Assembly: GCA_965242695.1 (NCBI GenBank)
Contig: CBDESU010000002.1
Span: 416,001 to 480,000, forward strand
Reading direction: 5' to 3'
Length of the DNA: 64,000 nt
Origin: Cenarchaeum sp.
GTDB lineage: Archaea > Thermoproteota > Nitrososphaeria > Nitrososphaerales > Nitrosopumilaceae
A model generated the notes under the pieces. The model did no database searches. It saw nothing but the letters and a program-made list of their open reading frames with translations, and was not told the origin of the DNA. This document shows, in pieces, positions 1 to 64,000 of the stretch. Position numbers and translations under genes: made by a program. Every line of letters begins with the position of its first letter. Positions within the stretch are counted from its first letter, which is position 1.

Positions 1-1107
1 CCACTTGAGCACCTTGCGTCCCAGGGGCCGCGAAAAGGTGCGGTCGCTTTTGACGGCCAGGCACACGATCGGCACGAGCGCGAACAGGGACGGCAGCACG
101 TCCGTGCTCTCTATACCTGCATTCTTCTTGAGAAAGTCGATCGCAAAGTCTAGCCCCTGCAGCGTCCTCTTCCAGTCCGCTTTGAGCCTGCCCGTGCTGA
201 TCCTGTCTATGTTCTCGAACTTGTTCTGGTGCGTGGACACGGACACGAGGCACTTGAGCAGGAACCCCTCGTCCAGGTCGAACCCCTTTCTTCGGTAGGC
301 GTCGGAGGCGTCGGCAAACACCTTCATGGCCCCCTTCCACCGTACAGTGACCTGCGCGAGCGCAAGGTCGACCTTGCGCAGCTTTGACCCCTGTGAGTTG
401 ATGCGGACGAATATGTCCGTGACGACGGCGTAGGGCGTGCCCCTCTCGAGTATCTGCACGGGGTACTGGTACTTTTCGATATCCAGGAGTCGAACCAGCC
501 TTGTGTGGTACTTTTCAAAGTTCGGGTCGTCCAGCCGTATTCCGTTCTCGGTCAGGGCCTTGAAGGCGCCCTTCTTGAACGCGTCCGTCACGGAGACCCA
601 GAGGGGGTTTCCCGCTATGCCTTTGCTCGCAAGGCGGAAGGTGTGGTGGGCCGGCGCGTCGGCCGCATCGCGGGCGCCGTCCTGGTCGTCGTCCTGGTCG
701 TCCGGGTCGTCGTCCTGGCTGTCAGCGCCCGTGGGGTCGTCCGGGTGGTTTACGTTGAAGTAGACCTGGACATGGGTGGACTTTACCGACTTGCCCGCCC
801 TCATCTCCACGGGCGTGCCCCTCATTACGGCCGCTAGGGACGTGATGCGCTGCTGGCCGTCGAGCAGGAGTACCGACGGCTTGGCGTCGCGCTTCGCGTC
901 TGCGGCAGCCGGCGAGTGTGTCGGCACCGGCGCATCGTTCTCCCACAGCAGGATCGAGCCGGACGGGTAGCCGTTGTATATAGAGTCGACCAGGGCGCGC
1001 ACCTTTTCCTTGGTCCAGATGTAGTTTCGCTGCATCTCGGGGAGCTGTATGTCGCCGTCCATGAACTGGTCGACGAGCTTTGACACCGGGCGCCTCGTCT
1101 CTTCCAC
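1..1107 (-). CDS. DUF262/GmrSD-family protein, 3' end runs off the window
   Basis: Not in the ORF track; translated by hand from GTG 1107: VEETRRPVSKLVDQFMDGDIQLPEMQRNYIW...DSIYNGYPSGSILLW...LLDGQQRITSL...IFVRINSQGSKL. These are the DUF262 motifs QR, DGQQR and FxRxN. TATA at 1131-1136. Confidence 0.9.
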   Translation of the reverse strand, partial: MEETRRPVSKLVDQFMDGDIQLPEMQRNYIWTKEKVRALVDSIYNGYPSGSILLWENDAPVPTHSPAAADAKRDAKPSVLLLDGQQRITSLAAVMRGTPVEMRAGKSVKSTHVQVYFNVNHPDDPTGADSQDDDPDDQDDDQDGARDAADAPAHHTFRLASKGIAGNPLWVSVTDAFKKGAFKALTENGIRLDDPNFEKYHTRLVRLLDIEKYQYPVQILERGTPYAVVTDIFVRINSQGSKLRKVDLALAQVTVRWKGAMKVFADASDAYRRKGFDLDEGFLLKCLVSVSTHQNKFENIDRISTGRLKADWKRTLQGLDFAIDFLKKNAGIESTDVLPSLFALVPIVCLAVKSDRTFSRPLGRKVLKW

Positions 1108-1130
1108 GCCCGGCGAGGGCAGGGGCCGCG

Positions 1131-1141
1131 TATAAGGTTTT
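1131..1141 (-). promoter_or_regulatory. archaeal TATA box for the DUF262 gene
   Basis: AAAACCTTATA on the minus strand, about 24 nt before GTG 1107. Confidence 0.6.
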
Positions 1142-1586
1142 CATCGGGGCCGTCACCTCACCGGAGAGGCGCCTCCGGCCCTGCTCCCCCGCCGCAGGAT
1201 GGCAGGTGGGACGCGGAACGGGGGCAGAGCAGGCCGCAAAATGGGGCGGCGGCCCCAGCGCTCCGGCTCAAGGCCCGGCCAGGGAAGCCTTGGCGAGCGG
1301 ACGGCGGCGCGCGAACAGGCAGGTGTCCTGCGCATCCGCAACCGCTGGCGCAGTCCTGCACTTGCACCGTCACCGCCCCTGCCATTTGCGCCCACATGAC
1401 CATAAGCAGTTACAGTGTGGGATCGCCTCGACGCATGGCAGTGCGCCGAAGCCGGTACTCGCATCATCAGGGGAAAACAGCGGCGTCCCGCACCGCCCTA
1501 AGCCTAGACAGGAGGGCGAGGGGAATCAGGCCCTGCGCTCCTTCCCCGGAGCGAGCTCTTATATGCAGGCGCGTGCGGCCGAGGCC

Positions 1587-2561
1587 GTGCAGGTCAAGTG
1601 GAAGGAAATCAGGGATGCCCTCGAAGGGCTGGATGATGTCATGCCCATGGCGTTTTTGCTCAGAAAGGACACGAGGAGCAGGCATCTACACTCGTTCAAG
1701 CTCAGGCCAATCGGGAACAAGACAAAGCTTCACAACAAGCTAAGGAGGAAGATAAAGGGGCGGTTGGAGGGCATGGCGGACGAGAAGCGGCCCATAAAGA
1801 ACTTCGACAAGGACTACGAAAGTGACAGCATCACCATCATGGACGTTAAAAAGAGCTCGTTCGTTGACGAAACGTTGAAGACAATTTTACAAATGGCGGA
1901 CACAGATCCGATCGACAGCCTCAAGAGCATGCAAACGGCAAAGTATTCGGCGACGCTCTTTCGTATGCCCGACCATGGCTCAATCATAACAATAGACAGT
2001 GTTGCGGTATATCACGAGGGGTTCAAAAAGGTAGGGCACCTGCTCTCCTACGACGACGACGTCAGCGATGTAGACGGCATGATCATGTTCAAGTTCGACC
2101 TGCCGTGCATATATTTTGAGAAGTTTGGGATGCTCCTCGTTCTGGACAGGAAGGCGACCGAGCAGATATTCAACCTTATAGAGCACTATCAAGACAGAAT
2201 AAAAGACTACTTTGAGGACCTTGCGGACGACGACAGGATAGACATAAACTTGGACGACTTGAAGGAGTGGACCAAGACAATGACGATGGCAAGGAGGGTC
2301 AACGCAATGATTCAGAACGGGATGCTTGATCGGGACATCGACGTGTATGAAAGGTACAGAGACTATCTTGATTCGCATTCGGATATTGACGACGACGGGC
2401 TGCTGCTTAAGCTAGATAACGGCACGATAAGCATTCCGGACAAGAAGCACTTTGAATCATTTTTGAACTTTTCGGAAACAAACCTGCAGCAATCTGTGAT
2501 CGATCCAAACGACACATACGTGACATCGCGAAAGCGCAAGGTCGTGAGAAAGACGGCGTGA
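1587..2561 (+). CDS. kwaB: Kiwa KwaB-like protein (DUF4868)
   Basis: Protein-like part of ORF 1080-2561. Start placed at GTG 1587 because CTTATAT lies about 25 nt upstream (ATG 1563 is the alternative). Segment MFKFDLPCIYF...LVLDRKATEQIFNLIEHY resembles KwaB; adjacent to a KwaA-like gene. Confidence 0.7.
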   Translation: MQVKWKEIRDALEGLDDVMPMAFLLRKDTRSRHLHSFKLRPIGNKTKLHNKLRRKIKGRLEGMADEKRPIKNFDKDYESDSITIMDVKKSSFVDETLKTILQMADTDPIDSLKSMQTAKYSATLFRMPDHGSIITIDSVAVYHEGFKKVGHLLSYDDDVSDVDGMIMFKFDLPCIYFEKFGMLLVLDRKATEQIFNLIEHYQDRIKDYFEDLADDDRIDINLDDLKEWTKTMTMARRVNAMIQNGMLDRDIDVYERYRDYLDSHSDIDDDGLLLKLDNGTISIPDKKHFESFLNFSETNLQQSVIDPNDTYVTSRKRKVVRKTA

Positions 2562-3119
2562 CTATCGGTCACCGGTCGCGACGATGTACAGGTTTTCTGA
2601 TATTTCTATGCATGGCAGATCAGTACGGGCTCTGACCTTGAGCTTGGAGAAGACCACGACCGTGTTGCCGTGGTCGTCGACCACACGGTACGGTCGGTAA
2701 AACATAGAAATTAGGGGGTTGATGTGCAGAAGGTTGAATTTTGCGTACATGGTGTAAACGACGATGATAAGAATAATAAATACGATGAGATTCACCAGCG
2801 TGAGTTCGTCAATGAGCACAAAGGGAATGTATGTAAGCGCGTAAAGGGCCACATCGCTACTAATGTCAAACTTTTTTTTGACCCTGATGGGCACAAAGTC
2901 TGAGCTGGCAAGGGCGGCGCGCCGCAAGCACCAGATTACGATAGCTGGAACGACGGCCACGGGCAGTGCAAGCAGTAGGCAAGTCAGGGGGTTTGCGTCG
3001 GCTGAGAATGCGTACCGTGTTAGCAAAATGACCCATGCCGGCACGAGTGCCGTGACGAAAAGCGACAGCCTCTTGGCATGGTCCTGCGCATCGAGCCACA
3101 GTTCCTGTTGGAATGTCAT
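2562..3119 (-). CDS. kwaA: Kiwa KwaA-like 4-TM membrane protein
   Basis: Four hydrophobic helices; YALTYIPF...YAKFNLLHINPLISMFYRPYRV...IEISENLYI matches the KwaA pattern. Confidence 0.75.
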   Translation of the reverse strand: MTFQQELWLDAQDHAKRLSLFVTALVPAWVILLTRYAFSADANPLTCLLLALPVAVVPAIVIWCLRRAALASSDFVPIRVKKKFDISSDVALYALTYIPFVLIDELTLVNLIVFIILIIVVYTMYAKFNLLHINPLISMFYRPYRVVDDHGNTVVVFSKLKVRARTDLPCIEISENLYIVATGDR

Positions 3120-3779
3120 GGGCGATCACCGACCGCCGGCATAGCCGCACCGTGGCGGCTCGAGGCTGCATGCGCAGAATGCGCAGCAGGGGTCGGATCG
3201 TCCGTTCGCATTTTACCACCCGGCACGCATACGACAGGCTATTAGAACATACCCGTTTGAGGGCATGGAAGGCATCGGCCACGACGAACAGGCAAGGCGG
3301 CAACCCATCGGTCGGGCTGAACAACAGGCAACGTTGTCGGTTCGTGCGCGAAGTGTCAAAGGTGCCCTACATCCACCCGTACCGCACCGAAAGACGGAGG
3401 GCTGTCGACACGCGCGAGCGCCTTCAGAGGCGTACAATGGTGGGTCGCGGAAGGGCAGCCCGCCGCAGTCCGGCCGGCCGCCGCGCCTAGCGCCCGGGAC
3501 CGTGACCCGCCGCAGTCCGGCCGGCCGGGATTGCCGCCGGCCGCCCCGATCATCAAGCCGACCAGCGCGGCCGCGCAGGCGGCAGGGTCGATCGCGGCGT
3601 CTGACCCAACGGCGGGATGAGGGCATGGACGCGTGCGATCGCCCTGCGATCGCCCGCCTAGGCCATTTCCTGTGCGCGGAGTGCATGCCAGGCGCGCCTA
3701 GCCGGCCGACCTAGGCACGCGTGTAGGGCGCAGATCCTATCATGCCATCGTTTATAAGGCAAGGCGGAACGGGCCAGGC

Positions 3780-4205
3780 ATGGACCGCAAAGAGCTGAGG
3801 TTCCGCATCCTCTTCGAGTGCTACAGACACCGCCACACCGGCGCCAAGTACGACTTGAACATCGCAGTCGCGACAATCAACGCGGACCATGACGAAAAAC
3901 AGGCCGCCAAGGTTTGGCTCATAAACGAACGGCTTGTCGATGGACAAGCAGTTCCTGATGCAAGTGGAAAAGTAGACCCAAGACTGAAACGCATCAACAA
4001 AAGGGGAAACAATGTAGTAAAGCCCGTTATAGACAACGTATCCCCGGAGATGATGGACAGGGACGGCAGGTTTGACTCGCTGTCCAAGCCCGAAAAGATC
4101 GAGAGGTTCGCCGCCGAGTGCCTCAACAACCCCGCGGCAGGATCTCTGTGCAAGGCCATTCTCAAGTCCGTCATATCTCAAATGAAATCAGAGACGGAGG
4201 AGTGA
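3780..4205 (+). CDS. hypothetical protein, possible winged helix
   Basis: 141-aa ORF with natural composition; TTTATAA at 3751-3757. Confidence 0.65.
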   Translation: MDRKELRFRILFECYRHRHTGAKYDLNIAVATINADHDEKQAAKVWLINERLVDGQAVPDASGKVDPRLKRINKRGNNVVKPVIDNVSPEMMDRDGRFDSLSKPEKIERFAAECLNNPAAGSLCKAILKSVISQMKSETEE

Positions 4206-4582
4206 TGCGCGAGCCGGCAGCATTTGTGTTTGTTGTGTCACTCTATTTTGCCGGCGGCTCCTGCGGCGAGGGCTCCGGTGCCTGCGCTCTGCATCAGGGC
4301 TGGGCGGGGCCGGCAGGCTGGCACTGTATACTGTAGCCGGGCGGCATGCGCATCGAACAAGACATGCAAGGATAGAAGTGGCAGATGGGAAGATATAGCC
4401 GTATAACGGCATAGGACGGCTGGCAGGGCGAATGCGGGGCGCGGTCGGAGGCGGGGACGAACCGGCGGGGCTGGTAGTGCAACACAGGCCGCGTGGCGGC
4501 GGGGCGGGGTCAAGAGGCCGATGGCGGCGCGCGGATACGTGCCTGTCATCAGCTAACAAAAAACACGATCAGGATGTGAAGG

Positions 4583-4849
4583 CTAAAACACATAGACATA
4601 GTCGGCGCTGCCCGGGCCTCCCGGGCCGCCCTTCATCCCCTTGTCCTGGAAGTAGGTCTCTGTGTCCCGCGCAGTTTTCTCTGTGTCGGCATCCCATTCC
4701 TGCCACAACGAGACATCATGGCCTTTCTCTCGGTGCTGCCTGCGGCGTCGAGCAGGATCATCGGTGACGCCAATAACCCACTCGCGGTACGGGCGGCCGC
4801 TGAGTATAACCGTGAGTTGTATTCTAAACTTTAGGCTTCGAGCGTTCAT
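4583..4849 (-). CDS. small GIY-YIG-like protein (88 aa)
   Basis: WVIGVTDDPARRRRQH...ARDTETYF resembles the YIG-T...R..QH...E half of GIY-YIG; TTATATA about 22-28 nt before ATG 4849. Confidence 0.6.
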   Translation of the reverse strand: MNARSLKFRIQLTVILSGRPYREWVIGVTDDPARRRRQHREKGHDVSLWQEWDADTEKTARDTETYFQDKGMKGGPGGPGSADYVYVF

Positions 4850-4981
4850 GAACAGACGGCCGTGTGGTTGTATATAAGCAATATGAACAACTTGTCTACA
4901 CATAGGCCGAATGCGAGCGCAGGGGCCCGATCGCCCACCCCAGCCCCCTTTTTATAACCCCAGGCGGACAGGCGCGGCGTC

Positions 4982-6289
4982 ATGTTCAGGGATGCCGAGG
5001 AGTTGACACGGCACATGAGGCTGCGGCACTGGCTCGAAAGAGAGGACCTAGAGTTCAAGTCCGGCAGGCCCTGGAAAGATCTGCGCTCAAAGCTTGTAAA
5101 GACGGCGCTTGCCATGGCCAACCTCCAGGGAGGAGGCTACATCGTGATCGGCGTCAGGGAGGGCAAGGGCGAAAGGGCCCACGAGATAGACGCCATGCCC
5201 GAGACCATCGCGCGCACGTATTCGGCCGACGACGTGTCCGAGTACTTTAACACGCATGCGGACCCCGATATCGATGTAGAGGTGGTCCGGTTTGAGCATG
5301 GCGGAAAGTATGTCGTGGCGATCCAAGTGCACGAGTTCAAGGAGGTTCCCGTGATATGCAAAAAGGGCATCGGCGACCACGTAAGGCGGGGCGTTGTGTA
5401 CTGCCGAAGCCCCAAGCCCGAGACCGTGCCCGCGAACGCCAAGATCATGAGGGAAATCATAGAAATGGCGGTCGACAGGGGCATTGCAAAGCAGAGGAGT
5501 CGATCCATGAAGCAAGGGGCAGATATCGATGCCGGCCTTTTTACGGAAGAGACACGCGCAAAAATGGGCGAAAATGCAAATCGAGTCATATTGTCAATAA
5601 TAGAAAAGGGGCACTGGGAGGTCACAATCAGGCCCTCACGCCCCGGCAAGTTCTCCCTCGCCTCGCTCAAGGACGCCTTGACAGCGTCGCGGGTCAAGCT
5701 CAGGGGCATGTACTATCCACACGTAGCAAGCAAGCACGGAGAGATGTACAACATGGACGGATGCGTCGAGGCATGGATGCGATGGGGCGAGTTCGCCGAG
5801 GTCTTTCAGTTTTACAGGAGCGGGCAGTTTGTCCACTACATGGGCATGGTGGAGGACCGCGATGCAGACTGCGTGCCCCTGACGGCTGAATGGGTGCCAA
5901 GGGGGGAGCCGCCCACGCCGGAGCACCCGTTTCTCAGGGCAAAGTCTGCGCTGTACTACTTGACCGAGATATACCTGTTCGCGTCCAACCTTGCGGCGAG
6001 GAATATGCTAGGAGACAGGGCCGACATCGGCATAACCCTGCACAAACAAGACGGTCGGGCCCTCAGGTACGGAGACGGCCCCGGCGGCCTTCCCCAGGCC
6101 AGCAGGTGCCGGTCGGCGTCGATACGGCTCGGATTAGGCCGAGTTGCAACGGACCGGCTGCGCGCAGATCACGACGCAATGGCCATAGCGGACGGGGTCA
6201 GGCTGATGGAGGCGTACAACGAGGAGGAGGAAGGCCTCGGGGATGCCCTACAGGGATGGCAGGCCAACTTTTACCGGAGACGCCCCTAG
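4982..6289 (+). CDS. Schlafen/AlbA_2-domain protein with uncharacterised C-terminal domain
   Basis: EREDLEFKS...ALAMANLQGGGYIVIGV; TATA at 4949-4957. Confidence 0.85.
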   Translation: MFRDAEELTRHMRLRHWLEREDLEFKSGRPWKDLRSKLVKTALAMANLQGGGYIVIGVREGKGERAHEIDAMPETIARTYSADDVSEYFNTHADPDIDVEVVRFEHGGKYVVAIQVHEFKEVPVICKKGIGDHVRRGVVYCRSPKPETVPANAKIMREIIEMAVDRGIAKQRSRSMKQGADIDAGLFTEETRAKMGENANRVILSIIEKGHWEVTIRPSRPGKFSLASLKDALTASRVKLRGMYYPHVASKHGEMYNMDGCVEAWMRWGEFAEVFQFYRSGQFVHYMGMVEDRDADCVPLTAEWVPRGEPPTPEHPFLRAKSALYYLTEIYLFASNLAARNMLGDRADIGITLHKQDGRALRYGDGPGGLPQASRCRSASIRLGLGRVATDRLRADHDAMAIADGVRLMEAYNEEEEGLGDALQGWQANFYRRRP

Positions 6290-7029
6290 GTCAGCATCGC
6301 GCGGCAGGCACGGCGATCCCTTTCGTCAAAGATGCTCCGCCTGCGGGGCCTGAGACGGGTGCTGCCGGGCTAGGAGGCCACCCGGCGAGCCGGCGGCAAA
6401 GCGATGTGAGACGGGGCAACTCCTGCGATCGGCCTCATGTCAGGACGACAGCGGCTGTGCATGTGCATGCATCCAGAGCCGCTTGCCGCTCGCGTGCCGG
6501 GGCAGGCCACGAACGCGCGCGCCGGCGCGTGGTTCGGCCGGCCCGTGCCGCACATGAAACGGACAGACTGCAGGGGCGTGCAACAGGGCTGCGGGGCAGG
6601 ACGCCGCAACGGCTCCCAAGGACTGGCTTGCAGGTAGCAGGCGCGGCAACGGCGCGGGCGGAACATCGCGCCGCAGCTGCGGCGGCCATCTGCCGCAACA
6701 CCACACTGCGCAGGAGCGTCACGGGAACAGCACGGGGGCAACGTTGCAGGCGCGCAGGCCCATCGGGCCGTCCGCCAGGATGCCGCGTCGCAGCGCAAAA
6801 GACGCGGGCGGCCGGAGCGCAAGCCCGCACGATGTCGACTCGAAGAAGAGCTGCATCCGCTGCCGTCCAATGTGACGATTTGGCGGTGCCAGGGGCCGCG
6901 CGCGCCGCGCGTTGCCCGCAGCATCACACTTTTATGCTACGGGTTGCGGTGTCAGGCGTGAGCACGAGGCCAAGAGGGGCGGCAAGTTGGCGGCGGGGCA
7001 GGGGGCGCCGCTCCGGGCGGCGGCTGGCC

Positions 7030-7554
7030 ATGACCTGGCAAGAGGTGCAACGCTCCATCCTGTTCACGGCCGTCATGGTGTACGCAACCGTCCATACGGC
7101 ATCGCTGGCCTACTGGTCGTCGGTCGTACTCGGTCCATATATAGAGCCCCTGCAGTGCCACGCGGTGATTGCGCTTGGCCTTTTGCAGATGGGGCCTCAC
7201 TGCTTGCTGATCCTGGGGGGCGCATTGCTCTTTGTCGACCCTGCCTGCAGAAACCCGGTCGGCAGACTGCGCTACGGTGTGTGGGGGAAGATCCATAACG
7301 GACGGTTTACGAAGCAGGAGCGCTTCGTGTTTGCCTCTGCCGGCACGATCCTCGTGTTTTGGTGCCAGTTTTCCGGGGTGCTGGTGTTGGACTTTGACGA
7401 TAGAAGGGGCACGACGCCACAGCGGATGAAGGAAATGACGCAGAAAGGGCCGGCCTACGCGGACGATCACGGTCCATGCCGAGCAGTGCGCGAGCGCCTT
7501 GGCAGACAGAAAAGGACTTTGCTATGGCTTGTGCGAAAACATCGGAATCTGTGA
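7030..7554 (+). CDS. putative membrane protein
   Basis: 3' part of ORF 5890-7554 from MTWQEV, with about 3 hydrophobic stretches; may be degenerate. Confidence 0.35.
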   Translation: MTWQEVQRSILFTAVMVYATVHTASLAYWSSVVLGPYIEPLQCHAVIALGLLQMGPHCLLILGGALLFVDPACRNPVGRLRYGVWGKIHNGRFTKQERFVFASAGTILVFWCQFSGVLVLDFDDRRGTTPQRMKEMTQKGPAYADDHGPCRAVRERLGRQKRTLLWLVRKHRNL

Positions 7555-8392
7555 CTATCCATATGCTCAGGTTTTGATGCGGTGAGGCATGCGCCGACGA
7601 TGGCGCCTAGTACGTGCGTGGGATGGGTTACTAGATGCCGCAGTGTCTGGAGGCGGCCCCTGCCGGATCGACCTCGGCCTTGCACAGCACGAAGAGGGCG
7701 TGGGATGCGATGCTGCTCCTGTATGGAAGAGTGGGCCGGGACATAAGCGGGGCGTTGGGACGGGTCGATACCCTCCCGGCACGCTCTACAGAGTACGGAT
7801 CTGCGAATCGTAGCAGTCCACCCTGGCTGATGAATTCTGTTGAACAACCGGTCGGGTCAACGAGCGGGAAGCGTGCCATGTACGCCGCCATGCCCCCCAT
7901 ACGCACCGCCTGCCAGACGCCAAGCGCGCCTAGTGCCCCGCCGGATGCGGTAACGGAAGAGGTCGCGCTCGAGATCCAAGAGGCGGGGGAGCACCCCGGC
8001 CTCCAATAGGGACAACACGGTAGCAAAAGCAACAGTCCTGACGCGTGACCGCACGTGTCGCACCCTTCTTCCCCTCATGGCGAAGGGTAGAGTCCCCTAC
8101 GCGTAACCTGCAGTGCGTGAGCTGGATCACGATTTCAACAGCTGTTCAGGGTTTGCACAGCTGCGAGGCCGCAGCTCTATCGGTACTGTTACCACATCAA
8201 AACATCCATCTTGTTTTTTATGTAGCGGATACACAATGCTGACCGATTATTCTGTTTCCAGGCTTTATTTATAGAAATTCTAGTGCTTCAGATTAATCCA
8301 AAACAGTTTTTCAATTCAGTTAGGTTTATCATATAATGCACGCAAAACCGCTTTATCTTTGCGGGGGCTTATATACCTCAATCATCACAAAA

Positions 8393-8800
8393 TTAGTCGC
8401 TTTTGTTAATATTTTGGGATGCATTGTCCACGACGCTCATGAATTCGGCAACATGGGACTGATCCAAGGTTCCTGCTTCTCCTCTCGCCTGGAATATTCT
8501 GATGAACTTTGCGATTAGGCCGCACCCACACTCAATTTTTTCGCCATCGTACCCAGACTCCAAGATAAGAACTTTGTAGTATGAAGGATGGTACTCAGAC
8601 TCTTCCTTCGGCCTCCGTACCAGAGTGTATCCGTGTTCCAAGCACAGACGAGACAGCGTGTTTTCGTCGGTGGCGGGGAATTTCTCTATGTAGTACGCAT
8701 AACTTTGTGTCCCCGGTATCGTGAAAGTATGACCCGGAGTGCCTGGGAGCCACGACGGGTGTGCCGCAGTGACAAGATCACGAATTTCTTCGAATTCCAC
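8393..8800 (-). CDS. hypothetical protein
   Basis: 135-aa ORF in lower-GC DNA; AT-rich TATA-like box near 8824-8833. Confidence 0.5.
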   Translation of the reverse strand: MEFEEIRDLVTAAHPSWLPGTPGHTFTIPGTQSYAYYIEKFPATDENTLSRLCLEHGYTLVRRPKEESEYHPSYYKVLILESGYDGEKIECGCGLIAKFIRIFQARGEAGTLDQSHVAEFMSVVDNASQNINKSD

Positions 8801-9021
8801 GACGGGACGGGATCACGGGGCCTAATATATCTTACCCTGTGCTTTGAGGCATAACCGCGCGGTTTGACGCCTAGCGCCGGCCATTGATGCATGCTCTGTC
8901 CACCGCGGTGATCTGCTACCGGCAGCTCGCGCGTAGCACGCCCCCTCATCCATGCGGCAACCCCAGAGCCTCTGCCGCAGGCCACAGCGATGCTTAGCTC
9001 CGCCTAACCGCCCTAAAAATG

Positions 9022-9029
9022 CTTATAAA
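9022..9029 (+). promoter_or_regulatory. TATA box of the ubiquitin-like operon
   Basis: CTTATAAA preceded by a purine-rich BRE-like stretch, about 23 nt before ATG 9052. Confidence 0.65.
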
Positions 9030-9051
9030 GCAGGGCGGGCCCCGCCAAGGC

Positions 9052-9330
9052 ATGGCGCAGGTAGAAAAGCCGATAAGGGTCACTGTCATAGTCGACGGAA
9101 TAGACCGCGAAGAGGTGCTCGACGGCGGGTCGACCGTAGGGCAGGTCATCTCCGAGCTGCTCCCGGACGACGAAAAGTCCAAGGCGGGCAACTACGACCT
9201 GTCCACCAAGGACGGCCCCCCGCTGGATCCCGCATCCGTCCTAGAGAACGACGACGTCCACGACGGCGACGTTCTTACCGTTACAAAAAAGGACGGCGGC
9301 GGCGGCGGCAGTGCGTGCAATAGGCCATGA
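9052..9330 (+). CDS. bilA: ubiquitin-like beta-grasp protein (BilA-like) with C-terminal extension
   Basis: IRVTVIVDG...STVGQVI...YDLSTKDGPPLDP...VHDGDVLTVTKKDGGGGG followed by SACNRP. Confidence 0.8.
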   Translation: MAQVEKPIRVTVIVDGIDREEVLDGGSTVGQVISELLPDDEKSKAGNYDLSTKDGPPLDPASVLENDDVHDGDVLTVTKKDGGGGGSACNRP

Positions 9331-9794
9331 CCATTGTGGATCCTTCCCTGTCCAAGATGTGGTTCGACCGCGCGACGGCCCCGCTCGTAGAGCGCCCCGG
9401 CACGTACGCGGGCGCCGGGATCAGGGTAGTCGAGCGCTCGTTCCCCGTCCTCATCGTGGGGCTGTCCTACAAGTCGGCGGGCAGGGAGTTCCTGCTGCAC
9501 GTGCATGCCGACGACTACAACTACCTGCCGCCCAGGGGGTGGTGGGTCGACGGGAATGGATCCCCGCTGCCGGCGGACAGGGCGCCGCGCGGCGCCGGGT
9601 TCCATGCAGACGTCAACCCGTACAAGGAGGACAGGGGGTGGCTGTGCTATCCCGGGTGGCGCGAGTACCACGACCACCAGTCGCACCAAAACGACCCCTG
9701 GGGACCACTTCGGGGCAAGAAAGAGTACGGGATCTCGGCCAGGATCATGCAGCTTTGGCATGATCTCAACCATGCGGGGGTGGAGGTACCATAG
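9327..9794 (+). CDS. bilB: prokaryotic E2 conjugating enzyme (type II BilB-like)
   Basis: DDYNYLPP and WLCYPGWREYHDHQSHQNDPW (putative catalytic Cys); ATGA overlap with the Ubl gene. Confidence 0.8.
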   Translation: MTIVDPSLSKMWFDRATAPLVERPGTYAGAGIRVVERSFPVLIVGLSYKSAGREFLLHVHADDYNYLPPRGWWVDGNGSPLPADRAPRGAGFHADVNPYKEDRGWLCYPGWREYHDHQSHQNDPWGPLRGKKEYGISARIMQLWHDLNHAGVEVP

Positions 9795-9802
9795 CCAGGA
9801 CG

Positions 9803-10339
9803 GTGTGGGTCGTCCCCAGAAAGGTGGTCGACGAGACGGTCGGCGCGCTGTCCAGCATGGAGTCCGAGGTCTTTGTGCTGTGGACCGCGCCCAAGGAACC
9901 GGCCGGTTCCCGCAAGAGCCGCTCCCGAGCAGGACGCATCCTGGAACGCCTCAGGGCCGCGCTCCCCGTGCCTGGCCGCCGCAGTATCGCCATAAGCAGG
10001 GCGATCGTCCCCGTACAGGACACCCACGCGGGCGCCGACGGCGCGTACGTCCACATAGCCGGCAGCGAGCTGCGCAGGATCGGGTTCGACAACTACGAGA
10101 GGGGCGAGCGCAACGCCGTCCAGATACACACCCACCCGTCGTCGAGCACCCGCATGTCCGAGCTGGACCGCGAGTGGGAGGTGGTCACGCACGTCGGGGC
10201 CCTGAGCATCATCGTCCCCCACTACTGCGACGGCGGCCTCGAGTCGTTCAGGAAGGCTAGCGTGTACGAGCGCGAGGCGGGCGGGCGGTGGAGGCTCTGG
10301 GGCGCCGGCGAGTTCAAGAGGAGGCTGAGGATAGCGTGA
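9803..10339 (+). CDS. bilC: JAB/MPN+ metallopeptidase (BilC-like deubiquitinase)
   Basis: JAMM motif: E...QIHTHP...SELD; ALSIIVP. Confidence 0.88.
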   Translation: MWVVPRKVVDETVGALSSMESEVFVLWTAPKEPAGSRKSRSRAGRILERLRAALPVPGRRSIAISRAIVPVQDTHAGADGAYVHIAGSELRRIGFDNYERGERNAVQIHTHPSSSTRMSELDREWEVVTHVGALSIIVPHYCDGGLESFRKASVYEREAGGRWRLWGAGEFKRRLRIA

Positions 10340-20613: not shown

Positions 20614-21375
20614 GCGCACTCGCCCCAGTATATCTCGGCCCGGCATGCTCTTGTGCGCCCGCTGCTCCCGCCCCCAGGTTCTGTGTGTTTTGGGGCGCTG
20701 GAAAGGGTACCAGCCGTGCGCGGATCCGCACTGCGTTTTTCTCCTGTCCCTGCGCTAGCTATGACTCCCGTTGCGCATGTATTCCTGTACACCTTTGCCG
20801 CCGCCGTGTAATCGGCTGGGCGCACAGGGCGCGGCGCGCCCTGGTGCGGCAAAACGGGATGTGGCACCCTCTGCATGCCCGGCGCCGCATACAATCCTGT
20901 GCGTGAAAAGCAGGGCCGCGCCGATATGTGAAGATCCGGTGGGGGCGGCCCTGTTGCGCACAGATGTCGTTGGGCGGACGGGCGGGATGGCGGGATGCGC
21001 CCGGTGGGGGCGGCGGACGGAGGGGCCACGGACGCCAGCTGCGCCCGACCCGCCCCGACGGCGGGCCACGGGTCACCTCTCTCATGGCCATTGCCCGTAG
21101 CGTGACTCCTCATGCAGGCCGCATCCACCGGCGCAATAAAAGCCATAGGTTTCTGCGGGCAACAACGAAAGAGAGAGGAGGGATTGGCTCTGACAGGGAC
21201 TAGATATCGATGGGATGGATCGAGTGGGCGTCTTTGCTCCGCCCGCCACCCCGCCGCGCGGCCCTAGCATGCTACGCCCCCAGCTACACGCCGGCACGGC
21301 ACCGATCTAGATGCGGGCCAGGCGGACGGCGGGAGAGGCTTATTATCCGGCGCACGGGGCGCACCCTGAGCGTAG

Positions 21376-24300
21376 ATGGACAAGGATGCGGCGGGCCAGC
21401 CCATGTCCGATGCCGCCCAAGAGCCGTCCGAGGACGGGCGGTGCGGCGGGGCCCGGCAAGCCGGAGACGCCGGCGCTACAGGGCATGCAGGCGGCGTAGC
21501 AGGGAACGCGCGTACCGCGCCCCTCCTGCCGCCCGCGTCAAGCGCACTTTGCGCCGCGGGCGGGGAGGAGGGCAATGCGGGCAGGCTAGCGGGCGCCGTG
21601 CGCAGGAGCGGGGACGGATGGGAGGCCACGGATCCCGCGCAGAACGAGACGGCGGCAAGGCTGGCCCAGTACGAGCCAAGGGCCAGGGATGCGTACTTGG
21701 AAGCGCTGTACGCGCTGCAACAGTACGAGTACCCGGGCCGGCTGGTGCACGCAGCGCATTCCCTAAGGGATGTCATAGACCTGCTGGCCAGATCTAAGCA
21801 GGCGAAGCATGAGCGAAAGAAATCCCTCGGCTTCGAACTAAGAAAGACTTTGCTACAGGAGGTGTTCGATCCCCGTGCCCGGCATGCGACCCGCAGAGAC
21901 GGCGAGTGCAGCAAACTGGCCTTGATGTACAGCAAGCTCAGTGAAATTGCGCACCACGGCAGGCAGGCTGCAGAAGAGGAGCTGACCAGTGCGCTCTCGA
22001 AGCTGGAGGAGGCGCTGAGAATCCTCGACTCCCCCCAGTTGGCAGTAAACAAGGAAATGGACGACATACTGTCAAAGCCTCCGTCCGAAGAGTTGGCATG
22101 GCGGCTCGTCGGAATGCAGAACCGCGTGGCCACTCAGAACAGGCTGGCTGAGAACCTGCCCGTAGAGTGGCTACCGTACATGGAGAAGGCTAGGTATTTT
22201 GCGGAGCCAGAGCCTGCAGGCACGTTAGATCATACGTCTTACCCCATATGGCCGCCGTCGCTGTACCTGCGCAGGTGCACAAGACGGTTTGGCGCAAAGA
22301 TCGCAGAGATAATCACTACAACCAAGTTCGAACGTGAGTCAGAGCGAAACCCCGCTGTCTACATGGACTTTCTTGCCTGCGCATGCGACCTGCCCCTGTC
22401 CGATGCAGAAAAGATAGCTGTCAAGGCGCTCAAGGAAGGCTGGGACGACTGTACCAGCATCATCATGCACGACAATGGATATATGGAACTGGCCAAGAGG
22501 TTGTACCTTGGGGGAAGGCATGCCATTGCGGCAGAGATGTTCTTCTCTTTGCTGAAGGCAAAGATGCTGGAAGCGTCGGTGGAGAACGAGAGGAAGCCGG
22601 ACTCCCAACGGTTCGCAGTGCAGGCGGACGTCGAGTGGTTCGCCATGGAGCTGCGCGAGAAGATGCTCCCCCTAGCCAAGAGCTGCCCCTGGCCCGTCAT
22701 GAACCTGCTGGGGCTCTTCCTGGACGAAGTCGACAAGCATGGCGCCGAGAGAAGGAAGAAGGTGGGCAAAACCGACGACCCGAAGGGAAGACAGGTGGGC
22801 AAAACCGAAGCAGAAAAGATAGTTAGCGAGCTGCTGGACTGCAAGCGTGACTGGGACGACGATGCATGGTCTCTGTTCCAGAGGCAGATGGTCGATTTTG
22901 TCACCATCTTTGTCACCGACTGCATTAGGAACCATGTCCCGCGAACGTCCGACGGGATGGCCCGGCTGAGGGAGATCATGGTAGAGTTCTACAAAAAGGG
23001 CCACATGGCGTTCAGAAAGATCGAGCTATCCGCCTATGCCGAGTTTCTCGTCGAGTTTAGGCCCGAGGTCGAAACATCAGTGCTGATGTATTTTGACCGA
23101 CAGGACATGCACGATGAGTATCGCACACTGCTAGGGGCCTCATTCTGCCATCTCGGACAGCAAGTGAAGCAGGAGGTGCTAAAGAAGATAGACAGGGGGC
23201 CCAGCCAGGATCGGCTCGACGACATTGAGGTATGGCACGGGGCGGCCCGGGCACAGGCAGCCGAAAAGCACTGGAAGCTCGGGCACCTGCATCAAGTCAG
23301 GGAGCACCTGGAGGGAGAGCACCTTGCGGCGTATCGGACCCTGCTCAGAGAGATGGGCGAGCCCAAACAGCCGAAGCGGGTGCAACCCATCGTCAAGGTT
23401 CAGGACACGGGGCATAGCGACAGCGGTGTGCTGGCTGGCAAAAGCGTGGACCAGGCATTCGAGCACATGAGGGAGCATGGGGACAGCGTAGACGAGTTTT
23501 TCGAGAGAATGCACCTGGGAACAGAGTTCGAGGAGTACGCAAGAGACAACCCGGAAGAGTGCTCCAAGAGGGCGTACGAGGCCAGGACTATCAGCCCCGC
23601 CGCGCTTCGCTACATGGTGTCGGGCCTAGGCGCCACGTTGCGGGAGGGCAGGAACATCGACTGGGACGGGGCCCTGCGGTTGATCGAGCATACGGTGGCC
23701 GCCAGGCGTGCACGCGGGTGCGGGCCGGCGGAATTATCCCTCCTGAGCGCCATGTGCAGCCTGATCGAGAGGGGGCTAAAGGGCGACTTTATCGACATGG
23801 GCACGAGGAGGCGCGTGTGGGACGTGATAGAGGCCTTTGTGGAGATCGGCGCCGAATGCGCAGAGGACGCGGATGCTAGGTGGCAACAGCGGCGGGGGAG
23901 AGTGGTTGTCGTACGGGCAAGGCGGAACAGACGGGCAACGGAACCCACGGGGATGAGCCCGCTTGACGCATCGCTCAATGAGGTAGACGGCCTGTCGTTC
24001 CATGCCGCCTACCAGTATGCGGCATGGTGCCAGAGGCAGGGAGAGGAAAAGGGGGCCTTTGCCCCCGAGGCAGGGCGCGTGTTCGACTCCTACCTGGACA
24101 GGGACACAGATGCACATTCGGCTGCAAGGCACGCGGTGCTGGGCGCCTTTCTTACCAGCTTTTACCAACTTGACCACGAGTGGGCGGAGAGGCTGTCCAC
24201 TAGGATCGCCAGCGGCAAGGAGGCAAAGGGCGCCTTCTGGGAGTCCTATGTAGCGTGGAACGACGTGTACCCCCACGTCTTCAAGGACCTGCTCCCCCTG

Positions 24301-24885
24301 TACCGCGAGTTCACCAAGAAAGGAGCAATGCAATGCGGAGCCAGCAAACGGGCGTCCGAGTCTACGATCGTCCATGTCATGCTGGCGCACCTCTACGGCC
24401 TAGAGGGGGCCGACAAGCCGGTAAAGAACCTGCTCGGCGGGAGCGACGAGACGCTGCAAGAGTGCGCCCGCCAGATAGCCATTATCATGAGGGGCAAGGC
24501 CGACGATCCCGACTTTGACAAAGAGAGACTGGCGGCCCTGTGGAAGGATCCGGGCTTTGCAAGGTGCGATCTCGGCATGTGGCTTGTGAACAGCCCCCTT
24601 GACAAAGGGGACACGATTGCCCTGTACCGCGACCACGTCGCTGGATACCAGGGCGAAATCAACCTGTACGCCCCCGTCAAGCACCTCGTCCCGTACGCCA
24701 AGGACTTTCCGGAAGAGGTAGCCGATTGCCTCGAGGCGCTGGTCGACAGGTGCGGCGGCTACGTGCTGGATCAAGTGTGGGAAGTGCTAACGCCCCTGCG
24801 CGACTCGGACAGCGTAGCTGTCAAGGAAAGATGCGGCGCCATCGACGAAAAGCTGGCGCAACGAGGCCACGAGTATGGATCGTAG
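21376..24885 (+). CDS. large helical-repeat protein with HEPN-like N-terminal region
   Basis: 1169-aa ORF; AAHSLRDVID...YSKLSEIAHH followed by a long alpha-helical region; no Walker A seen. Confidence 0.7.
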   Translation: MDKDAAGQPMSDAAQEPSEDGRCGGARQAGDAGATGHAGGVAGNARTAPLLPPASSALCAAGGEEGNAGRLAGAVRRSGDGWEATDPAQNETAARLAQYEPRARDAYLEALYALQQYEYPGRLVHAAHSLRDVIDLLARSKQAKHERKKSLGFELRKTLLQEVFDPRARHATRRDGECSKLALMYSKLSEIAHHGRQAAEEELTSALSKLEEALRILDSPQLAVNKEMDDILSKPPSEELAWRLVGMQNRVATQNRLAENLPVEWLPYMEKARYFAEPEPAGTLDHTSYPIWPPSLYLRRCTRRFGAKIAEIITTTKFERESERNPAVYMDFLACACDLPLSDAEKIAVKALKEGWDDCTSIIMHDNGYMELAKRLYLGGRHAIAAEMFFSLLKAKMLEASVENERKPDSQRFAVQADVEWFAMELREKMLPLAKSCPWPVMNLLGLFLDEVDKHGAERRKKVGKTDDPKGRQVGKTEAEKIVSELLDCKRDWDDDAWSLFQRQMVDFVTIFVTDCIRNHVPRTSDGMARLREIMVEFYKKGHMAFRKIELSAYAEFLVEFRPEVETSVLMYFDRQDMHDEYRTLLGASFCHLGQQVKQEVLKKIDRGPSQDRLDDIEVWHGAARAQAAEKHWKLGHLHQVREHLEGEHLAAYRTLLREMGEPKQPKRVQPIVKVQDTGHSDSGVLAGKSVDQAFEHMREHGDSVDEFFERMHLGTEFEEYARDNPEECSKRAYEARTISPAALRYMVSGLGATLREGRNIDWDGALRLIEHTVAARRARGCGPAELSLLSAMCSLIERGLKGDFIDMGTRRRVWDVIEAFVEIGAECAEDADARWQQRRGRVVVVRARRNRRATEPTGMSPLDASLNEVDGLSFHAAYQYAAWCQRQGEEKGAFAPEAGRVFDSYLDRDTDAHSAARHAVLGAFLTSFYQLDHEWAERLSTRIASGKEAKGAFWESYVAWNDVYPHVFKDLLPLYREFTKKGAMQCGASKRASESTIVHVMLAHLYGLEGADKPVKNLLGGSDETLQECARQIAIIMRGKADDPDFDKERLAALWKDPGFARCDLGMWLVNSPLDKGDTIALYRDHVAGYQGEINLYAPVKHLVPYAKDFPEEVADCLEALVDRCGGYVLDQVWEVLTPLRDSDSVAVKERCGAIDEKLAQRGHEYGS

Positions 24886-24990
24886 CGGCAGGAGCATCAA
24901 CAGCTCAAAACGGAGAACGCCGTGCACGTGTGAGTCTTCCAATAGCCCCGGCGGCAGACCGGCACGCCGGGGCAGAAAGGGAGAGGGGTA

Positions 24991-25374
24991 TCAGCCAAAC
25001 AGTGTGCGGAGAATCAATAGCGGCACTTGGAGCATGGATAGTAGCGCATCCACCCATTTTCTGGGTCTTTCTTGATCATCGGGCCCATGGCCACTGAGCA
25101 GGCGCTCGTGGCAGGAGATCATGGCCGGCATTGCGGCGGCCACTAGGCGCTCGTCTGCGAACGCGATCGCTTGCCTGGTCAGCGCCTCAGCCCTTTCTTG
25201 GGACATGTGCGCCCCCGCGCTATTCACCATTTGCCTGAAATCTCGGTCGGCCTCCATGTAGTCTGATTTTCGTGGCTTGGGAAGATAGTGATACAATGCG
25301 GCGGGATTGGAGAGGGGCCGTGCAGTGATTTGCTCCATGCGCCTCCAAAACTGGTTCGCCTCCTCGACCCCCAT
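24991..25374 (-). CDS. hypothetical protein
   Basis: 127-aa ORF; TTTAATA about 27 nt upstream. Confidence 0.55.
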   Translation of the reverse strand: MGVEEANQFWRRMEQITARPLSNPAALYHYLPKPRKSDYMEADRDFRQMVNSAGAHMSQERAEALTRQAIAFADERLVAAAMPAMISCHERLLSGHGPDDQERPRKWVDALLSMLQVPLLILRTLFG

Positions 25375-25774
25375 TTCAGTTGAGCGAACGCCAGCGCCCC
25401 CTATTAAAGCTATAGTTGCGGTGGCATCGGGGCAAGGCGGCCGTGGCGCGAGCCGGTGGGCGCAGGGACACCTGCCGCGGGCAGGTGCTTACGCAGGCCT
25501 AGTCTTGGGCCAGAACACTCGGATCATGCGATCGCCTTGAACGTGGCCGACAATGGGCGAGCAGAGACAGATGCTGGCATGGAGCTGCCTCGTCTGTGAC
25601 ACCAAGCCACCCGGCGATCAGATCGGTAATCACTGCCATCGCTACACCACTCATGTGCGAGTGTGGCGAAAATCAACAGACGTGTGTCGGCGTAGCTGCC
25701 GCTAGGACATCAACCGCCTGTCGCGCGGCGAACCAGAGAAGGGTTATTAAGCCCCCCCTAGGCGCCCTGCGCAG

Positions 25775-26728
25775 ATGGTGTTGACTGACGAGGGGTGGCT
25801 CAGGGGTCGGCTTGGCAAGCTGGTCGCTGGCTCTGCGAAGATTACGGACGACGGGCCGACTACTGACTACAAATACCACACGGCGCTAAAGCTGGTGGCT
25901 ATACAATACTACGCGGAGACATTTGTAAAGGTGGTGCGCAAACAAGTGCGTGAGAAAAAGGCCGACGGGGCCGTCTTCATAGACCTCTTTGCGGGGACGG
26001 GCGCCGTCACGTTTAGGGGATCGCCGCACGACGACCGGCTGCCTGGCTCGTCGTGCTGCGTGGCGCAGATTCAAGATGGTTTTGACCATCTGGTGTGCAT
26101 AGAGAAGAGCCCACGCAAGCAAAAGGCGGTGCAGGGTCGCCTAGCTAGGATTTTAAACGAATCAGACTTTGACGTGATCCAGGGCGACTGCAACGAGGTG
26201 GTCGAAGATGTGATCTCACGAGTGCGCAAGAGATTCAAAAATCCCATAGTTCTGGTGTTTGCAGATCCCGAGGGCCTTCATATAAAGGCCAAGACCCTTC
26301 AAAGGATCGGTGACGAGTTTAATCGGTGCGATTTTGTCATAAACGTCAACAGCGCGGGTGTAGGCCGCGTAGTGGCAAAGATCAAAAAGGGAATGGGCGA
26401 TGTCGAAAGGTCGTTGGAGGACTACATGGACGCCGATATCAATGAGATCTTGCGCGGGTTAGAGAACAAGTCGCCCGAAGAATATTATTACAAAAAAATT
26501 GTTGAAAGGGCCCTGGGCAAGCCCATCGGCAGCACGATCAAGATCATGGAGAAGCCTACACAGTTATCTTACTACCTGCTGGGCTACACACGTCTCACTC
26601 GCGGCGGCGCGGGGTACGCCAAGGCGTTTCGGGAGCTGGAGCGTCGCTTCAAGTCCCTTACGGGGAACACGGTTCGTATCGAGATGGAAAAGCTCCAAAA
26701 CAGGCAGGAAACACTGAATGGGAGTTGA
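25775..26728 (+). CDS. tcmP: three-Cys-motif partner protein (TcmP, methyltransferase-like fold)
   Basis: HTALKL...YY, FIDLFAGTG, PGS, GDCN, LVFADPEG; adjacent to DUF5131. Confidence 0.85.
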   Translation: MVLTDEGWLRGRLGKLVAGSAKITDDGPTTDYKYHTALKLVAIQYYAETFVKVVRKQVREKKADGAVFIDLFAGTGAVTFRGSPHDDRLPGSSCCVAQIQDGFDHLVCIEKSPRKQKAVQGRLARILNESDFDVIQGDCNEVVEDVISRVRKRFKNPIVLVFADPEGLHIKAKTLQRIGDEFNRCDFVINVNSAGVGRVVAKIKKGMGDVERSLEDYMDADINEILRGLENKSPEEYYYKKIVERALGKPIGSTIKIMEKPTQLSYYLLGYTRLTRGGAGYAKAFRELERRFKSLTGNTVRIEMEKLQNRQETLNGS

Positions 26729-26764
26729 GACGGCCAGTCGATCCTGTCGTCTTGCGCCTGCATT

Positions 26765-27556
26765 CTAGCAGACTAATCCTGCCAGCCTAGACGCCCCGCC
26801 TTGCTTTGCATGAATCGCCCTTGCATGCCCAAGGTCCGGGTACTCGCCGATCGCCTCGCCGTGGACGAGGCGGCCGTTCGCCTTCGGGGTGCGCCCGCCC
26901 CACTGCTTGAAGAAGACCGGGACGCCGTCCTCACGGCACATGGATATCAGGTTGTCGACCCATTCGGGGTCCATGTGGCGGCAGTGCGGGCCGCTCTCGC
27001 CGCCGATGATGGCCCAGTCGATCCCCCTCAGCGACCTCGCGCGGATATTCTCGAGCAGCGGCTCGAAGCTGACGAACCGCGTTTCGCATCGGACGGCGAG
27101 CAGCTCGCCTATGCGGTGCGCCGCCGCGTTGTCCTCTACGCTGGTCCCCATCCATATGTGCGGCGGGACGGGGATGCCGTAGTGCGCCTCGAACATGCGC
27201 GAGAACTCGGCCATGCGGGCGGGGCGCTTTGTGAGGACCTGGTAGGTGTGCCAGTCGGCCCGCAGCATGGTGTGGAAGCACCTCCCGACGAACGCATAGT
27301 CCGCATTCTCGTGGAACAGGTCGGACATGCTGTTGACGAATATGCGGCGCGGCTTGCGCCAGCGCAGCGGGATGTCGATGTCCGCCTCGTGCTCGGCATA
27401 CTCGAAGTTGCGTGCGTACTTTTTCTGTCCCATGGCCTGGAGGCGGTTCGTGAGGCGCGCGGCGTAGCAGTTCTTGCAGCCGCTTGAGATCTTTGTGCAG
27501 CCGGTCGTCGGGTTCCACGTAGCCTCGGTCCACTCGATGGCGGATACGGCGGCCAA
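26765..27556 (-). CDS. DUF5131 (phage Gp37/Gp68-like three-Cys protein), copy 1
   Basis: IEWTEATWNPTTGCTKISSGCKNCYA, FVNSMSDLFH, LTKRP, SFEPLL, IGGESG, FFKQWGG. Confidence 0.93.
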   Translation of the reverse strand: MAAVSAIEWTEATWNPTTGCTKISSGCKNCYAARLTNRLQAMGQKKYARNFEYAEHEADIDIPLRWRKPRRIFVNSMSDLFHENADYAFVGRCFHTMLRADWHTYQVLTKRPARMAEFSRMFEAHYGIPVPPHIWMGTSVEDNAAAHRIGELLAVRCETRFVSFEPLLENIRARSLRGIDWAIIGGESGPHCRHMDPEWVDNLISMCREDGVPVFFKQWGGRTPKANGRLVHGEAIGEYPDLGHARAIHAKQGGASRLAGLVC

Positions 27557-28534
27557 TGCTAGCGCCGCCTCCCACTGCGCGCGGCCCGGGTACGGCGAGG
27601 CAGGCGCCGAGTGCCGCCCAAGATTTCCATGCGATCTGCCAGCCGGCCAGGGGCGTCCGCCTTGACGCCCGCCCTCTCAGAGTCCGGCGCCGCGCCTGTC
27701 CGCAAGGTGCGCCGCGCCAAGGGCGGCGGCCCATGCAGGATGCCGGCCCCGCCAGGCACGACAGGCAGGCCGCACCGGGCCCGGCCCGCTCCGCACCGCC
27801 TGAACCTAGCGCCGCCCGTCCACGCCGCGCCGCCCCCGCACGGCGCGGCCGCAGGACAGACATGGGCCAGCCTGCGCCCGCGCACGCCTCTCCCGCCCCC
27901 CGCCGAAAGCGGGCGGGGGCCAGACCTGCCGTTCATGGGAGGCCGCGCCAGACGGTACGGTATCTGTGTTTGCTAGTGCTAGGAGTTGACAACTTGTCAG
28001 CTGGTTTTCCAACCGCCCTCCCGCATCGGCGCAGGTGCGCCTCAACTGCAATGCGGGGAAGCGGGGCGGCGTTCTCGCCATCCTGCCCCTACAATACAGG
28101 CGGCCGCCCAACTGTGGCGGGCCTGTTCGACACTGCGAAATGGCCCTCGCCACCCTCGTCCCCTGCGTCCGGCCGACGCGCCTCCGGCCGACGCGCCCTT
28201 GTGCATTACAGCAGTGGCGCGACGATTCGGCAGAGGTTCTTGGCCGCCAGCGGCAGTCGGAGGCTGCCCGCAGACGCGCCCTGTCTGGCCGCCGGTGCTA
28301 GCGAGTCTATGCTAGCCCCGGGCGGGGCATGCCATGAGCCGCGCGGGCGGCGTGTTGCCAGATCAAGCAGGGAGCGCAGCGCTGGCCGTACGCCCGCCCG
28401 CTCCCAGGCCTATGCCGAAAAAGCTGGAAAAGGGCAAGCCGCCCAAGATTTGGAATGCGGCGGGCAGTAGTCGTCAAGGCACGTACCCAACAGCTGCCAG
28501 ATCTCGTTCTCAGGCCAGCGCGCATTCAAGGCCG

Positions 28535-29338
28535 TCATGAGATGCCCCCCTGCACCGGGGGCAGTTCTAGCGCAACTTGCATCCTCTTCCTGTCCCAGGC
28601 GCCGGGCCCCCTCACGGCAGGATACCTCCCGATCGGCCTCCCCCTCACGAGCCGCCCGCCGGCCTTTGGGGTGCGCCCGCCCCACTGCTTGAAGAAGACC
28701 GGGACGCCGTCCCGCCTGCACTGGGCAATCAGGCCGTCGACCCAGCCCGGGTCCACGGGCCGGTGCCGCGGGCCGCTCTCGCCGCCGATGATGGCCCAGT
28801 CGATCCCCCTCAGCGACCTCTTGCGGATCCTCTCTAGCAGCGGCTCGAAGCTTACGAACCGCATCCGGCAGCGCACCCCGAGCAGCTCGCCTATGCGGTG
28901 CGCCGCCGCGTTGTCCTCTACGCTGGTCCCCATCCATATGTGGGGCGGGACGGGCAGGCCGTAGTGCGCCTCGAACATGCGCGAGAACTCGGCCATGCGG
29001 GCGGGGCGCTTTGTGAGTATCTGGTAGGTGTGCCAGTCGGCCTGGAGCATGGTGTGGAAGCACCTCCCGACGAACGCATAGTCGGCGTCCTCGTGGAACA
29101 GGTCGGACATGCTGTTGACGAATATGCGGCGCGGCTTGCGCCAGCGCAGCGGGATGTCGATGTCGGCCTCGTGCTCGGCGTACTTGAAGTTGTTCCTGTA
29201 CTTTTTCTGGCCCATGGCCTTTAGGCGCTTTGAGAGGCGCTCGGCGTAGCAGTTCTTGCAGCCGGTAGAAATCTTTGAGCATCCGGTCGTCGGGTTCCAC
29301 GTCGCCTCGGTCCACTCGATGGCGGATAAGTTGGCCAA
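28535..29338 (-). CDS. DUF5131, copy 2
   Basis: Same motifs as copy 1; TTG start with the same upstream GGGAGGCGGCGCTAGC. Confidence 0.93.
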   Translation of the reverse strand: MANLSAIEWTEATWNPTTGCSKISTGCKNCYAERLSKRLKAMGQKKYRNNFKYAEHEADIDIPLRWRKPRRIFVNSMSDLFHEDADYAFVGRCFHTMLQADWHTYQILTKRPARMAEFSRMFEAHYGLPVPPHIWMGTSVEDNAAAHRIGELLGVRCRMRFVSFEPLLERIRKRSLRGIDWAIIGGESGPRHRPVDPGWVDGLIAQCRRDGVPVFFKQWGGRTPKAGGRLVRGRPIGRYPAVRGPGAWDRKRMQVALELPPVQGGIS

Positions 29339-30201
29339 GGCTAGCGCCGCCTCCCGTGCGGGGCGGGCCCTGGCGGGGGGCCGCTGGCGCGCCACGGGTA
29401 CTCTGGCCGCGGGCCGGGCGGGGGGCCGCGGCGCCTAGCCAGGGGCGCCGCATCCCCCCTCGGCGCTGCTGTCTTGCTCTGCACACGGCATTTGGGCCGG
29501 GCTGGGAATCAACTTGGCGTGTCATCAAAATTGCACCCCATGGTGAGCACATCCGCACTCCGGCCCGATCGAGGCTGCTCCGCCGGGGCGACGCCCGCTG
29601 CTAGGCGCGGCGGAGGGGCATCTCCACACGGAGGCGGCGGCATGCCGAGGCCCGCAGCGTCCGCAGGCGGCACGGCGAGATTCCCGCCGCCGTCTGCTGC
29701 GGAATCGGCTCGATTATGCCCCCCCCCCCCCCGCATGCGCAAAGCCGGCAGGCCTCCAAGCTGAGCCCTGGCCGCCCCGCCCGAGGCCAGGCGGCAGGGC
29801 CGCTGGCGCGGGCGGGACCTCGCGCGGCCGGGCGGGCCGTAGTGCGACAGGGGGCGGACGGGCTCCCGGCGAAGCGGCGAGGACTGCGGTTCGCTGGCAG
29901 GCGGCGGCGGTCTAGAACCCCGCCCCGCCCCCGGCGCCCGACGGGGCGAGTGCGGGCGGCGGACGATGGCGCGGCAACAGATGCCCAAGAGTCGGCGCCC
30001 GTCCAGGCTACCGGGGCCGAACCGCACGATGCATGCGCCAGATCCGACCGAAGGGGCGCGACTTTGCGGCGCCCCGCTTACTGCTACATGCCTTCCTACA
30101 ACCCCTTGGCCTGCCCGCGCCTGTGTCACTATCAGGAATACGGTAAATCATCCCAGGGTCCAGTTTTATACATTCATATGCAAACGCCCCGGCGCCGGCC
30201 C

Positions 30202-31809
30202 ATGAACTGGCAAGAGTACGACCTGCAAGAGTCACAAGAGCCCCACCTCGCGATCTATGAGGTTAAAAAGGACGGGGATGGGCGGCAGGAGTGGGGCAGG
30301 GAGGCCGGCGTCCAGTCGTATCTGCGCAGGGCCAAGCAGCTGGCCTACTCGCCCTGGTCCGACCGTGCGGCCCTGCTCGACTTTGTCAGGGCCAGCCCAG
30401 CCCCCGACGCCGAGCACTGCAGGTCCCGCCTCGGCGCAGGCATCAGCCCGCTCTTGAGGTGGCACTACCATACCGCCCTGTTCTTCGCCGAGAGGGGCGA
30501 TTGGCTCTGCAGAGCGGTTCCGCTCGTGCTGGATAGCGCCAGGCGCACCGGCGACGAGTTTTCCGCCTCCGCATACCTGCTGATCGCGCACAACCTAAAC
30601 CGGTGGTTCAACTGCCGCCTGGACGGGCGCGTGCTGGAGACTGCCCTAGGATTTACCCGGGGATGCAGGGCGGCTCGCACCGTGCGCAGAGCAGCCGAGG
30701 TAGTGGCCGTCCTCGAAACGAGCTCTGCGGTCAGGGACGGCCTGCGCGACCACCTTGTAGGGAAGGCGCTGCGCCTCGAGCCAGAGAAAGCCCGCCCGTA
30801 CCTTGCCGCGGCCATCGCCGTGGCGCGCGACAAGGCGCCCGCCAAGGCTGCATGGGCAGGGACGTACGAGCGGCATGCCGACATGCAGGAGGATCCGCTG
30901 CTAAAGTTATCCTACTACGAGTGCGCCAAGCGCCACTTGGACGACCCGGAGAGGCTGCGAGAGGTCAACAAAAAGGCCGCGGCCGCCCAAAAGTCCGTCC
31001 GGCTCGAGGGCCATGCGCACATGTACAATGTCTGGCCTTGCCCGGTGCGCGGGCAGTGCGGCTTCGAGAGGGTGGGGAGCCTCGTCCGCACGTTCATGCG
31101 GCTTGTCCACACCGCCGAGGTCGTGCGCCTGCAGGCGACGGAACCGTGCGGCCCCTCTCCGCTGGAGCATGCGTTCACGCGCATTTCCTTGGGGGACGAC
31201 GGGGTTCCAAGGCCTCTTGGCGGGGGCACCGGCCAGGGCGAGGCAGGCGGACATGCAAGGCAGCTGGCGCATGCGATTCGCCTCTCGGGGCCGGCCCTCT
31301 CCGCTGGCGCCCGCCCCCACGAGGACGGCGGGCGCATAACAGCGGAAAGCTACGTCGGCTACATAGAGTCGTTCGGACTCTGCGCCCCAGCCAACCTGCG
31401 GCTGATCAGGGAGGGCGCCGAGGCGCACTGCGCGGGCAGCTACGCGGCGGCCGTCCACATACTGCTGCCCCAGCTGGAGCATGCCCTCAGATCCATCCTT
31501 GAGGCAGGGGGTGCCGGCACGGCGAGGGGAAGGGAGGCCAAACTGGACCTGCTAAAGCCTATGATAGAGCGGGGCGGCGGCGCGATCGGCCGCGGCCTGG
31601 CCGAGTTTTTGAGGGTGTGGCTGGTCGACGACGGGGCGGGGTCGATCAACCTCCGCAACAGGGTATGCCACGGCATGTACGCGGACTATGGGAGCATGGA
31701 CGGGTACGATCCGCTGCACGAGCTTGGCCACGGGACGTCGCTCATGCTTGTACTGGCCATCTGCGCGCTGGCCGTCCGATCCGTGCACGGGGGCGGCTCG
31801 GCTGCGTAG
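30202..31809 (+). CDS. DUF4209-like (HEPN-type RxxxxH) protein
   Basis: AVHILLPQLEHALR...INLRNRVCHG; TTTTATA at about 30164-30170. Confidence 0.75.
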   Translation: MNWQEYDLQESQEPHLAIYEVKKDGDGRQEWGREAGVQSYLRRAKQLAYSPWSDRAALLDFVRASPAPDAEHCRSRLGAGISPLLRWHYHTALFFAERGDWLCRAVPLVLDSARRTGDEFSASAYLLIAHNLNRWFNCRLDGRVLETALGFTRGCRAARTVRRAAEVVAVLETSSAVRDGLRDHLVGKALRLEPEKARPYLAAAIAVARDKAPAKAAWAGTYERHADMQEDPLLKLSYYECAKRHLDDPERLREVNKKAAAAQKSVRLEGHAHMYNVWPCPVRGQCGFERVGSLVRTFMRLVHTAEVVRLQATEPCGPSPLEHAFTRISLGDDGVPRPLGGGTGQGEAGGHARQLAHAIRLSGPALSAGARPHEDGGRITAESYVGYIESFGLCAPANLRLIREGAEAHCAGSYAAAVHILLPQLEHALRSILEAGGAGTARGREAKLDLLKPMIERGGGAIGRGLAEFLRVWLVDDGAGSINLRNRVCHGMYADYGSMDGYDPLHELGHGTSLMLVLAICALAVRSVHGGGSAA

Positions 31810-32951
31810 TGGCAGGCTCGCGGCCGGAACCGCGCAGGGGGCGCGGAGCATGGCAGGAATCGCAGGCCGGCGGCCCGATGCGCGCCGCAGGCGAAAGGGG
31901 GCCAGACGGGGCGCCGCCTACAGGGGGCCGCCGCCGCATGCGCGCGCTCGGACGGCAGCGGGCAGGTCCTGCACGGCCGGGTGGATACTCTTCTGTGTGC
32001 TGGGCCTCGATCCTGCCGTTGCGGGCCCGTCCAGAGCGGCCAGGGCTGCTGCGCGGTACTCTGCCGGTTTGGTCAGATGCACGGGCGAATTCTCGCGCGG
32101 GCCTTACGCCGCAGCATGCGCATTCAACGGCGGGCAGGGACTGCGAAAGCTGGGCATATTTCACTGCGTCTGGCTTTTGAGTGCAATGCTGACAGTATCG
32201 TCAATTGCGTGCATGATGACCCTTGAGGATCTAAGCGACGAGGTCTGGCCCATGATGGCGATCACCGGCGACGCGTGGAGGCCCCGCGACGGGCCGCAGG
32301 GTGAAGGGGGAGGGGACCGGCTCAACAGGCGCCGCCGGCGCGCACTCCGCGACCTGCGGGCCAAGAAGCGGCGCGCCGGCGTAGCCCGCAGGAAAGCGAG
32401 GCGGCGCGCCAGGCGCCGCCGCGTCCATGCGGCACGCTAGGCGCAGGGCAAAGGCGGATCGCAAAAGGCGCCCATGAAGGCCAAAAACCATGCAGGGCAA
32501 GGCGAAAAAGCATCCCTGGTGAGTGGCCCCGGTCTTGACAGGGACGCGGCTGTGCCGCCCGCCGTGCGCCGGACGGGGATGCCCAGGCGCGTCAGGTACC
32601 GCACCCCGCAGCGAGTGCTGCACATGCTAGACGGCGGCCCGCCTCCGTGAAGGCGGGTGAAAACGGCTCCGGCGAACCTGCGGCGGCGCGGGACGGCGCG
32701 GGGGATCCACGCCGTTCGGAGACGGATGGATCGCTGGGCTTGACAGGGAGGATGCCCGACGGCGAGGAGCGATTCGGAAGCGGCGCTGTCGCTCCTGCGC
32801 GGACGCGAGGCGGCCGGTGGGCGCCGGCGCCCTGAAGAGGCCCTCCGATGGCGGCGCGAGGCGGTCTGCGCCCCCGTGGAGACAGCGCCCTCCCACTCAG
32901 GCCATGCGCCGGGGCGGAGCGATTAAGTAGTGTTCCACGCGGGCGCGCGGC

Positions 32952-33458
32952 ATGGGCGAACCACCCGCTGACGGCCCAACGAACAAGGCGAATGCCACGC
33001 TAGACAGCGCGGCAAAAACCGCAGCGGCCGCACTAGCCGCACTTGATGCGGCCGATGCGGCCACGCGGGATGCGGCGGCACACCTAGACGACATGTTGGC
33101 GGCGCGCGGAGACACTCTCAATGGTGAACCCGCCAGTGAACTAGACGATGCAACGGGCAGCGCCATGGCCGCCATCGCTCGCGGCGCCCTTGATGCCCTA
33201 GATGACGCCGCGGCGCGAACCGCCGCGGCGCGAACCGCCTTGGCCGCCGCGTCCAACGCCCTGGCCGCCGCGGGCACCGCAGAGCCGCCGCATGTCATGC
33301 GCATCCTGCAGCGCGCCCTAGCCGCGGCCGGCGCCGGCGCCAGCGGCTCCACCGCCCGCAAGGCCGTCAACAGCGCCCGCAAGGCCGTCAACAGCGCCCG
33401 CAAGGCCGTCGATGCCGCTGATGCAAATCATCCAATTGCAGTGTCGACAGGCATGTGA
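32952..33458 (+). CDS. Ala-rich helical protein
   Basis: 168-aa ORF with heptad-like repeats; TTAAGTA upstream. Confidence 0.5.
   Translation: MGEPPADGPTNKANATLDSAAKTAAAALAALDAADAATRDAAAHLDDMLAARGDTLNGEPASELDDATGSAMAAIARGALDALDDAAARTAAARTALAAASNALAAAGTAEPPHVMRILQRALAAAGAGASGSTARKAVNSARKAVNSARKAVDAADANHPIAVSTGM
33353..33410 (+). repeat. 21-bp tandem repeat x2.8 (encodes ARKAVNS)
   Basis: cgcccgcaaggccgtcaacag repeated. Confidence 0.9.
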
Positions 33459-33499
33459 TCGTCCGGCCGCAGGGGCGCCAGCCCGGCGAACGGCACTGG

Positions 33500-34188
33500 A
33501 GGCGGGGTCCAAGGCGTGGCCCGCGTACCTTTGCGGCCCGAATCGCCTGTTTTTTCGTCATTCTTGGCCCCTTTATGTCCAAGACGTCGCATATCCGCAC
33601 CACCTTCTTGCGGTTGACCCGGCGCCGCATCTCGTACGACGCGGTGTGCGCTAGCATCCTCGTCCCGAGGCGGGCCTCTCGGAGGATATGCAGGTCACGG
33701 CCTTTGCGACTGCCGTGTCGATGCCCTTCTCAACGGGCCTCTTCTTGTGGTAGACGCCTAGCGCGAGACGCTGCAGTACCTTGGCGCCCGGTCAGGCTCA
33801 TCCTGCCCTCCGCTACCCTCTTGACCGCGCTCGCCCTCTCCTCAACTCCCAGCTTTTTTTTAACTCTGTATTGACCAGGGTCGGCTCGCCGACGGCGATT
33901 TTGAGCGACCCGTTCTCCCTGGCCAGCGCCTTGGCCGGATCGCTCCTGCCGTTGCCCCCTATGCCGCCAAGCTCCCTCTTGCCCGCATCCATGAACCTCT
34001 TGCGCCGGTTGTCGAACGTGGTCGGCGAGAGGCCGTGCTTGCGGCATGTCCCGGCCACGCCGATGTTCGTCGAGAGGTACTCGACCACTATGTCCACCCG
34101 CTCCTTGGCGGTCCACCGCTTGTGCGTCATTTTTTCGCCTCCCCGGCGCCCCCGGGGCTCCTAACCCCTCCCATTCCAATCGTTCTCA
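33500..34188 (-). mobile_element. truncated IS3-family element (orfA plus degenerate orfB N-terminus)
   Basis: orfA 33813-34130 with HTH (KRWTAKERVDIV...CRKHGLSP) and leucine-zipper-like tail; A8G slippery site at 33853-33861; orfB piece VNRKKVVRI; no DDE domain; boundaries approximate. Confidence 0.8.
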
Positions 34189-34533
34189 CTATACGGGCCC
34201 TCGCCACTGGCCCCTCGGCCGCGCTGGCGCTGCGCGCGCCCTTGTCCCGCGCCGCGTGCGGGCGCGCGTTGCGGCAGCTTCCCGGGCGGCATGCTGTCCT
34301 TCGCCCGGGCGGTGAACCTGCTGCGCCGCGCGGCAAGTGCGGGAAGTAGCGCCGGCGGCACAGGGGCCAGGAGCGGCGGCAGTGAGAGGAGAGGCGCATC
34401 GTGCGGCGCATCCTGCCGGCCGGCCAATAGGCAGGAGTGGGCCGCCGCGCCAGGCGTCAGCGAGGGAAGCTGCAAGGATCCCGGTGCCTCCGCTCTGGAA
34501 TGATCTGCCAGAGCCTGCCGCCGGCCACCCGGA

Positions 34534-34990
34534 TCACCCGTCCCCGGGCTCGGCCCCCTGCATCTCGATGAGGCGGGCGCCGTCCCTGATCGCGGACTCC
34601 AGTGCGTCGATTGTGCCGTCCATGCCGCCCTCGCCGAGCCTTTCGTCCAGGGCGTAGGCAATCCCCCTTTGGTAACCGGACGGGAGCACCACGTTGTGTA
34701 GTCGGCCCCGGGCGCCCCACCCATCCCATGCGCGGAACTTGGACACTCCCTCCAGGACGTTGGCCTCAAGTCGGTCGCGGCGGTGGGGCCCAGTACGACT
34801 AGGGCCTTGCCGCGCCCAGCGAACTTGGCAGGCTCCTTTGATATGTGCGGGTCCCGGAAGGAGTACCCGATGACGATGCACGCATCGAACGAGAGCGCTT
34901 GGCCGAACCGGCGCAGGATTGCAGCGTACGGCCCTTTCCGGGCCGCCTCGCCCTTGGCGTCCAGCGGGGGGCGCATGTACGCGCGGAAGA
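34534..34990 (-). pseudogene. SIR2 C-terminal remnant
   Basis: MRPPL...FDACIVIGYSFRDPHI...LVVLGP, then a frameshift, then YALDERLGE...; colinear with the C-terminal half of SIR2 11832-12992; N-terminal half missing. Confidence 0.75.
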
Positions 34991-35227
34991 TCTGGGCTGA
35001 GGCGGAAACAGCCCGCCCCTGGGCATCTCCTTGCCTGCCCCCATTTGGCCGGCAGCGCTTTATACCGCGATCCTAGGGTGTCACGGCCCGGGCCGGGGCG
35101 GGGGCGCAGGCCGCTCCCGATCCTGCCCCATTTTCTCACCTCCAACTCGCTCATTGCGGGCGCCGGCATCCGGCGGCCGTGACCGCCGCTTTTTGCACTC
35201 GACATGCAAACTCGGCGGAGGATGCCC

Positions 35228-35695
35228 TTAATGCTCAAGCGCACGATCAAACGCGACAATGACGCGCTTTGCTCCGGCATGGTATGCGCAAATTTCGTCA
35301 AAAGATGTTTGGATCTGCTCTCCATGAGCGCTTTTGTTCCTGTTTACTACAATATTCGCGTACTGGTTCAAGTCCGCCTCACTTGTGTTCTGCGTGAACC
35401 TGCTCAAGCATTCCCCGCCGAATTTCTTCAAAACGCCCTTGAGCGCGTCGGGGTGCACGGGCGCGCGCCGCTCTAGCAGGAATTTTACATACGACGTCAC
35501 GCCGGGGTCTCCCGATTTTTGAACTCTCTTCAATATGATGCCCTTTATTTCCATTTCATAGTGGCCGCATATGTGGACTAGCATGAACCTGGTCAGCTGG
35601 TTTTCAATGATCGTGTACCTAGACTCCGTTTGGTCTAGGTGCTGGCTCCACAGCGCAAGATCGTCGTCAGCTGTGTCGAGGGCCGTGAAGATCAC
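35228..35695 (-). CDS. HEPN RNase (RiboL-PSP/MAE_28990-like)
   Basis: ICGHYE...RNKSAHG (RxxxxH); GTGA overlap with the DUF262 gene. Confidence 0.85.
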   Translation of the reverse strand: MIFTALDTADDDLALWSQHLDQTESRYTIIENQLTRFMLVHICGHYEMEIKGIILKRVQKSGDPGVTSYVKFLLERRAPVHPDALKGVLKKFGGECLSRFTQNTSEADLNQYANIVVNRNKSAHGEQIQTSFDEICAYHAGAKRVIVAFDRALEH

Positions 35696-36834
35696 CCGAA
35701 CAGAACTTTATTGGCAATTTCTAGGCGTGACTTGACAGCGGACACGTCAGCGGTGGCCACGACCGAGGACTTCGCGAACAGGTCGCTTTCCTTGAGGCTT
35801 TCAACCCGTTCCTTTATGTTGCTGGGAATGCTGCCGGCATTGCGCGCAAACGCTACAAATACAGAGTCTAGGAGGGGGGCCTTGAGGGCTCCGCGCGAAT
35901 TGTGGAACGGGCGCTCGCCGAGGCAGTCGACTATGCTCCTGCACACGTTGCCAAAGCGCTCTTTTTCCTGCAGGATAAACGCATCCGGCGGGTCGCGCAT
36001 GCTGTGCATGAACGCGGACAGGAAATCCTTCATGGGCTGATGGTACTTGTTCCCATTACAGGCAAGCGACATGCAGCGAAGTGCAAGCTGTATGTCGTTC
36101 ATGCGCGGATCGGGGTAGGGCTTGCCCAAGATTTTTCTCCAATCCTTGTCGTTGTTGATCTCGCGAAGAAGGTTGTTGAGCTTGCCATCATATATGCAGT
36201 TCCTAATCTCCTGCTGGGACAACAGGGTGCCGCCCGTGTTAAGACGCTCGAATATGTGGTAGGCCACGCTGCCGTTTGCATCGGGGCGCATGTGCCGGAT
36301 CAGTATGGATCGTAGCACCTGGTTTTTTAGTCTTTTTTGGATGTGCTCGGGAAGATCGTCAAACCCTTTTCCATAAATTTCGTTGTCCTTGTTTATTCCG
36401 ACGATCTTAAACTTTCTGTTTGATTCTTGCCTGCCCTTTTTCTTGAAATAGCCGCCAAAAAAGTAAAATATGGTCAAAAGCCTTTGCATGCCATCTATCA
36501 CCAGCGCGTTCTCGTCCTTGTCCGTCATTAGAAACACGGGCGGTACGGGAAGATCCATCATGAACGACTCTATGAGCCGGGACGCCTGCTTGGATGTCCA
36601 TACATACCCGCGCTGAAATTCCGGTAGGACTATGGACTCATTTTTCCACATTTCATAGAGCGTACTGAGCGTATAGTCGGCCGGCATGTACATAATGTCG
36701 TACTTTTGAGGCGTCGTCTCGCCGTTTTTGTCTTCGTCGATGTCCTCGATCTGAAGCGCATCGTGCGCTGGTTCATTGTGGCTGTCACGCGCATCCTTTT
36801 CCGATACCGTGTGCGGGCTAGGCTGGCCTTCCAC
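35692..36834 (-). CDS. DUF262 protein; with the HEPN gene it resembles PD-T4-2
   Basis: PEFQRGYVW, SRLIES, IDGMQRL, IFERLNTGG, QEIRN. Confidence 0.9.
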   Translation of the reverse strand: MEGQPSPHTVSEKDARDSHNEPAHDALQIEDIDEDKNGETTPQKYDIMYMPADYTLSTLYEMWKNESIVLPEFQRGYVWTSKQASRLIESFMMDLPVPPVFLMTDKDENALVIDGMQRLLTIFYFFGGYFKKKGRQESNRKFKIVGINKDNEIYGKGFDDLPEHIQKRLKNQVLRSILIRHMRPDANGSVAYHIFERLNTGGTLLSQQEIRNCIYDGKLNNLLREINNDKDWRKILGKPYPDPRMNDIQLALRCMSLACNGNKYHQPMKDFLSAFMHSMRDPPDAFILQEKERFGNVCRSIVDCLGERPFHNSRGALKAPLLDSVFVAFARNAGSIPSNIKERVESLKESDLFAKSSVVATADVSAVKSRLEIANKVLFG

Positions 36835-37225
36835 GCCGCGGAGCGATCGGATTTGTCTTATGAGTGTTTAGTATGCCCAAAGAGGCAAGCCAGATAAGAA
36901 ATTTTTGGGCAAATGACGGCATATCGAGTGATAAATTTGTGCTTATGCGCGCACATTTTCAAATAACTCGCATAATGGCGCAAATACTGGCCTGCTGTGG
37001 ACAAACTGCCGCAAATCCGTGCAGGCATCGGCGGCTCGGGAGGAGAATGGTCTGCGCGCGGTGGGCCCATGCCGCCCCATGTACGAGGCGGCACCGCGTC
37101 TTGCCAGGCGCCCTGCAGCCGAGCAGCTTCGGCTCGGGACCAAAAGCCGGCAGGGTTGTCCCGCGCGCGCCATTCATGGCGGCGGGGGCCTGCGCGTCTA
37201 GATACGACTATGCTACAGGCCGCCG

Positions 37226-40200
37226 CTAGTCGCGCCGCCCCATCTCGGCGAGGAGGTCTAGGGCGGCCGGCCACCCGACGGCGGCGAACGCATCGAGGAC
37301 GTCGATGCAGCGGTTCCACTCGTCGTCGTAGAGGGAGTGGTGCGACAGGAGTCCCCCGAGGATCTTCAGTGAACGGTCCGCCATAGCAGGTTCGGACGCC
37401 GCGGTGCCACCGTGTATTTTTATGATCTTGTCCAAGCAGGCAAGGGCAAATTCTGGAACTTCTGCCCAAAATTTGTCCAGGAATTTTGTCAGTGCATCAG
37501 CAATGAAAATATCAAGAGGTTTTTCGTCTAACAGTAGCATCATGCGTGACAAGTGCCTTGTGATCTTTTTAATATATTTACGGTCGTCTATGTCAGGATT
37601 TTCGTCAAAGTCGCTTAGTGTGAGGAACACCACTTTTCTCCGTACGTTAGAAGAAGAGTCGCCTAGGAGCCGATAGAGGAGGTCAAGGGCTGCATCCGAA
37701 TGCTTCCATGATCTGATATAGTCTTTTTTCAGTACAAACGAAATGTCGATCCGCAGCTGGTCATCAAACTCTCTCTTGTCTACTATGCGGTCGAGCAACC
37801 TTGTCGCATGGGGCTCCTCCAAGCAGATTGCCAACCGTAAGAGTGGGGCGGCAATGCCCATCGGTGCCGGAGTCGATGCAACCAGTATGTTCCCTATCAT
37901 AGCCGATGCCGACGCGGGCTCTTTCGGGATCATATGGGGCAGGAAGGCGGGCAGGTAGAATCTCACGTGCGGATCTGGATCACGGCTATACGCCAGCGCT
38001 ATGGTACGGGCCATATCGTAGTGATCCGGCGACAAGAGGCGGAGTGATCTGGCTACGTCGCTGCGCACTAGGTTGACAGGATCTTCCGACAGCTCGCGTA
38101 TGGCCTCTAGGACATCTCCACTTTTCCTCTCGGCCGAGATCCTAATCAGGCACTCGGCGACCAAGCCGCGCACGTTCGGGACGACTTCGCGGGCGACTTC
38201 AGGCGGGTTTTCTGCGTCTTGCTCTGGGTCCTCGTCGTGCTTGCTACGGAGGAGTAATGCCTCCATTTGTAACAGGAGGGTCTCTTCTAGGCCGCCGTGC
38301 GGCCCGCCGAGCACCTTGGCCATATTCTGTAAGAGTTTGATTTTTTTGTCGCGGCCAAGATCGTCGCCGATCACCGCCCGTACGGCAGCGAGCGGGTCGT
38401 GCTCTGCGGCCTTCTCGTCAGGGAGATCGTAGAGCGTGACGGACGGAGGAGGCACATCCGTTGTAGTCTGCTTGGGAAACTGGTCTACGATTGAGGCATG
38501 CTCGGTGGACAGAACGGCGCGCGGCAGCTCCGAGAAGAATGCGGCGCGCGCCTGGGCAGTTTTCCGCATTTCGGCCCCGGTCAGGTCGCGAGGGGAGTTT
38601 GACCTAGCGATCGCATTGCAGATGCGCTTTGCCTGAGCTTCGTCGAGCATGCCGACGGCGCTTCCAATCGCATCGCGGACGCTGCGTTGGAGTGCGTGTG
38701 ACTCATACACGTGCGGGTCAGATAGGAGGACGGCAAGGTCGTCAGCAAGCCGGGGAGTCCGTATTGCCACGGCGTCGACCAGCATACGGCGAAACGAAAC
38801 AAGCCTCGTGTTTTTGAACGCAGGAATCAGGCATGAAAGGTCTTCATCGCTACACCCGTCAATGTAGTTTCTAACATGGCTTAAAGGATCTTCACCATCT
38901 GAAGGCGCCATCTGCCTATACCGCCACAATGGATCGTTGGCCAAGCCGTTGCCCTGCCTTTCTAGGATGTCATGGTTTATCCGCTCTGCGGCCAGTATTA
39001 CTGCTCTCACCATGACGGTAGGATTGGCCTTCAACAGTCCGGGAAGCATCGTGCAAAGGTCCCATTTGTTGTAAAGGTTGTCTTGCGCCTTTGTACTTGT
39101 CAGTTCTACTGCCCCGTAGCTCCCCATGCTCGTTTTTTCGGAGGATGTCTCCTCGTGCGAATAGAGGTTGCAGAAGACGACAGGGACCGCATCCGGATTG
39201 CTATCCAGCAAGCGAGGGAGGTTGTGCGCAACGCCCGAGCGCACACGCGGATCGCCGTCCCTTGACATCGCCCTTAGCAGCTCGGCCTTGCCGGTGGCAT
39301 CTATGTCGGCAAGCAGCACGACTGCTTCTTTGCGCGCCTGTCCGTTCTTGTTGCTTTTCGCAAGCTCGCGGGCTACGGCAAACACACCGTTGTGGTGCCG
39401 CGCATCGGCAGCGGCCACCTTCAAGCAGTCGACGATAAATGATCCATTGTGGTTGTCTGCATCTGTCGCCCAGCCGGCAAGCGCGCCTCCCCACACGGGA
39501 AACCACGACTCAGAAGGTTGCTTTGCCAGCGCTATGAGAAAATGTCGCTGGAGTATAAAATGGTCAGCCAGCAGTGTCTCAAGCCGGAGGCAGGCGGCGC
39601 ACTTTTCGTCGTGCAGCACGGCGGCGAGTGCTGCGATCGCGGCGTTCTTCCAGTAGTGCCGGATGTCGGCCCGCGCGATCTCCTCCACAAGTGTTGCAAA
39701 TCCTTTCGCATCCCTCTCGTGCGCCATCGCAAACGTGAGGGATAGCGTCGGGAGCAGAAAGATGTTGTGCTCGTCGGCGTGCAAATAGTCCGTCAAGGAC
39801 TGGTGCCGCTCGAGGAGGGCCCGAGACATGACATAGTCCAGGTATGCGTGGTGGAAGTAGCGGATCATGCCCCCGCCCCCGGTGCGCTCTAGCATGTTCG
39901 AGCTCTGCGCGGCCTCGGCCGCCTCTTGGTCGTCCGGGCCGTACGGTATCGTCGTCTTGCGCACCTTGAACATGGCCTCGGCCATGCCGTAGAGCTCGTC
40001 CTTTACGCGTATCTTTAGAGGATCAAGCTCTACATAGTGGTGCCAGTGGGTATCGTACAGGTCTATCTCGCTCCTGATCGACGCAAGGTCTGCCCCAGTC
40101 GACCTTTCCAGCACGAGTGAGAGGATGTGCAGGTTGAGCGGGACGGCGAGCAGTTCCTTCAGTCCGGGAGGCACGGGCGGGCTGCCGATCTCGCCCAGGA

Positions 40201-41740
40201 TTCGGTCGATCTCGGCGCCTGGCAGCGGCCCCAGGTCATACCTTGAGCCCCAGTCGGTCGTCCCGAGAAGGGGAGAGTTCCCGTAGTCGTAGCTTCGCAC
40301 CGTGACGACAGTCCTTGCGCCGGCGCCCCAGACCATCCCGAACAGCAGCTTGAACGCGCGCATGGTCTTTTCGTTGCGCCCGGCCGCATCAAGCGAGTCG
40401 AATATTATCGTCATCTCTCTCACCCCTCCTGGCGGCGCGGCGCGGCTCACAATGTCGACAAGGCTGCGGCCGTGGACGACGGCCCGGTCCAGCTCTTCGG
40501 CCGACTCGATGCCGAGAAAGTCGTCGCATCTGACGAGCAGGGCCGCCTCGGATGCGGCGAGGTCCTCGTATAGCAGGCGCGACAGGACGCTCTTTCCAGA
40601 GCCCCTGTCGCCGACTATGGCCACCCGGCCCTTGTCCTCGAGAAGCTCCTTGATCTCGCCGATCTCCTTGCTCCGGTCGATGACGGTTTTTTCGCCGATC
40701 CTGCTGAAGATGGACTCTGCGGCACCCCTGCCCGCCATGCCCATCAGGTCGCGATCCGTCGCATCGCGACCGGTATCCGCCGCGGGCTCCTGCCCTCCTT
40801 CCCTTGCATCCTTTACAACGCGCGCGATCTCGTTCATGATCGACTCGGGATCGCCCTTGTCCCAGTACCTCATGAAGGTGTCGGCGAGCATCGGAAGCTT
40901 GGGCGCAACTTTGGAATGGCTGGTCTTGTAGAGTATGGGGATGATCCTGTCCTCGAGGCGTCCGCCCAGCATCTTGCCAAGCTCGATCATCGCGTACCGG
41001 CTCTTGTCGTACGCTGGGCTGACGATGGTCACTGCGTATGCGGAGCGTTCCAGTGCGCCCATGATGGTAGAGGACACCTTGTCGCCTATCGACAGGCGGG
41101 CAACGTCGCGCCACACGCGCAGGTCGCGGTGCACAAGCCCCGCCTCCAGCTTGGCCGCCACCTCCTCGCCGTCCTTGTGGGCGTAGGATATGAACACGTC
41201 CCACTTGAAGGCCGACGTTCCCTTGCCCGGCCTATCCGCCTCTGCAACGCGCCCGCCGCGGACGCACACGTCGCCCCGGATTGCAGCAGGGGCGGACTCG
41301 GCCCACTCGGCCCTCTTCCGGGACAGCTCGGACCTCGTCCCGGCCGGCAGGGCCTCGTACGCTTTCCTTATGCGGTCCCGGCCCCTCGGCGTGATGGCGA
41401 TCTCGGCGCCCGGCCCCTCCCCGCCGCCGGCGATCTCTATGTTCCTCGAGAAGAGCAGCTGCTCGGCATCGCCCTCGACGTGGCCGCTGCGCGGGCCGGA
41501 TGCCGTGCCGCAAAACGAGACGGGCTCTACGCGGCATCCGGCAAGGACGGTCGTAAGGGCAAGGAACACCTGCCGGACGAGGGCGGGCAGCCCCTGTACG
41601 GGCCGTGGGTCGGCGCGCAGGAGTATCAGGATCACGTCCTCTACGGTGAGGTCTATGTCGCACGACGTACGGCGGATCGCCTCGTCGATCTCGCCGACGG
41701 TGTAGAGGCGGCGGCCGTCGCCGGGATCGCCCCCGGTCAT
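37226..41740 (-). CDS. wHTH-TIR-STAND NTPase-HEAT protein (Avs/NLR-like)
   Basis: TIR WDVFISYAHKD...YAMIEL; Walker A GDRGSGKS; Walker B IIFDSLD; PLNL; YFHH; HEAT-like repeats; ATG 41740 overlaps the upstream stop. Confidence 0.88.
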   Translation of the reverse strand: MTGGDPGDGRRLYTVGEIDEAIRRTSCDIDLTVEDVILILLRADPRPVQGLPALVRQVFLALTTVLAGCRVEPVSFCGTASGPRSGHVEGDAEQLLFSRNIEIAGGGEGPGAEIAITPRGRDRIRKAYEALPAGTRSELSRKRAEWAESAPAAIRGDVCVRGGRVAEADRPGKGTSAFKWDVFISYAHKDGEEVAAKLEAGLVHRDLRVWRDVARLSIGDKVSSTIMGALERSAYAVTIVSPAYDKSRYAMIELGKMLGGRLEDRIIPILYKTSHSKVAPKLPMLADTFMRYWDKGDPESIMNEIARVVKDAREGGQEPAADTGRDATDRDLMGMAGRGAAESIFSRIGEKTVIDRSKEIGEIKELLEDKGRVAIVGDRGSGKSVLSRLLYEDLAASEAALLVRCDDFLGIESAEELDRAVVHGRSLVDIVSRAAPPGGVREMTIIFDSLDAAGRNEKTMRAFKLLFGMVWGAGARTVVTVRSYDYGNSPLLGTTDWGSRYDLGPLPGAEIDRILGEIGSPPVPPGLKELLAVPLNLHILSLVLERSTGADLASIRSEIDLYDTHWHHYVELDPLKIRVKDELYGMAEAMFKVRKTTIPYGPDDQEAAEAAQSSNMLERTGGGGMIRYFHHAYLDYVMSRALLERHQSLTDYLHADEHNIFLLPTLSLTFAMAHERDAKGFATLVEEIARADIRHYWKNAAIAALAAVLHDEKCAACLRLETLLADHFILQRHFLIALAKQPSESWFPVWGGALAGWATDADNHNGSFIVDCLKVAAADARHHNGVFAVARELAKSNKNGQARKEAVVLLADIDATGKAELLRAMSRDGDPRVRSGVAHNLPRLLDSNPDAVPVVFCNLYSHEETSSEKTSMGSYGAVELTSTKAQDNLYNKWDLCTMLPGLLKANPTVMVRAVILAAERINHDILERQGNGLANDPLWRYRQMAPSDGEDPLSHVRNYIDGCSDEDLSCLIPAFKNTRLVSFRRMLVDAVAIRTPRLADDLAVLLSDPHVYESHALQRSVRDAIGSAVGMLDEAQAKRICNAIARSNSPRDLTGAEMRKTAQARAAFFSELPRAVLSTEHASIVDQFPKQTTTDVPPPSVTLYDLPDEKAAEHDPLAAVRAVIGDDLGRDKKIKLLQNMAKVLGGPHGGLEETLLLQMEALLLRSKHDEDPEQDAENPPEVAREVVPNVRGLVAECLIRISAERKSGDVLEAIRELSEDPVNLVRSDVARSLRLLSPDHYDMARTIALAYSRDPDPHVRFYLPAFLPHMIPKEPASASAMIGNILVASTPAPMGIAAPLLRLAICLEEPHATRLLDRIVDKREFDDQLRIDISFVLKKDYIRSWKHSDAALDLLYRLLGDSSSNVRRKVVFLTLSDFDENPDIDDRKYIKKITRHLSRMMLLLDEKPLDIFIADALTKFLDKFWAEVPEFALACLDKIIKIHGGTAASEPAMADRSLKILGGLLSHHSLYDDEWNRCIDVLDAFAAVGWPAALDLLAEMGRRD

Positions 41741-42201
41741 GCCATGCTCAGCTCCGTGAACACGTAGTATTCGCCGTCCCTGGAACTCCTCTTGACGAAC
41801 GATCCGAATGTCCTGACGCCCCCGCGCCGGAAGCACACGAACAGCTCCCTCTTGGAGACGGACACGGACGCGAGCGAGCGGTAGCGGCTCGCCCTGCGCG
41901 CCATGGCGGTGCGGTGCCTGGCAAGCAGGTCGGACGCGGTCACGCCCTCCCCGTAGTAGAGGCGCATGCGGCCTGCCACGCGCCGCTCCACCCTCAGGCC
42001 GGCGAGTATGTTGCCGACGCCCCTGTCGGCGCGCACAAACTCCATCGTGCAGCCGTGGCAGCGGAGGTACGACTCGGGCCTGCGGATATCCAGGAATCCG
42101 CCCGTTCCTCCCACTGTCACGCCGAGCCTTGCCCAGGCGAGGATCGGCCGTACCCGGTGCGCCCTGCCCCCGCAGAACGGGCAGGTGCGGGAAGAGTCCA
42201 T
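41737..42201 (-). CDS. zinc-ribbon protein coupled to the TIR-STAND gene
   Basis: CPFCGG...CHGC; TTTATTA about 24 nt upstream; ATGA overlap. Confidence 0.7.
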   Translation of the reverse strand: MDSSRTCPFCGGRAHRVRPILAWARLGVTVGGTGGFLDIRRPESYLRCHGCTMEFVRADRGVGNILAGLRVERRVAGRMRLYYGEGVTASDLLARHRTAMARRASRYRSLASVSVSKRELFVCFRRGGVRTFGSFVKRSSRDGEYYVFTELSMA

Positions 42202-42509
42202 GGAGGGGGCGGCCGGGGCCTGTGGTAATAAACAAGGACGAGTGATGAGGTGGGCGGGCGCTCGGGGAGACGGCAGGGAGGCCACGGCGGCCCGCCCCGC
42301 AGCAGGGGCGGCGCGGCAGGGGCGGCAGGGGCGCCTGTAGAGGCCGCCGCCCCGCATGCGGCCGTGTCGGCGCACCGACGGGAGGGCGTGCCGCAGCCGC
42401 AGCCGCAGCCTCCGCCGCTCCGGCGGCGCGTGGGCGGCGTCATTCCGGCGGGGCGCAAGCAGGGCTGCGCCTATCGCCGGCTTTGGGGCGGCCGCCGCGG
42501 ACGCCCCCC

Positions 42510-44330
42510 TCACCGTCCCTCCACCCCCTTCCTGGCCGACGCAGCGGCGGCCCTGGCGGCGGCACCGGCCGCCACGCGATGCGCCCTGTCCGCGTCGGCC
42601 GCGGCCCGGGCGGCGCCGTCCGTGTCGGCGCGGCGCGCGAGATCGGATGCTCGGGCGACCGCCTCGGCGGACGCGCGGGCGGCTGACCGTGCATGGTATG
42701 CGCTTTCAACGGCAATTGCCGACCCGGTCGGCGCGATTCCCTCGGCGCCATCGACGAGTTCGGCCGCCTCGGACGCAGCGAGGGCAGATTCTGTGGCGCC
42801 GAACGCAGCGCGGGCCGCGTCGCGCGCAGGCCTGAGAGCGGCAGCGTGCGAGGGCGTCGTGCGGCCTGCCTGGTCCCATTCACGGCCGCGCGGCACGGGT
42901 TCGGCGTTGCCCCGTCCGCTCCCTCCGCCCTCGCCGTCTCCGCCTGCGGCGGAAGTGGGGCCGGTTGCGTCGGTAGCGTCGGATTCTTCGGCAAGGACGG
43001 CCGTCCAGGCTTTTTCGTCCCCTCTCTCGTAATGGAAGCGTATCAGCTGGTTTGGGCCGCAACGGATGTCGTACTCCGTGCTCATGCAGCCGGCCCCGCA
43101 GCGCTCGGCGTCGGGCGCGGCATCCCGAGCAGAACCGCCGGCATCGACACCCACGCATCTTACCCGCCCGCAGAATGTTCCGGGCGAATCCACTGCCTCC
43201 TCTAGGCGGCAGTTAATCTGTTCGTGGGGGGACTCTACCGTGAGGCGCCGTCCCTTTCCATCGCCGACGGATTCCCTTCCCGCGCCGCGCGCGCATGCGG
43301 CCGGGTCATCGACCGTGATGCCTATGCAGTCGCCCATCGTGCAGACAATCTTGTCCGCATACATGGTGGGGACTACGCGGTCGATGACGAATGCGGCCTC
43401 GTCGGACAGGCCGCCGCACTTTGCGCGGGCGGTGTATTCTTGTCCGGCATCCAGTTTCTTGCGGCCCATGTCTACGGGTAGGATGAGCGCAGCGGGCAGC
43501 TCTGGCTCTGGCTCTGGCTCCGGCAGCGTTCCGGTCGCCTTGGGCGACAAGCCAAAGATCCCGCCACGGATGGTGACGGTGACCTCCCTGCTCGAGAGCT
43601 GTCCGTAGCCCTCCACCTTTACGCGAACCGCCACGCCAGGCGGATAGGTGTCACGGCAAGGGCGCAGGATCAGGCGGTTCTGCTCCCCGGCCGCGGTGGG
43701 AGGCCGCGACTCAGCGAGGTCGAGGCGGCTCTTCAGCCTGGCCAGCACGGGGCCGAGCAGGTCAGATGCCAGCCCGTACCTTGCCGTGTCGGCCGTCCAC
43801 TTGCCGTCGTCTATGGGTACAGGCCGTTCTGCCCAGCGGATTGCCGCGAGGATGTCGTCGCAGGCCCCGCCGACAAGATGGTCGGCATCGCGGAGGGCCA
43901 GCTTCGACGCGCGGATCGATCTCTCGACGGCATCGCGGAGGGCCAGAAGGTCGCACTCGAACTGAGGCCTGTCCGATGCGCTCACCCCGGACTTGACGCC
44001 CATTCTGGCCAGCATGTCGCAGTAGGACATCAGGGGGCAGACGCTGGCGTGCAGGGCGCGGATTGCGCGCACCTTTCTGGCCTGCCTTGACCTTTTGATG
44101 CTCCCGCGTACAAGGCGGTGGTCGCGCAGGTGGGACCCGATGGTGTGCTCGGCTAGATACGATTGTAAAAACTGAATAAGTACTACTGCAATGGCAAGAC
44201 AGATGCTCAGGTGAAGAATCTCTGGATTGAAGGCAAGAGATTGACCTAGCAGTACGGCGGCGGCAACAAGCACCGATAGCATCGCAGCCATCAGCACATT
44301 CGACAACACTGTCAAAATCCTGTGCAACAA
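42510..44330 (-). CDS. membrane-anchored protein with beta-rich (Ig-like) region and Ala-rich tail
   Basis: Two N-terminal TM helices, beta-strand-rich middle (LEEAVDSPGTFCGRV). Confidence 0.55.
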   Translation of the reverse strand: MLHRILTVLSNVLMAAMLSVLVAAAVLLGQSLAFNPEILHLSICLAIAVVLIQFLQSYLAEHTIGSHLRDHRLVRGSIKRSRQARKVRAIRALHASVCPLMSYCDMLARMGVKSGVSASDRPQFECDLLALRDAVERSIRASKLALRDADHLVGGACDDILAAIRWAERPVPIDDGKWTADTARYGLASDLLGPVLARLKSRLDLAESRPPTAAGEQNRLILRPCRDTYPPGVAVRVKVEGYGQLSSREVTVTIRGGIFGLSPKATGTLPEPEPEPELPAALILPVDMGRKKLDAGQEYTARAKCGGLSDEAAFVIDRVVPTMYADKIVCTMGDCIGITVDDPAACARGAGRESVGDGKGRRLTVESPHEQINCRLEEAVDSPGTFCGRVRCVGVDAGGSARDAAPDAERCGAGCMSTEYDIRCGPNQLIRFHYERGDEKAWTAVLAEESDATDATGPTSAAGGDGEGGGSGRGNAEPVPRGREWDQAGRTTPSHAAALRPARDAARAAFGATESALAASEAAELVDGAEGIAPTGSAIAVESAYHARSAARASAEAVARASDLARRADTDGAARAAADADRAHRVAAGAAARAAAASARKGVEGR

Positions 44331-44586
44331 GGTTCAACCTCCTAGTGGGATTTTGAGGCAACCATGATGTGCTGCGCTTTCGCGCATGCCTTGCCCACCT
44401 CCCCGCCCATTTGTCCGCCCGAGTGCGCGGCTGGCAGAGCCCAGATAGATAGAGCGTGGCGTGCGGGCGGTTCGTGCGCGATAGACGACATTGTCAAGCA
44501 GGCGGGCGGGCGAGCTAGGCGCCACAGTAGGCGCCCGGGTGATGCGGGCAGGCCTTGCAGCGCGAACGGTGCGACGGCGCGCAGGA

Positions 44587-47500
44587 TTACCCATCCAAGC
44601 CGCCTCCTACGCCGCCGCCTGCTCCCGAGTAGGGGTTTTTCCCCTCGTCCTTGAGGGACTCGGCGACGGGGTCGTTGAGGGCGACCAGGCAGTCGACAAT
44701 CCACGCGTACTTGGCGCGGTGATCCGGGAGGGCGCCGTCCGGCCGTTCGCATGTCGAGGCCCTGTATAGCAGGTGCGACACCATCTTGACAGTGGCATCG
44801 GAGAGTCCCGATGTGTCGGCCTGCTGCAGCACCTGCCAGAGCCAGCCGATTCCGCGGGAAAGCAGGAGCGCGGGGGGTGCGTCGGCCAAGAGGGATGCAA
44901 CGGCCTCGACCGCATCCCTGTTGCCGGCAAGCGCCGCGCACCACGACGATATCTCGGCGGCAAGCCCCTCGACAACCTCAAACCTGCCCTCGTCACCGGC
45001 GGCTTTCGGGAGGTCGGCGAATATGAGCAGGGCAAGGATTGATTTTTTCACCCGGTTGTTGCGGTAGTGCCAGGCCGCAAGCCTGGGCCCGATCACCCGG
45101 GGCAAGAGGTGTTTCCATGCGGCCAGCAGGCCTGCCCCCCGGCCTGCCCGCATGCCCCAGATGACGGTGTGCCGCATAAAGTACTCCAGCAGCTGGGGGG
45201 CCGCCTCCCACTGGGAGGCAATTTTGTCCAGGATGCTGTCGCGAAGCTCGGGCCGGCTCTCAGTGTGCGACTCTAGAACCCTGAAAAAGTCGGGGCACCA
45301 CATGTTGCGGAACAGCGGATAGGCCCCCCCGTAGGCGCGGCTCTCTTCGAGCTCCTTGAACACGGCGATCGTGTCGTCTAGCATGTCGTCGATGATGCGC
45401 TCCAGCTTGCGCTCGGTGCCGTCGTCTACGGGAGGGACGTCGCGCAGTGCGGGCAGCACGGCTGTGCGCCCCGCCCAGTCAGCGTGCGACCGTCCGTCTC
45501 CATCCTTTTTGTCGGGGAACCGCCGCCTCGCCCTTGCGATGCACTCCAGCACAAGCTTGTCTTCGCGGCCCCAGAGGACGCAAAGCCCGCGCATCAGGGA
45601 TTCAAGCACCGCGTCGTTGCGCGCATCGGCAAACTTGCGGATCGCATTCCTCGCGCCGCGGCCGCGGCCGCCCCGAAGGTAGCAGTGCGGGAGGGCGTGC
45701 GCAACCGGCTGGGCGGCACTGTAGCGATAGGACGGCCCGGCCCGCGGGTCGATCGTGTTCGCCATGCCCTCAAGGTACTTTAGGCATGCGTTGGCCACGC
45801 CCATTTTGACCGCCTCGTCCCAGCGGTGGGCGACCATGGCCCCGGCCAGGCCGGCCCTGCCGTGCGCTGCGCCGTCTTCGTTGTATCTGGGCCGGGACGA
45901 CAGGAAGCCGCCCTCCGCGGCCTGCTCGGCGTACTCTAGCGCCGACTCTATGGTGAAGGCTGGCCCGATCTCGTTTTTTTCGATAAATGTGTTCAACCAC
46001 ATTGCAAAATCCGACGCTTTTTTGCGAGCCGTCGCCCGCCTCTCTGCCTCTTTTTCGCCGTCGGTAGGGAACCGCCCCTTGTCGAAGGCCGTCCCTGTGG
46101 CCCCGCCGGAGGCTTGGGCGGAGGCGTAGTTGTCACTGTGTGCTACTTTTGACCATAATTCGCAACGCCTCCGGCGTTCTTTCATGGTTTTTTCGTCATT
46201 GACGTCGTCCTTGAAGAAAACGGGGACACAGCCGGGGAAGGCCTCGAGGCCAGCCTTCATCCTGCTCCGGGCTTTATCGGGGCCGTCAAGGAGCAGTCGA
46301 GGAGCAAAACCGCTCAGATCACCTAGCTTGCATCGTCCGCTCGCATGCTGGATTGCCAAATCAAATTTTCTCTCTGATATTTCTCTCCCGTCCGACTGCA
46401 TTGCACGTGTGCGGAGAATCTCGATGGCCACCATGTCTGCCCTTAGCCGCTCTGCATCCATTATCCAAAACGCCGGGTTTAGCAGTATTGGCAGGATGGC
46501 CTCTGCGGTCTTGTCCATGTGCCCGAGGGCGACAGTGCAGCAGACGCCTACGACGGCCGCAGAGTTGGTCGGCTGCAGGACCCTGTCAAAGAGGGCCGTC
46601 GCCGCTTCCTTGCCGTTCTTGATCTGGCTATCAAGCCACACCTCCAGCGCCATCAGGGCCGATGCCACCAGGTTGGAGGCTCGGGGGGCGTGGCCGCCCC
46701 ATGCGAACGCGTATTCGTCGCCGTAGACGTAGACGGGGCCGGAATCGAGGCTGACGGTCTGGGGCACCGGGATGCGCGGGGGTTGAAGAGGGCCACCCGC
46801 CTCCCGTGCCCTGCGCCACTCGCCGGTGACGTGGTTCAGCAGATTGTGCACGAGCGCCAGGCCGTGCTCTGGATGGAATGCCAAAAAGGGAAGGAATGGC
46901 CCCTCATGCGGAGAGGGCAGATCGGTCCACCCGTCGTCGCATATTTCCGGTATGTCTTTGAGCGGCCCAAGGGAGTCAGGGCCTGTGCACATGGCGCGGG
47001 ACAGGACGTCGACCGCAACGCCTGGCAGGAACTTGCAGAGGTACGCCCAGCCGTATTCTTTGGTCAATCCCCGCTTGAAGTGCTCATTGCCGACGATGGA
47101 GGGGCTACCCGATATGAACTTCTTTACCAGATCCGGCGCGGAGGCGGACGAGTACATGATTGTTGCAGCGACAAGGCCTTTGATCTCGTCCGATTCGCCG
47201 TAGTCCCGGCCGAGGATCGCCTCGCCGCCGCGCAGCCAGCCCGCATGCTGTACGGCATACCCTGCGATGCGCCTTTTCAGATCGTGGTTCGCTCCGTTGC
47301 GCGACCACCAAGCGGCCGTCCTTATGAACTGGGCAATGGCCGCACCGCCAAGGCCCTCCATGTTGTCCAAGGCGAACGAGAGGACGGGCGCAAACCTCTC
47401 GTCCCTAGGAAGCTTGTAGTACGCAGGATGCAGGCCCGGCTCCACAATGCCATGCTCCTTTGCGGCCAGAGCCCAGTACGGGTTATCCCTCAGAAACGCG

Positions 47501-49599
47501 CTCGGCAGCGCCGCAAGCAGCTTTGCCAAGAGATCCCCGCCGTTCCTCAGAAGGACGCCGGAGATGGTGCCCAGGTTTGACCAGGCGACATCAGAGTCGG
47601 CCGCCCCGAGCAGGCACTCGCGCGCCCAGACGTTCCTGTTCCCTAGATGCCGACAGTCCTCAAGGAGGGCATTCCACTCGTCCACCGAGGCGTCCGCCTC
47701 TAGCATCTTGGCGGCGCATATCCGCAGCGGGCGGACCAGCCTGCGGGTGTTCGCGCTCCCCTCAAAGAGGGAACGGCGCGGCCGCGCCCACTCGATCATC
47801 CTCGCCAGTGCATAGTCCTCGATCACGTCGTGCGCAAAGGCGAGGCGGTTGCCGACTATTCTTGCAAGCCCGTCCGTCAAGAGGCCGTCGACCGCGTCTG
47901 GGTCTAGATCGTGCGGGTCCGCGGGCGGGAGCCCCCTGTACGCCCGCTTCGCCATGTCGACCAGGATCTTTTCCCTGTCTCGCCCATGCCCCCTTCCCTC
48001 GCGCATCCCGACGCGCCGCAGGACTGCCTCGTTCCAGAACAGGTCAAAGAGCCGCCCCTCGCCGACGGCCCCGGGCACGCCCTCGGAGGTGGCTGGCAGC
48101 CATCTTGCGATCATGTCCAAGTACCCCGGAAGTAACAGGAGTGCGCCAAGCCGTCCCCTGATGGCGCCGCCGAGCTGCGGCAGCTGCCGGCACACCTCGC
48201 CGATCTCCTCGTCGGTGAGCGGATCGACTTCCAGAAGGGAGGGGCGGACGCCGCCGCACCACTGCGCGATCGTCCCCGCCACGGCCTTCATCTCCGTGTT
48301 CCTAGATGTCGCTATGATTTTCCACGCCGCGCCTTTGTCCGACGCAGCCGACGCGGTGGCCCTTGCGTTGTAGTCCGATATGGCAACGAGCAGGCCCTTG
48401 GCAACCTGCGCCTTTTTGGGCTCATACGAGACGCGGTCTAGGCCGTCGATGACTACGTACCGATGCGGGGCCGTTCCGTGCGTCTCAAGTATATCCTCCA
48501 GGCTGGAACGCACGCCGAGCGAGGTGAGAAGCGCCTCTGGGCTGCCACTACCACCGAGGTATTCCGTCCCAAAGAACATTACCGTGCCCCTGCCCGACAT
48601 CTTCTCTGCAAACAGCCTGGCAAGGGCAGACTTTCCGGCGAACGGCTCGCCGTGGATTATCGTCACTGCGCTGGTTTTGACAACCTCTTCAAGCCTCTCT
48701 AGGAGGGGGGCGCGATCCAGTGCGACTTTATTCCCTACCGCCTTTCCGATTCCCGCCATGACGGTGCGCGAGTGGGCGTCGAGGCGCCCCGCATCCGCCC
48801 CGGTCCCTGCGTGGCCGGCAAGGTCAAAGGCGGAGAGCCGCCCCCTCAGGGCCGCCGGTCCTATGGATCCGCCCGTTGACGCCAGGTCGGCCGCCACCCC
48901 CCTGAGGGCATCGAAGAGCTTTGCCGCCTCGCCCCCGCCCGGCTCTGCTAGAGCCCTGCGGCACATTTCCACTGCATTGGTGTAGCCGGCGGCGTCAGGG
49001 CCGTCCATGTCGAGCTCGATCAGGTGTAGGAGCCTGAGGAATCTCCACATGTCGTCGTCTGTCGCTTCCGATCCGGAGGACTCTGTGACCGTGCCTTTGA
49101 TGGAGTTGGCAAATTCGAGCCGGTGCTTGGAGTGGCCGCCGTCCTTTAGGCTGCCCCAGAAGGCGGCGCTGTCCGCGCTGTCGCGCGCCATTTCGGGGAC
49201 GAGGAGGCGGTGGCGGTAGGAGTCGCCGGGGACGGGGGACATCACTATCCCGAGCAGGTCGGCGGACCGGTCAAATGCGATGCCCTCGCCGCCGATGAAC
49301 ATCTGCCAGCATTCGGCGATCACGCCCCTGAAGTCGGACGACGCGCCAGGCCGCAGGCCGTGCTTTACCTGGAGCGACAGCTTGTGCGCGCCGCCGTCCC
49401 TGTCGAATGCGACTACGAGGTCGTCGAGGAGGTGACCGGCGGGGCGGCGCTGGAAGCGGACCTCGGTTATTGTGCCGGCCGCCCCCGGCGCGCCTTCCCC
49501 GCATGCCATAGCGGCAAGGTACACCGCCGCTACCTTGCGCTCGTACTCGTACCCCCCGCCCCCCGTGGAGAACGGGCTTGCCTTGGCCCCGGCTCCCAT
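44587..49599 (-). CDS. nuclease-STAND NTPase (Avs-like) with PD-(D/E)xK-type N-terminus
   Basis: GGYEYE...LDDLVV...LQVKH; Walker A GEPFAGKS; Walker B VVIDGLD; FAHDVIEDY; long helical C-terminus. Confidence 0.88.
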   Translation of the reverse strand: MGAGAKASPFSTGGGGYEYERKVAAVYLAAMACGEGAPGAAGTITEVRFQRRPAGHLLDDLVVAFDRDGGAHKLSLQVKHGLRPGASSDFRGVIAECWQMFIGGEGIAFDRSADLLGIVMSPVPGDSYRHRLLVPEMARDSADSAAFWGSLKDGGHSKHRLEFANSIKGTVTESSGSEATDDDMWRFLRLLHLIELDMDGPDAAGYTNAVEMCRRALAEPGGGEAAKLFDALRGVAADLASTGGSIGPAALRGRLSAFDLAGHAGTGADAGRLDAHSRTVMAGIGKAVGNKVALDRAPLLERLEEVVKTSAVTIIHGEPFAGKSALARLFAEKMSGRGTVMFFGTEYLGGSGSPEALLTSLGVRSSLEDILETHGTAPHRYVVIDGLDRVSYEPKKAQVAKGLLVAISDYNARATASAASDKGAAWKIIATSRNTEMKAVAGTIAQWCGGVRPSLLEVDPLTDEEIGEVCRQLPQLGGAIRGRLGALLLLPGYLDMIARWLPATSEGVPGAVGEGRLFDLFWNEAVLRRVGMREGRGHGRDREKILVDMAKRAYRGLPPADPHDLDPDAVDGLLTDGLARIVGNRLAFAHDVIEDYALARMIEWARPRRSLFEGSANTRRLVRPLRICAAKMLEADASVDEWNALLEDCRHLGNRNVWARECLLGAADSDVAWSNLGTISGVLLRNGGDLLAKLLAALPSAFLRDNPYWALAAKEHGIVEPGLHPAYYKLPRDERFAPVLSFALDNMEGLGGAAIAQFIRTAAWWSRNGANHDLKRRIAGYAVQHAGWLRGGEAILGRDYGESDEIKGLVAATIMYSSASAPDLVKKFISGSPSIVGNEHFKRGLTKEYGWAYLCKFLPGVAVDVLSRAMCTGPDSLGPLKDIPEICDDGWTDLPSPHEGPFLPFLAFHPEHGLALVHNLLNHVTGEWRRAREAGGPLQPPRIPVPQTVSLDSGPVYVYGDEYAFAWGGHAPRASNLVASALMALEVWLDSQIKNGKEAATALFDRVLQPTNSAAVVGVCCTVALGHMDKTAEAILPILLNPAFWIMDAERLRADMVAIEILRTRAMQSDGREISERKFDLAIQHASGRCKLGDLSGFAPRLLLDGPDKARSRMKAGLEAFPGCVPVFFKDDVNDEKTMKERRRRCELWSKVAHSDNYASAQASGGATGTAFDKGRFPTDGEKEAERRATARKKASDFAMWLNTFIEKNEIGPAFTIESALEYAEQAAEGGFLSSRPRYNEDGAAHGRAGLAGAMVAHRWDEAVKMGVANACLKYLEGMANTIDPRAGPSYRYSAAQPVAHALPHCYLRGGRGRGARNAIRKFADARNDAVLESLMRGLCVLWGREDKLVLECIARARRRFPDKKDGDGRSHADWAGRTAVLPALRDVPPVDDGTERKLERIIDDMLDDTIAVFKELEESRAYGGAYPLFRNMWCPDFFRVLESHTESRPELRDSILDKIASQWEAAPQLLEYFMRHTVIWGMRAGRGAGLLAAWKHLLPRVIGPRLAAWHYRNNRVKKSILALLIFADLPKAAGDEGRFEVVEGLAAEISSWCAALAGNRDAVEAVASLLADAPPALLLSRGIGWLWQVLQQADTSGLSDATVKMVSHLLYRASTCERPDGALPDHRAKYAWIVDCLVALNDPVAESLKDEGKNPYSGAGGGVGGGLDG

Positions 49600-50791
49600 G
49601 CGAGGGCGTGGCAGGGCGGCTATTTGTGTCTGTTGCGGAGCTCCATTCTGCGGGCGGGGCCTTGCGGGGGGGCGCGAAGCAGAGTTGCGAGGCTTGGAGG
49701 CGGCCGCGCGGTAGCATCCCCGCACGGTTGCGCATGCGTCTCAATTGAACGATGCCCTTGGACATCCCGCGCCGGCTAGCCGCGGCAGAGATAATGGACG
49801 GGGGCCCGTCCCACGAATGGACGGCGTATCAGGGGCATGCCGGCCCGCATCTGCGGCAGAACCGCTTGTCGCACGCACACCCGGCGCTGCCCATGGGCGT
49901 GCGCACGCCGACGCGGTACTCAGCCGACTCCCCCATGGCCTTCCGCGGGGGCCGAACAGGCTGCGCAGGCGCGAGGCACGCCGCGGGCCAGGGCCTTGAC
50001 ATCCCCTCAAGGCTTGGCACACAAGCTGAGCGCGCCGGTGGACGGGTGGGCATCTATCACAACTGAAACGACCGCCTGCCGTGCTCCCGTGTTGTAAGCG
50101 TCCTGCGGGCGCAGTGCAGGCGGGCTACATTGCACCTTGCCTGCCCGTAATACCAGCCGGTAGTATACCGTGGCGTCTCGCAAAAACCTCGGCCGGTGCA
50201 TGGTACCAGCCAGCGTCTGCCAACGGCATGCAGGGGTTGCGGCCGATCTCCCCCCCTCCCATGTGCCCTATTTGGCTCGACAGAGTGCGATGCAGAACGG
50301 CTCAGACCGAAAGATTCAAAAAGTAAGAGCCAGCGCGGCGCTGTGGCGGCAGGGCGACATCAGCCCCTCTGCCCATATCGCTCGACCCTGTCGCCTGCCT
50401 AGGCAAGATGCCAGGCCGAAGGCGCGAGCGCGGCGTCCTAGACGGGGCGCCCAACAGTCATGCAAGCCGCCGGAGACGGTTCGTCAATCAGGGCGCGGTG
50501 GAGTGTGCCCCCGCACAGGACACGTTTTTTTCAGGCAAGGCATGGGCTACAGCGCGACACGGCGCGGTGGCACCTGCCGCCACTGCCATAACGAGTCGGC
50601 CTGGCGGCAGTTCGACTCGTCAGTGCCCATACTACCGCGCATACTTCCAGCCTCCCCGACATGTACACGTCGGGGGCCAGACCGCGCGGCACGGTACAAT
50701 CGCCAACGACGCAGCAAGGCAGATGATGAGAAAAATATAGGTGGGACAATTTGTTTGTCACCATTGCATCATTCAGTCGCAGATGCATGCC

Positions 50792-50814
50792 AAAAAACAC
50801 ATCAAGATGATGTG
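50792..50814 (-). terminator. hairpin plus T-tract downstream of micro-ORF 2
   Basis: 7-bp stem CACATCA/TGATGTG followed by T6 on the minus strand. Confidence 0.7.
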
Positions 50815-50823
50815 GTCATTGGG

Positions 50824-50895
50824 CTACATCATTTTGTAGACTGAGTCGACTACTAGCAACGATGCCTTTGCGCGTCGAATGCGGTATTTTGTCAT
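50824..50895 (-). CDS. 23-aa micropeptide, copy 2 (MTKYRIRRAKASLLVVDSVYKMM)
   Basis: SD-like GGGGGTG at 50905-50911, TTTATATA at 50934-50941, downstream terminator; 16/23 residues identical to copy 1. Confidence 0.75.
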   Translation of the reverse strand: MTKYRIRRAKASLLVVDSVYKMM

Positions 50896-51120
50896 GCGGT
50901 TCAACACCCCCTGCCCCCCGTCGCCCGCCATACTATATAAAGCCTTCAGTGACATCCGGTAAATGGGGATAACCTACGAAAATGAATAAGTCATGACTAT
51001 GGTGGATCAACGAAAATACTACACAACTCAACTATCCTAATGGGCAAGATCGTGTAACGGTTTGTGGATCCCAAAATATAGGTAATTGGTTTAGATAGCA
51101 AATGCATGGAATGCATGAAC

Positions 51121-51264
51121 GGCGGGAATGTGGGGATTGCTGGGAACATCCGAGGGATCTGGGTGGCGGGAATGTGGGGATTGCTGGGAACATCCGAGGG
51201 ATCTGGGTGGCGGGAATGTGGGGATTGCTGGGAACATCCGAGGGATCTGGGTGGCGGGAATGTG
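51121..51264 (+). repeat. perfect 44-bp tandem repeat x3.3, G-rich
   Basis: ggcgggaatgtggggattgctgggaacatccgagggatctgggt at 51121, 51165 and 51209, plus 12 nt at 51253. Confidence 0.95.
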
Positions 51265-51744
51265 ATCATGTTGAAAATGCCGGAAACGTGGGTGACGGGG
51301 CTACCGCGTGCGGCGCAGGCAGGATGCCGTGCGGTGACAGGCACCCGCACATCACGGCCGCATTGCACAGGACGCGCGGAACGTCCGAGCGCCTCGCCGG
51401 GAACACCGGCAATGCGCTGCCACAGGCAGCGCGGAGATGTGCCGGTGCCTGCAGCAGCCGCGAGCCGCCCGCTCCCAGCCGTCGGCACAAATCCGCAAGC
51501 TATTAAGGTTCGGCAGGACGGGCGCCGGCAATGCTCGTCTCTACAGTCCAAGCGTCCACAGGAGGCAATAACTCACTGGCCGCCCATCTCAAAGGCCGCC
51601 CCGAGGCAGGGAGCTGCTCGAGCCGCCGGCCGAAATGGCGCGCGATGGGTAGCCTCAGCGGGTGCGGCGGAAGTCTGCCGCGGATGCGGCCGAGCGAGGG
51701 GGGCCTGGCGGCCGCGCCGCCGGCCGGGTGCGGGTGACGAAGGC

Positions 51745-52755
51745 GTGGATACGTGGACGGATTACATTCACAGGGGGTCGCGGGAGGCGCGCGTGCGCAG
51801 CCTGGGCTTTGGCGGCAGGGAGATTTTAACGCCGGCCTATTTTCCGTCCGTTTCAAGCCTGTCTCTGAGAATGCCGTGTCGGTCCGCGGTAAAAGTGTGC
51901 AAGGACGCAGGCTATCCGCAGATGCTGGTATCCGCGTATGATCTAGGCGGGATGGGCGCGCCAATCCTCGAGATGCTGTGCGAGTACGCCGAGAAAGGCG
52001 TCCTGCTTGTGGACAGCGGCGCGTTCGAAGCACACTACTCGGGCGGGAAGTGGGGCTTTGACCGCTACGAGCGGTGCATCAAGGCAATCCCCTGCTCCAT
52101 CTACGCAAGCTACGACACAATGCCCAGCGCCCAAGACACCTACGACGCCATGCTGGACAGCGCATGCGACTCTCTTGGACGCTCCTCCGGCATCCGCCCC
52201 GAAAGCAGATGCATGGCAATACTGCACGGGAGTAGGCCCGACGAGACGGTCAGGATGGCAAAGGACATCAGCGCGGGCGGCGAGCCGCGCATGTATGCGG
52301 TGCCCGAGAGGGAGATGGGGAGCACTATAGGCAGCAAGATCAGGACCACTGCAAAGATACGCAGAATACTGACCGGCCGGGATCCCGACAACATACTGCA
52401 CGTGCTAGGATGCGGCGACCCCGTGCTGATGGCCTTGCTGTCGTACGCCGGCGCAGACACCTTTGACAGCGTCGACTGGTCGAGGTGGGCGATCGATCCC
52501 TCGACGTACGAGTGGGTCGGCATTGACCGCCTCGAGTTCATAAGGTGCGAGTGCCTTGCATGCCTGGATGGCGACACAACCCGCATGCAGAGTCGGGCGC
52601 TAGAGCACAACCTGCTGTTCTACAGCGAATTCATGGCGCGGCTGAGGGACGCGATTCTGGCGGACCAGGACTTCGGCTCGATCGGACTCGGCGTTGACAG
52701 CGAGGCACTGGCACGCCTGTCCAAGTGCTTTAGGGACGGGGAGGCTCCCGCATGA
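51745..52755 (+). CDS. tRNA-guanine transglycosylase-like protein (Cap10/DpdA-like)
   Basis: TPAYFP, VDSGAF, HVLG, GADTFDS, CECLAC...HN zinc site; no PUA domain; start uncertain. Confidence 0.85.
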   Translation: MDTWTDYIHRGSREARVRSLGFGGREILTPAYFPSVSSLSLRMPCRSAVKVCKDAGYPQMLVSAYDLGGMGAPILEMLCEYAEKGVLLVDSGAFEAHYSGGKWGFDRYERCIKAIPCSIYASYDTMPSAQDTYDAMLDSACDSLGRSSGIRPESRCMAILHGSRPDETVRMAKDISAGGEPRMYAVPEREMGSTIGSKIRTTAKIRRILTGRDPDNILHVLGCGDPVLMALLSYAGADTFDSVDWSRWAIDPSTYEWVGIDRLEFIRCECLACLDGDTTRMQSRALEHNLLFYSEFMARLRDAILADQDFGSIGLGVDSEALARLSKCFRDGEAPA

Positions 52756-53230
52756 CGGCCACGTCCGGCGCCTCCCGCCTAGGCGCATGCTCAGCGGCGA
52801 GCGGGGGCGCGGCGCCGAAAAGAGGCGGCAGGGGGGCGCGGCGCGGCGCTTCGCATGTAGGCAGGCGGGGGCGGCCGAATGCCGGATCGCGGAGGTCGCG
52901 GTCGGGGCGGAGTTCGGGCCGGCCGCCAGGCGGCCGAGGGGGCGCACCTACAGCGGGAGGCCGAAGGAAGCAAGGCTCCGGCCGCGCTCGAGTGCGGATG
53001 CGGCAGGGGGGCGCGGGCGGCAGGGCGCTTTGGAATGAGGGAGCGGGAAAGAGGGGGCGGCCGTCGGATCCGGTGTGCGCTGGTGCGGCGGCCGAGTGCC
53101 ACTATTGCACGGCGCTGCCCGCCCTGTGGAAGGGATCGCTCGCCGCAAGGAGGCAAGAAGCATCCCAGGGATGCGGGCGCGAGAGGGGGCACCGGCGATC
53201 TGTCCGGAGCCGACCAAGGAGGGGGCGGCT

Positions 53231-53851
53231 ATGAGGATCGTCTGCCTCACGTCGGGTGGGGTCGACTCTACAGTCATGCTTCACGTGCTATCAAGGCGCA
53301 ACGAGGTGGTTCCGCTGTTCGTCGACTACGGGCAGAGTGCCGCGCGCCGGGAAAAAAGGGCGGCCGTCGCGGCGTGCGCGCCGCTGCGGCTGCGGCCCGC
53401 AGTGGTCGGAATCCGCGGGCTGCGCGCTACACGCGCCGCGTGGGCGCACGAGGCGGCGGGCAAGCGCCAGGCCCCCGAGGCCCCCGGCGTGACCCCCTCC
53501 AGCCCGTACTTTCCCAAGCGGAACATGCTCCTGCTGTCCGCATCGGCGGCATTCGCGAGGCTCAACTCGTGCAGGGTTGTCGCGATCGGGGTCATTGGGG
53601 GGACGGGGTACGGGGACCAGACGGAGGGGTTCGTCAGCAGCGCACAGTCGGCGCTCTCGGCCGACGGCGACATTGCCGTAATGGCCCCCCTTGAGGGCAT
53701 GTCCAAGATAGAGGTTGCGCGCCTCGCAAGGAGCAGCGGCGTAGCGCTGGGAGCCACATACTCGTGCGACAGGGGAGGGGAGAGGCACTGCGGCAGATGC
53801 GACGGCTGCAAGGATCGGCGCGCGGCGCTGAACGAGGCGAGGCGGGCATGA
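53231..53851 (+). CDS. QueC-like protein (7-cyano-7-deazaguanine synthase family)
   Basis: SGGVDS, DYGQ, FPKRN, TYSC...HCGRCDGC. Confidence 0.92.
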   Translation: MRIVCLTSGGVDSTVMLHVLSRRNEVVPLFVDYGQSAARREKRAAVAACAPLRLRPAVVGIRGLRATRAAWAHEAAGKRQAPEAPGVTPSSPYFPKRNMLLLSASAAFARLNSCRVVAIGVIGGTGYGDQTEGFVSSAQSALSADGDIAVMAPLEGMSKIEVARLARSSGVALGATYSCDRGGERHCGRCDGCKDRRAALNEARRA

Positions 53852-54399
53852 TCCGGGCGCCCCTGCATCGGCGGGCTGCCAGCGCACGCGCTGACTTGGC
53901 GAAAGGTCCGGGCCCGTGATCCCGGTGGCGGGAATCGCTCTACGTACGAGGGGCAGAAGGGCCAGAACGAACCCCGGCGCAGCCCCATGCGTGTGGCTGG
54001 CGCGGACAGGCGGCCATGCAGGTGTGGGGAACGGCTTGAGAGATCCAGAAGGTTGGTGTGCAAGACGCATGGTGTTTGATGCGCCCGCATCGACAGAGAT
54101 CAAATCGCGGCGGGCCTTGCCGCGCCCGGCGCCGTATGCGGCGATCCGGAGCGGCGGGCCCAAGCGGAGGAAGGGCCGGCATTCCTGGCCGCTGCGCCCC
54201 TCCGGCGCCACGGAGCCACTGCGCCAGCGCTACAAGGAGAAAAATCGAGCATGCTGGGCGTCACGGCGTAGGCATCGCCGCAAGGCCGATGGGCAAGGGG
54301 GTTCGGCAAGACAGGCACGGGCACCGTCCTAGCCGTGTCGGGCCCAGGCACGGCATCATGTGGGCGTCCCGCCGCACATGCCGCCCTTCCCGGTGTGCA

Positions 54400-54885
54400 C
54401 TACTCCAATGCCTTGGCGATCTGCTTAGCGTTCCACGGTATGACCTTGTCTCCGTGCTTGCTGATCGCGGTAGGCACCTTGTGATCCACGTCGCTGTGCA
54501 TTCTCACCCCTACGACTTTTTTGCCTTGCCTGTGCGCCTCTTCAATCTCCCATGCGACCGATTTGCTCTTGTGGGTGTGCTCCCCTATGGCCACTATCAT
54601 GGCGCTTGTCTGCTCTAGTTTTTCTGCCACCTTTTGCTTCCACTTTGTCTCGATCCGCTCCTTGACGGAGTAGTCCCTAAAACGGAACGGGAATCTCTCA
54701 TCCTTTGCCTGGCTGGCCAGCAACCGAACCTGGCGCTTGTCCTCATCGACATCAAAGCTTACGAAGACATTGCGCTGCTCAGAGACCCTCTTCCGGGTGG
54801 CATCCTCCCTTGCCCTGACTTCGCGGCGCAGCTCATCGGCGCTCTTGGCATGAAATTGGTCAAGGCCTAGGCCACCTGCGCCCAT
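54400..54885 (-). CDS. TIR-domain protein (DUF1863/ThsB-like) with Gly-rich N-terminus
   Basis: NVFVSF, DYSV, SKSVAWEIEEA (catalytic Glu); TTAAAAA about 24 nt before ATG. Confidence 0.88.
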   Translation of the reverse strand: MGAGGLGLDQFHAKSADELRREVRAREDATRKRVSEQRNVFVSFDVDEDKRQVRLLASQAKDERFPFRFRDYSVKERIETKWKQKVAEKLEQTSAMIVAIGEHTHKSKSVAWEIEEAHRQGKKVVGVRMHSDVDHKVPTAISKHGDKVIPWNAKQIAKALE

Positions 54886-55223
54886 GCGCCGGGCCGACCA
54901 AAGGCCGGTTTTTAAGTCTTGCCATCGGCCTGTCAGGATCTAGGCCCCACGCATGACGCCTGCGACAGGGCCTGCGGCGAGGCGAAGAGCCACCGCGAGC
55001 GGCAGTCCAAGGCATGGCAGCCTGCCGCCGCGGAATCGGCATGCCTGCCGCCGCTTGAGGCCCAGCTCCCTCACGCGGCAGCTTGCACCGGCATCCTGTT
55101 GAACCACTCTCCCTCATACATCACGGATCCACAACCCAGCCGACGCCGTACGGTAGCGGGCGCCTTGTTAGCGACGGCCCAGCATTTTGCAAGGCCCGCG
55201 GGGTGGCCCAGGAAGCAGGCGCC

Positions 55224-55745
55224 TCAGGGAGTCGCCCCTGCAGACAAAAGACTGGGGTACAGGGCGTATATTACGTAAAGCGCATACAGAATGATGAAGA
55301 TTGCGGGCGTCACCAGCTCGCCCATTGTCAACTCCCTGTATCTAGAGCTCCCTCGCTTTAGAATGTTCCATTCCCTGCTGTAGAGGTCTAGGGGCAGGGT
55401 TTTCTCGACATCTAATGCGACGCTCCACTTTGCCTTGGCCAGCGATCGATACGACAGGATCGTGACCAGCCAGTTGCCTCCAAGCACAAGCCCGATTACG
55501 CCCGCTGGCACCCAAAGGGGAGATGGCCCGCTCAGGGGAAACAGCCCCGCCAGCATCGCCAGTGCGGCCGCAAGGGCCGCATTGGCGCTGAGGTAGAAGT
55601 TGTTGGTGTGGGCGCGCAGCCGTTCTCGGCGGCCTATGTCGTCGACGTACATGCGGTACTGCTCAAACGCCCTGTCTTCGTCTCCCGCCCTGCGTCCTGC
55701 CGCATCCCGCGCGGACGCGTCTGGCTTTGGTGGATCGCCGGGCAT
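55224..55745 (-). CDS. membrane effector-like protein (RipA/SLATT-like)
   Basis: FEQYRMYV...RAHTNNFYLSAN, 2 TM, W...SYRSL..AKW...EKTLP...EW, C-terminal TM; starts 9 nt after the TIR stop. Confidence 0.75.
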   Translation of the reverse strand: MPGDPPKPDASARDAAGRRAGDEDRAFEQYRMYVDDIGRRERLRAHTNNFYLSANAALAAALAMLAGLFPLSGPSPLWVPAGVIGLVLGGNWLVTILSYRSLAKAKWSVALDVEKTLPLDLYSREWNILKRGSSRYRELTMGELVTPAIFIILYALYVIYALYPSLLSAGATP

Positions 55746-55754
55746 GAAACAACA

Positions 55755-56231
55755 CTACGATAGCTCTTGGCAGATTAGATCGACGTCCCAGTTGATGACC
55801 TTCAAGCCCTTTAGTGCGGACGGAAGGCCGTGTCCTGCATCGGGGCAGAGTCGAGCCCCCAGAATTTTCATGTTCAGGGCCTGGGCCGCTTTGATCTCCC
55901 AGTCGACTACCGTGCTCTGGTGCGTCCACTCCCCTACGACCACAATCACTGCCCTGGCCTGCGACACCTTCTTGCGGATTTCCTCCCGAAGGTCTGGAGA
56001 CGGCAGCTCTCCTGCAGGATAGTCCCTGTATGCGAATGCAAGCCGCTCGTCTTTAACCTCCGAGACAAGCCGCCTTACGTCCCGCTCGTCGCGCGCATCA
56101 AAGCTGAGAAAGACAGGCCTTCTGGACGCGCGCTTGCGCGCATCCTCCGCGCGCGCGTCAACCACGGCGCCTGCCTCCGCCCCGCCCCTATCCGGCTGGG
56201 CGTTGTTCTGATCGCCCCCAGGTCTCCCCAC
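55755..56231 (-). CDS. TIR-domain protein (DUF1863/ThsB-like)
   Basis: PVFLSF, STVVDWEIKAA; CTATAAG about 23 nt before GTG. Confidence 0.88.
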   Translation of the reverse strand: MGRPGGDQNNAQPDRGGAEAGAVVDARAEDARKRASRRPVFLSFDARDERDVRRLVSEVKDERLAFAYRDYPAGELPSPDLREEIRKKVSQARAVIVVVGEWTHQSTVVDWEIKAAQALNMKILGARLCPDAGHGLPSALKGLKVINWDVDLICQELS

Positions 56232-56718
56232 GCCGGCAGGCCGGCAGACCCCCCTTATAGACGATGGTCACGGTAGGGGCGTGCTTCCGATGGGCGGACG
56301 CGCCAATTCTGGCTCCAAGAAGTCCATGTGAGCGTTCGTTTGCAATGTCCAAAGCGAGACCGGCACGTCACGATGCCCTGTGCCTGAAGGTGTGCTGGCC
56401 CGCATTGTCGCAAACCGCCTGCTCTCGCCTACGAGCCTAAGTCGAAGGTAGGACGCAGCAGCAGCCACATCCCAGAAACGCTCCGAAGGCCTAGACCGTA
56501 GCGTGGATTATAGTGTCGGCGGATGGGCGTCGCGGTCTAGGCAAATGCAGTCAGACAGCCCAGGTTCTAGCCCATGTGCATAGTTTGCTGGTGCCGGCGC
56601 GACGCAGCGGGCCCTCTCGCGCCGATTTTGAGCGGTTCAAGCGCCGGCGCGCCGGCAACCACGCGTTGCCTTGCCGCGTTCGGTCGGGATGCCCAGTGCC
56701 AAATGCTGTAAAGCATTT

Positions 56719-57807
56719 TCAGAGCCCAGCTTCCGCATCCCACAGTTGAACATATTCTAATACCCTGTTCGCGATTTTGTGAGATGTGTCTGAATCAAGG
56801 CTTTCCTGTATGACGAGTATCCTGCCACGTCCGCTGCCGTCGTCGTTGCGCAGAAAAAGGTCGCTTGTACTGCCAGGTGCATCAATCAAGACAATATCCG
56901 TGTATTCTGGCATGCTCTTTTCGATTGTGTTTAGAGCGTCGGGATCCACGACAATGAGCAGCTTTCCAGCGTCAAGCAATTCTTTGAATTTGGCTGTAAT
57001 GTACACGTCTCGGAGCGAAAAGCCTACCACAATGCATGCGTCAGAAAGCCCCAGGGCGGTGGAAAACGCCTCGAATGTGGTGTTATAGGGTTCGTCGTCA
57101 ATGAACTTGGGGGATCTTGACGGGTATATGAGCAGATTGCCGTAGTTTTTGTCGCGGGACAGTTCCTCGCTTTCGTTTTTCACTATTCCACCCATCGCAA
57201 GGTTGCTCCTCCACGTAAGCGATCCGTGCAGCTTGTACAGGCGGACACGGCGGGTGCCCTCCTGTTGATCTTCGTCGCTGAACACATTCCCCGGCGGGTA
57301 GGGCCAGCCAGTCCAGACATACTTCCCGCCCGAAGGCACAAACCCGTCCACTAGCTCGATTTGGGGGTCTGCGATGTCGCAGTACTGCTCCACGCTTCGA
57401 TCATAGTTGGTGGTAAAGATGTTGACGGTTTTGCTCAGCCCTTCCAGCATGGCAACCAGCGGGCCAAGCGTGTGTTGAAGGGCGTCGTTATACTCGTGGT
57501 TCCACGCATAGGCCTCGTATAGCTCGTTTACTAGAACATGGTATGCGTTATATATAATATTAATCTCATTTTTAACTTGATTGTTGTACTCGGCATAAAA
57601 TCTCCCCCCGTCGTTCTGTGCCAGCGCGGCTAGATCCTCCACTACGCTGAAAACGGCCTCGACATCCTCGTGCTGGGGTGAAGACAGTACAGCATGCCAG
57701 ATGTCGCCCCGCTCTGTCTGTTGGAGCAGGGCATCTTTGAAGGCCTTGGTCGTCGGCTTGCCGTACGGAGCAGACGCACCCGCGCCTAGGAACAACGAAG
57801 CGTTCAC
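56719..57807 (-). CDS. SIR2-like (SIR2_2) putative NADase
   Basis: LFLGAGAS, FTTNYD, YKLHGS, VGFSLRD; start GTG 57807 or ATG 57831. Confidence 0.9.
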   Translation of the reverse strand: MNASLFLGAGASAPYGKPTTKAFKDALLQQTERGDIWHAVLSSPQHEDVEAVFSVVEDLAALAQNDGGRFYAEYNNQVKNEINIIYNAYHVLVNELYEAYAWNHEYNDALQHTLGPLVAMLEGLSKTVNIFTTNYDRSVEQYCDIADPQIELVDGFVPSGGKYVWTGWPYPPGNVFSDEDQQEGTRRVRLYKLHGSLTWRSNLAMGGIVKNESEELSRDKNYGNLLIYPSRSPKFIDDEPYNTTFEAFSTALGLSDACIVVGFSLRDVYITAKFKELLDAGKLLIVVDPDALNTIEKSMPEYTDIVLIDAPGSTSDLFLRNDDGSGRGRILVIQESLDSDTSHKIANRVLEYVQLWDAEAGL

Positions 57808-59073
57808 GAATCGGCGGGCGGGGGGCGGCATATCAAGGTTCGCTCTGGCGTGACCGTCCCAATGGCAGGAGTGCAAGCCCCTAGCAACATGTGCGCCGCC
57901 CTGCGCGCTTCGACGGCGCCATGGGCTGTCGGACGCAGGCCCCTAGCCTTAGGTTCAGGGCGCTGCGGCCAGGCTTGGGCATCCTGCACCCGCCTCCTGC
58001 GCCGGCGCCTCGCGCATAGATCGGCAGGGGCGGGGTCATGCCGCCCGCTGCGGGCCCGTGCGAGGCCTGCAGGGTGGGACCGCAGGGGACGAACAATTGA
58101 CGGCCGCAGGGCGGCGTCGACGCCTCACCGCTCCCACGCCCCGCGGGCGCTCTGCCTGCGCAAAAAGCGGCGGACATCCATGCGGGTGCCCAGGCGCACA
58201 ATGCACGGCCATCAAGGCCGCCTCCATTTGAACGAAAAATTAGTAATTCTAATCAATAATAGTGCTTAAATACAACCTGGATGGAACCCGATGCATGATC
58301 GAGATGGCAGCGGCAGGATTGTTGCTCTGCACAAACGGGCTTGCCGCATTGGAGCCGCATGTGCAGCAGATTCTGGGCGTAATTGCTGGCTGGGATGCCC
58401 ATACGCTTGCCGGCAACCTGGCAGTGGCGTGGATGCTCTGCCGCGCCTGCAGGAAGACGCTGGGGATGGTGCGCCGCTGCGCCTTCTGTGCGCGCCGCTC
58501 GTCAGGCGCCAGGCGCGCCCGACGCCACGCCGGATGCGGGCGTGGGAAGAGGCGGCTCCCGCGATTCAAGAAGAGGCGGAGGAACGTCCCCGGCTCCAAC
58601 AGGGATCGTCGCGGCAAAGGCGGCGGCCGCGTCGCGTGACGCGTGCCATCGCCTTTTTTGTTCATGGCGGACGGGAAGAGTCCCCCGGCACGCAGCCCGC
58701 CGACGGCTGGACGGATCGCGGTTCCGCAGCGGTTCGCAGGACGACTCCTTGCAAGGAGGCGGGGGATGACGGCCCGGGCCTGCCTGCAGGGCCCGCGGGG
58801 ACGGCAAGGGCGCGGATGCGCAATGCAGTTCCAATCTGGCCCGAAGGCGTGCTGTGGGGGCGGCAATCGAACGTAGCGGCAGTCCGGCGGTGGCGATATG
58901 CCCCTTGTGATCTGCCCCCTGTCGGGGATGCCGCTGGTGGCGCCGATCGAAGCGGCTATAACGAGTGCGTGGGGGACTGGGCAGAAGGCTGAAATGATCG
59001 CGATAGAATGCTGCGGCGTCCAAGCGAGCAGGGGGCGTGACCCGCACGGTCTGGATCCCTGTTCGCTACCGTC

Positions 59074-59682
59074 GTGGTGGAGCCGGTCGCAGAAGAGCCT
59101 GCCATAGGACTGCCCGTCATAGACACCGAGTGCGGGCGCTGGATCCACGGGATCAACCGCATGGCGGCAGAGGCAGAGGCCGGCGGCGACAGCTTTCTAG
59201 GGGGCGGCTTTGTGCAGGGTCCCAGCATGGCCATTGCGATCGACAAGCCCCGCGTCTCTGCCAGCACGTCAATCGACGCGGGCGGGCGGATAGAGCACAT
59301 GAGCGAGTACAGGGGCGTGGACGAGTCGGGGGCGGTGTGCTTTCCGCTCATCCGCCACCGCCGTCGCGCTGGGACCGTGATCAAGATTGCGGGAGAGGTG
59401 ATGCTGCGGCACGGGTACGTCGGCAGGTCCAGGGTGGTCATGAACATCGCCTGCGCGCGCAAGAGCCGCATCATGACGGCTAAGGGGTACTGCTTTTACC
59501 GGATGTTGGAGAGCGTCGACAGCAAGGCCTGCCTTGGCTTCAACACGCAGCACGCCTGGGTGTTTACAGGCAGGGAGTTGAGGGACGGTGGCGAGGACAT
59601 TGCAGGGAGTCGAGCAGACGCATTTTTGACGCTGTACCGGGAGCAGGGCGAGTGGGTCAGGGAGGACGGGACGCCCGTGTGA
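59074..59682 (+). CDS. hypothetical protein, possibly 5'-truncated
   Basis: 202-aa protein-like ORF with no clear promoter. Confidence 0.4.
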   Translation: MVEPVAEEPAIGLPVIDTECGRWIHGINRMAAEAEAGGDSFLGGGFVQGPSMAIAIDKPRVSASTSIDAGGRIEHMSEYRGVDESGAVCFPLIRHRRRAGTVIKIAGEVMLRHGYVGRSRVVMNIACARKSRIMTAKGYCFYRMLESVDSKACLGFNTQHAWVFTGRELRDGGEDIAGSRADAFLTLYREQGEWVREDGTPV

Positions 59683-60014
59683 CGGCGCCCGCGCTACTAG
59701 CCCGGGCGCTGGCGGGGCGGCGTGCTAGCATGTGGGGGGGCGCAGGGGCAGGGCTCCGCGAGCACTCCGATCCTGCCCCTCTATCAGGCGGTCTTCCTGT
59801 CCATGAGGTAAAGTTGACCGTGGTCCATAAAATGTCGAGGTAGGGCATTCGCAGAGGGCCCGTAGCTACAGGCAGGTAGTGCCAAGGATCCCGCGTGTAC
59901 GGTTGCCCGCAGCGTCAGCAGGCGCGGCGGGCCTGGTCACTAAAAAAATTACTAAAAGGATTAATTAGCAAGATCTTATTTAGCAACCTTCCACCCGAAT
60001 CAGCGTAAGGCAAA

Positions 60015-61247
60015 ATGGACAGAAGGAAACCGCGCGGCACGGCAGCTCCAAGCAGGAGCGAGCTTCGCCTGCTGGTGCTCAGAGCGCTTGCTGGGGGCAG
60101 CCCTGTCGGGCTGCCGAACCTGGCAGCCGGCACGGCCGTCTCGTGCTCTGGGCAGGATGCGGGAACCCTCAACGCCTACCTGGCGGGGGCGGGAAGAAAG
60201 AAGATGGACGGAATCGTAGAGCTGGCCGCCAACGACTTGGCGCGGGCGGGGCTTGTGCGACTCACGCCCGCCAACGACATGCGGATCAGCGCGGACGGAA
60301 GGGCGCTGTTGGAGGCAACGGACGAGACGCTAGGCAGGACGAATGCGGCGGGGGGACGAAGCAGGATGCGGTCGGAGATAACCGATGCGCTTCTATGCGA
60401 GCTGAGCCCCGCGTATCAACGGTGGCAGAGCGGGCCGCCGCCGGCCGCGGTGGATGAGCTGCCCCGCAAGGCGGAGGGAAGACCCGAGGAGGCATGCGGG
60501 ATATTCGCCGCGATCGACATGCTTGGAACCAAGGAAGCGTGGAGGAGACGCGGTCAGATAGAACTCCAGAACTTGTGGAAAGATTTGGTGGACTATACTA
60601 GGCAGGTTCTGCGGCCCGAGGACGGGTTTGACGTCACGACATGGTCCGACACGATAGTGGTCATGGGAAGCGGCCGCACCACCGCCGACCTCTTGAAGGC
60701 GTTCGGCATGGCGTCGTGGCGGATAGTGGCCAAGAGCATGCAGGACAACGTGCCGGTGCGCGGCTGCGTTGCGGAGGGGGGCTACTGCACGGGCACCGAG
60801 AGCCTGGTCCTCGGTGAGGCCGTGGACGAAGCCATCGAGTGGTACGAGCGGGCGCAGTGGATCGGAATAATGGCGACGCCGAGCGCTGTGTCTGTACTGA
60901 ATAAAATGGAAAAAATGGATGCGGTGGGGCTAGACGCCATGCACGAGTACTATGCAAGGTACGACATACCGTCGAAGACGGGCGCGGATTCGGCATGGGC
61001 CGTCAACTGGCCGAGGCAGTGCGAGGCGACCGGCGAGGGCGGAGGGGCGGAGGGAATGATGCAGATCGTCAAGGACGGCTTGAGAAGGTCTCCTGACGAA
61101 AGGGCGGAGCGTAAGTGGCTTAACACGGGAAAATTCTGCGACAGTGTGATCCGCGGCTGGGATCCGTACAGGAAGTGGGAATCGCCTGGGCGTCCTGAAT
61201 ATAACCTCGGCTGGTCCGGGTCCGCGAGCTTGGCGGCTAGTTCCTAG
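60015..61247 (+). CDS. Mrr_N-like winged helix fused to a class III nucleotidyl cyclase-like domain
   Basis: PSRSELRLLVLRAL...LARAGLV...RISADGRALL; then IDMLGTK, WSDTIV, VRGCVAEG, GEAVDEA...E. Confidence 0.65.
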   Translation: MDRRKPRGTAAPSRSELRLLVLRALAGGSPVGLPNLAAGTAVSCSGQDAGTLNAYLAGAGRKKMDGIVELAANDLARAGLVRLTPANDMRISADGRALLEATDETLGRTNAAGGRSRMRSEITDALLCELSPAYQRWQSGPPPAAVDELPRKAEGRPEEACGIFAAIDMLGTKEAWRRRGQIELQNLWKDLVDYTRQVLRPEDGFDVTTWSDTIVVMGSGRTTADLLKAFGMASWRIVAKSMQDNVPVRGCVAEGGYCTGTESLVLGEAVDEAIEWYERAQWIGIMATPSAVSVLNKMEKMDAVGLDAMHEYYARYDIPSKTGADSAWAVNWPRQCEATGEGGGAEGMMQIVKDGLRRSPDERAERKWLNTGKFCDSVIRGWDPYRKWESPGRPEYNLGWSGSASLAASS

Positions 61248-61297
61248 GTCTCAAAACCAAGGCGGGCGGCAGGGTGCCGGCCTGTCCAGTGGCAGGG

Positions 61298-64000: not shown

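Follow-up and report, generated by a model that had tools for sequence, protein, structure and literature searches.

The locus described here probably encodes a Thoeris-type TIR signalling defence system that makes use of type IV CBASS ancillary proteins and lies in an archaeal defence island. Most likely, the QueC and TGT copies of this island tag the first glycine of a TIR protein with a deazaguanine base, with TIR1 being the likely substrate of deazaguanylation as well as the likely signal generator. These results support an earlier reading of the DNA, made from its letters alone (hereafter the sequence-only reading), which had suggested a deazaguanylation-controlled TIR system; each of the refuting tests it had proposed that lends itself to computation turned out in its favour. 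The computational evidence concerns family placement, synteny, the N-terminal tail of the TIR proteins, catalytic motifs, the absence of a CD-NTase and a predicted interface of QueC and TIR1. The layout of TIR with QueC and TGT is not new and was in print beforehand: Thoeris operons with cap9, cap10 and cap11 were already noted in December 2025 (Yirmiya et al., bioRxiv 10.64898/2025.12.03.692087), according to the accessible part of that preprint on the basis of genomics and AlphaFold3 models only.

Organization of the locus

The sequence-only reading had claimed five genes in the window (the whole stretch of DNA analysed, 64,000 nucleotides), and all five are open frames at the following coordinates. 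The TGT-like (Cap10-like) gene (51745-52755, plus strand, GTG start, 336 aa) is enclosed in a longer open frame from 51106. It is followed by a G+C-rich spacer of 475 bp (52756..53230), which takes the position of cap11 in related loci, and by the gene of a Cap9-like QueC-family ATP-dependent ligase (53231-53851, plus strand, 206 aa), the true start of which, an ATG at 53231, follows a GGAGG. On the minus strand lie two ThsB-type TIR genes, TIR1 (54885-54400, 161 aa, ATG start, N-terminus MGAGGLG) and TIR2 (56231-55755, 158 aa, GTG start, N-terminus MGRPGG), and between them the gene of an 8xMP-family membrane protein (55745-55224, minus strand, 173 aa), which starts 10 nt after the TIR2 stop. 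The setting of these genes is an archaeal defence island. A SIR2_2 gene is located immediately downstream (56719-57876, minus strand); it is missing from all 36 related loci compared below and is hence regarded as a separate defence gene.

Gene order in related loci

Searching from the TIR side, QueC was found upstream of the TIR gene in 20 of 36 related loci, together with TGT in 19 of them; the remaining QueC locus (L019) is interrupted by a contig end. The order TGT, OGG-like Cap11, QueC, TIR is conserved across phyla, and the interval between TGT and QueC holds an ORF of 232-273 aa in all 19 loci having both genes (four such ORFs were tested against Ogg-HhH, and all four match). An independent search starting from QueC recovered the same linkage: of the 80 best metagenome loci, a TIR gene lies directly downstream of QueC in 51 and a CD-NTase gene in one, 8 hold TGT without TIR or CD-NTase, and 20 hold QueC alone. 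A homologue of 8xMP adjoins the TIR gene in 30 of the 36 loci. The statement of the sequence-only reading that no CD-NTase is visible extends from the window to the whole genome (95.99% complete), in which neither SMODS (PF18144, E<=0.1) nor a type IV CD-NTase protein query detected one.

The window departs from this order in ways that would fit a rearranged, decaying TGT-Cap11-QueC-TIR-8xMP operon, the genes of which no longer cooperate. Cap11 is gone, with the spacer in its place: tblastn with 14 Cap11-like proteins gave no match below E=3.1 in the spacer and none below E=0.04 in the window, and a Cap11 profile run against the six-frame window reached a best E of 0.46, outside the spacer, so that no remnant of Cap11 was detected by either search. 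QueC and TGT are read in the opposite direction to the TIR-effector module, in contrast to the 19 of 19 related loci in which these genes are co-directional, and a search of four same-genus genomes did not find the system. The window tails are atypical when compared to metagenome TIR tails, and TIR2 has diverged strongly (end branch 1.69). In every tree, the branches leading to window proteins are long (1.11 to 1.69); however, these lengths are inflated, because the letter make-up of the window rows differs from that of the other aligned rows, as was flagged for the QueC and TGT trees. Decay is further opposed by the intactness of all five frames, by the retention of SGGxDS, the zinc cysteines and Y-x-D in QueC, of the Asp/His pair in TGT and of the TIR glutamate, and by the co-fold described below, which passed. 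Type IV CBASS defence did not require Cap11, which is present in only about one third of those operons (Wassarman et al., bioRxiv 10.1101/2025.04.06.647259). We consider a loss of cooperation unlikely and favour a deazaguanylation-controlled TIR system.

N-terminal tails and predicted interface with QueC

All 20 QueC-linked TIRs begin with M[GSAT][GSA] and continue with an extension of some 35 aa, and the same tail start is seen in 50 of 51 metagenome TIRs. These tails match that of type IV CD-NTases, the retrieved members of which begin with MGGSGGG, MGGSGGN or MGGSSGG; for the deazaguanylated tail of type IV CD-NTases, the motif M(G/S)G(G/S)GG has been published (Wassarman et al., bioRxiv 10.1101/2025.04.06.647259). 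Both window tails contain less Gly than the consensus. The tail of TIR2 is atypical: neither its Arg at position 3 nor its Pro at position 4 occurs in any of the 50 metagenome tails; hence, judged by its tail, TIR1 would be the likelier substrate. The tail is missing in TIR relatives without a TGT-family neighbour, which fall into two separate groups (Nitrosopumilus and Chloroflexota). Fisher's test of this association gives p = 2.7e-6, a value which overstates the case because related loci are treated as independent; counted as independent evolutionary contrasts, there are two or three (sign test p = 0.5). Three loci (L028, L033, L040) combine an MGGG tail with a divergent TGT-like gene, and tblastn confined to the locus found no QueC there, so the tail is not always paired with a dedicated QueC.

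In a structure model, TIR1 consists of a disordered tail (residues 1-15), a helix (16-33) and, beginning at residue 38, the TIR fold. Co-folding of QueC with TIR1 yielded ipSAE values of 0.78, 0.78 and 0.77 in three runs, as opposed to 0.00 for the best of three controls, with at least 83% of contacts in common and a partner pLDDT of at least 72. The pass mark, which admits 58 of 80 solved complexes as well as 2 of 110 mismatched pairs, is a rough guide for the present runs, as our own alignments were used; the solved Cap9-CdnD complex may also have contributed to the score. On the TIR1 side, the confident contacts all fall within residues 13-37 (the N-terminal helix), residues 1-12 not being confidently placed, and those on the QueC side comprise residues 19-24, 115-116 and 147-169. 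By alignment, QueC residues 20 and 116 correspond to M29 and L104 of Cap9, two of the three cleft positions at which mutation led to a loss of defence (Wassarman et al., bioRxiv 10.1101/2025.04.06.647259).

This data may also be read in the sense that QueC and TGT exert their control through binding to the tail and helix of the TIR, without a covalent deazaguanine mark, as the confident contacts involve the helix and not Gly2, and as the three tailed loci mentioned above have a divergent TGT-like neighbour and no QueC seen at the locus. However, the ATP-binding SGGxDS and the base-binding Y-x-D are invariant in 20 of 20 QueCs, which mere binding would not need, and the first tail residue is a small one throughout the 20 QueC-linked TIRs and in 50 of the 51 metagenome TIRs, as Cap9 chemistry requires (Wassarman et al., bioRxiv 10.1101/2025.04.06.647259). 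Control by binding alone thus appears quite unlikely, and covalent tagging of the TIR is preferred.

TIR proteins and membrane protein

TIR1 and TIR2 match Pfam ThsB_TIR with E-values of 2.4e-17 and 5.4e-11, respectively, and are 39% identical; TIR2 is a divergent paralogue, placed on its long branch within the 8-row clade of TIR1 (SH-aLRT 95). TIR1 shares 57% identity with the QueC-linked TIR of a related locus (L010). Retention of the catalytic glutamate, as claimed from sequence, is borne out: the glutamate of the WEI motif (E113 of TIR1) shows no exception among the 47 family members of one alignment or the 20 members of another, and is aligned with the matching residue of solved ThsB-type TIRs.

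The sequence-only reading had also taken TATA spacing as support for a Met-Gly start of both TIRs. In the promoter region of TIR1 (54886..54920, minus strand), TTAAAAA (54915-54909) stands 30 nt ahead of the ATG at 54885, and TATAA (56259-56255) stands 28 nt ahead of the GTG of TIR2 at 56231; both spacings would be compatible with leaderless transcripts. The start of TIR2 is less certain: upstream of its GTG, the frame is closed by a stop 13 codons away and offers no start codon up to that point, and an internal GTG at codon 23 may instead be the true start.

The 8xMP protein (PF24838, 1.6e-24) is encoded by a single copy in the genome, has three hydrophobic segments (50-75, 77-99 and 138-170) and is presumed to be the effector; a search for a signal-binding domain in it recognised none. 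This last result would suit TIRs that deplete NAD+ as effectors instead of making a signal, with 8xMP as sensor or unrelated partner, and some bacterial TIRs do work so, as stated in the available portion of Yirmiya et al. (bioRxiv 10.64898/2025.12.03.692087). The window TIRs, however, are small, single-domain members of the ThsB family, and the two-gene module of TIR and 8xMP recurs alone (L021, L037-L041), which is the sensor-plus-effector layout of Thoeris. An effector role of the TIRs is therefore regarded as very unlikely, and that of signal generator is retained.

Family placement of QueC and TGT

QueC matches Pfam QueC (7.3e-33) and PADLOC QueC (PDLC00911, 3e-31), and TGT matches Pfam TGT (1.8e-7; 31 bits, cut-off 26.3) and PADLOC TGT (PDLC00913, 3.3e-19); we take PDLC00911 and PDLC00913 to be the PADLOC models of type IV CBASS. 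With 92.7 bits, QueC stays under the cut-off of the NCBIfam QueC equivalog (150.3). Its best solved-structure match is Cap9 (9nto_B, 8.3e-17, versus 1.6e-5 for QueC 2pg3), and that of TGT is Cap10 (9ntn_A, 4.5e-7, versus 2.2e-5 for arcTGT 1iq8). In the QueC tree, the window protein falls within a 32-row clade of the TGT-Cap11-QueC type (support 98/92), which is grouped with the CBASS Cap9 clade (98/94) at 97/89, canonical QueC being outside; it thus groups with Cap9 and away from housekeeping QueC. Likewise, TGT sits with Cap10 and not with arcTGT: 24 Cap10-like rows part from arcTGT at SH-aLRT 100, a branch of 4.63 (SH-aLRT 100) separates the window TGT from the genome's own arcTGT, and it is also apart from a haloarchaeal plasmid TGT of a BREX/HNH neighbourhood. 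Its match to QatC models is weak (PADLOC QatC 2.6e-4; NCBIfam 21 bits, cut-off 280), where its refers to QueC.

QueC retains SGGxDS, YGQ..E, RN, Y-x-D and four zinc cysteines. TGT retains the equivalents of Cap10 D73, S74, D122, H226 and D248 (numbering of Wassarman et al.), whereas K154 is replaced by His. At this position, CBASS Cap10 has Lys, and TIR-linked TGTs have His in 21 of 22 cases and Arg in one, so that the chemistry of the pocket may differ. The zinc motif CxCxxC...HN is kept in the window TGT, in contrast to crystallised Cap10; two bacterial copies (L042 and L047) also lack it. It is extremely improbable that QueC and TGT merely adjoin the TIRs and jointly modify nucleic acids with deazaguanine, in a Dpd-like or tRNA-directed manner: the catalytic Asp/His pair and the zinc motif of TGT would agree with such a role, but trees and best matches put both proteins with Cap9 and Cap10, the gene order with TIR is conserved across phyla, TGT has no phage TGT match, and QueC scores under the NCBIfam cut-off.

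Possible mechanism

In the favoured deazaguanylation model, TIR1 and possibly TIR2 would be translated from leaderless mRNA and lose Met1, exposing Gly2. The Cap9-like QueC may then use ATP to activate 7-carboxy-7-deazaguanine supplied by the archaeosine pathway of the host. Such a supply is plausible, since elsewhere the genome encodes a QueC (157 bits) and an arcTGT (256 bits) of its own, and it also has QueD and a FolE-like frame adjoining the housekeeping QueC. Gripping the TIR by the amphipathic helix (16-33) between Gly-rich tail and TIR fold, QueC would join the base to the alpha-amine of Gly2. The nucleobase pocket of the Cap10-like TGT could receive the modified tail and hold the TIR primed or silent, and TGT may also hand the TIR to a further target, as Cap10 may do in CBASS. 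Upon virus infection, the TIR would convert NAD+ to an ADP-ribose-derived signal, which might open an 8xMP membrane oligomer, and the cell or the virus would be stopped.

Relation to known systems

With the Thoeris operons of Yirmiya et al. (bioRxiv 10.64898/2025.12.03.692087), as far as described in the accessible text, the window shares QueC-like and TGT-like genes that adjoin a TIR and an effector; published AlphaFold3 models of TIR against Cap10 and Cap9 reach ipTM values of 0.79 and 0.62 there, as for CD-NTase. Judged by that text, the window differs in having an archaeal host, a convergent gene order, no Cap11, a second TIR, 8xMP as presumed effector and a zinc motif in its TGT. Two retrieved Rhizobiaceae plasmid loci (L047 and L051) have the layout of those published Thoeris operons, their TGT being fused to an additional TIR domain.

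Type IV CBASS consists of Cap9, Cap10, a CD-NTase and an effector, with or without Cap11 (Wassarman et al., bioRxiv 10.1101/2025.04.06.647259). Common to it and the window are Cap9-like and Cap10-like proteins and an M(G/S)G(G/S)GG tail followed by a helix, and the predicted docking of the TIR1 helix would use the same Cap9 cleft positions. The signalling enzyme in type IV CBASS is a CD-NTase, whereas in the window it is a TIR, and the order is QueC-TGT-CD-NTase in CBASS versus TGT-(Cap11)-QueC-substrate in TIR-linked loci. Thoeris types I-XI likewise feature a small ThsB-family TIR with catalytic Glu adjoining a membrane protein, to which the window adds ancillary QueC and TGT; the accessible published text does not name this effector family among verified Thoeris types. 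QatABCD shares a QueC-family enzyme acting on a protein N-terminus, QatC reportedly deazaguanylating QatB, and QatA, QatB and QatD were not found among the neighbours scanned. The genome's housekeeping archaeosine enzymes, QueC and arcTGT, have the same folds and catalytic motifs as the island copies, but they are separate, far better-scoring proteins, and the island copies belong to other clades.

Composition and surroundings of the locus

The five genes proposed from the sequence alone lie exactly at the positions assigned to them, and Pfam and PADLOC agree on all five assignments. On the forward strand, a TGT-family gene (51745–52755, GTG start, 336 aa) is followed by a QueC-family gene (53231–53851), the true start of which is the ATG at 53231 behind GGAGG. 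This pair is convergent with three genes of the reverse strand, TIR2 (56231–55755), an 8xMP-family membrane protein (55745–55224) and TIR1 (54885–54400). The stop of TIR2 lies 10 nt ahead of the 8xMP start, and a gap of 338 bp separates 8xMP from TIR1. Met-Gly starts had been proposed for both TIRs on the basis of TATA spacing, and an A/T-rich box is indeed found 28–30 nt 5′ of both start codons; judged from this spacing, the putative transcripts of TIR1 and TIR2 would fit a leaderless type. An internal GTG at codon 23 could in principle be the true start of TIR2, which would then lack the N-terminal tail. A scan for sigma-70 promoters and terminators, of a type unsuited to archaea, yielded nothing useful. 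The window contains no tRNA genes, and no Rfam families were found at 49000–60500.

The TGT–QueC interval is a G+C-rich spacer of 475 bp (52756–53230), at the position of cap11 in sister loci. A Cap11 remnant was sought twice in the window, this spacer included, and none was detectable. The apparently non-coding 2 kb 5′ of the TGT gene contain a perfect 44-bp tandem repeat (51121–51264; 3.3 copies, 100% identity).

The surrounding defence island comprises a GmrSD_N/NsnA-like restriction protein (35692–36834, reverse strand; PADLOC NsnA, 1.4e-69), two adjoining giant NTPase/HEAT proteins of ~1,700 aa, a SIR2_2 gene and another HEAT protein. Both giant proteins are encoded on the reverse strand and match PADLOC PDC-M54A/Avs4 models; the one of 1,669 aa (37226–42235) carries TIR_2 at residues 347–445 and HEAT repeats, and the other is of 1,712 aa (44587–49725). 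The third HEAT/PDC-M54A-like protein is located at 61298–63952. The SIR2_2 protein directly downstream of TIR2 (56719–57876, reverse strand; PADLOC SIR2, 3.2e-20) scores 38.7 bits against NCBIfam SIR2_antiphage, under the cut-off of 500. A role as a ThsA-like effector was rejected, since none of 36 related loci carries a homologue, which makes an independent defence gene probable. The TIR family was not found in any of the four same-genus genomes and occurred once, weakly, among 40 relatives, which marks the locus as accessory.

Affiliation of the QueC and TGT proteins

The sequence-only reading set the island QueC and TGT beside Cap9 and Cap10 of type IV CBASS, and in phylogenetic trees both group with these and not with the housekeeping enzymes. 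Comparators were the type IV CBASS loci of a Pseudanabaena plasmid (L046), a Bacillus mycoides plasmid (L048) and a metagenome (L082), Rhizobiaceae plasmid TIR loci (L047, L051), a canonical queCDEF cluster (L049) and a haloarchaeal plasmid TGT (L050). In the careful QueC tree (48 rows), the window protein belongs to a clade of 32 rows (UFBoot 98, SH-aLRT 92), all members of which originate from TIR-linked loci except those of L071 and L076, two loci described further below. The CBASS Cap9 clade (98/94) is distinct from it, and both unite at 97/89, apart from canonical QueC. The TGT tree, built by a quick method only, displays a branch of 4.63 (SH-aLRT 100) that splits 24 Cap10-like rows from arcTGT and plasmid TGT, with the CBASS Cap10 pair placed within an unresolved fan of TIR-linked TGT rows.

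Profile and structure comparisons agree with this placement. Island QueC reaches 92.7 bits against the NCBIfam QueC equivalog TIGR00364, short of the cut-off of 150.3, and among solved structures it matches Cap9 (9nto_B) at 8.3e-17 versus 1.6e-5 for QueC. The best solved relative of island TGT is Cap10 (9ntn_A, 4.5e-7). Island TGT is far from the haloarchaeal plasmid TGT, which belongs to a BREX/HNH neighbourhood, and no matching phage TGT was found. Outside the island, the own genome encodes a housekeeping QueC and an arcTGT that score far better (157 and 256 bits, respectively), as well as QueD, and a FolE-like frame adjoins the housekeeping QueC. These four genes suggest that the host would have a deazaguanine supply pathway.

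Island QueC retains SGGxDS, Y-G-Q...E, R-N, Y-x-D and four zinc cysteines; in Cap9, Y-x-D stacks on and hydrogen-bonds the base (Wassarman et al., bioRxiv 10.1101/2025.04.06.647259). Across its clade, the cysteine of the canonical YPDC is replaced by Gln. Island TGT retains the equivalents of Cap10 D73, S74, D122, H226 and D248 (numbering checked by alignment), which, being general TGT residues, indicate an intact TGT pocket rather than Cap10 identity. The K154 equivalent is Lys in both CBASS Cap10s, His in 21 of 22 TIR-linked TGT rows and Arg in one. Ordinary TGTs use a CxCxxC...H zinc site when binding nucleic acid. The motif CxCxxC...HN is kept in the window TGT and in 18 of 19 genome loci, and is missing from the TGTs of L042 (another of the loci compared), L046, L047 and L048. 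Cap10 has been described as lacking the zinc motif (Wassarman et al., 10.1101/2025.04.06.647259).

Linkage of QueC and TGT with TIR proteins in other genomes

The linkage of QueC and TGT with TIRs is conserved in other genomes, whether viewed from the TIR side or from the QueC side. A TIR-side scan, limited to one genome for each species, yielded 36 loci, most of them archaeal (Nitrososphaerota, Bathyarchaeota, Thermoplasmatota, Thor-, Had- and Pacearchaeota), the bacterial members being from Brocadia, Pirellulales, Chloroflexota, Bacteroidota and Myxococcota. When the window proteins were compared to these loci by tblastn, 19 showed TGT, QueC and TIR in this order and direction, with a gap of at least ~750 bp between TGT and QueC; in a 20th (L019), the contig end falls within QueC. 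In all 19 loci with both genes, the TGT–QueC gap holds an ORF of 232–273 aa, and the four gap ORFs scanned are all Ogg-HhH, i.e. Cap11-like. A homologue of 8xMP is present in 30 of the 36 loci (tblastn). Compared to these related loci, the window arrangement is derived, with loss of Cap11, inversion of the TIR-effector module and gain of a second TIR.

On the QueC side, the best 80 of 408 metagenome relatives of island QueC were examined. A TIR lies directly 3′ of QueC in 51 and a CD-NTase is linked in 1, so TIR-linked cassettes stand to CD-NTase-linked cassettes as 51 to 1 within this set. A further 8 have a TGT and no visible TIR or CD-NTase (4 of these with less than 1 kb after QueC), and the 20 with QueC alone are probably canonical. 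The accessible text of a QueC-family survey (PMC13329287) reports that a CD-NTase adjoins 67% of Cap9-cluster genes and makes no mention of TIRs. Our survey supports a wide spread of the TIR-linked form, in Nitrososphaerota, Bathyarchaeota, Thermoplasmatota, Thorarchaeota, Planctomycetota and on Rhizobiaceae plasmids.

N-terminal tail and extension of the TIR proteins

All 20 QueC-linked TIRs start with M[GSAT][GSA], from which an extension of ~35 residues leads up to RNVFISF, a strand of the TIR fold. Such an extension had been noticed in both window TIRs; the TIR1 model (mean pLDDT 70.6) displays a disordered tail at residues 1–15, a low-confidence helix at 16–33 and the alpha/beta TIR fold from 38 onward, and solved ThsB-type TIRs align only from profile position 37–40 onward. 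The catalytic Glu, likewise reported at first reading, is conserved in the aligned TIR family and in solved ThsB-type TIRs. Among the metagenome TIRs, 50 of 51 start in the same way, a count that leans to the pattern because the script chose a pattern-fitting start where one existed. Position 2 of these tails is occupied by G (46) or S (4) and position 3 by G (48) or A (2), and positions 4–7 are mostly G/S; despite the choice of starts, this composition is far from chance.

The family consensus of the tail, MGG[GS][GS]GG, resembles the CD-NTases of three type IV CBASS loci, which start with MGGSGGG, MGGSGGN and MGGSSGG. The published type IV CD-NTase tail is M(G/S)G(G/S)GG, and its Gly2 bears 7-amido-7-deazaguanine (Wassarman et al., 10.1101/2025.04.06.647259). 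Of the two window TIRs, TIR1 starts with MGAGGLG, which is within the observed range of tails, and TIR2 with MGRPGG, which is outside it.

The tail is missing from TIR relatives that have no TGT-family neighbour; their sequence starts with the TIR fold itself. Two groups are of this kind, one from Chloroflexota and one from Nitrosopumilus (L021, L023, L025), the latter being nested next to the window TIRs. The association of tail and TGT-family neighbour is strong when relatedness is ignored (Fisher p 2.7e-6); on the tree, both change together three times, which gives only 2 or 3 contrasts and falls short of significance (sign test p=0.5). With the window TGT as query, no TGT-like genes were found elsewhere in the genomes of five related loci (L021, L022, L028, L033, L040; small MAGs), although 3 of them carry a divergent TGT-like gene to which this query is blind.

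Predicted contact of QueC with TIR1

That QueC may act on a TIR is in line with co-folding of QueC and TIR1, which gave ipSAE values of 0.78, 0.78 and 0.77, whereas the best of three controls stayed at 0.00. At least 83% of contacts were common to the runs, with a partner pLDDT of at least 72. Of 80 solved complexes, 58 reach the pass mark, as do 2 of 110 mismatched pairs; these counts are approximate here because own alignments were used. All confident contacts on the TIR1 side fall in residues 13–37, i.e. in the extension, and those on the QueC side in residues 19–24, 115–116 and 147–169. In the alignment, Cap9 M29 and L104 are matched by QueC residues 20 and 116, and the S135 equivalent is two residues from a contact; joint mutation of these three Cap9 cleft residues abolished type IV CBASS defence (Wassarman et al., 10.1101/2025.04.06.647259). 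The models support a predicted binding of QueC to TIR1 through the extension, on Cap9 cleft positions. The solved Cap9–CdnD complex may have contributed to the co-fold pass.

Relation to known systems

The closest system is Thoeris with Cap9/Cap10/Cap11, in which, according to the accessible text, a ThsB-type TIR, an effector, cap9 and cap10 share one locus, as they do here; cap11, missing from the window, is also part of that system (Yirmiya et al., bioRxiv 10.64898/2025.12.03.692087). As regards Thoeris in general, the TIR keeps the catalytic Glu with which it would make a nucleotide signal on infection, and 8xMP, adjacent in 30 of the 36 loci, would be the candidate effector for this signal. 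In type IV CBASS, the signalling position is held by a CD-NTase (SMODS); none was found here, and a TIR takes its place. This absence, first noted for the window, extends to the own genome (95.99% complete), which has no match to PF18144 at E≤0.1 or to the L046 CD-NTase protein. Island QueC shares SGGxDS, Y-x-D and the zinc site with Cap9, and island TGT shares the base-reading Asp/Ser/Asp and the Asp/His pair with Cap10, differing by His for K154 and by the kept zinc motif; the M(G/S)G(G/S)GG type of N-terminus is found on the TIR and not on a CD-NTase. The Dpd system is defined by a DpdA-type TGT together with DpdB/DpdC; the only PADLOC match of island TGT is a model named TGT. QatC matches to island QueC are weak, and PADLOC lists no match to QatA, QatB or QatD among 16 island proteins. 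A canonical QueC (preQ0 synthase) is contradicted by the equivalog score.

The idea of a deazaguanylation-controlled TIR system is thus probably right, yet known in outline from the accessible text of Yirmiya et al. (10.64898/2025.12.03.692087), which offers AlphaFold3 models of a Pseudomonadales example and no experiment on such operons. No later experimental study of the TIR-linked system was found in full-text literature searches. Added here are a clade of mostly archaeal origin in which 8xMP is the presumed effector and the TGT zinc site is retained, the Cap11-less, two-TIR, convergent variant, the joint loss of tail and TGT-family neighbour, and the predicted QueC–TIR interface on Cap9 cleft positions. 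The window itself adds modestly, as another copy of a published system, rearranged and without Cap11. To our knowledge, only two proteins, QatB and the CD-NTase of type IV CBASS, have been shown to be deazaguanylated. With a TIR as third substrate, one priming chemistry would serve both main nucleotide-signalling arms of prokaryotic immunity, archaea included.

The 8xMP protein has no solved relatives at E≤10 and no recognised ligand-binding domain; none of 4 family members matched a further Pfam family, and a full-text search found no literature on the family. In a protein atlas, a SLATT-named cluster (0.93) ranks just behind 8xMP clusters (0.94). A link to SLATT was dropped, as the hhalign probability for two SLATT-like CBASS effectors was <1%, no better than reversed controls.

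Possible role of the TGT and variants of the cassette

The Asp/His catalytic pair is kept in the mostly archaeal clade, together with the zinc site that the crystallised Cap10 lacks. Based on this, one may speculate, at rather long odds, that its Cap10-like TGT does not only read the mark but works as a transglycosylase. The deazaguanine-tagged TIR would then be inserted by this TGT, via the free N9 of the base, into tRNA or viral nucleic acid, with covalent tethering and clustering as the activating step, and the OGG-like Cap11 of sister loci would reverse the link. The less remodelled TGT of this clade may help to find the Cap10 target.

Two types of variant suggest that the cassette is used more broadly. 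In L071, and also in L076, a TGT-Cap11-QueC cassette precedes a 326-aa non-TIR protein (L071:3477–4457) with an MGYGKQ start and an HPHYDH metallo-beta-lactamase-like motif; further 3′ lie a membrane protein and a second protein with this type of motif. This MG-start protein may represent a further class of deazaguanylation substrate, and deazaguanylation may hence serve more than nucleotide-signalling enzymes. The second, shorter type (L028:7102–8895, L040:7177–8947, L033:1260–3050; small MAGs) consists of a divergent TGT-like protein (293–296 aa; Pfam TGT 4.4e-5 in L028, under the cut-off) directly 5′ of an MGGG-tailed TIR and 8xMP, with no QueC or Cap11 seen at the locus. L028 and L040 also carry a divergently transcribed CARF/HFX_2341-wHTH regulator.

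On the two Rhizobiaceae plasmids (L047:4620–6023, L051:4608–6011), the Cap10-like TGT (467 aa) carries a fused N-terminal TIR domain. It is followed by Cap11, Cap9 and an MGGG-tailed TIR, and DUF4231, TRAFs-binding and carbohydrate-kinase genes lie upstream.
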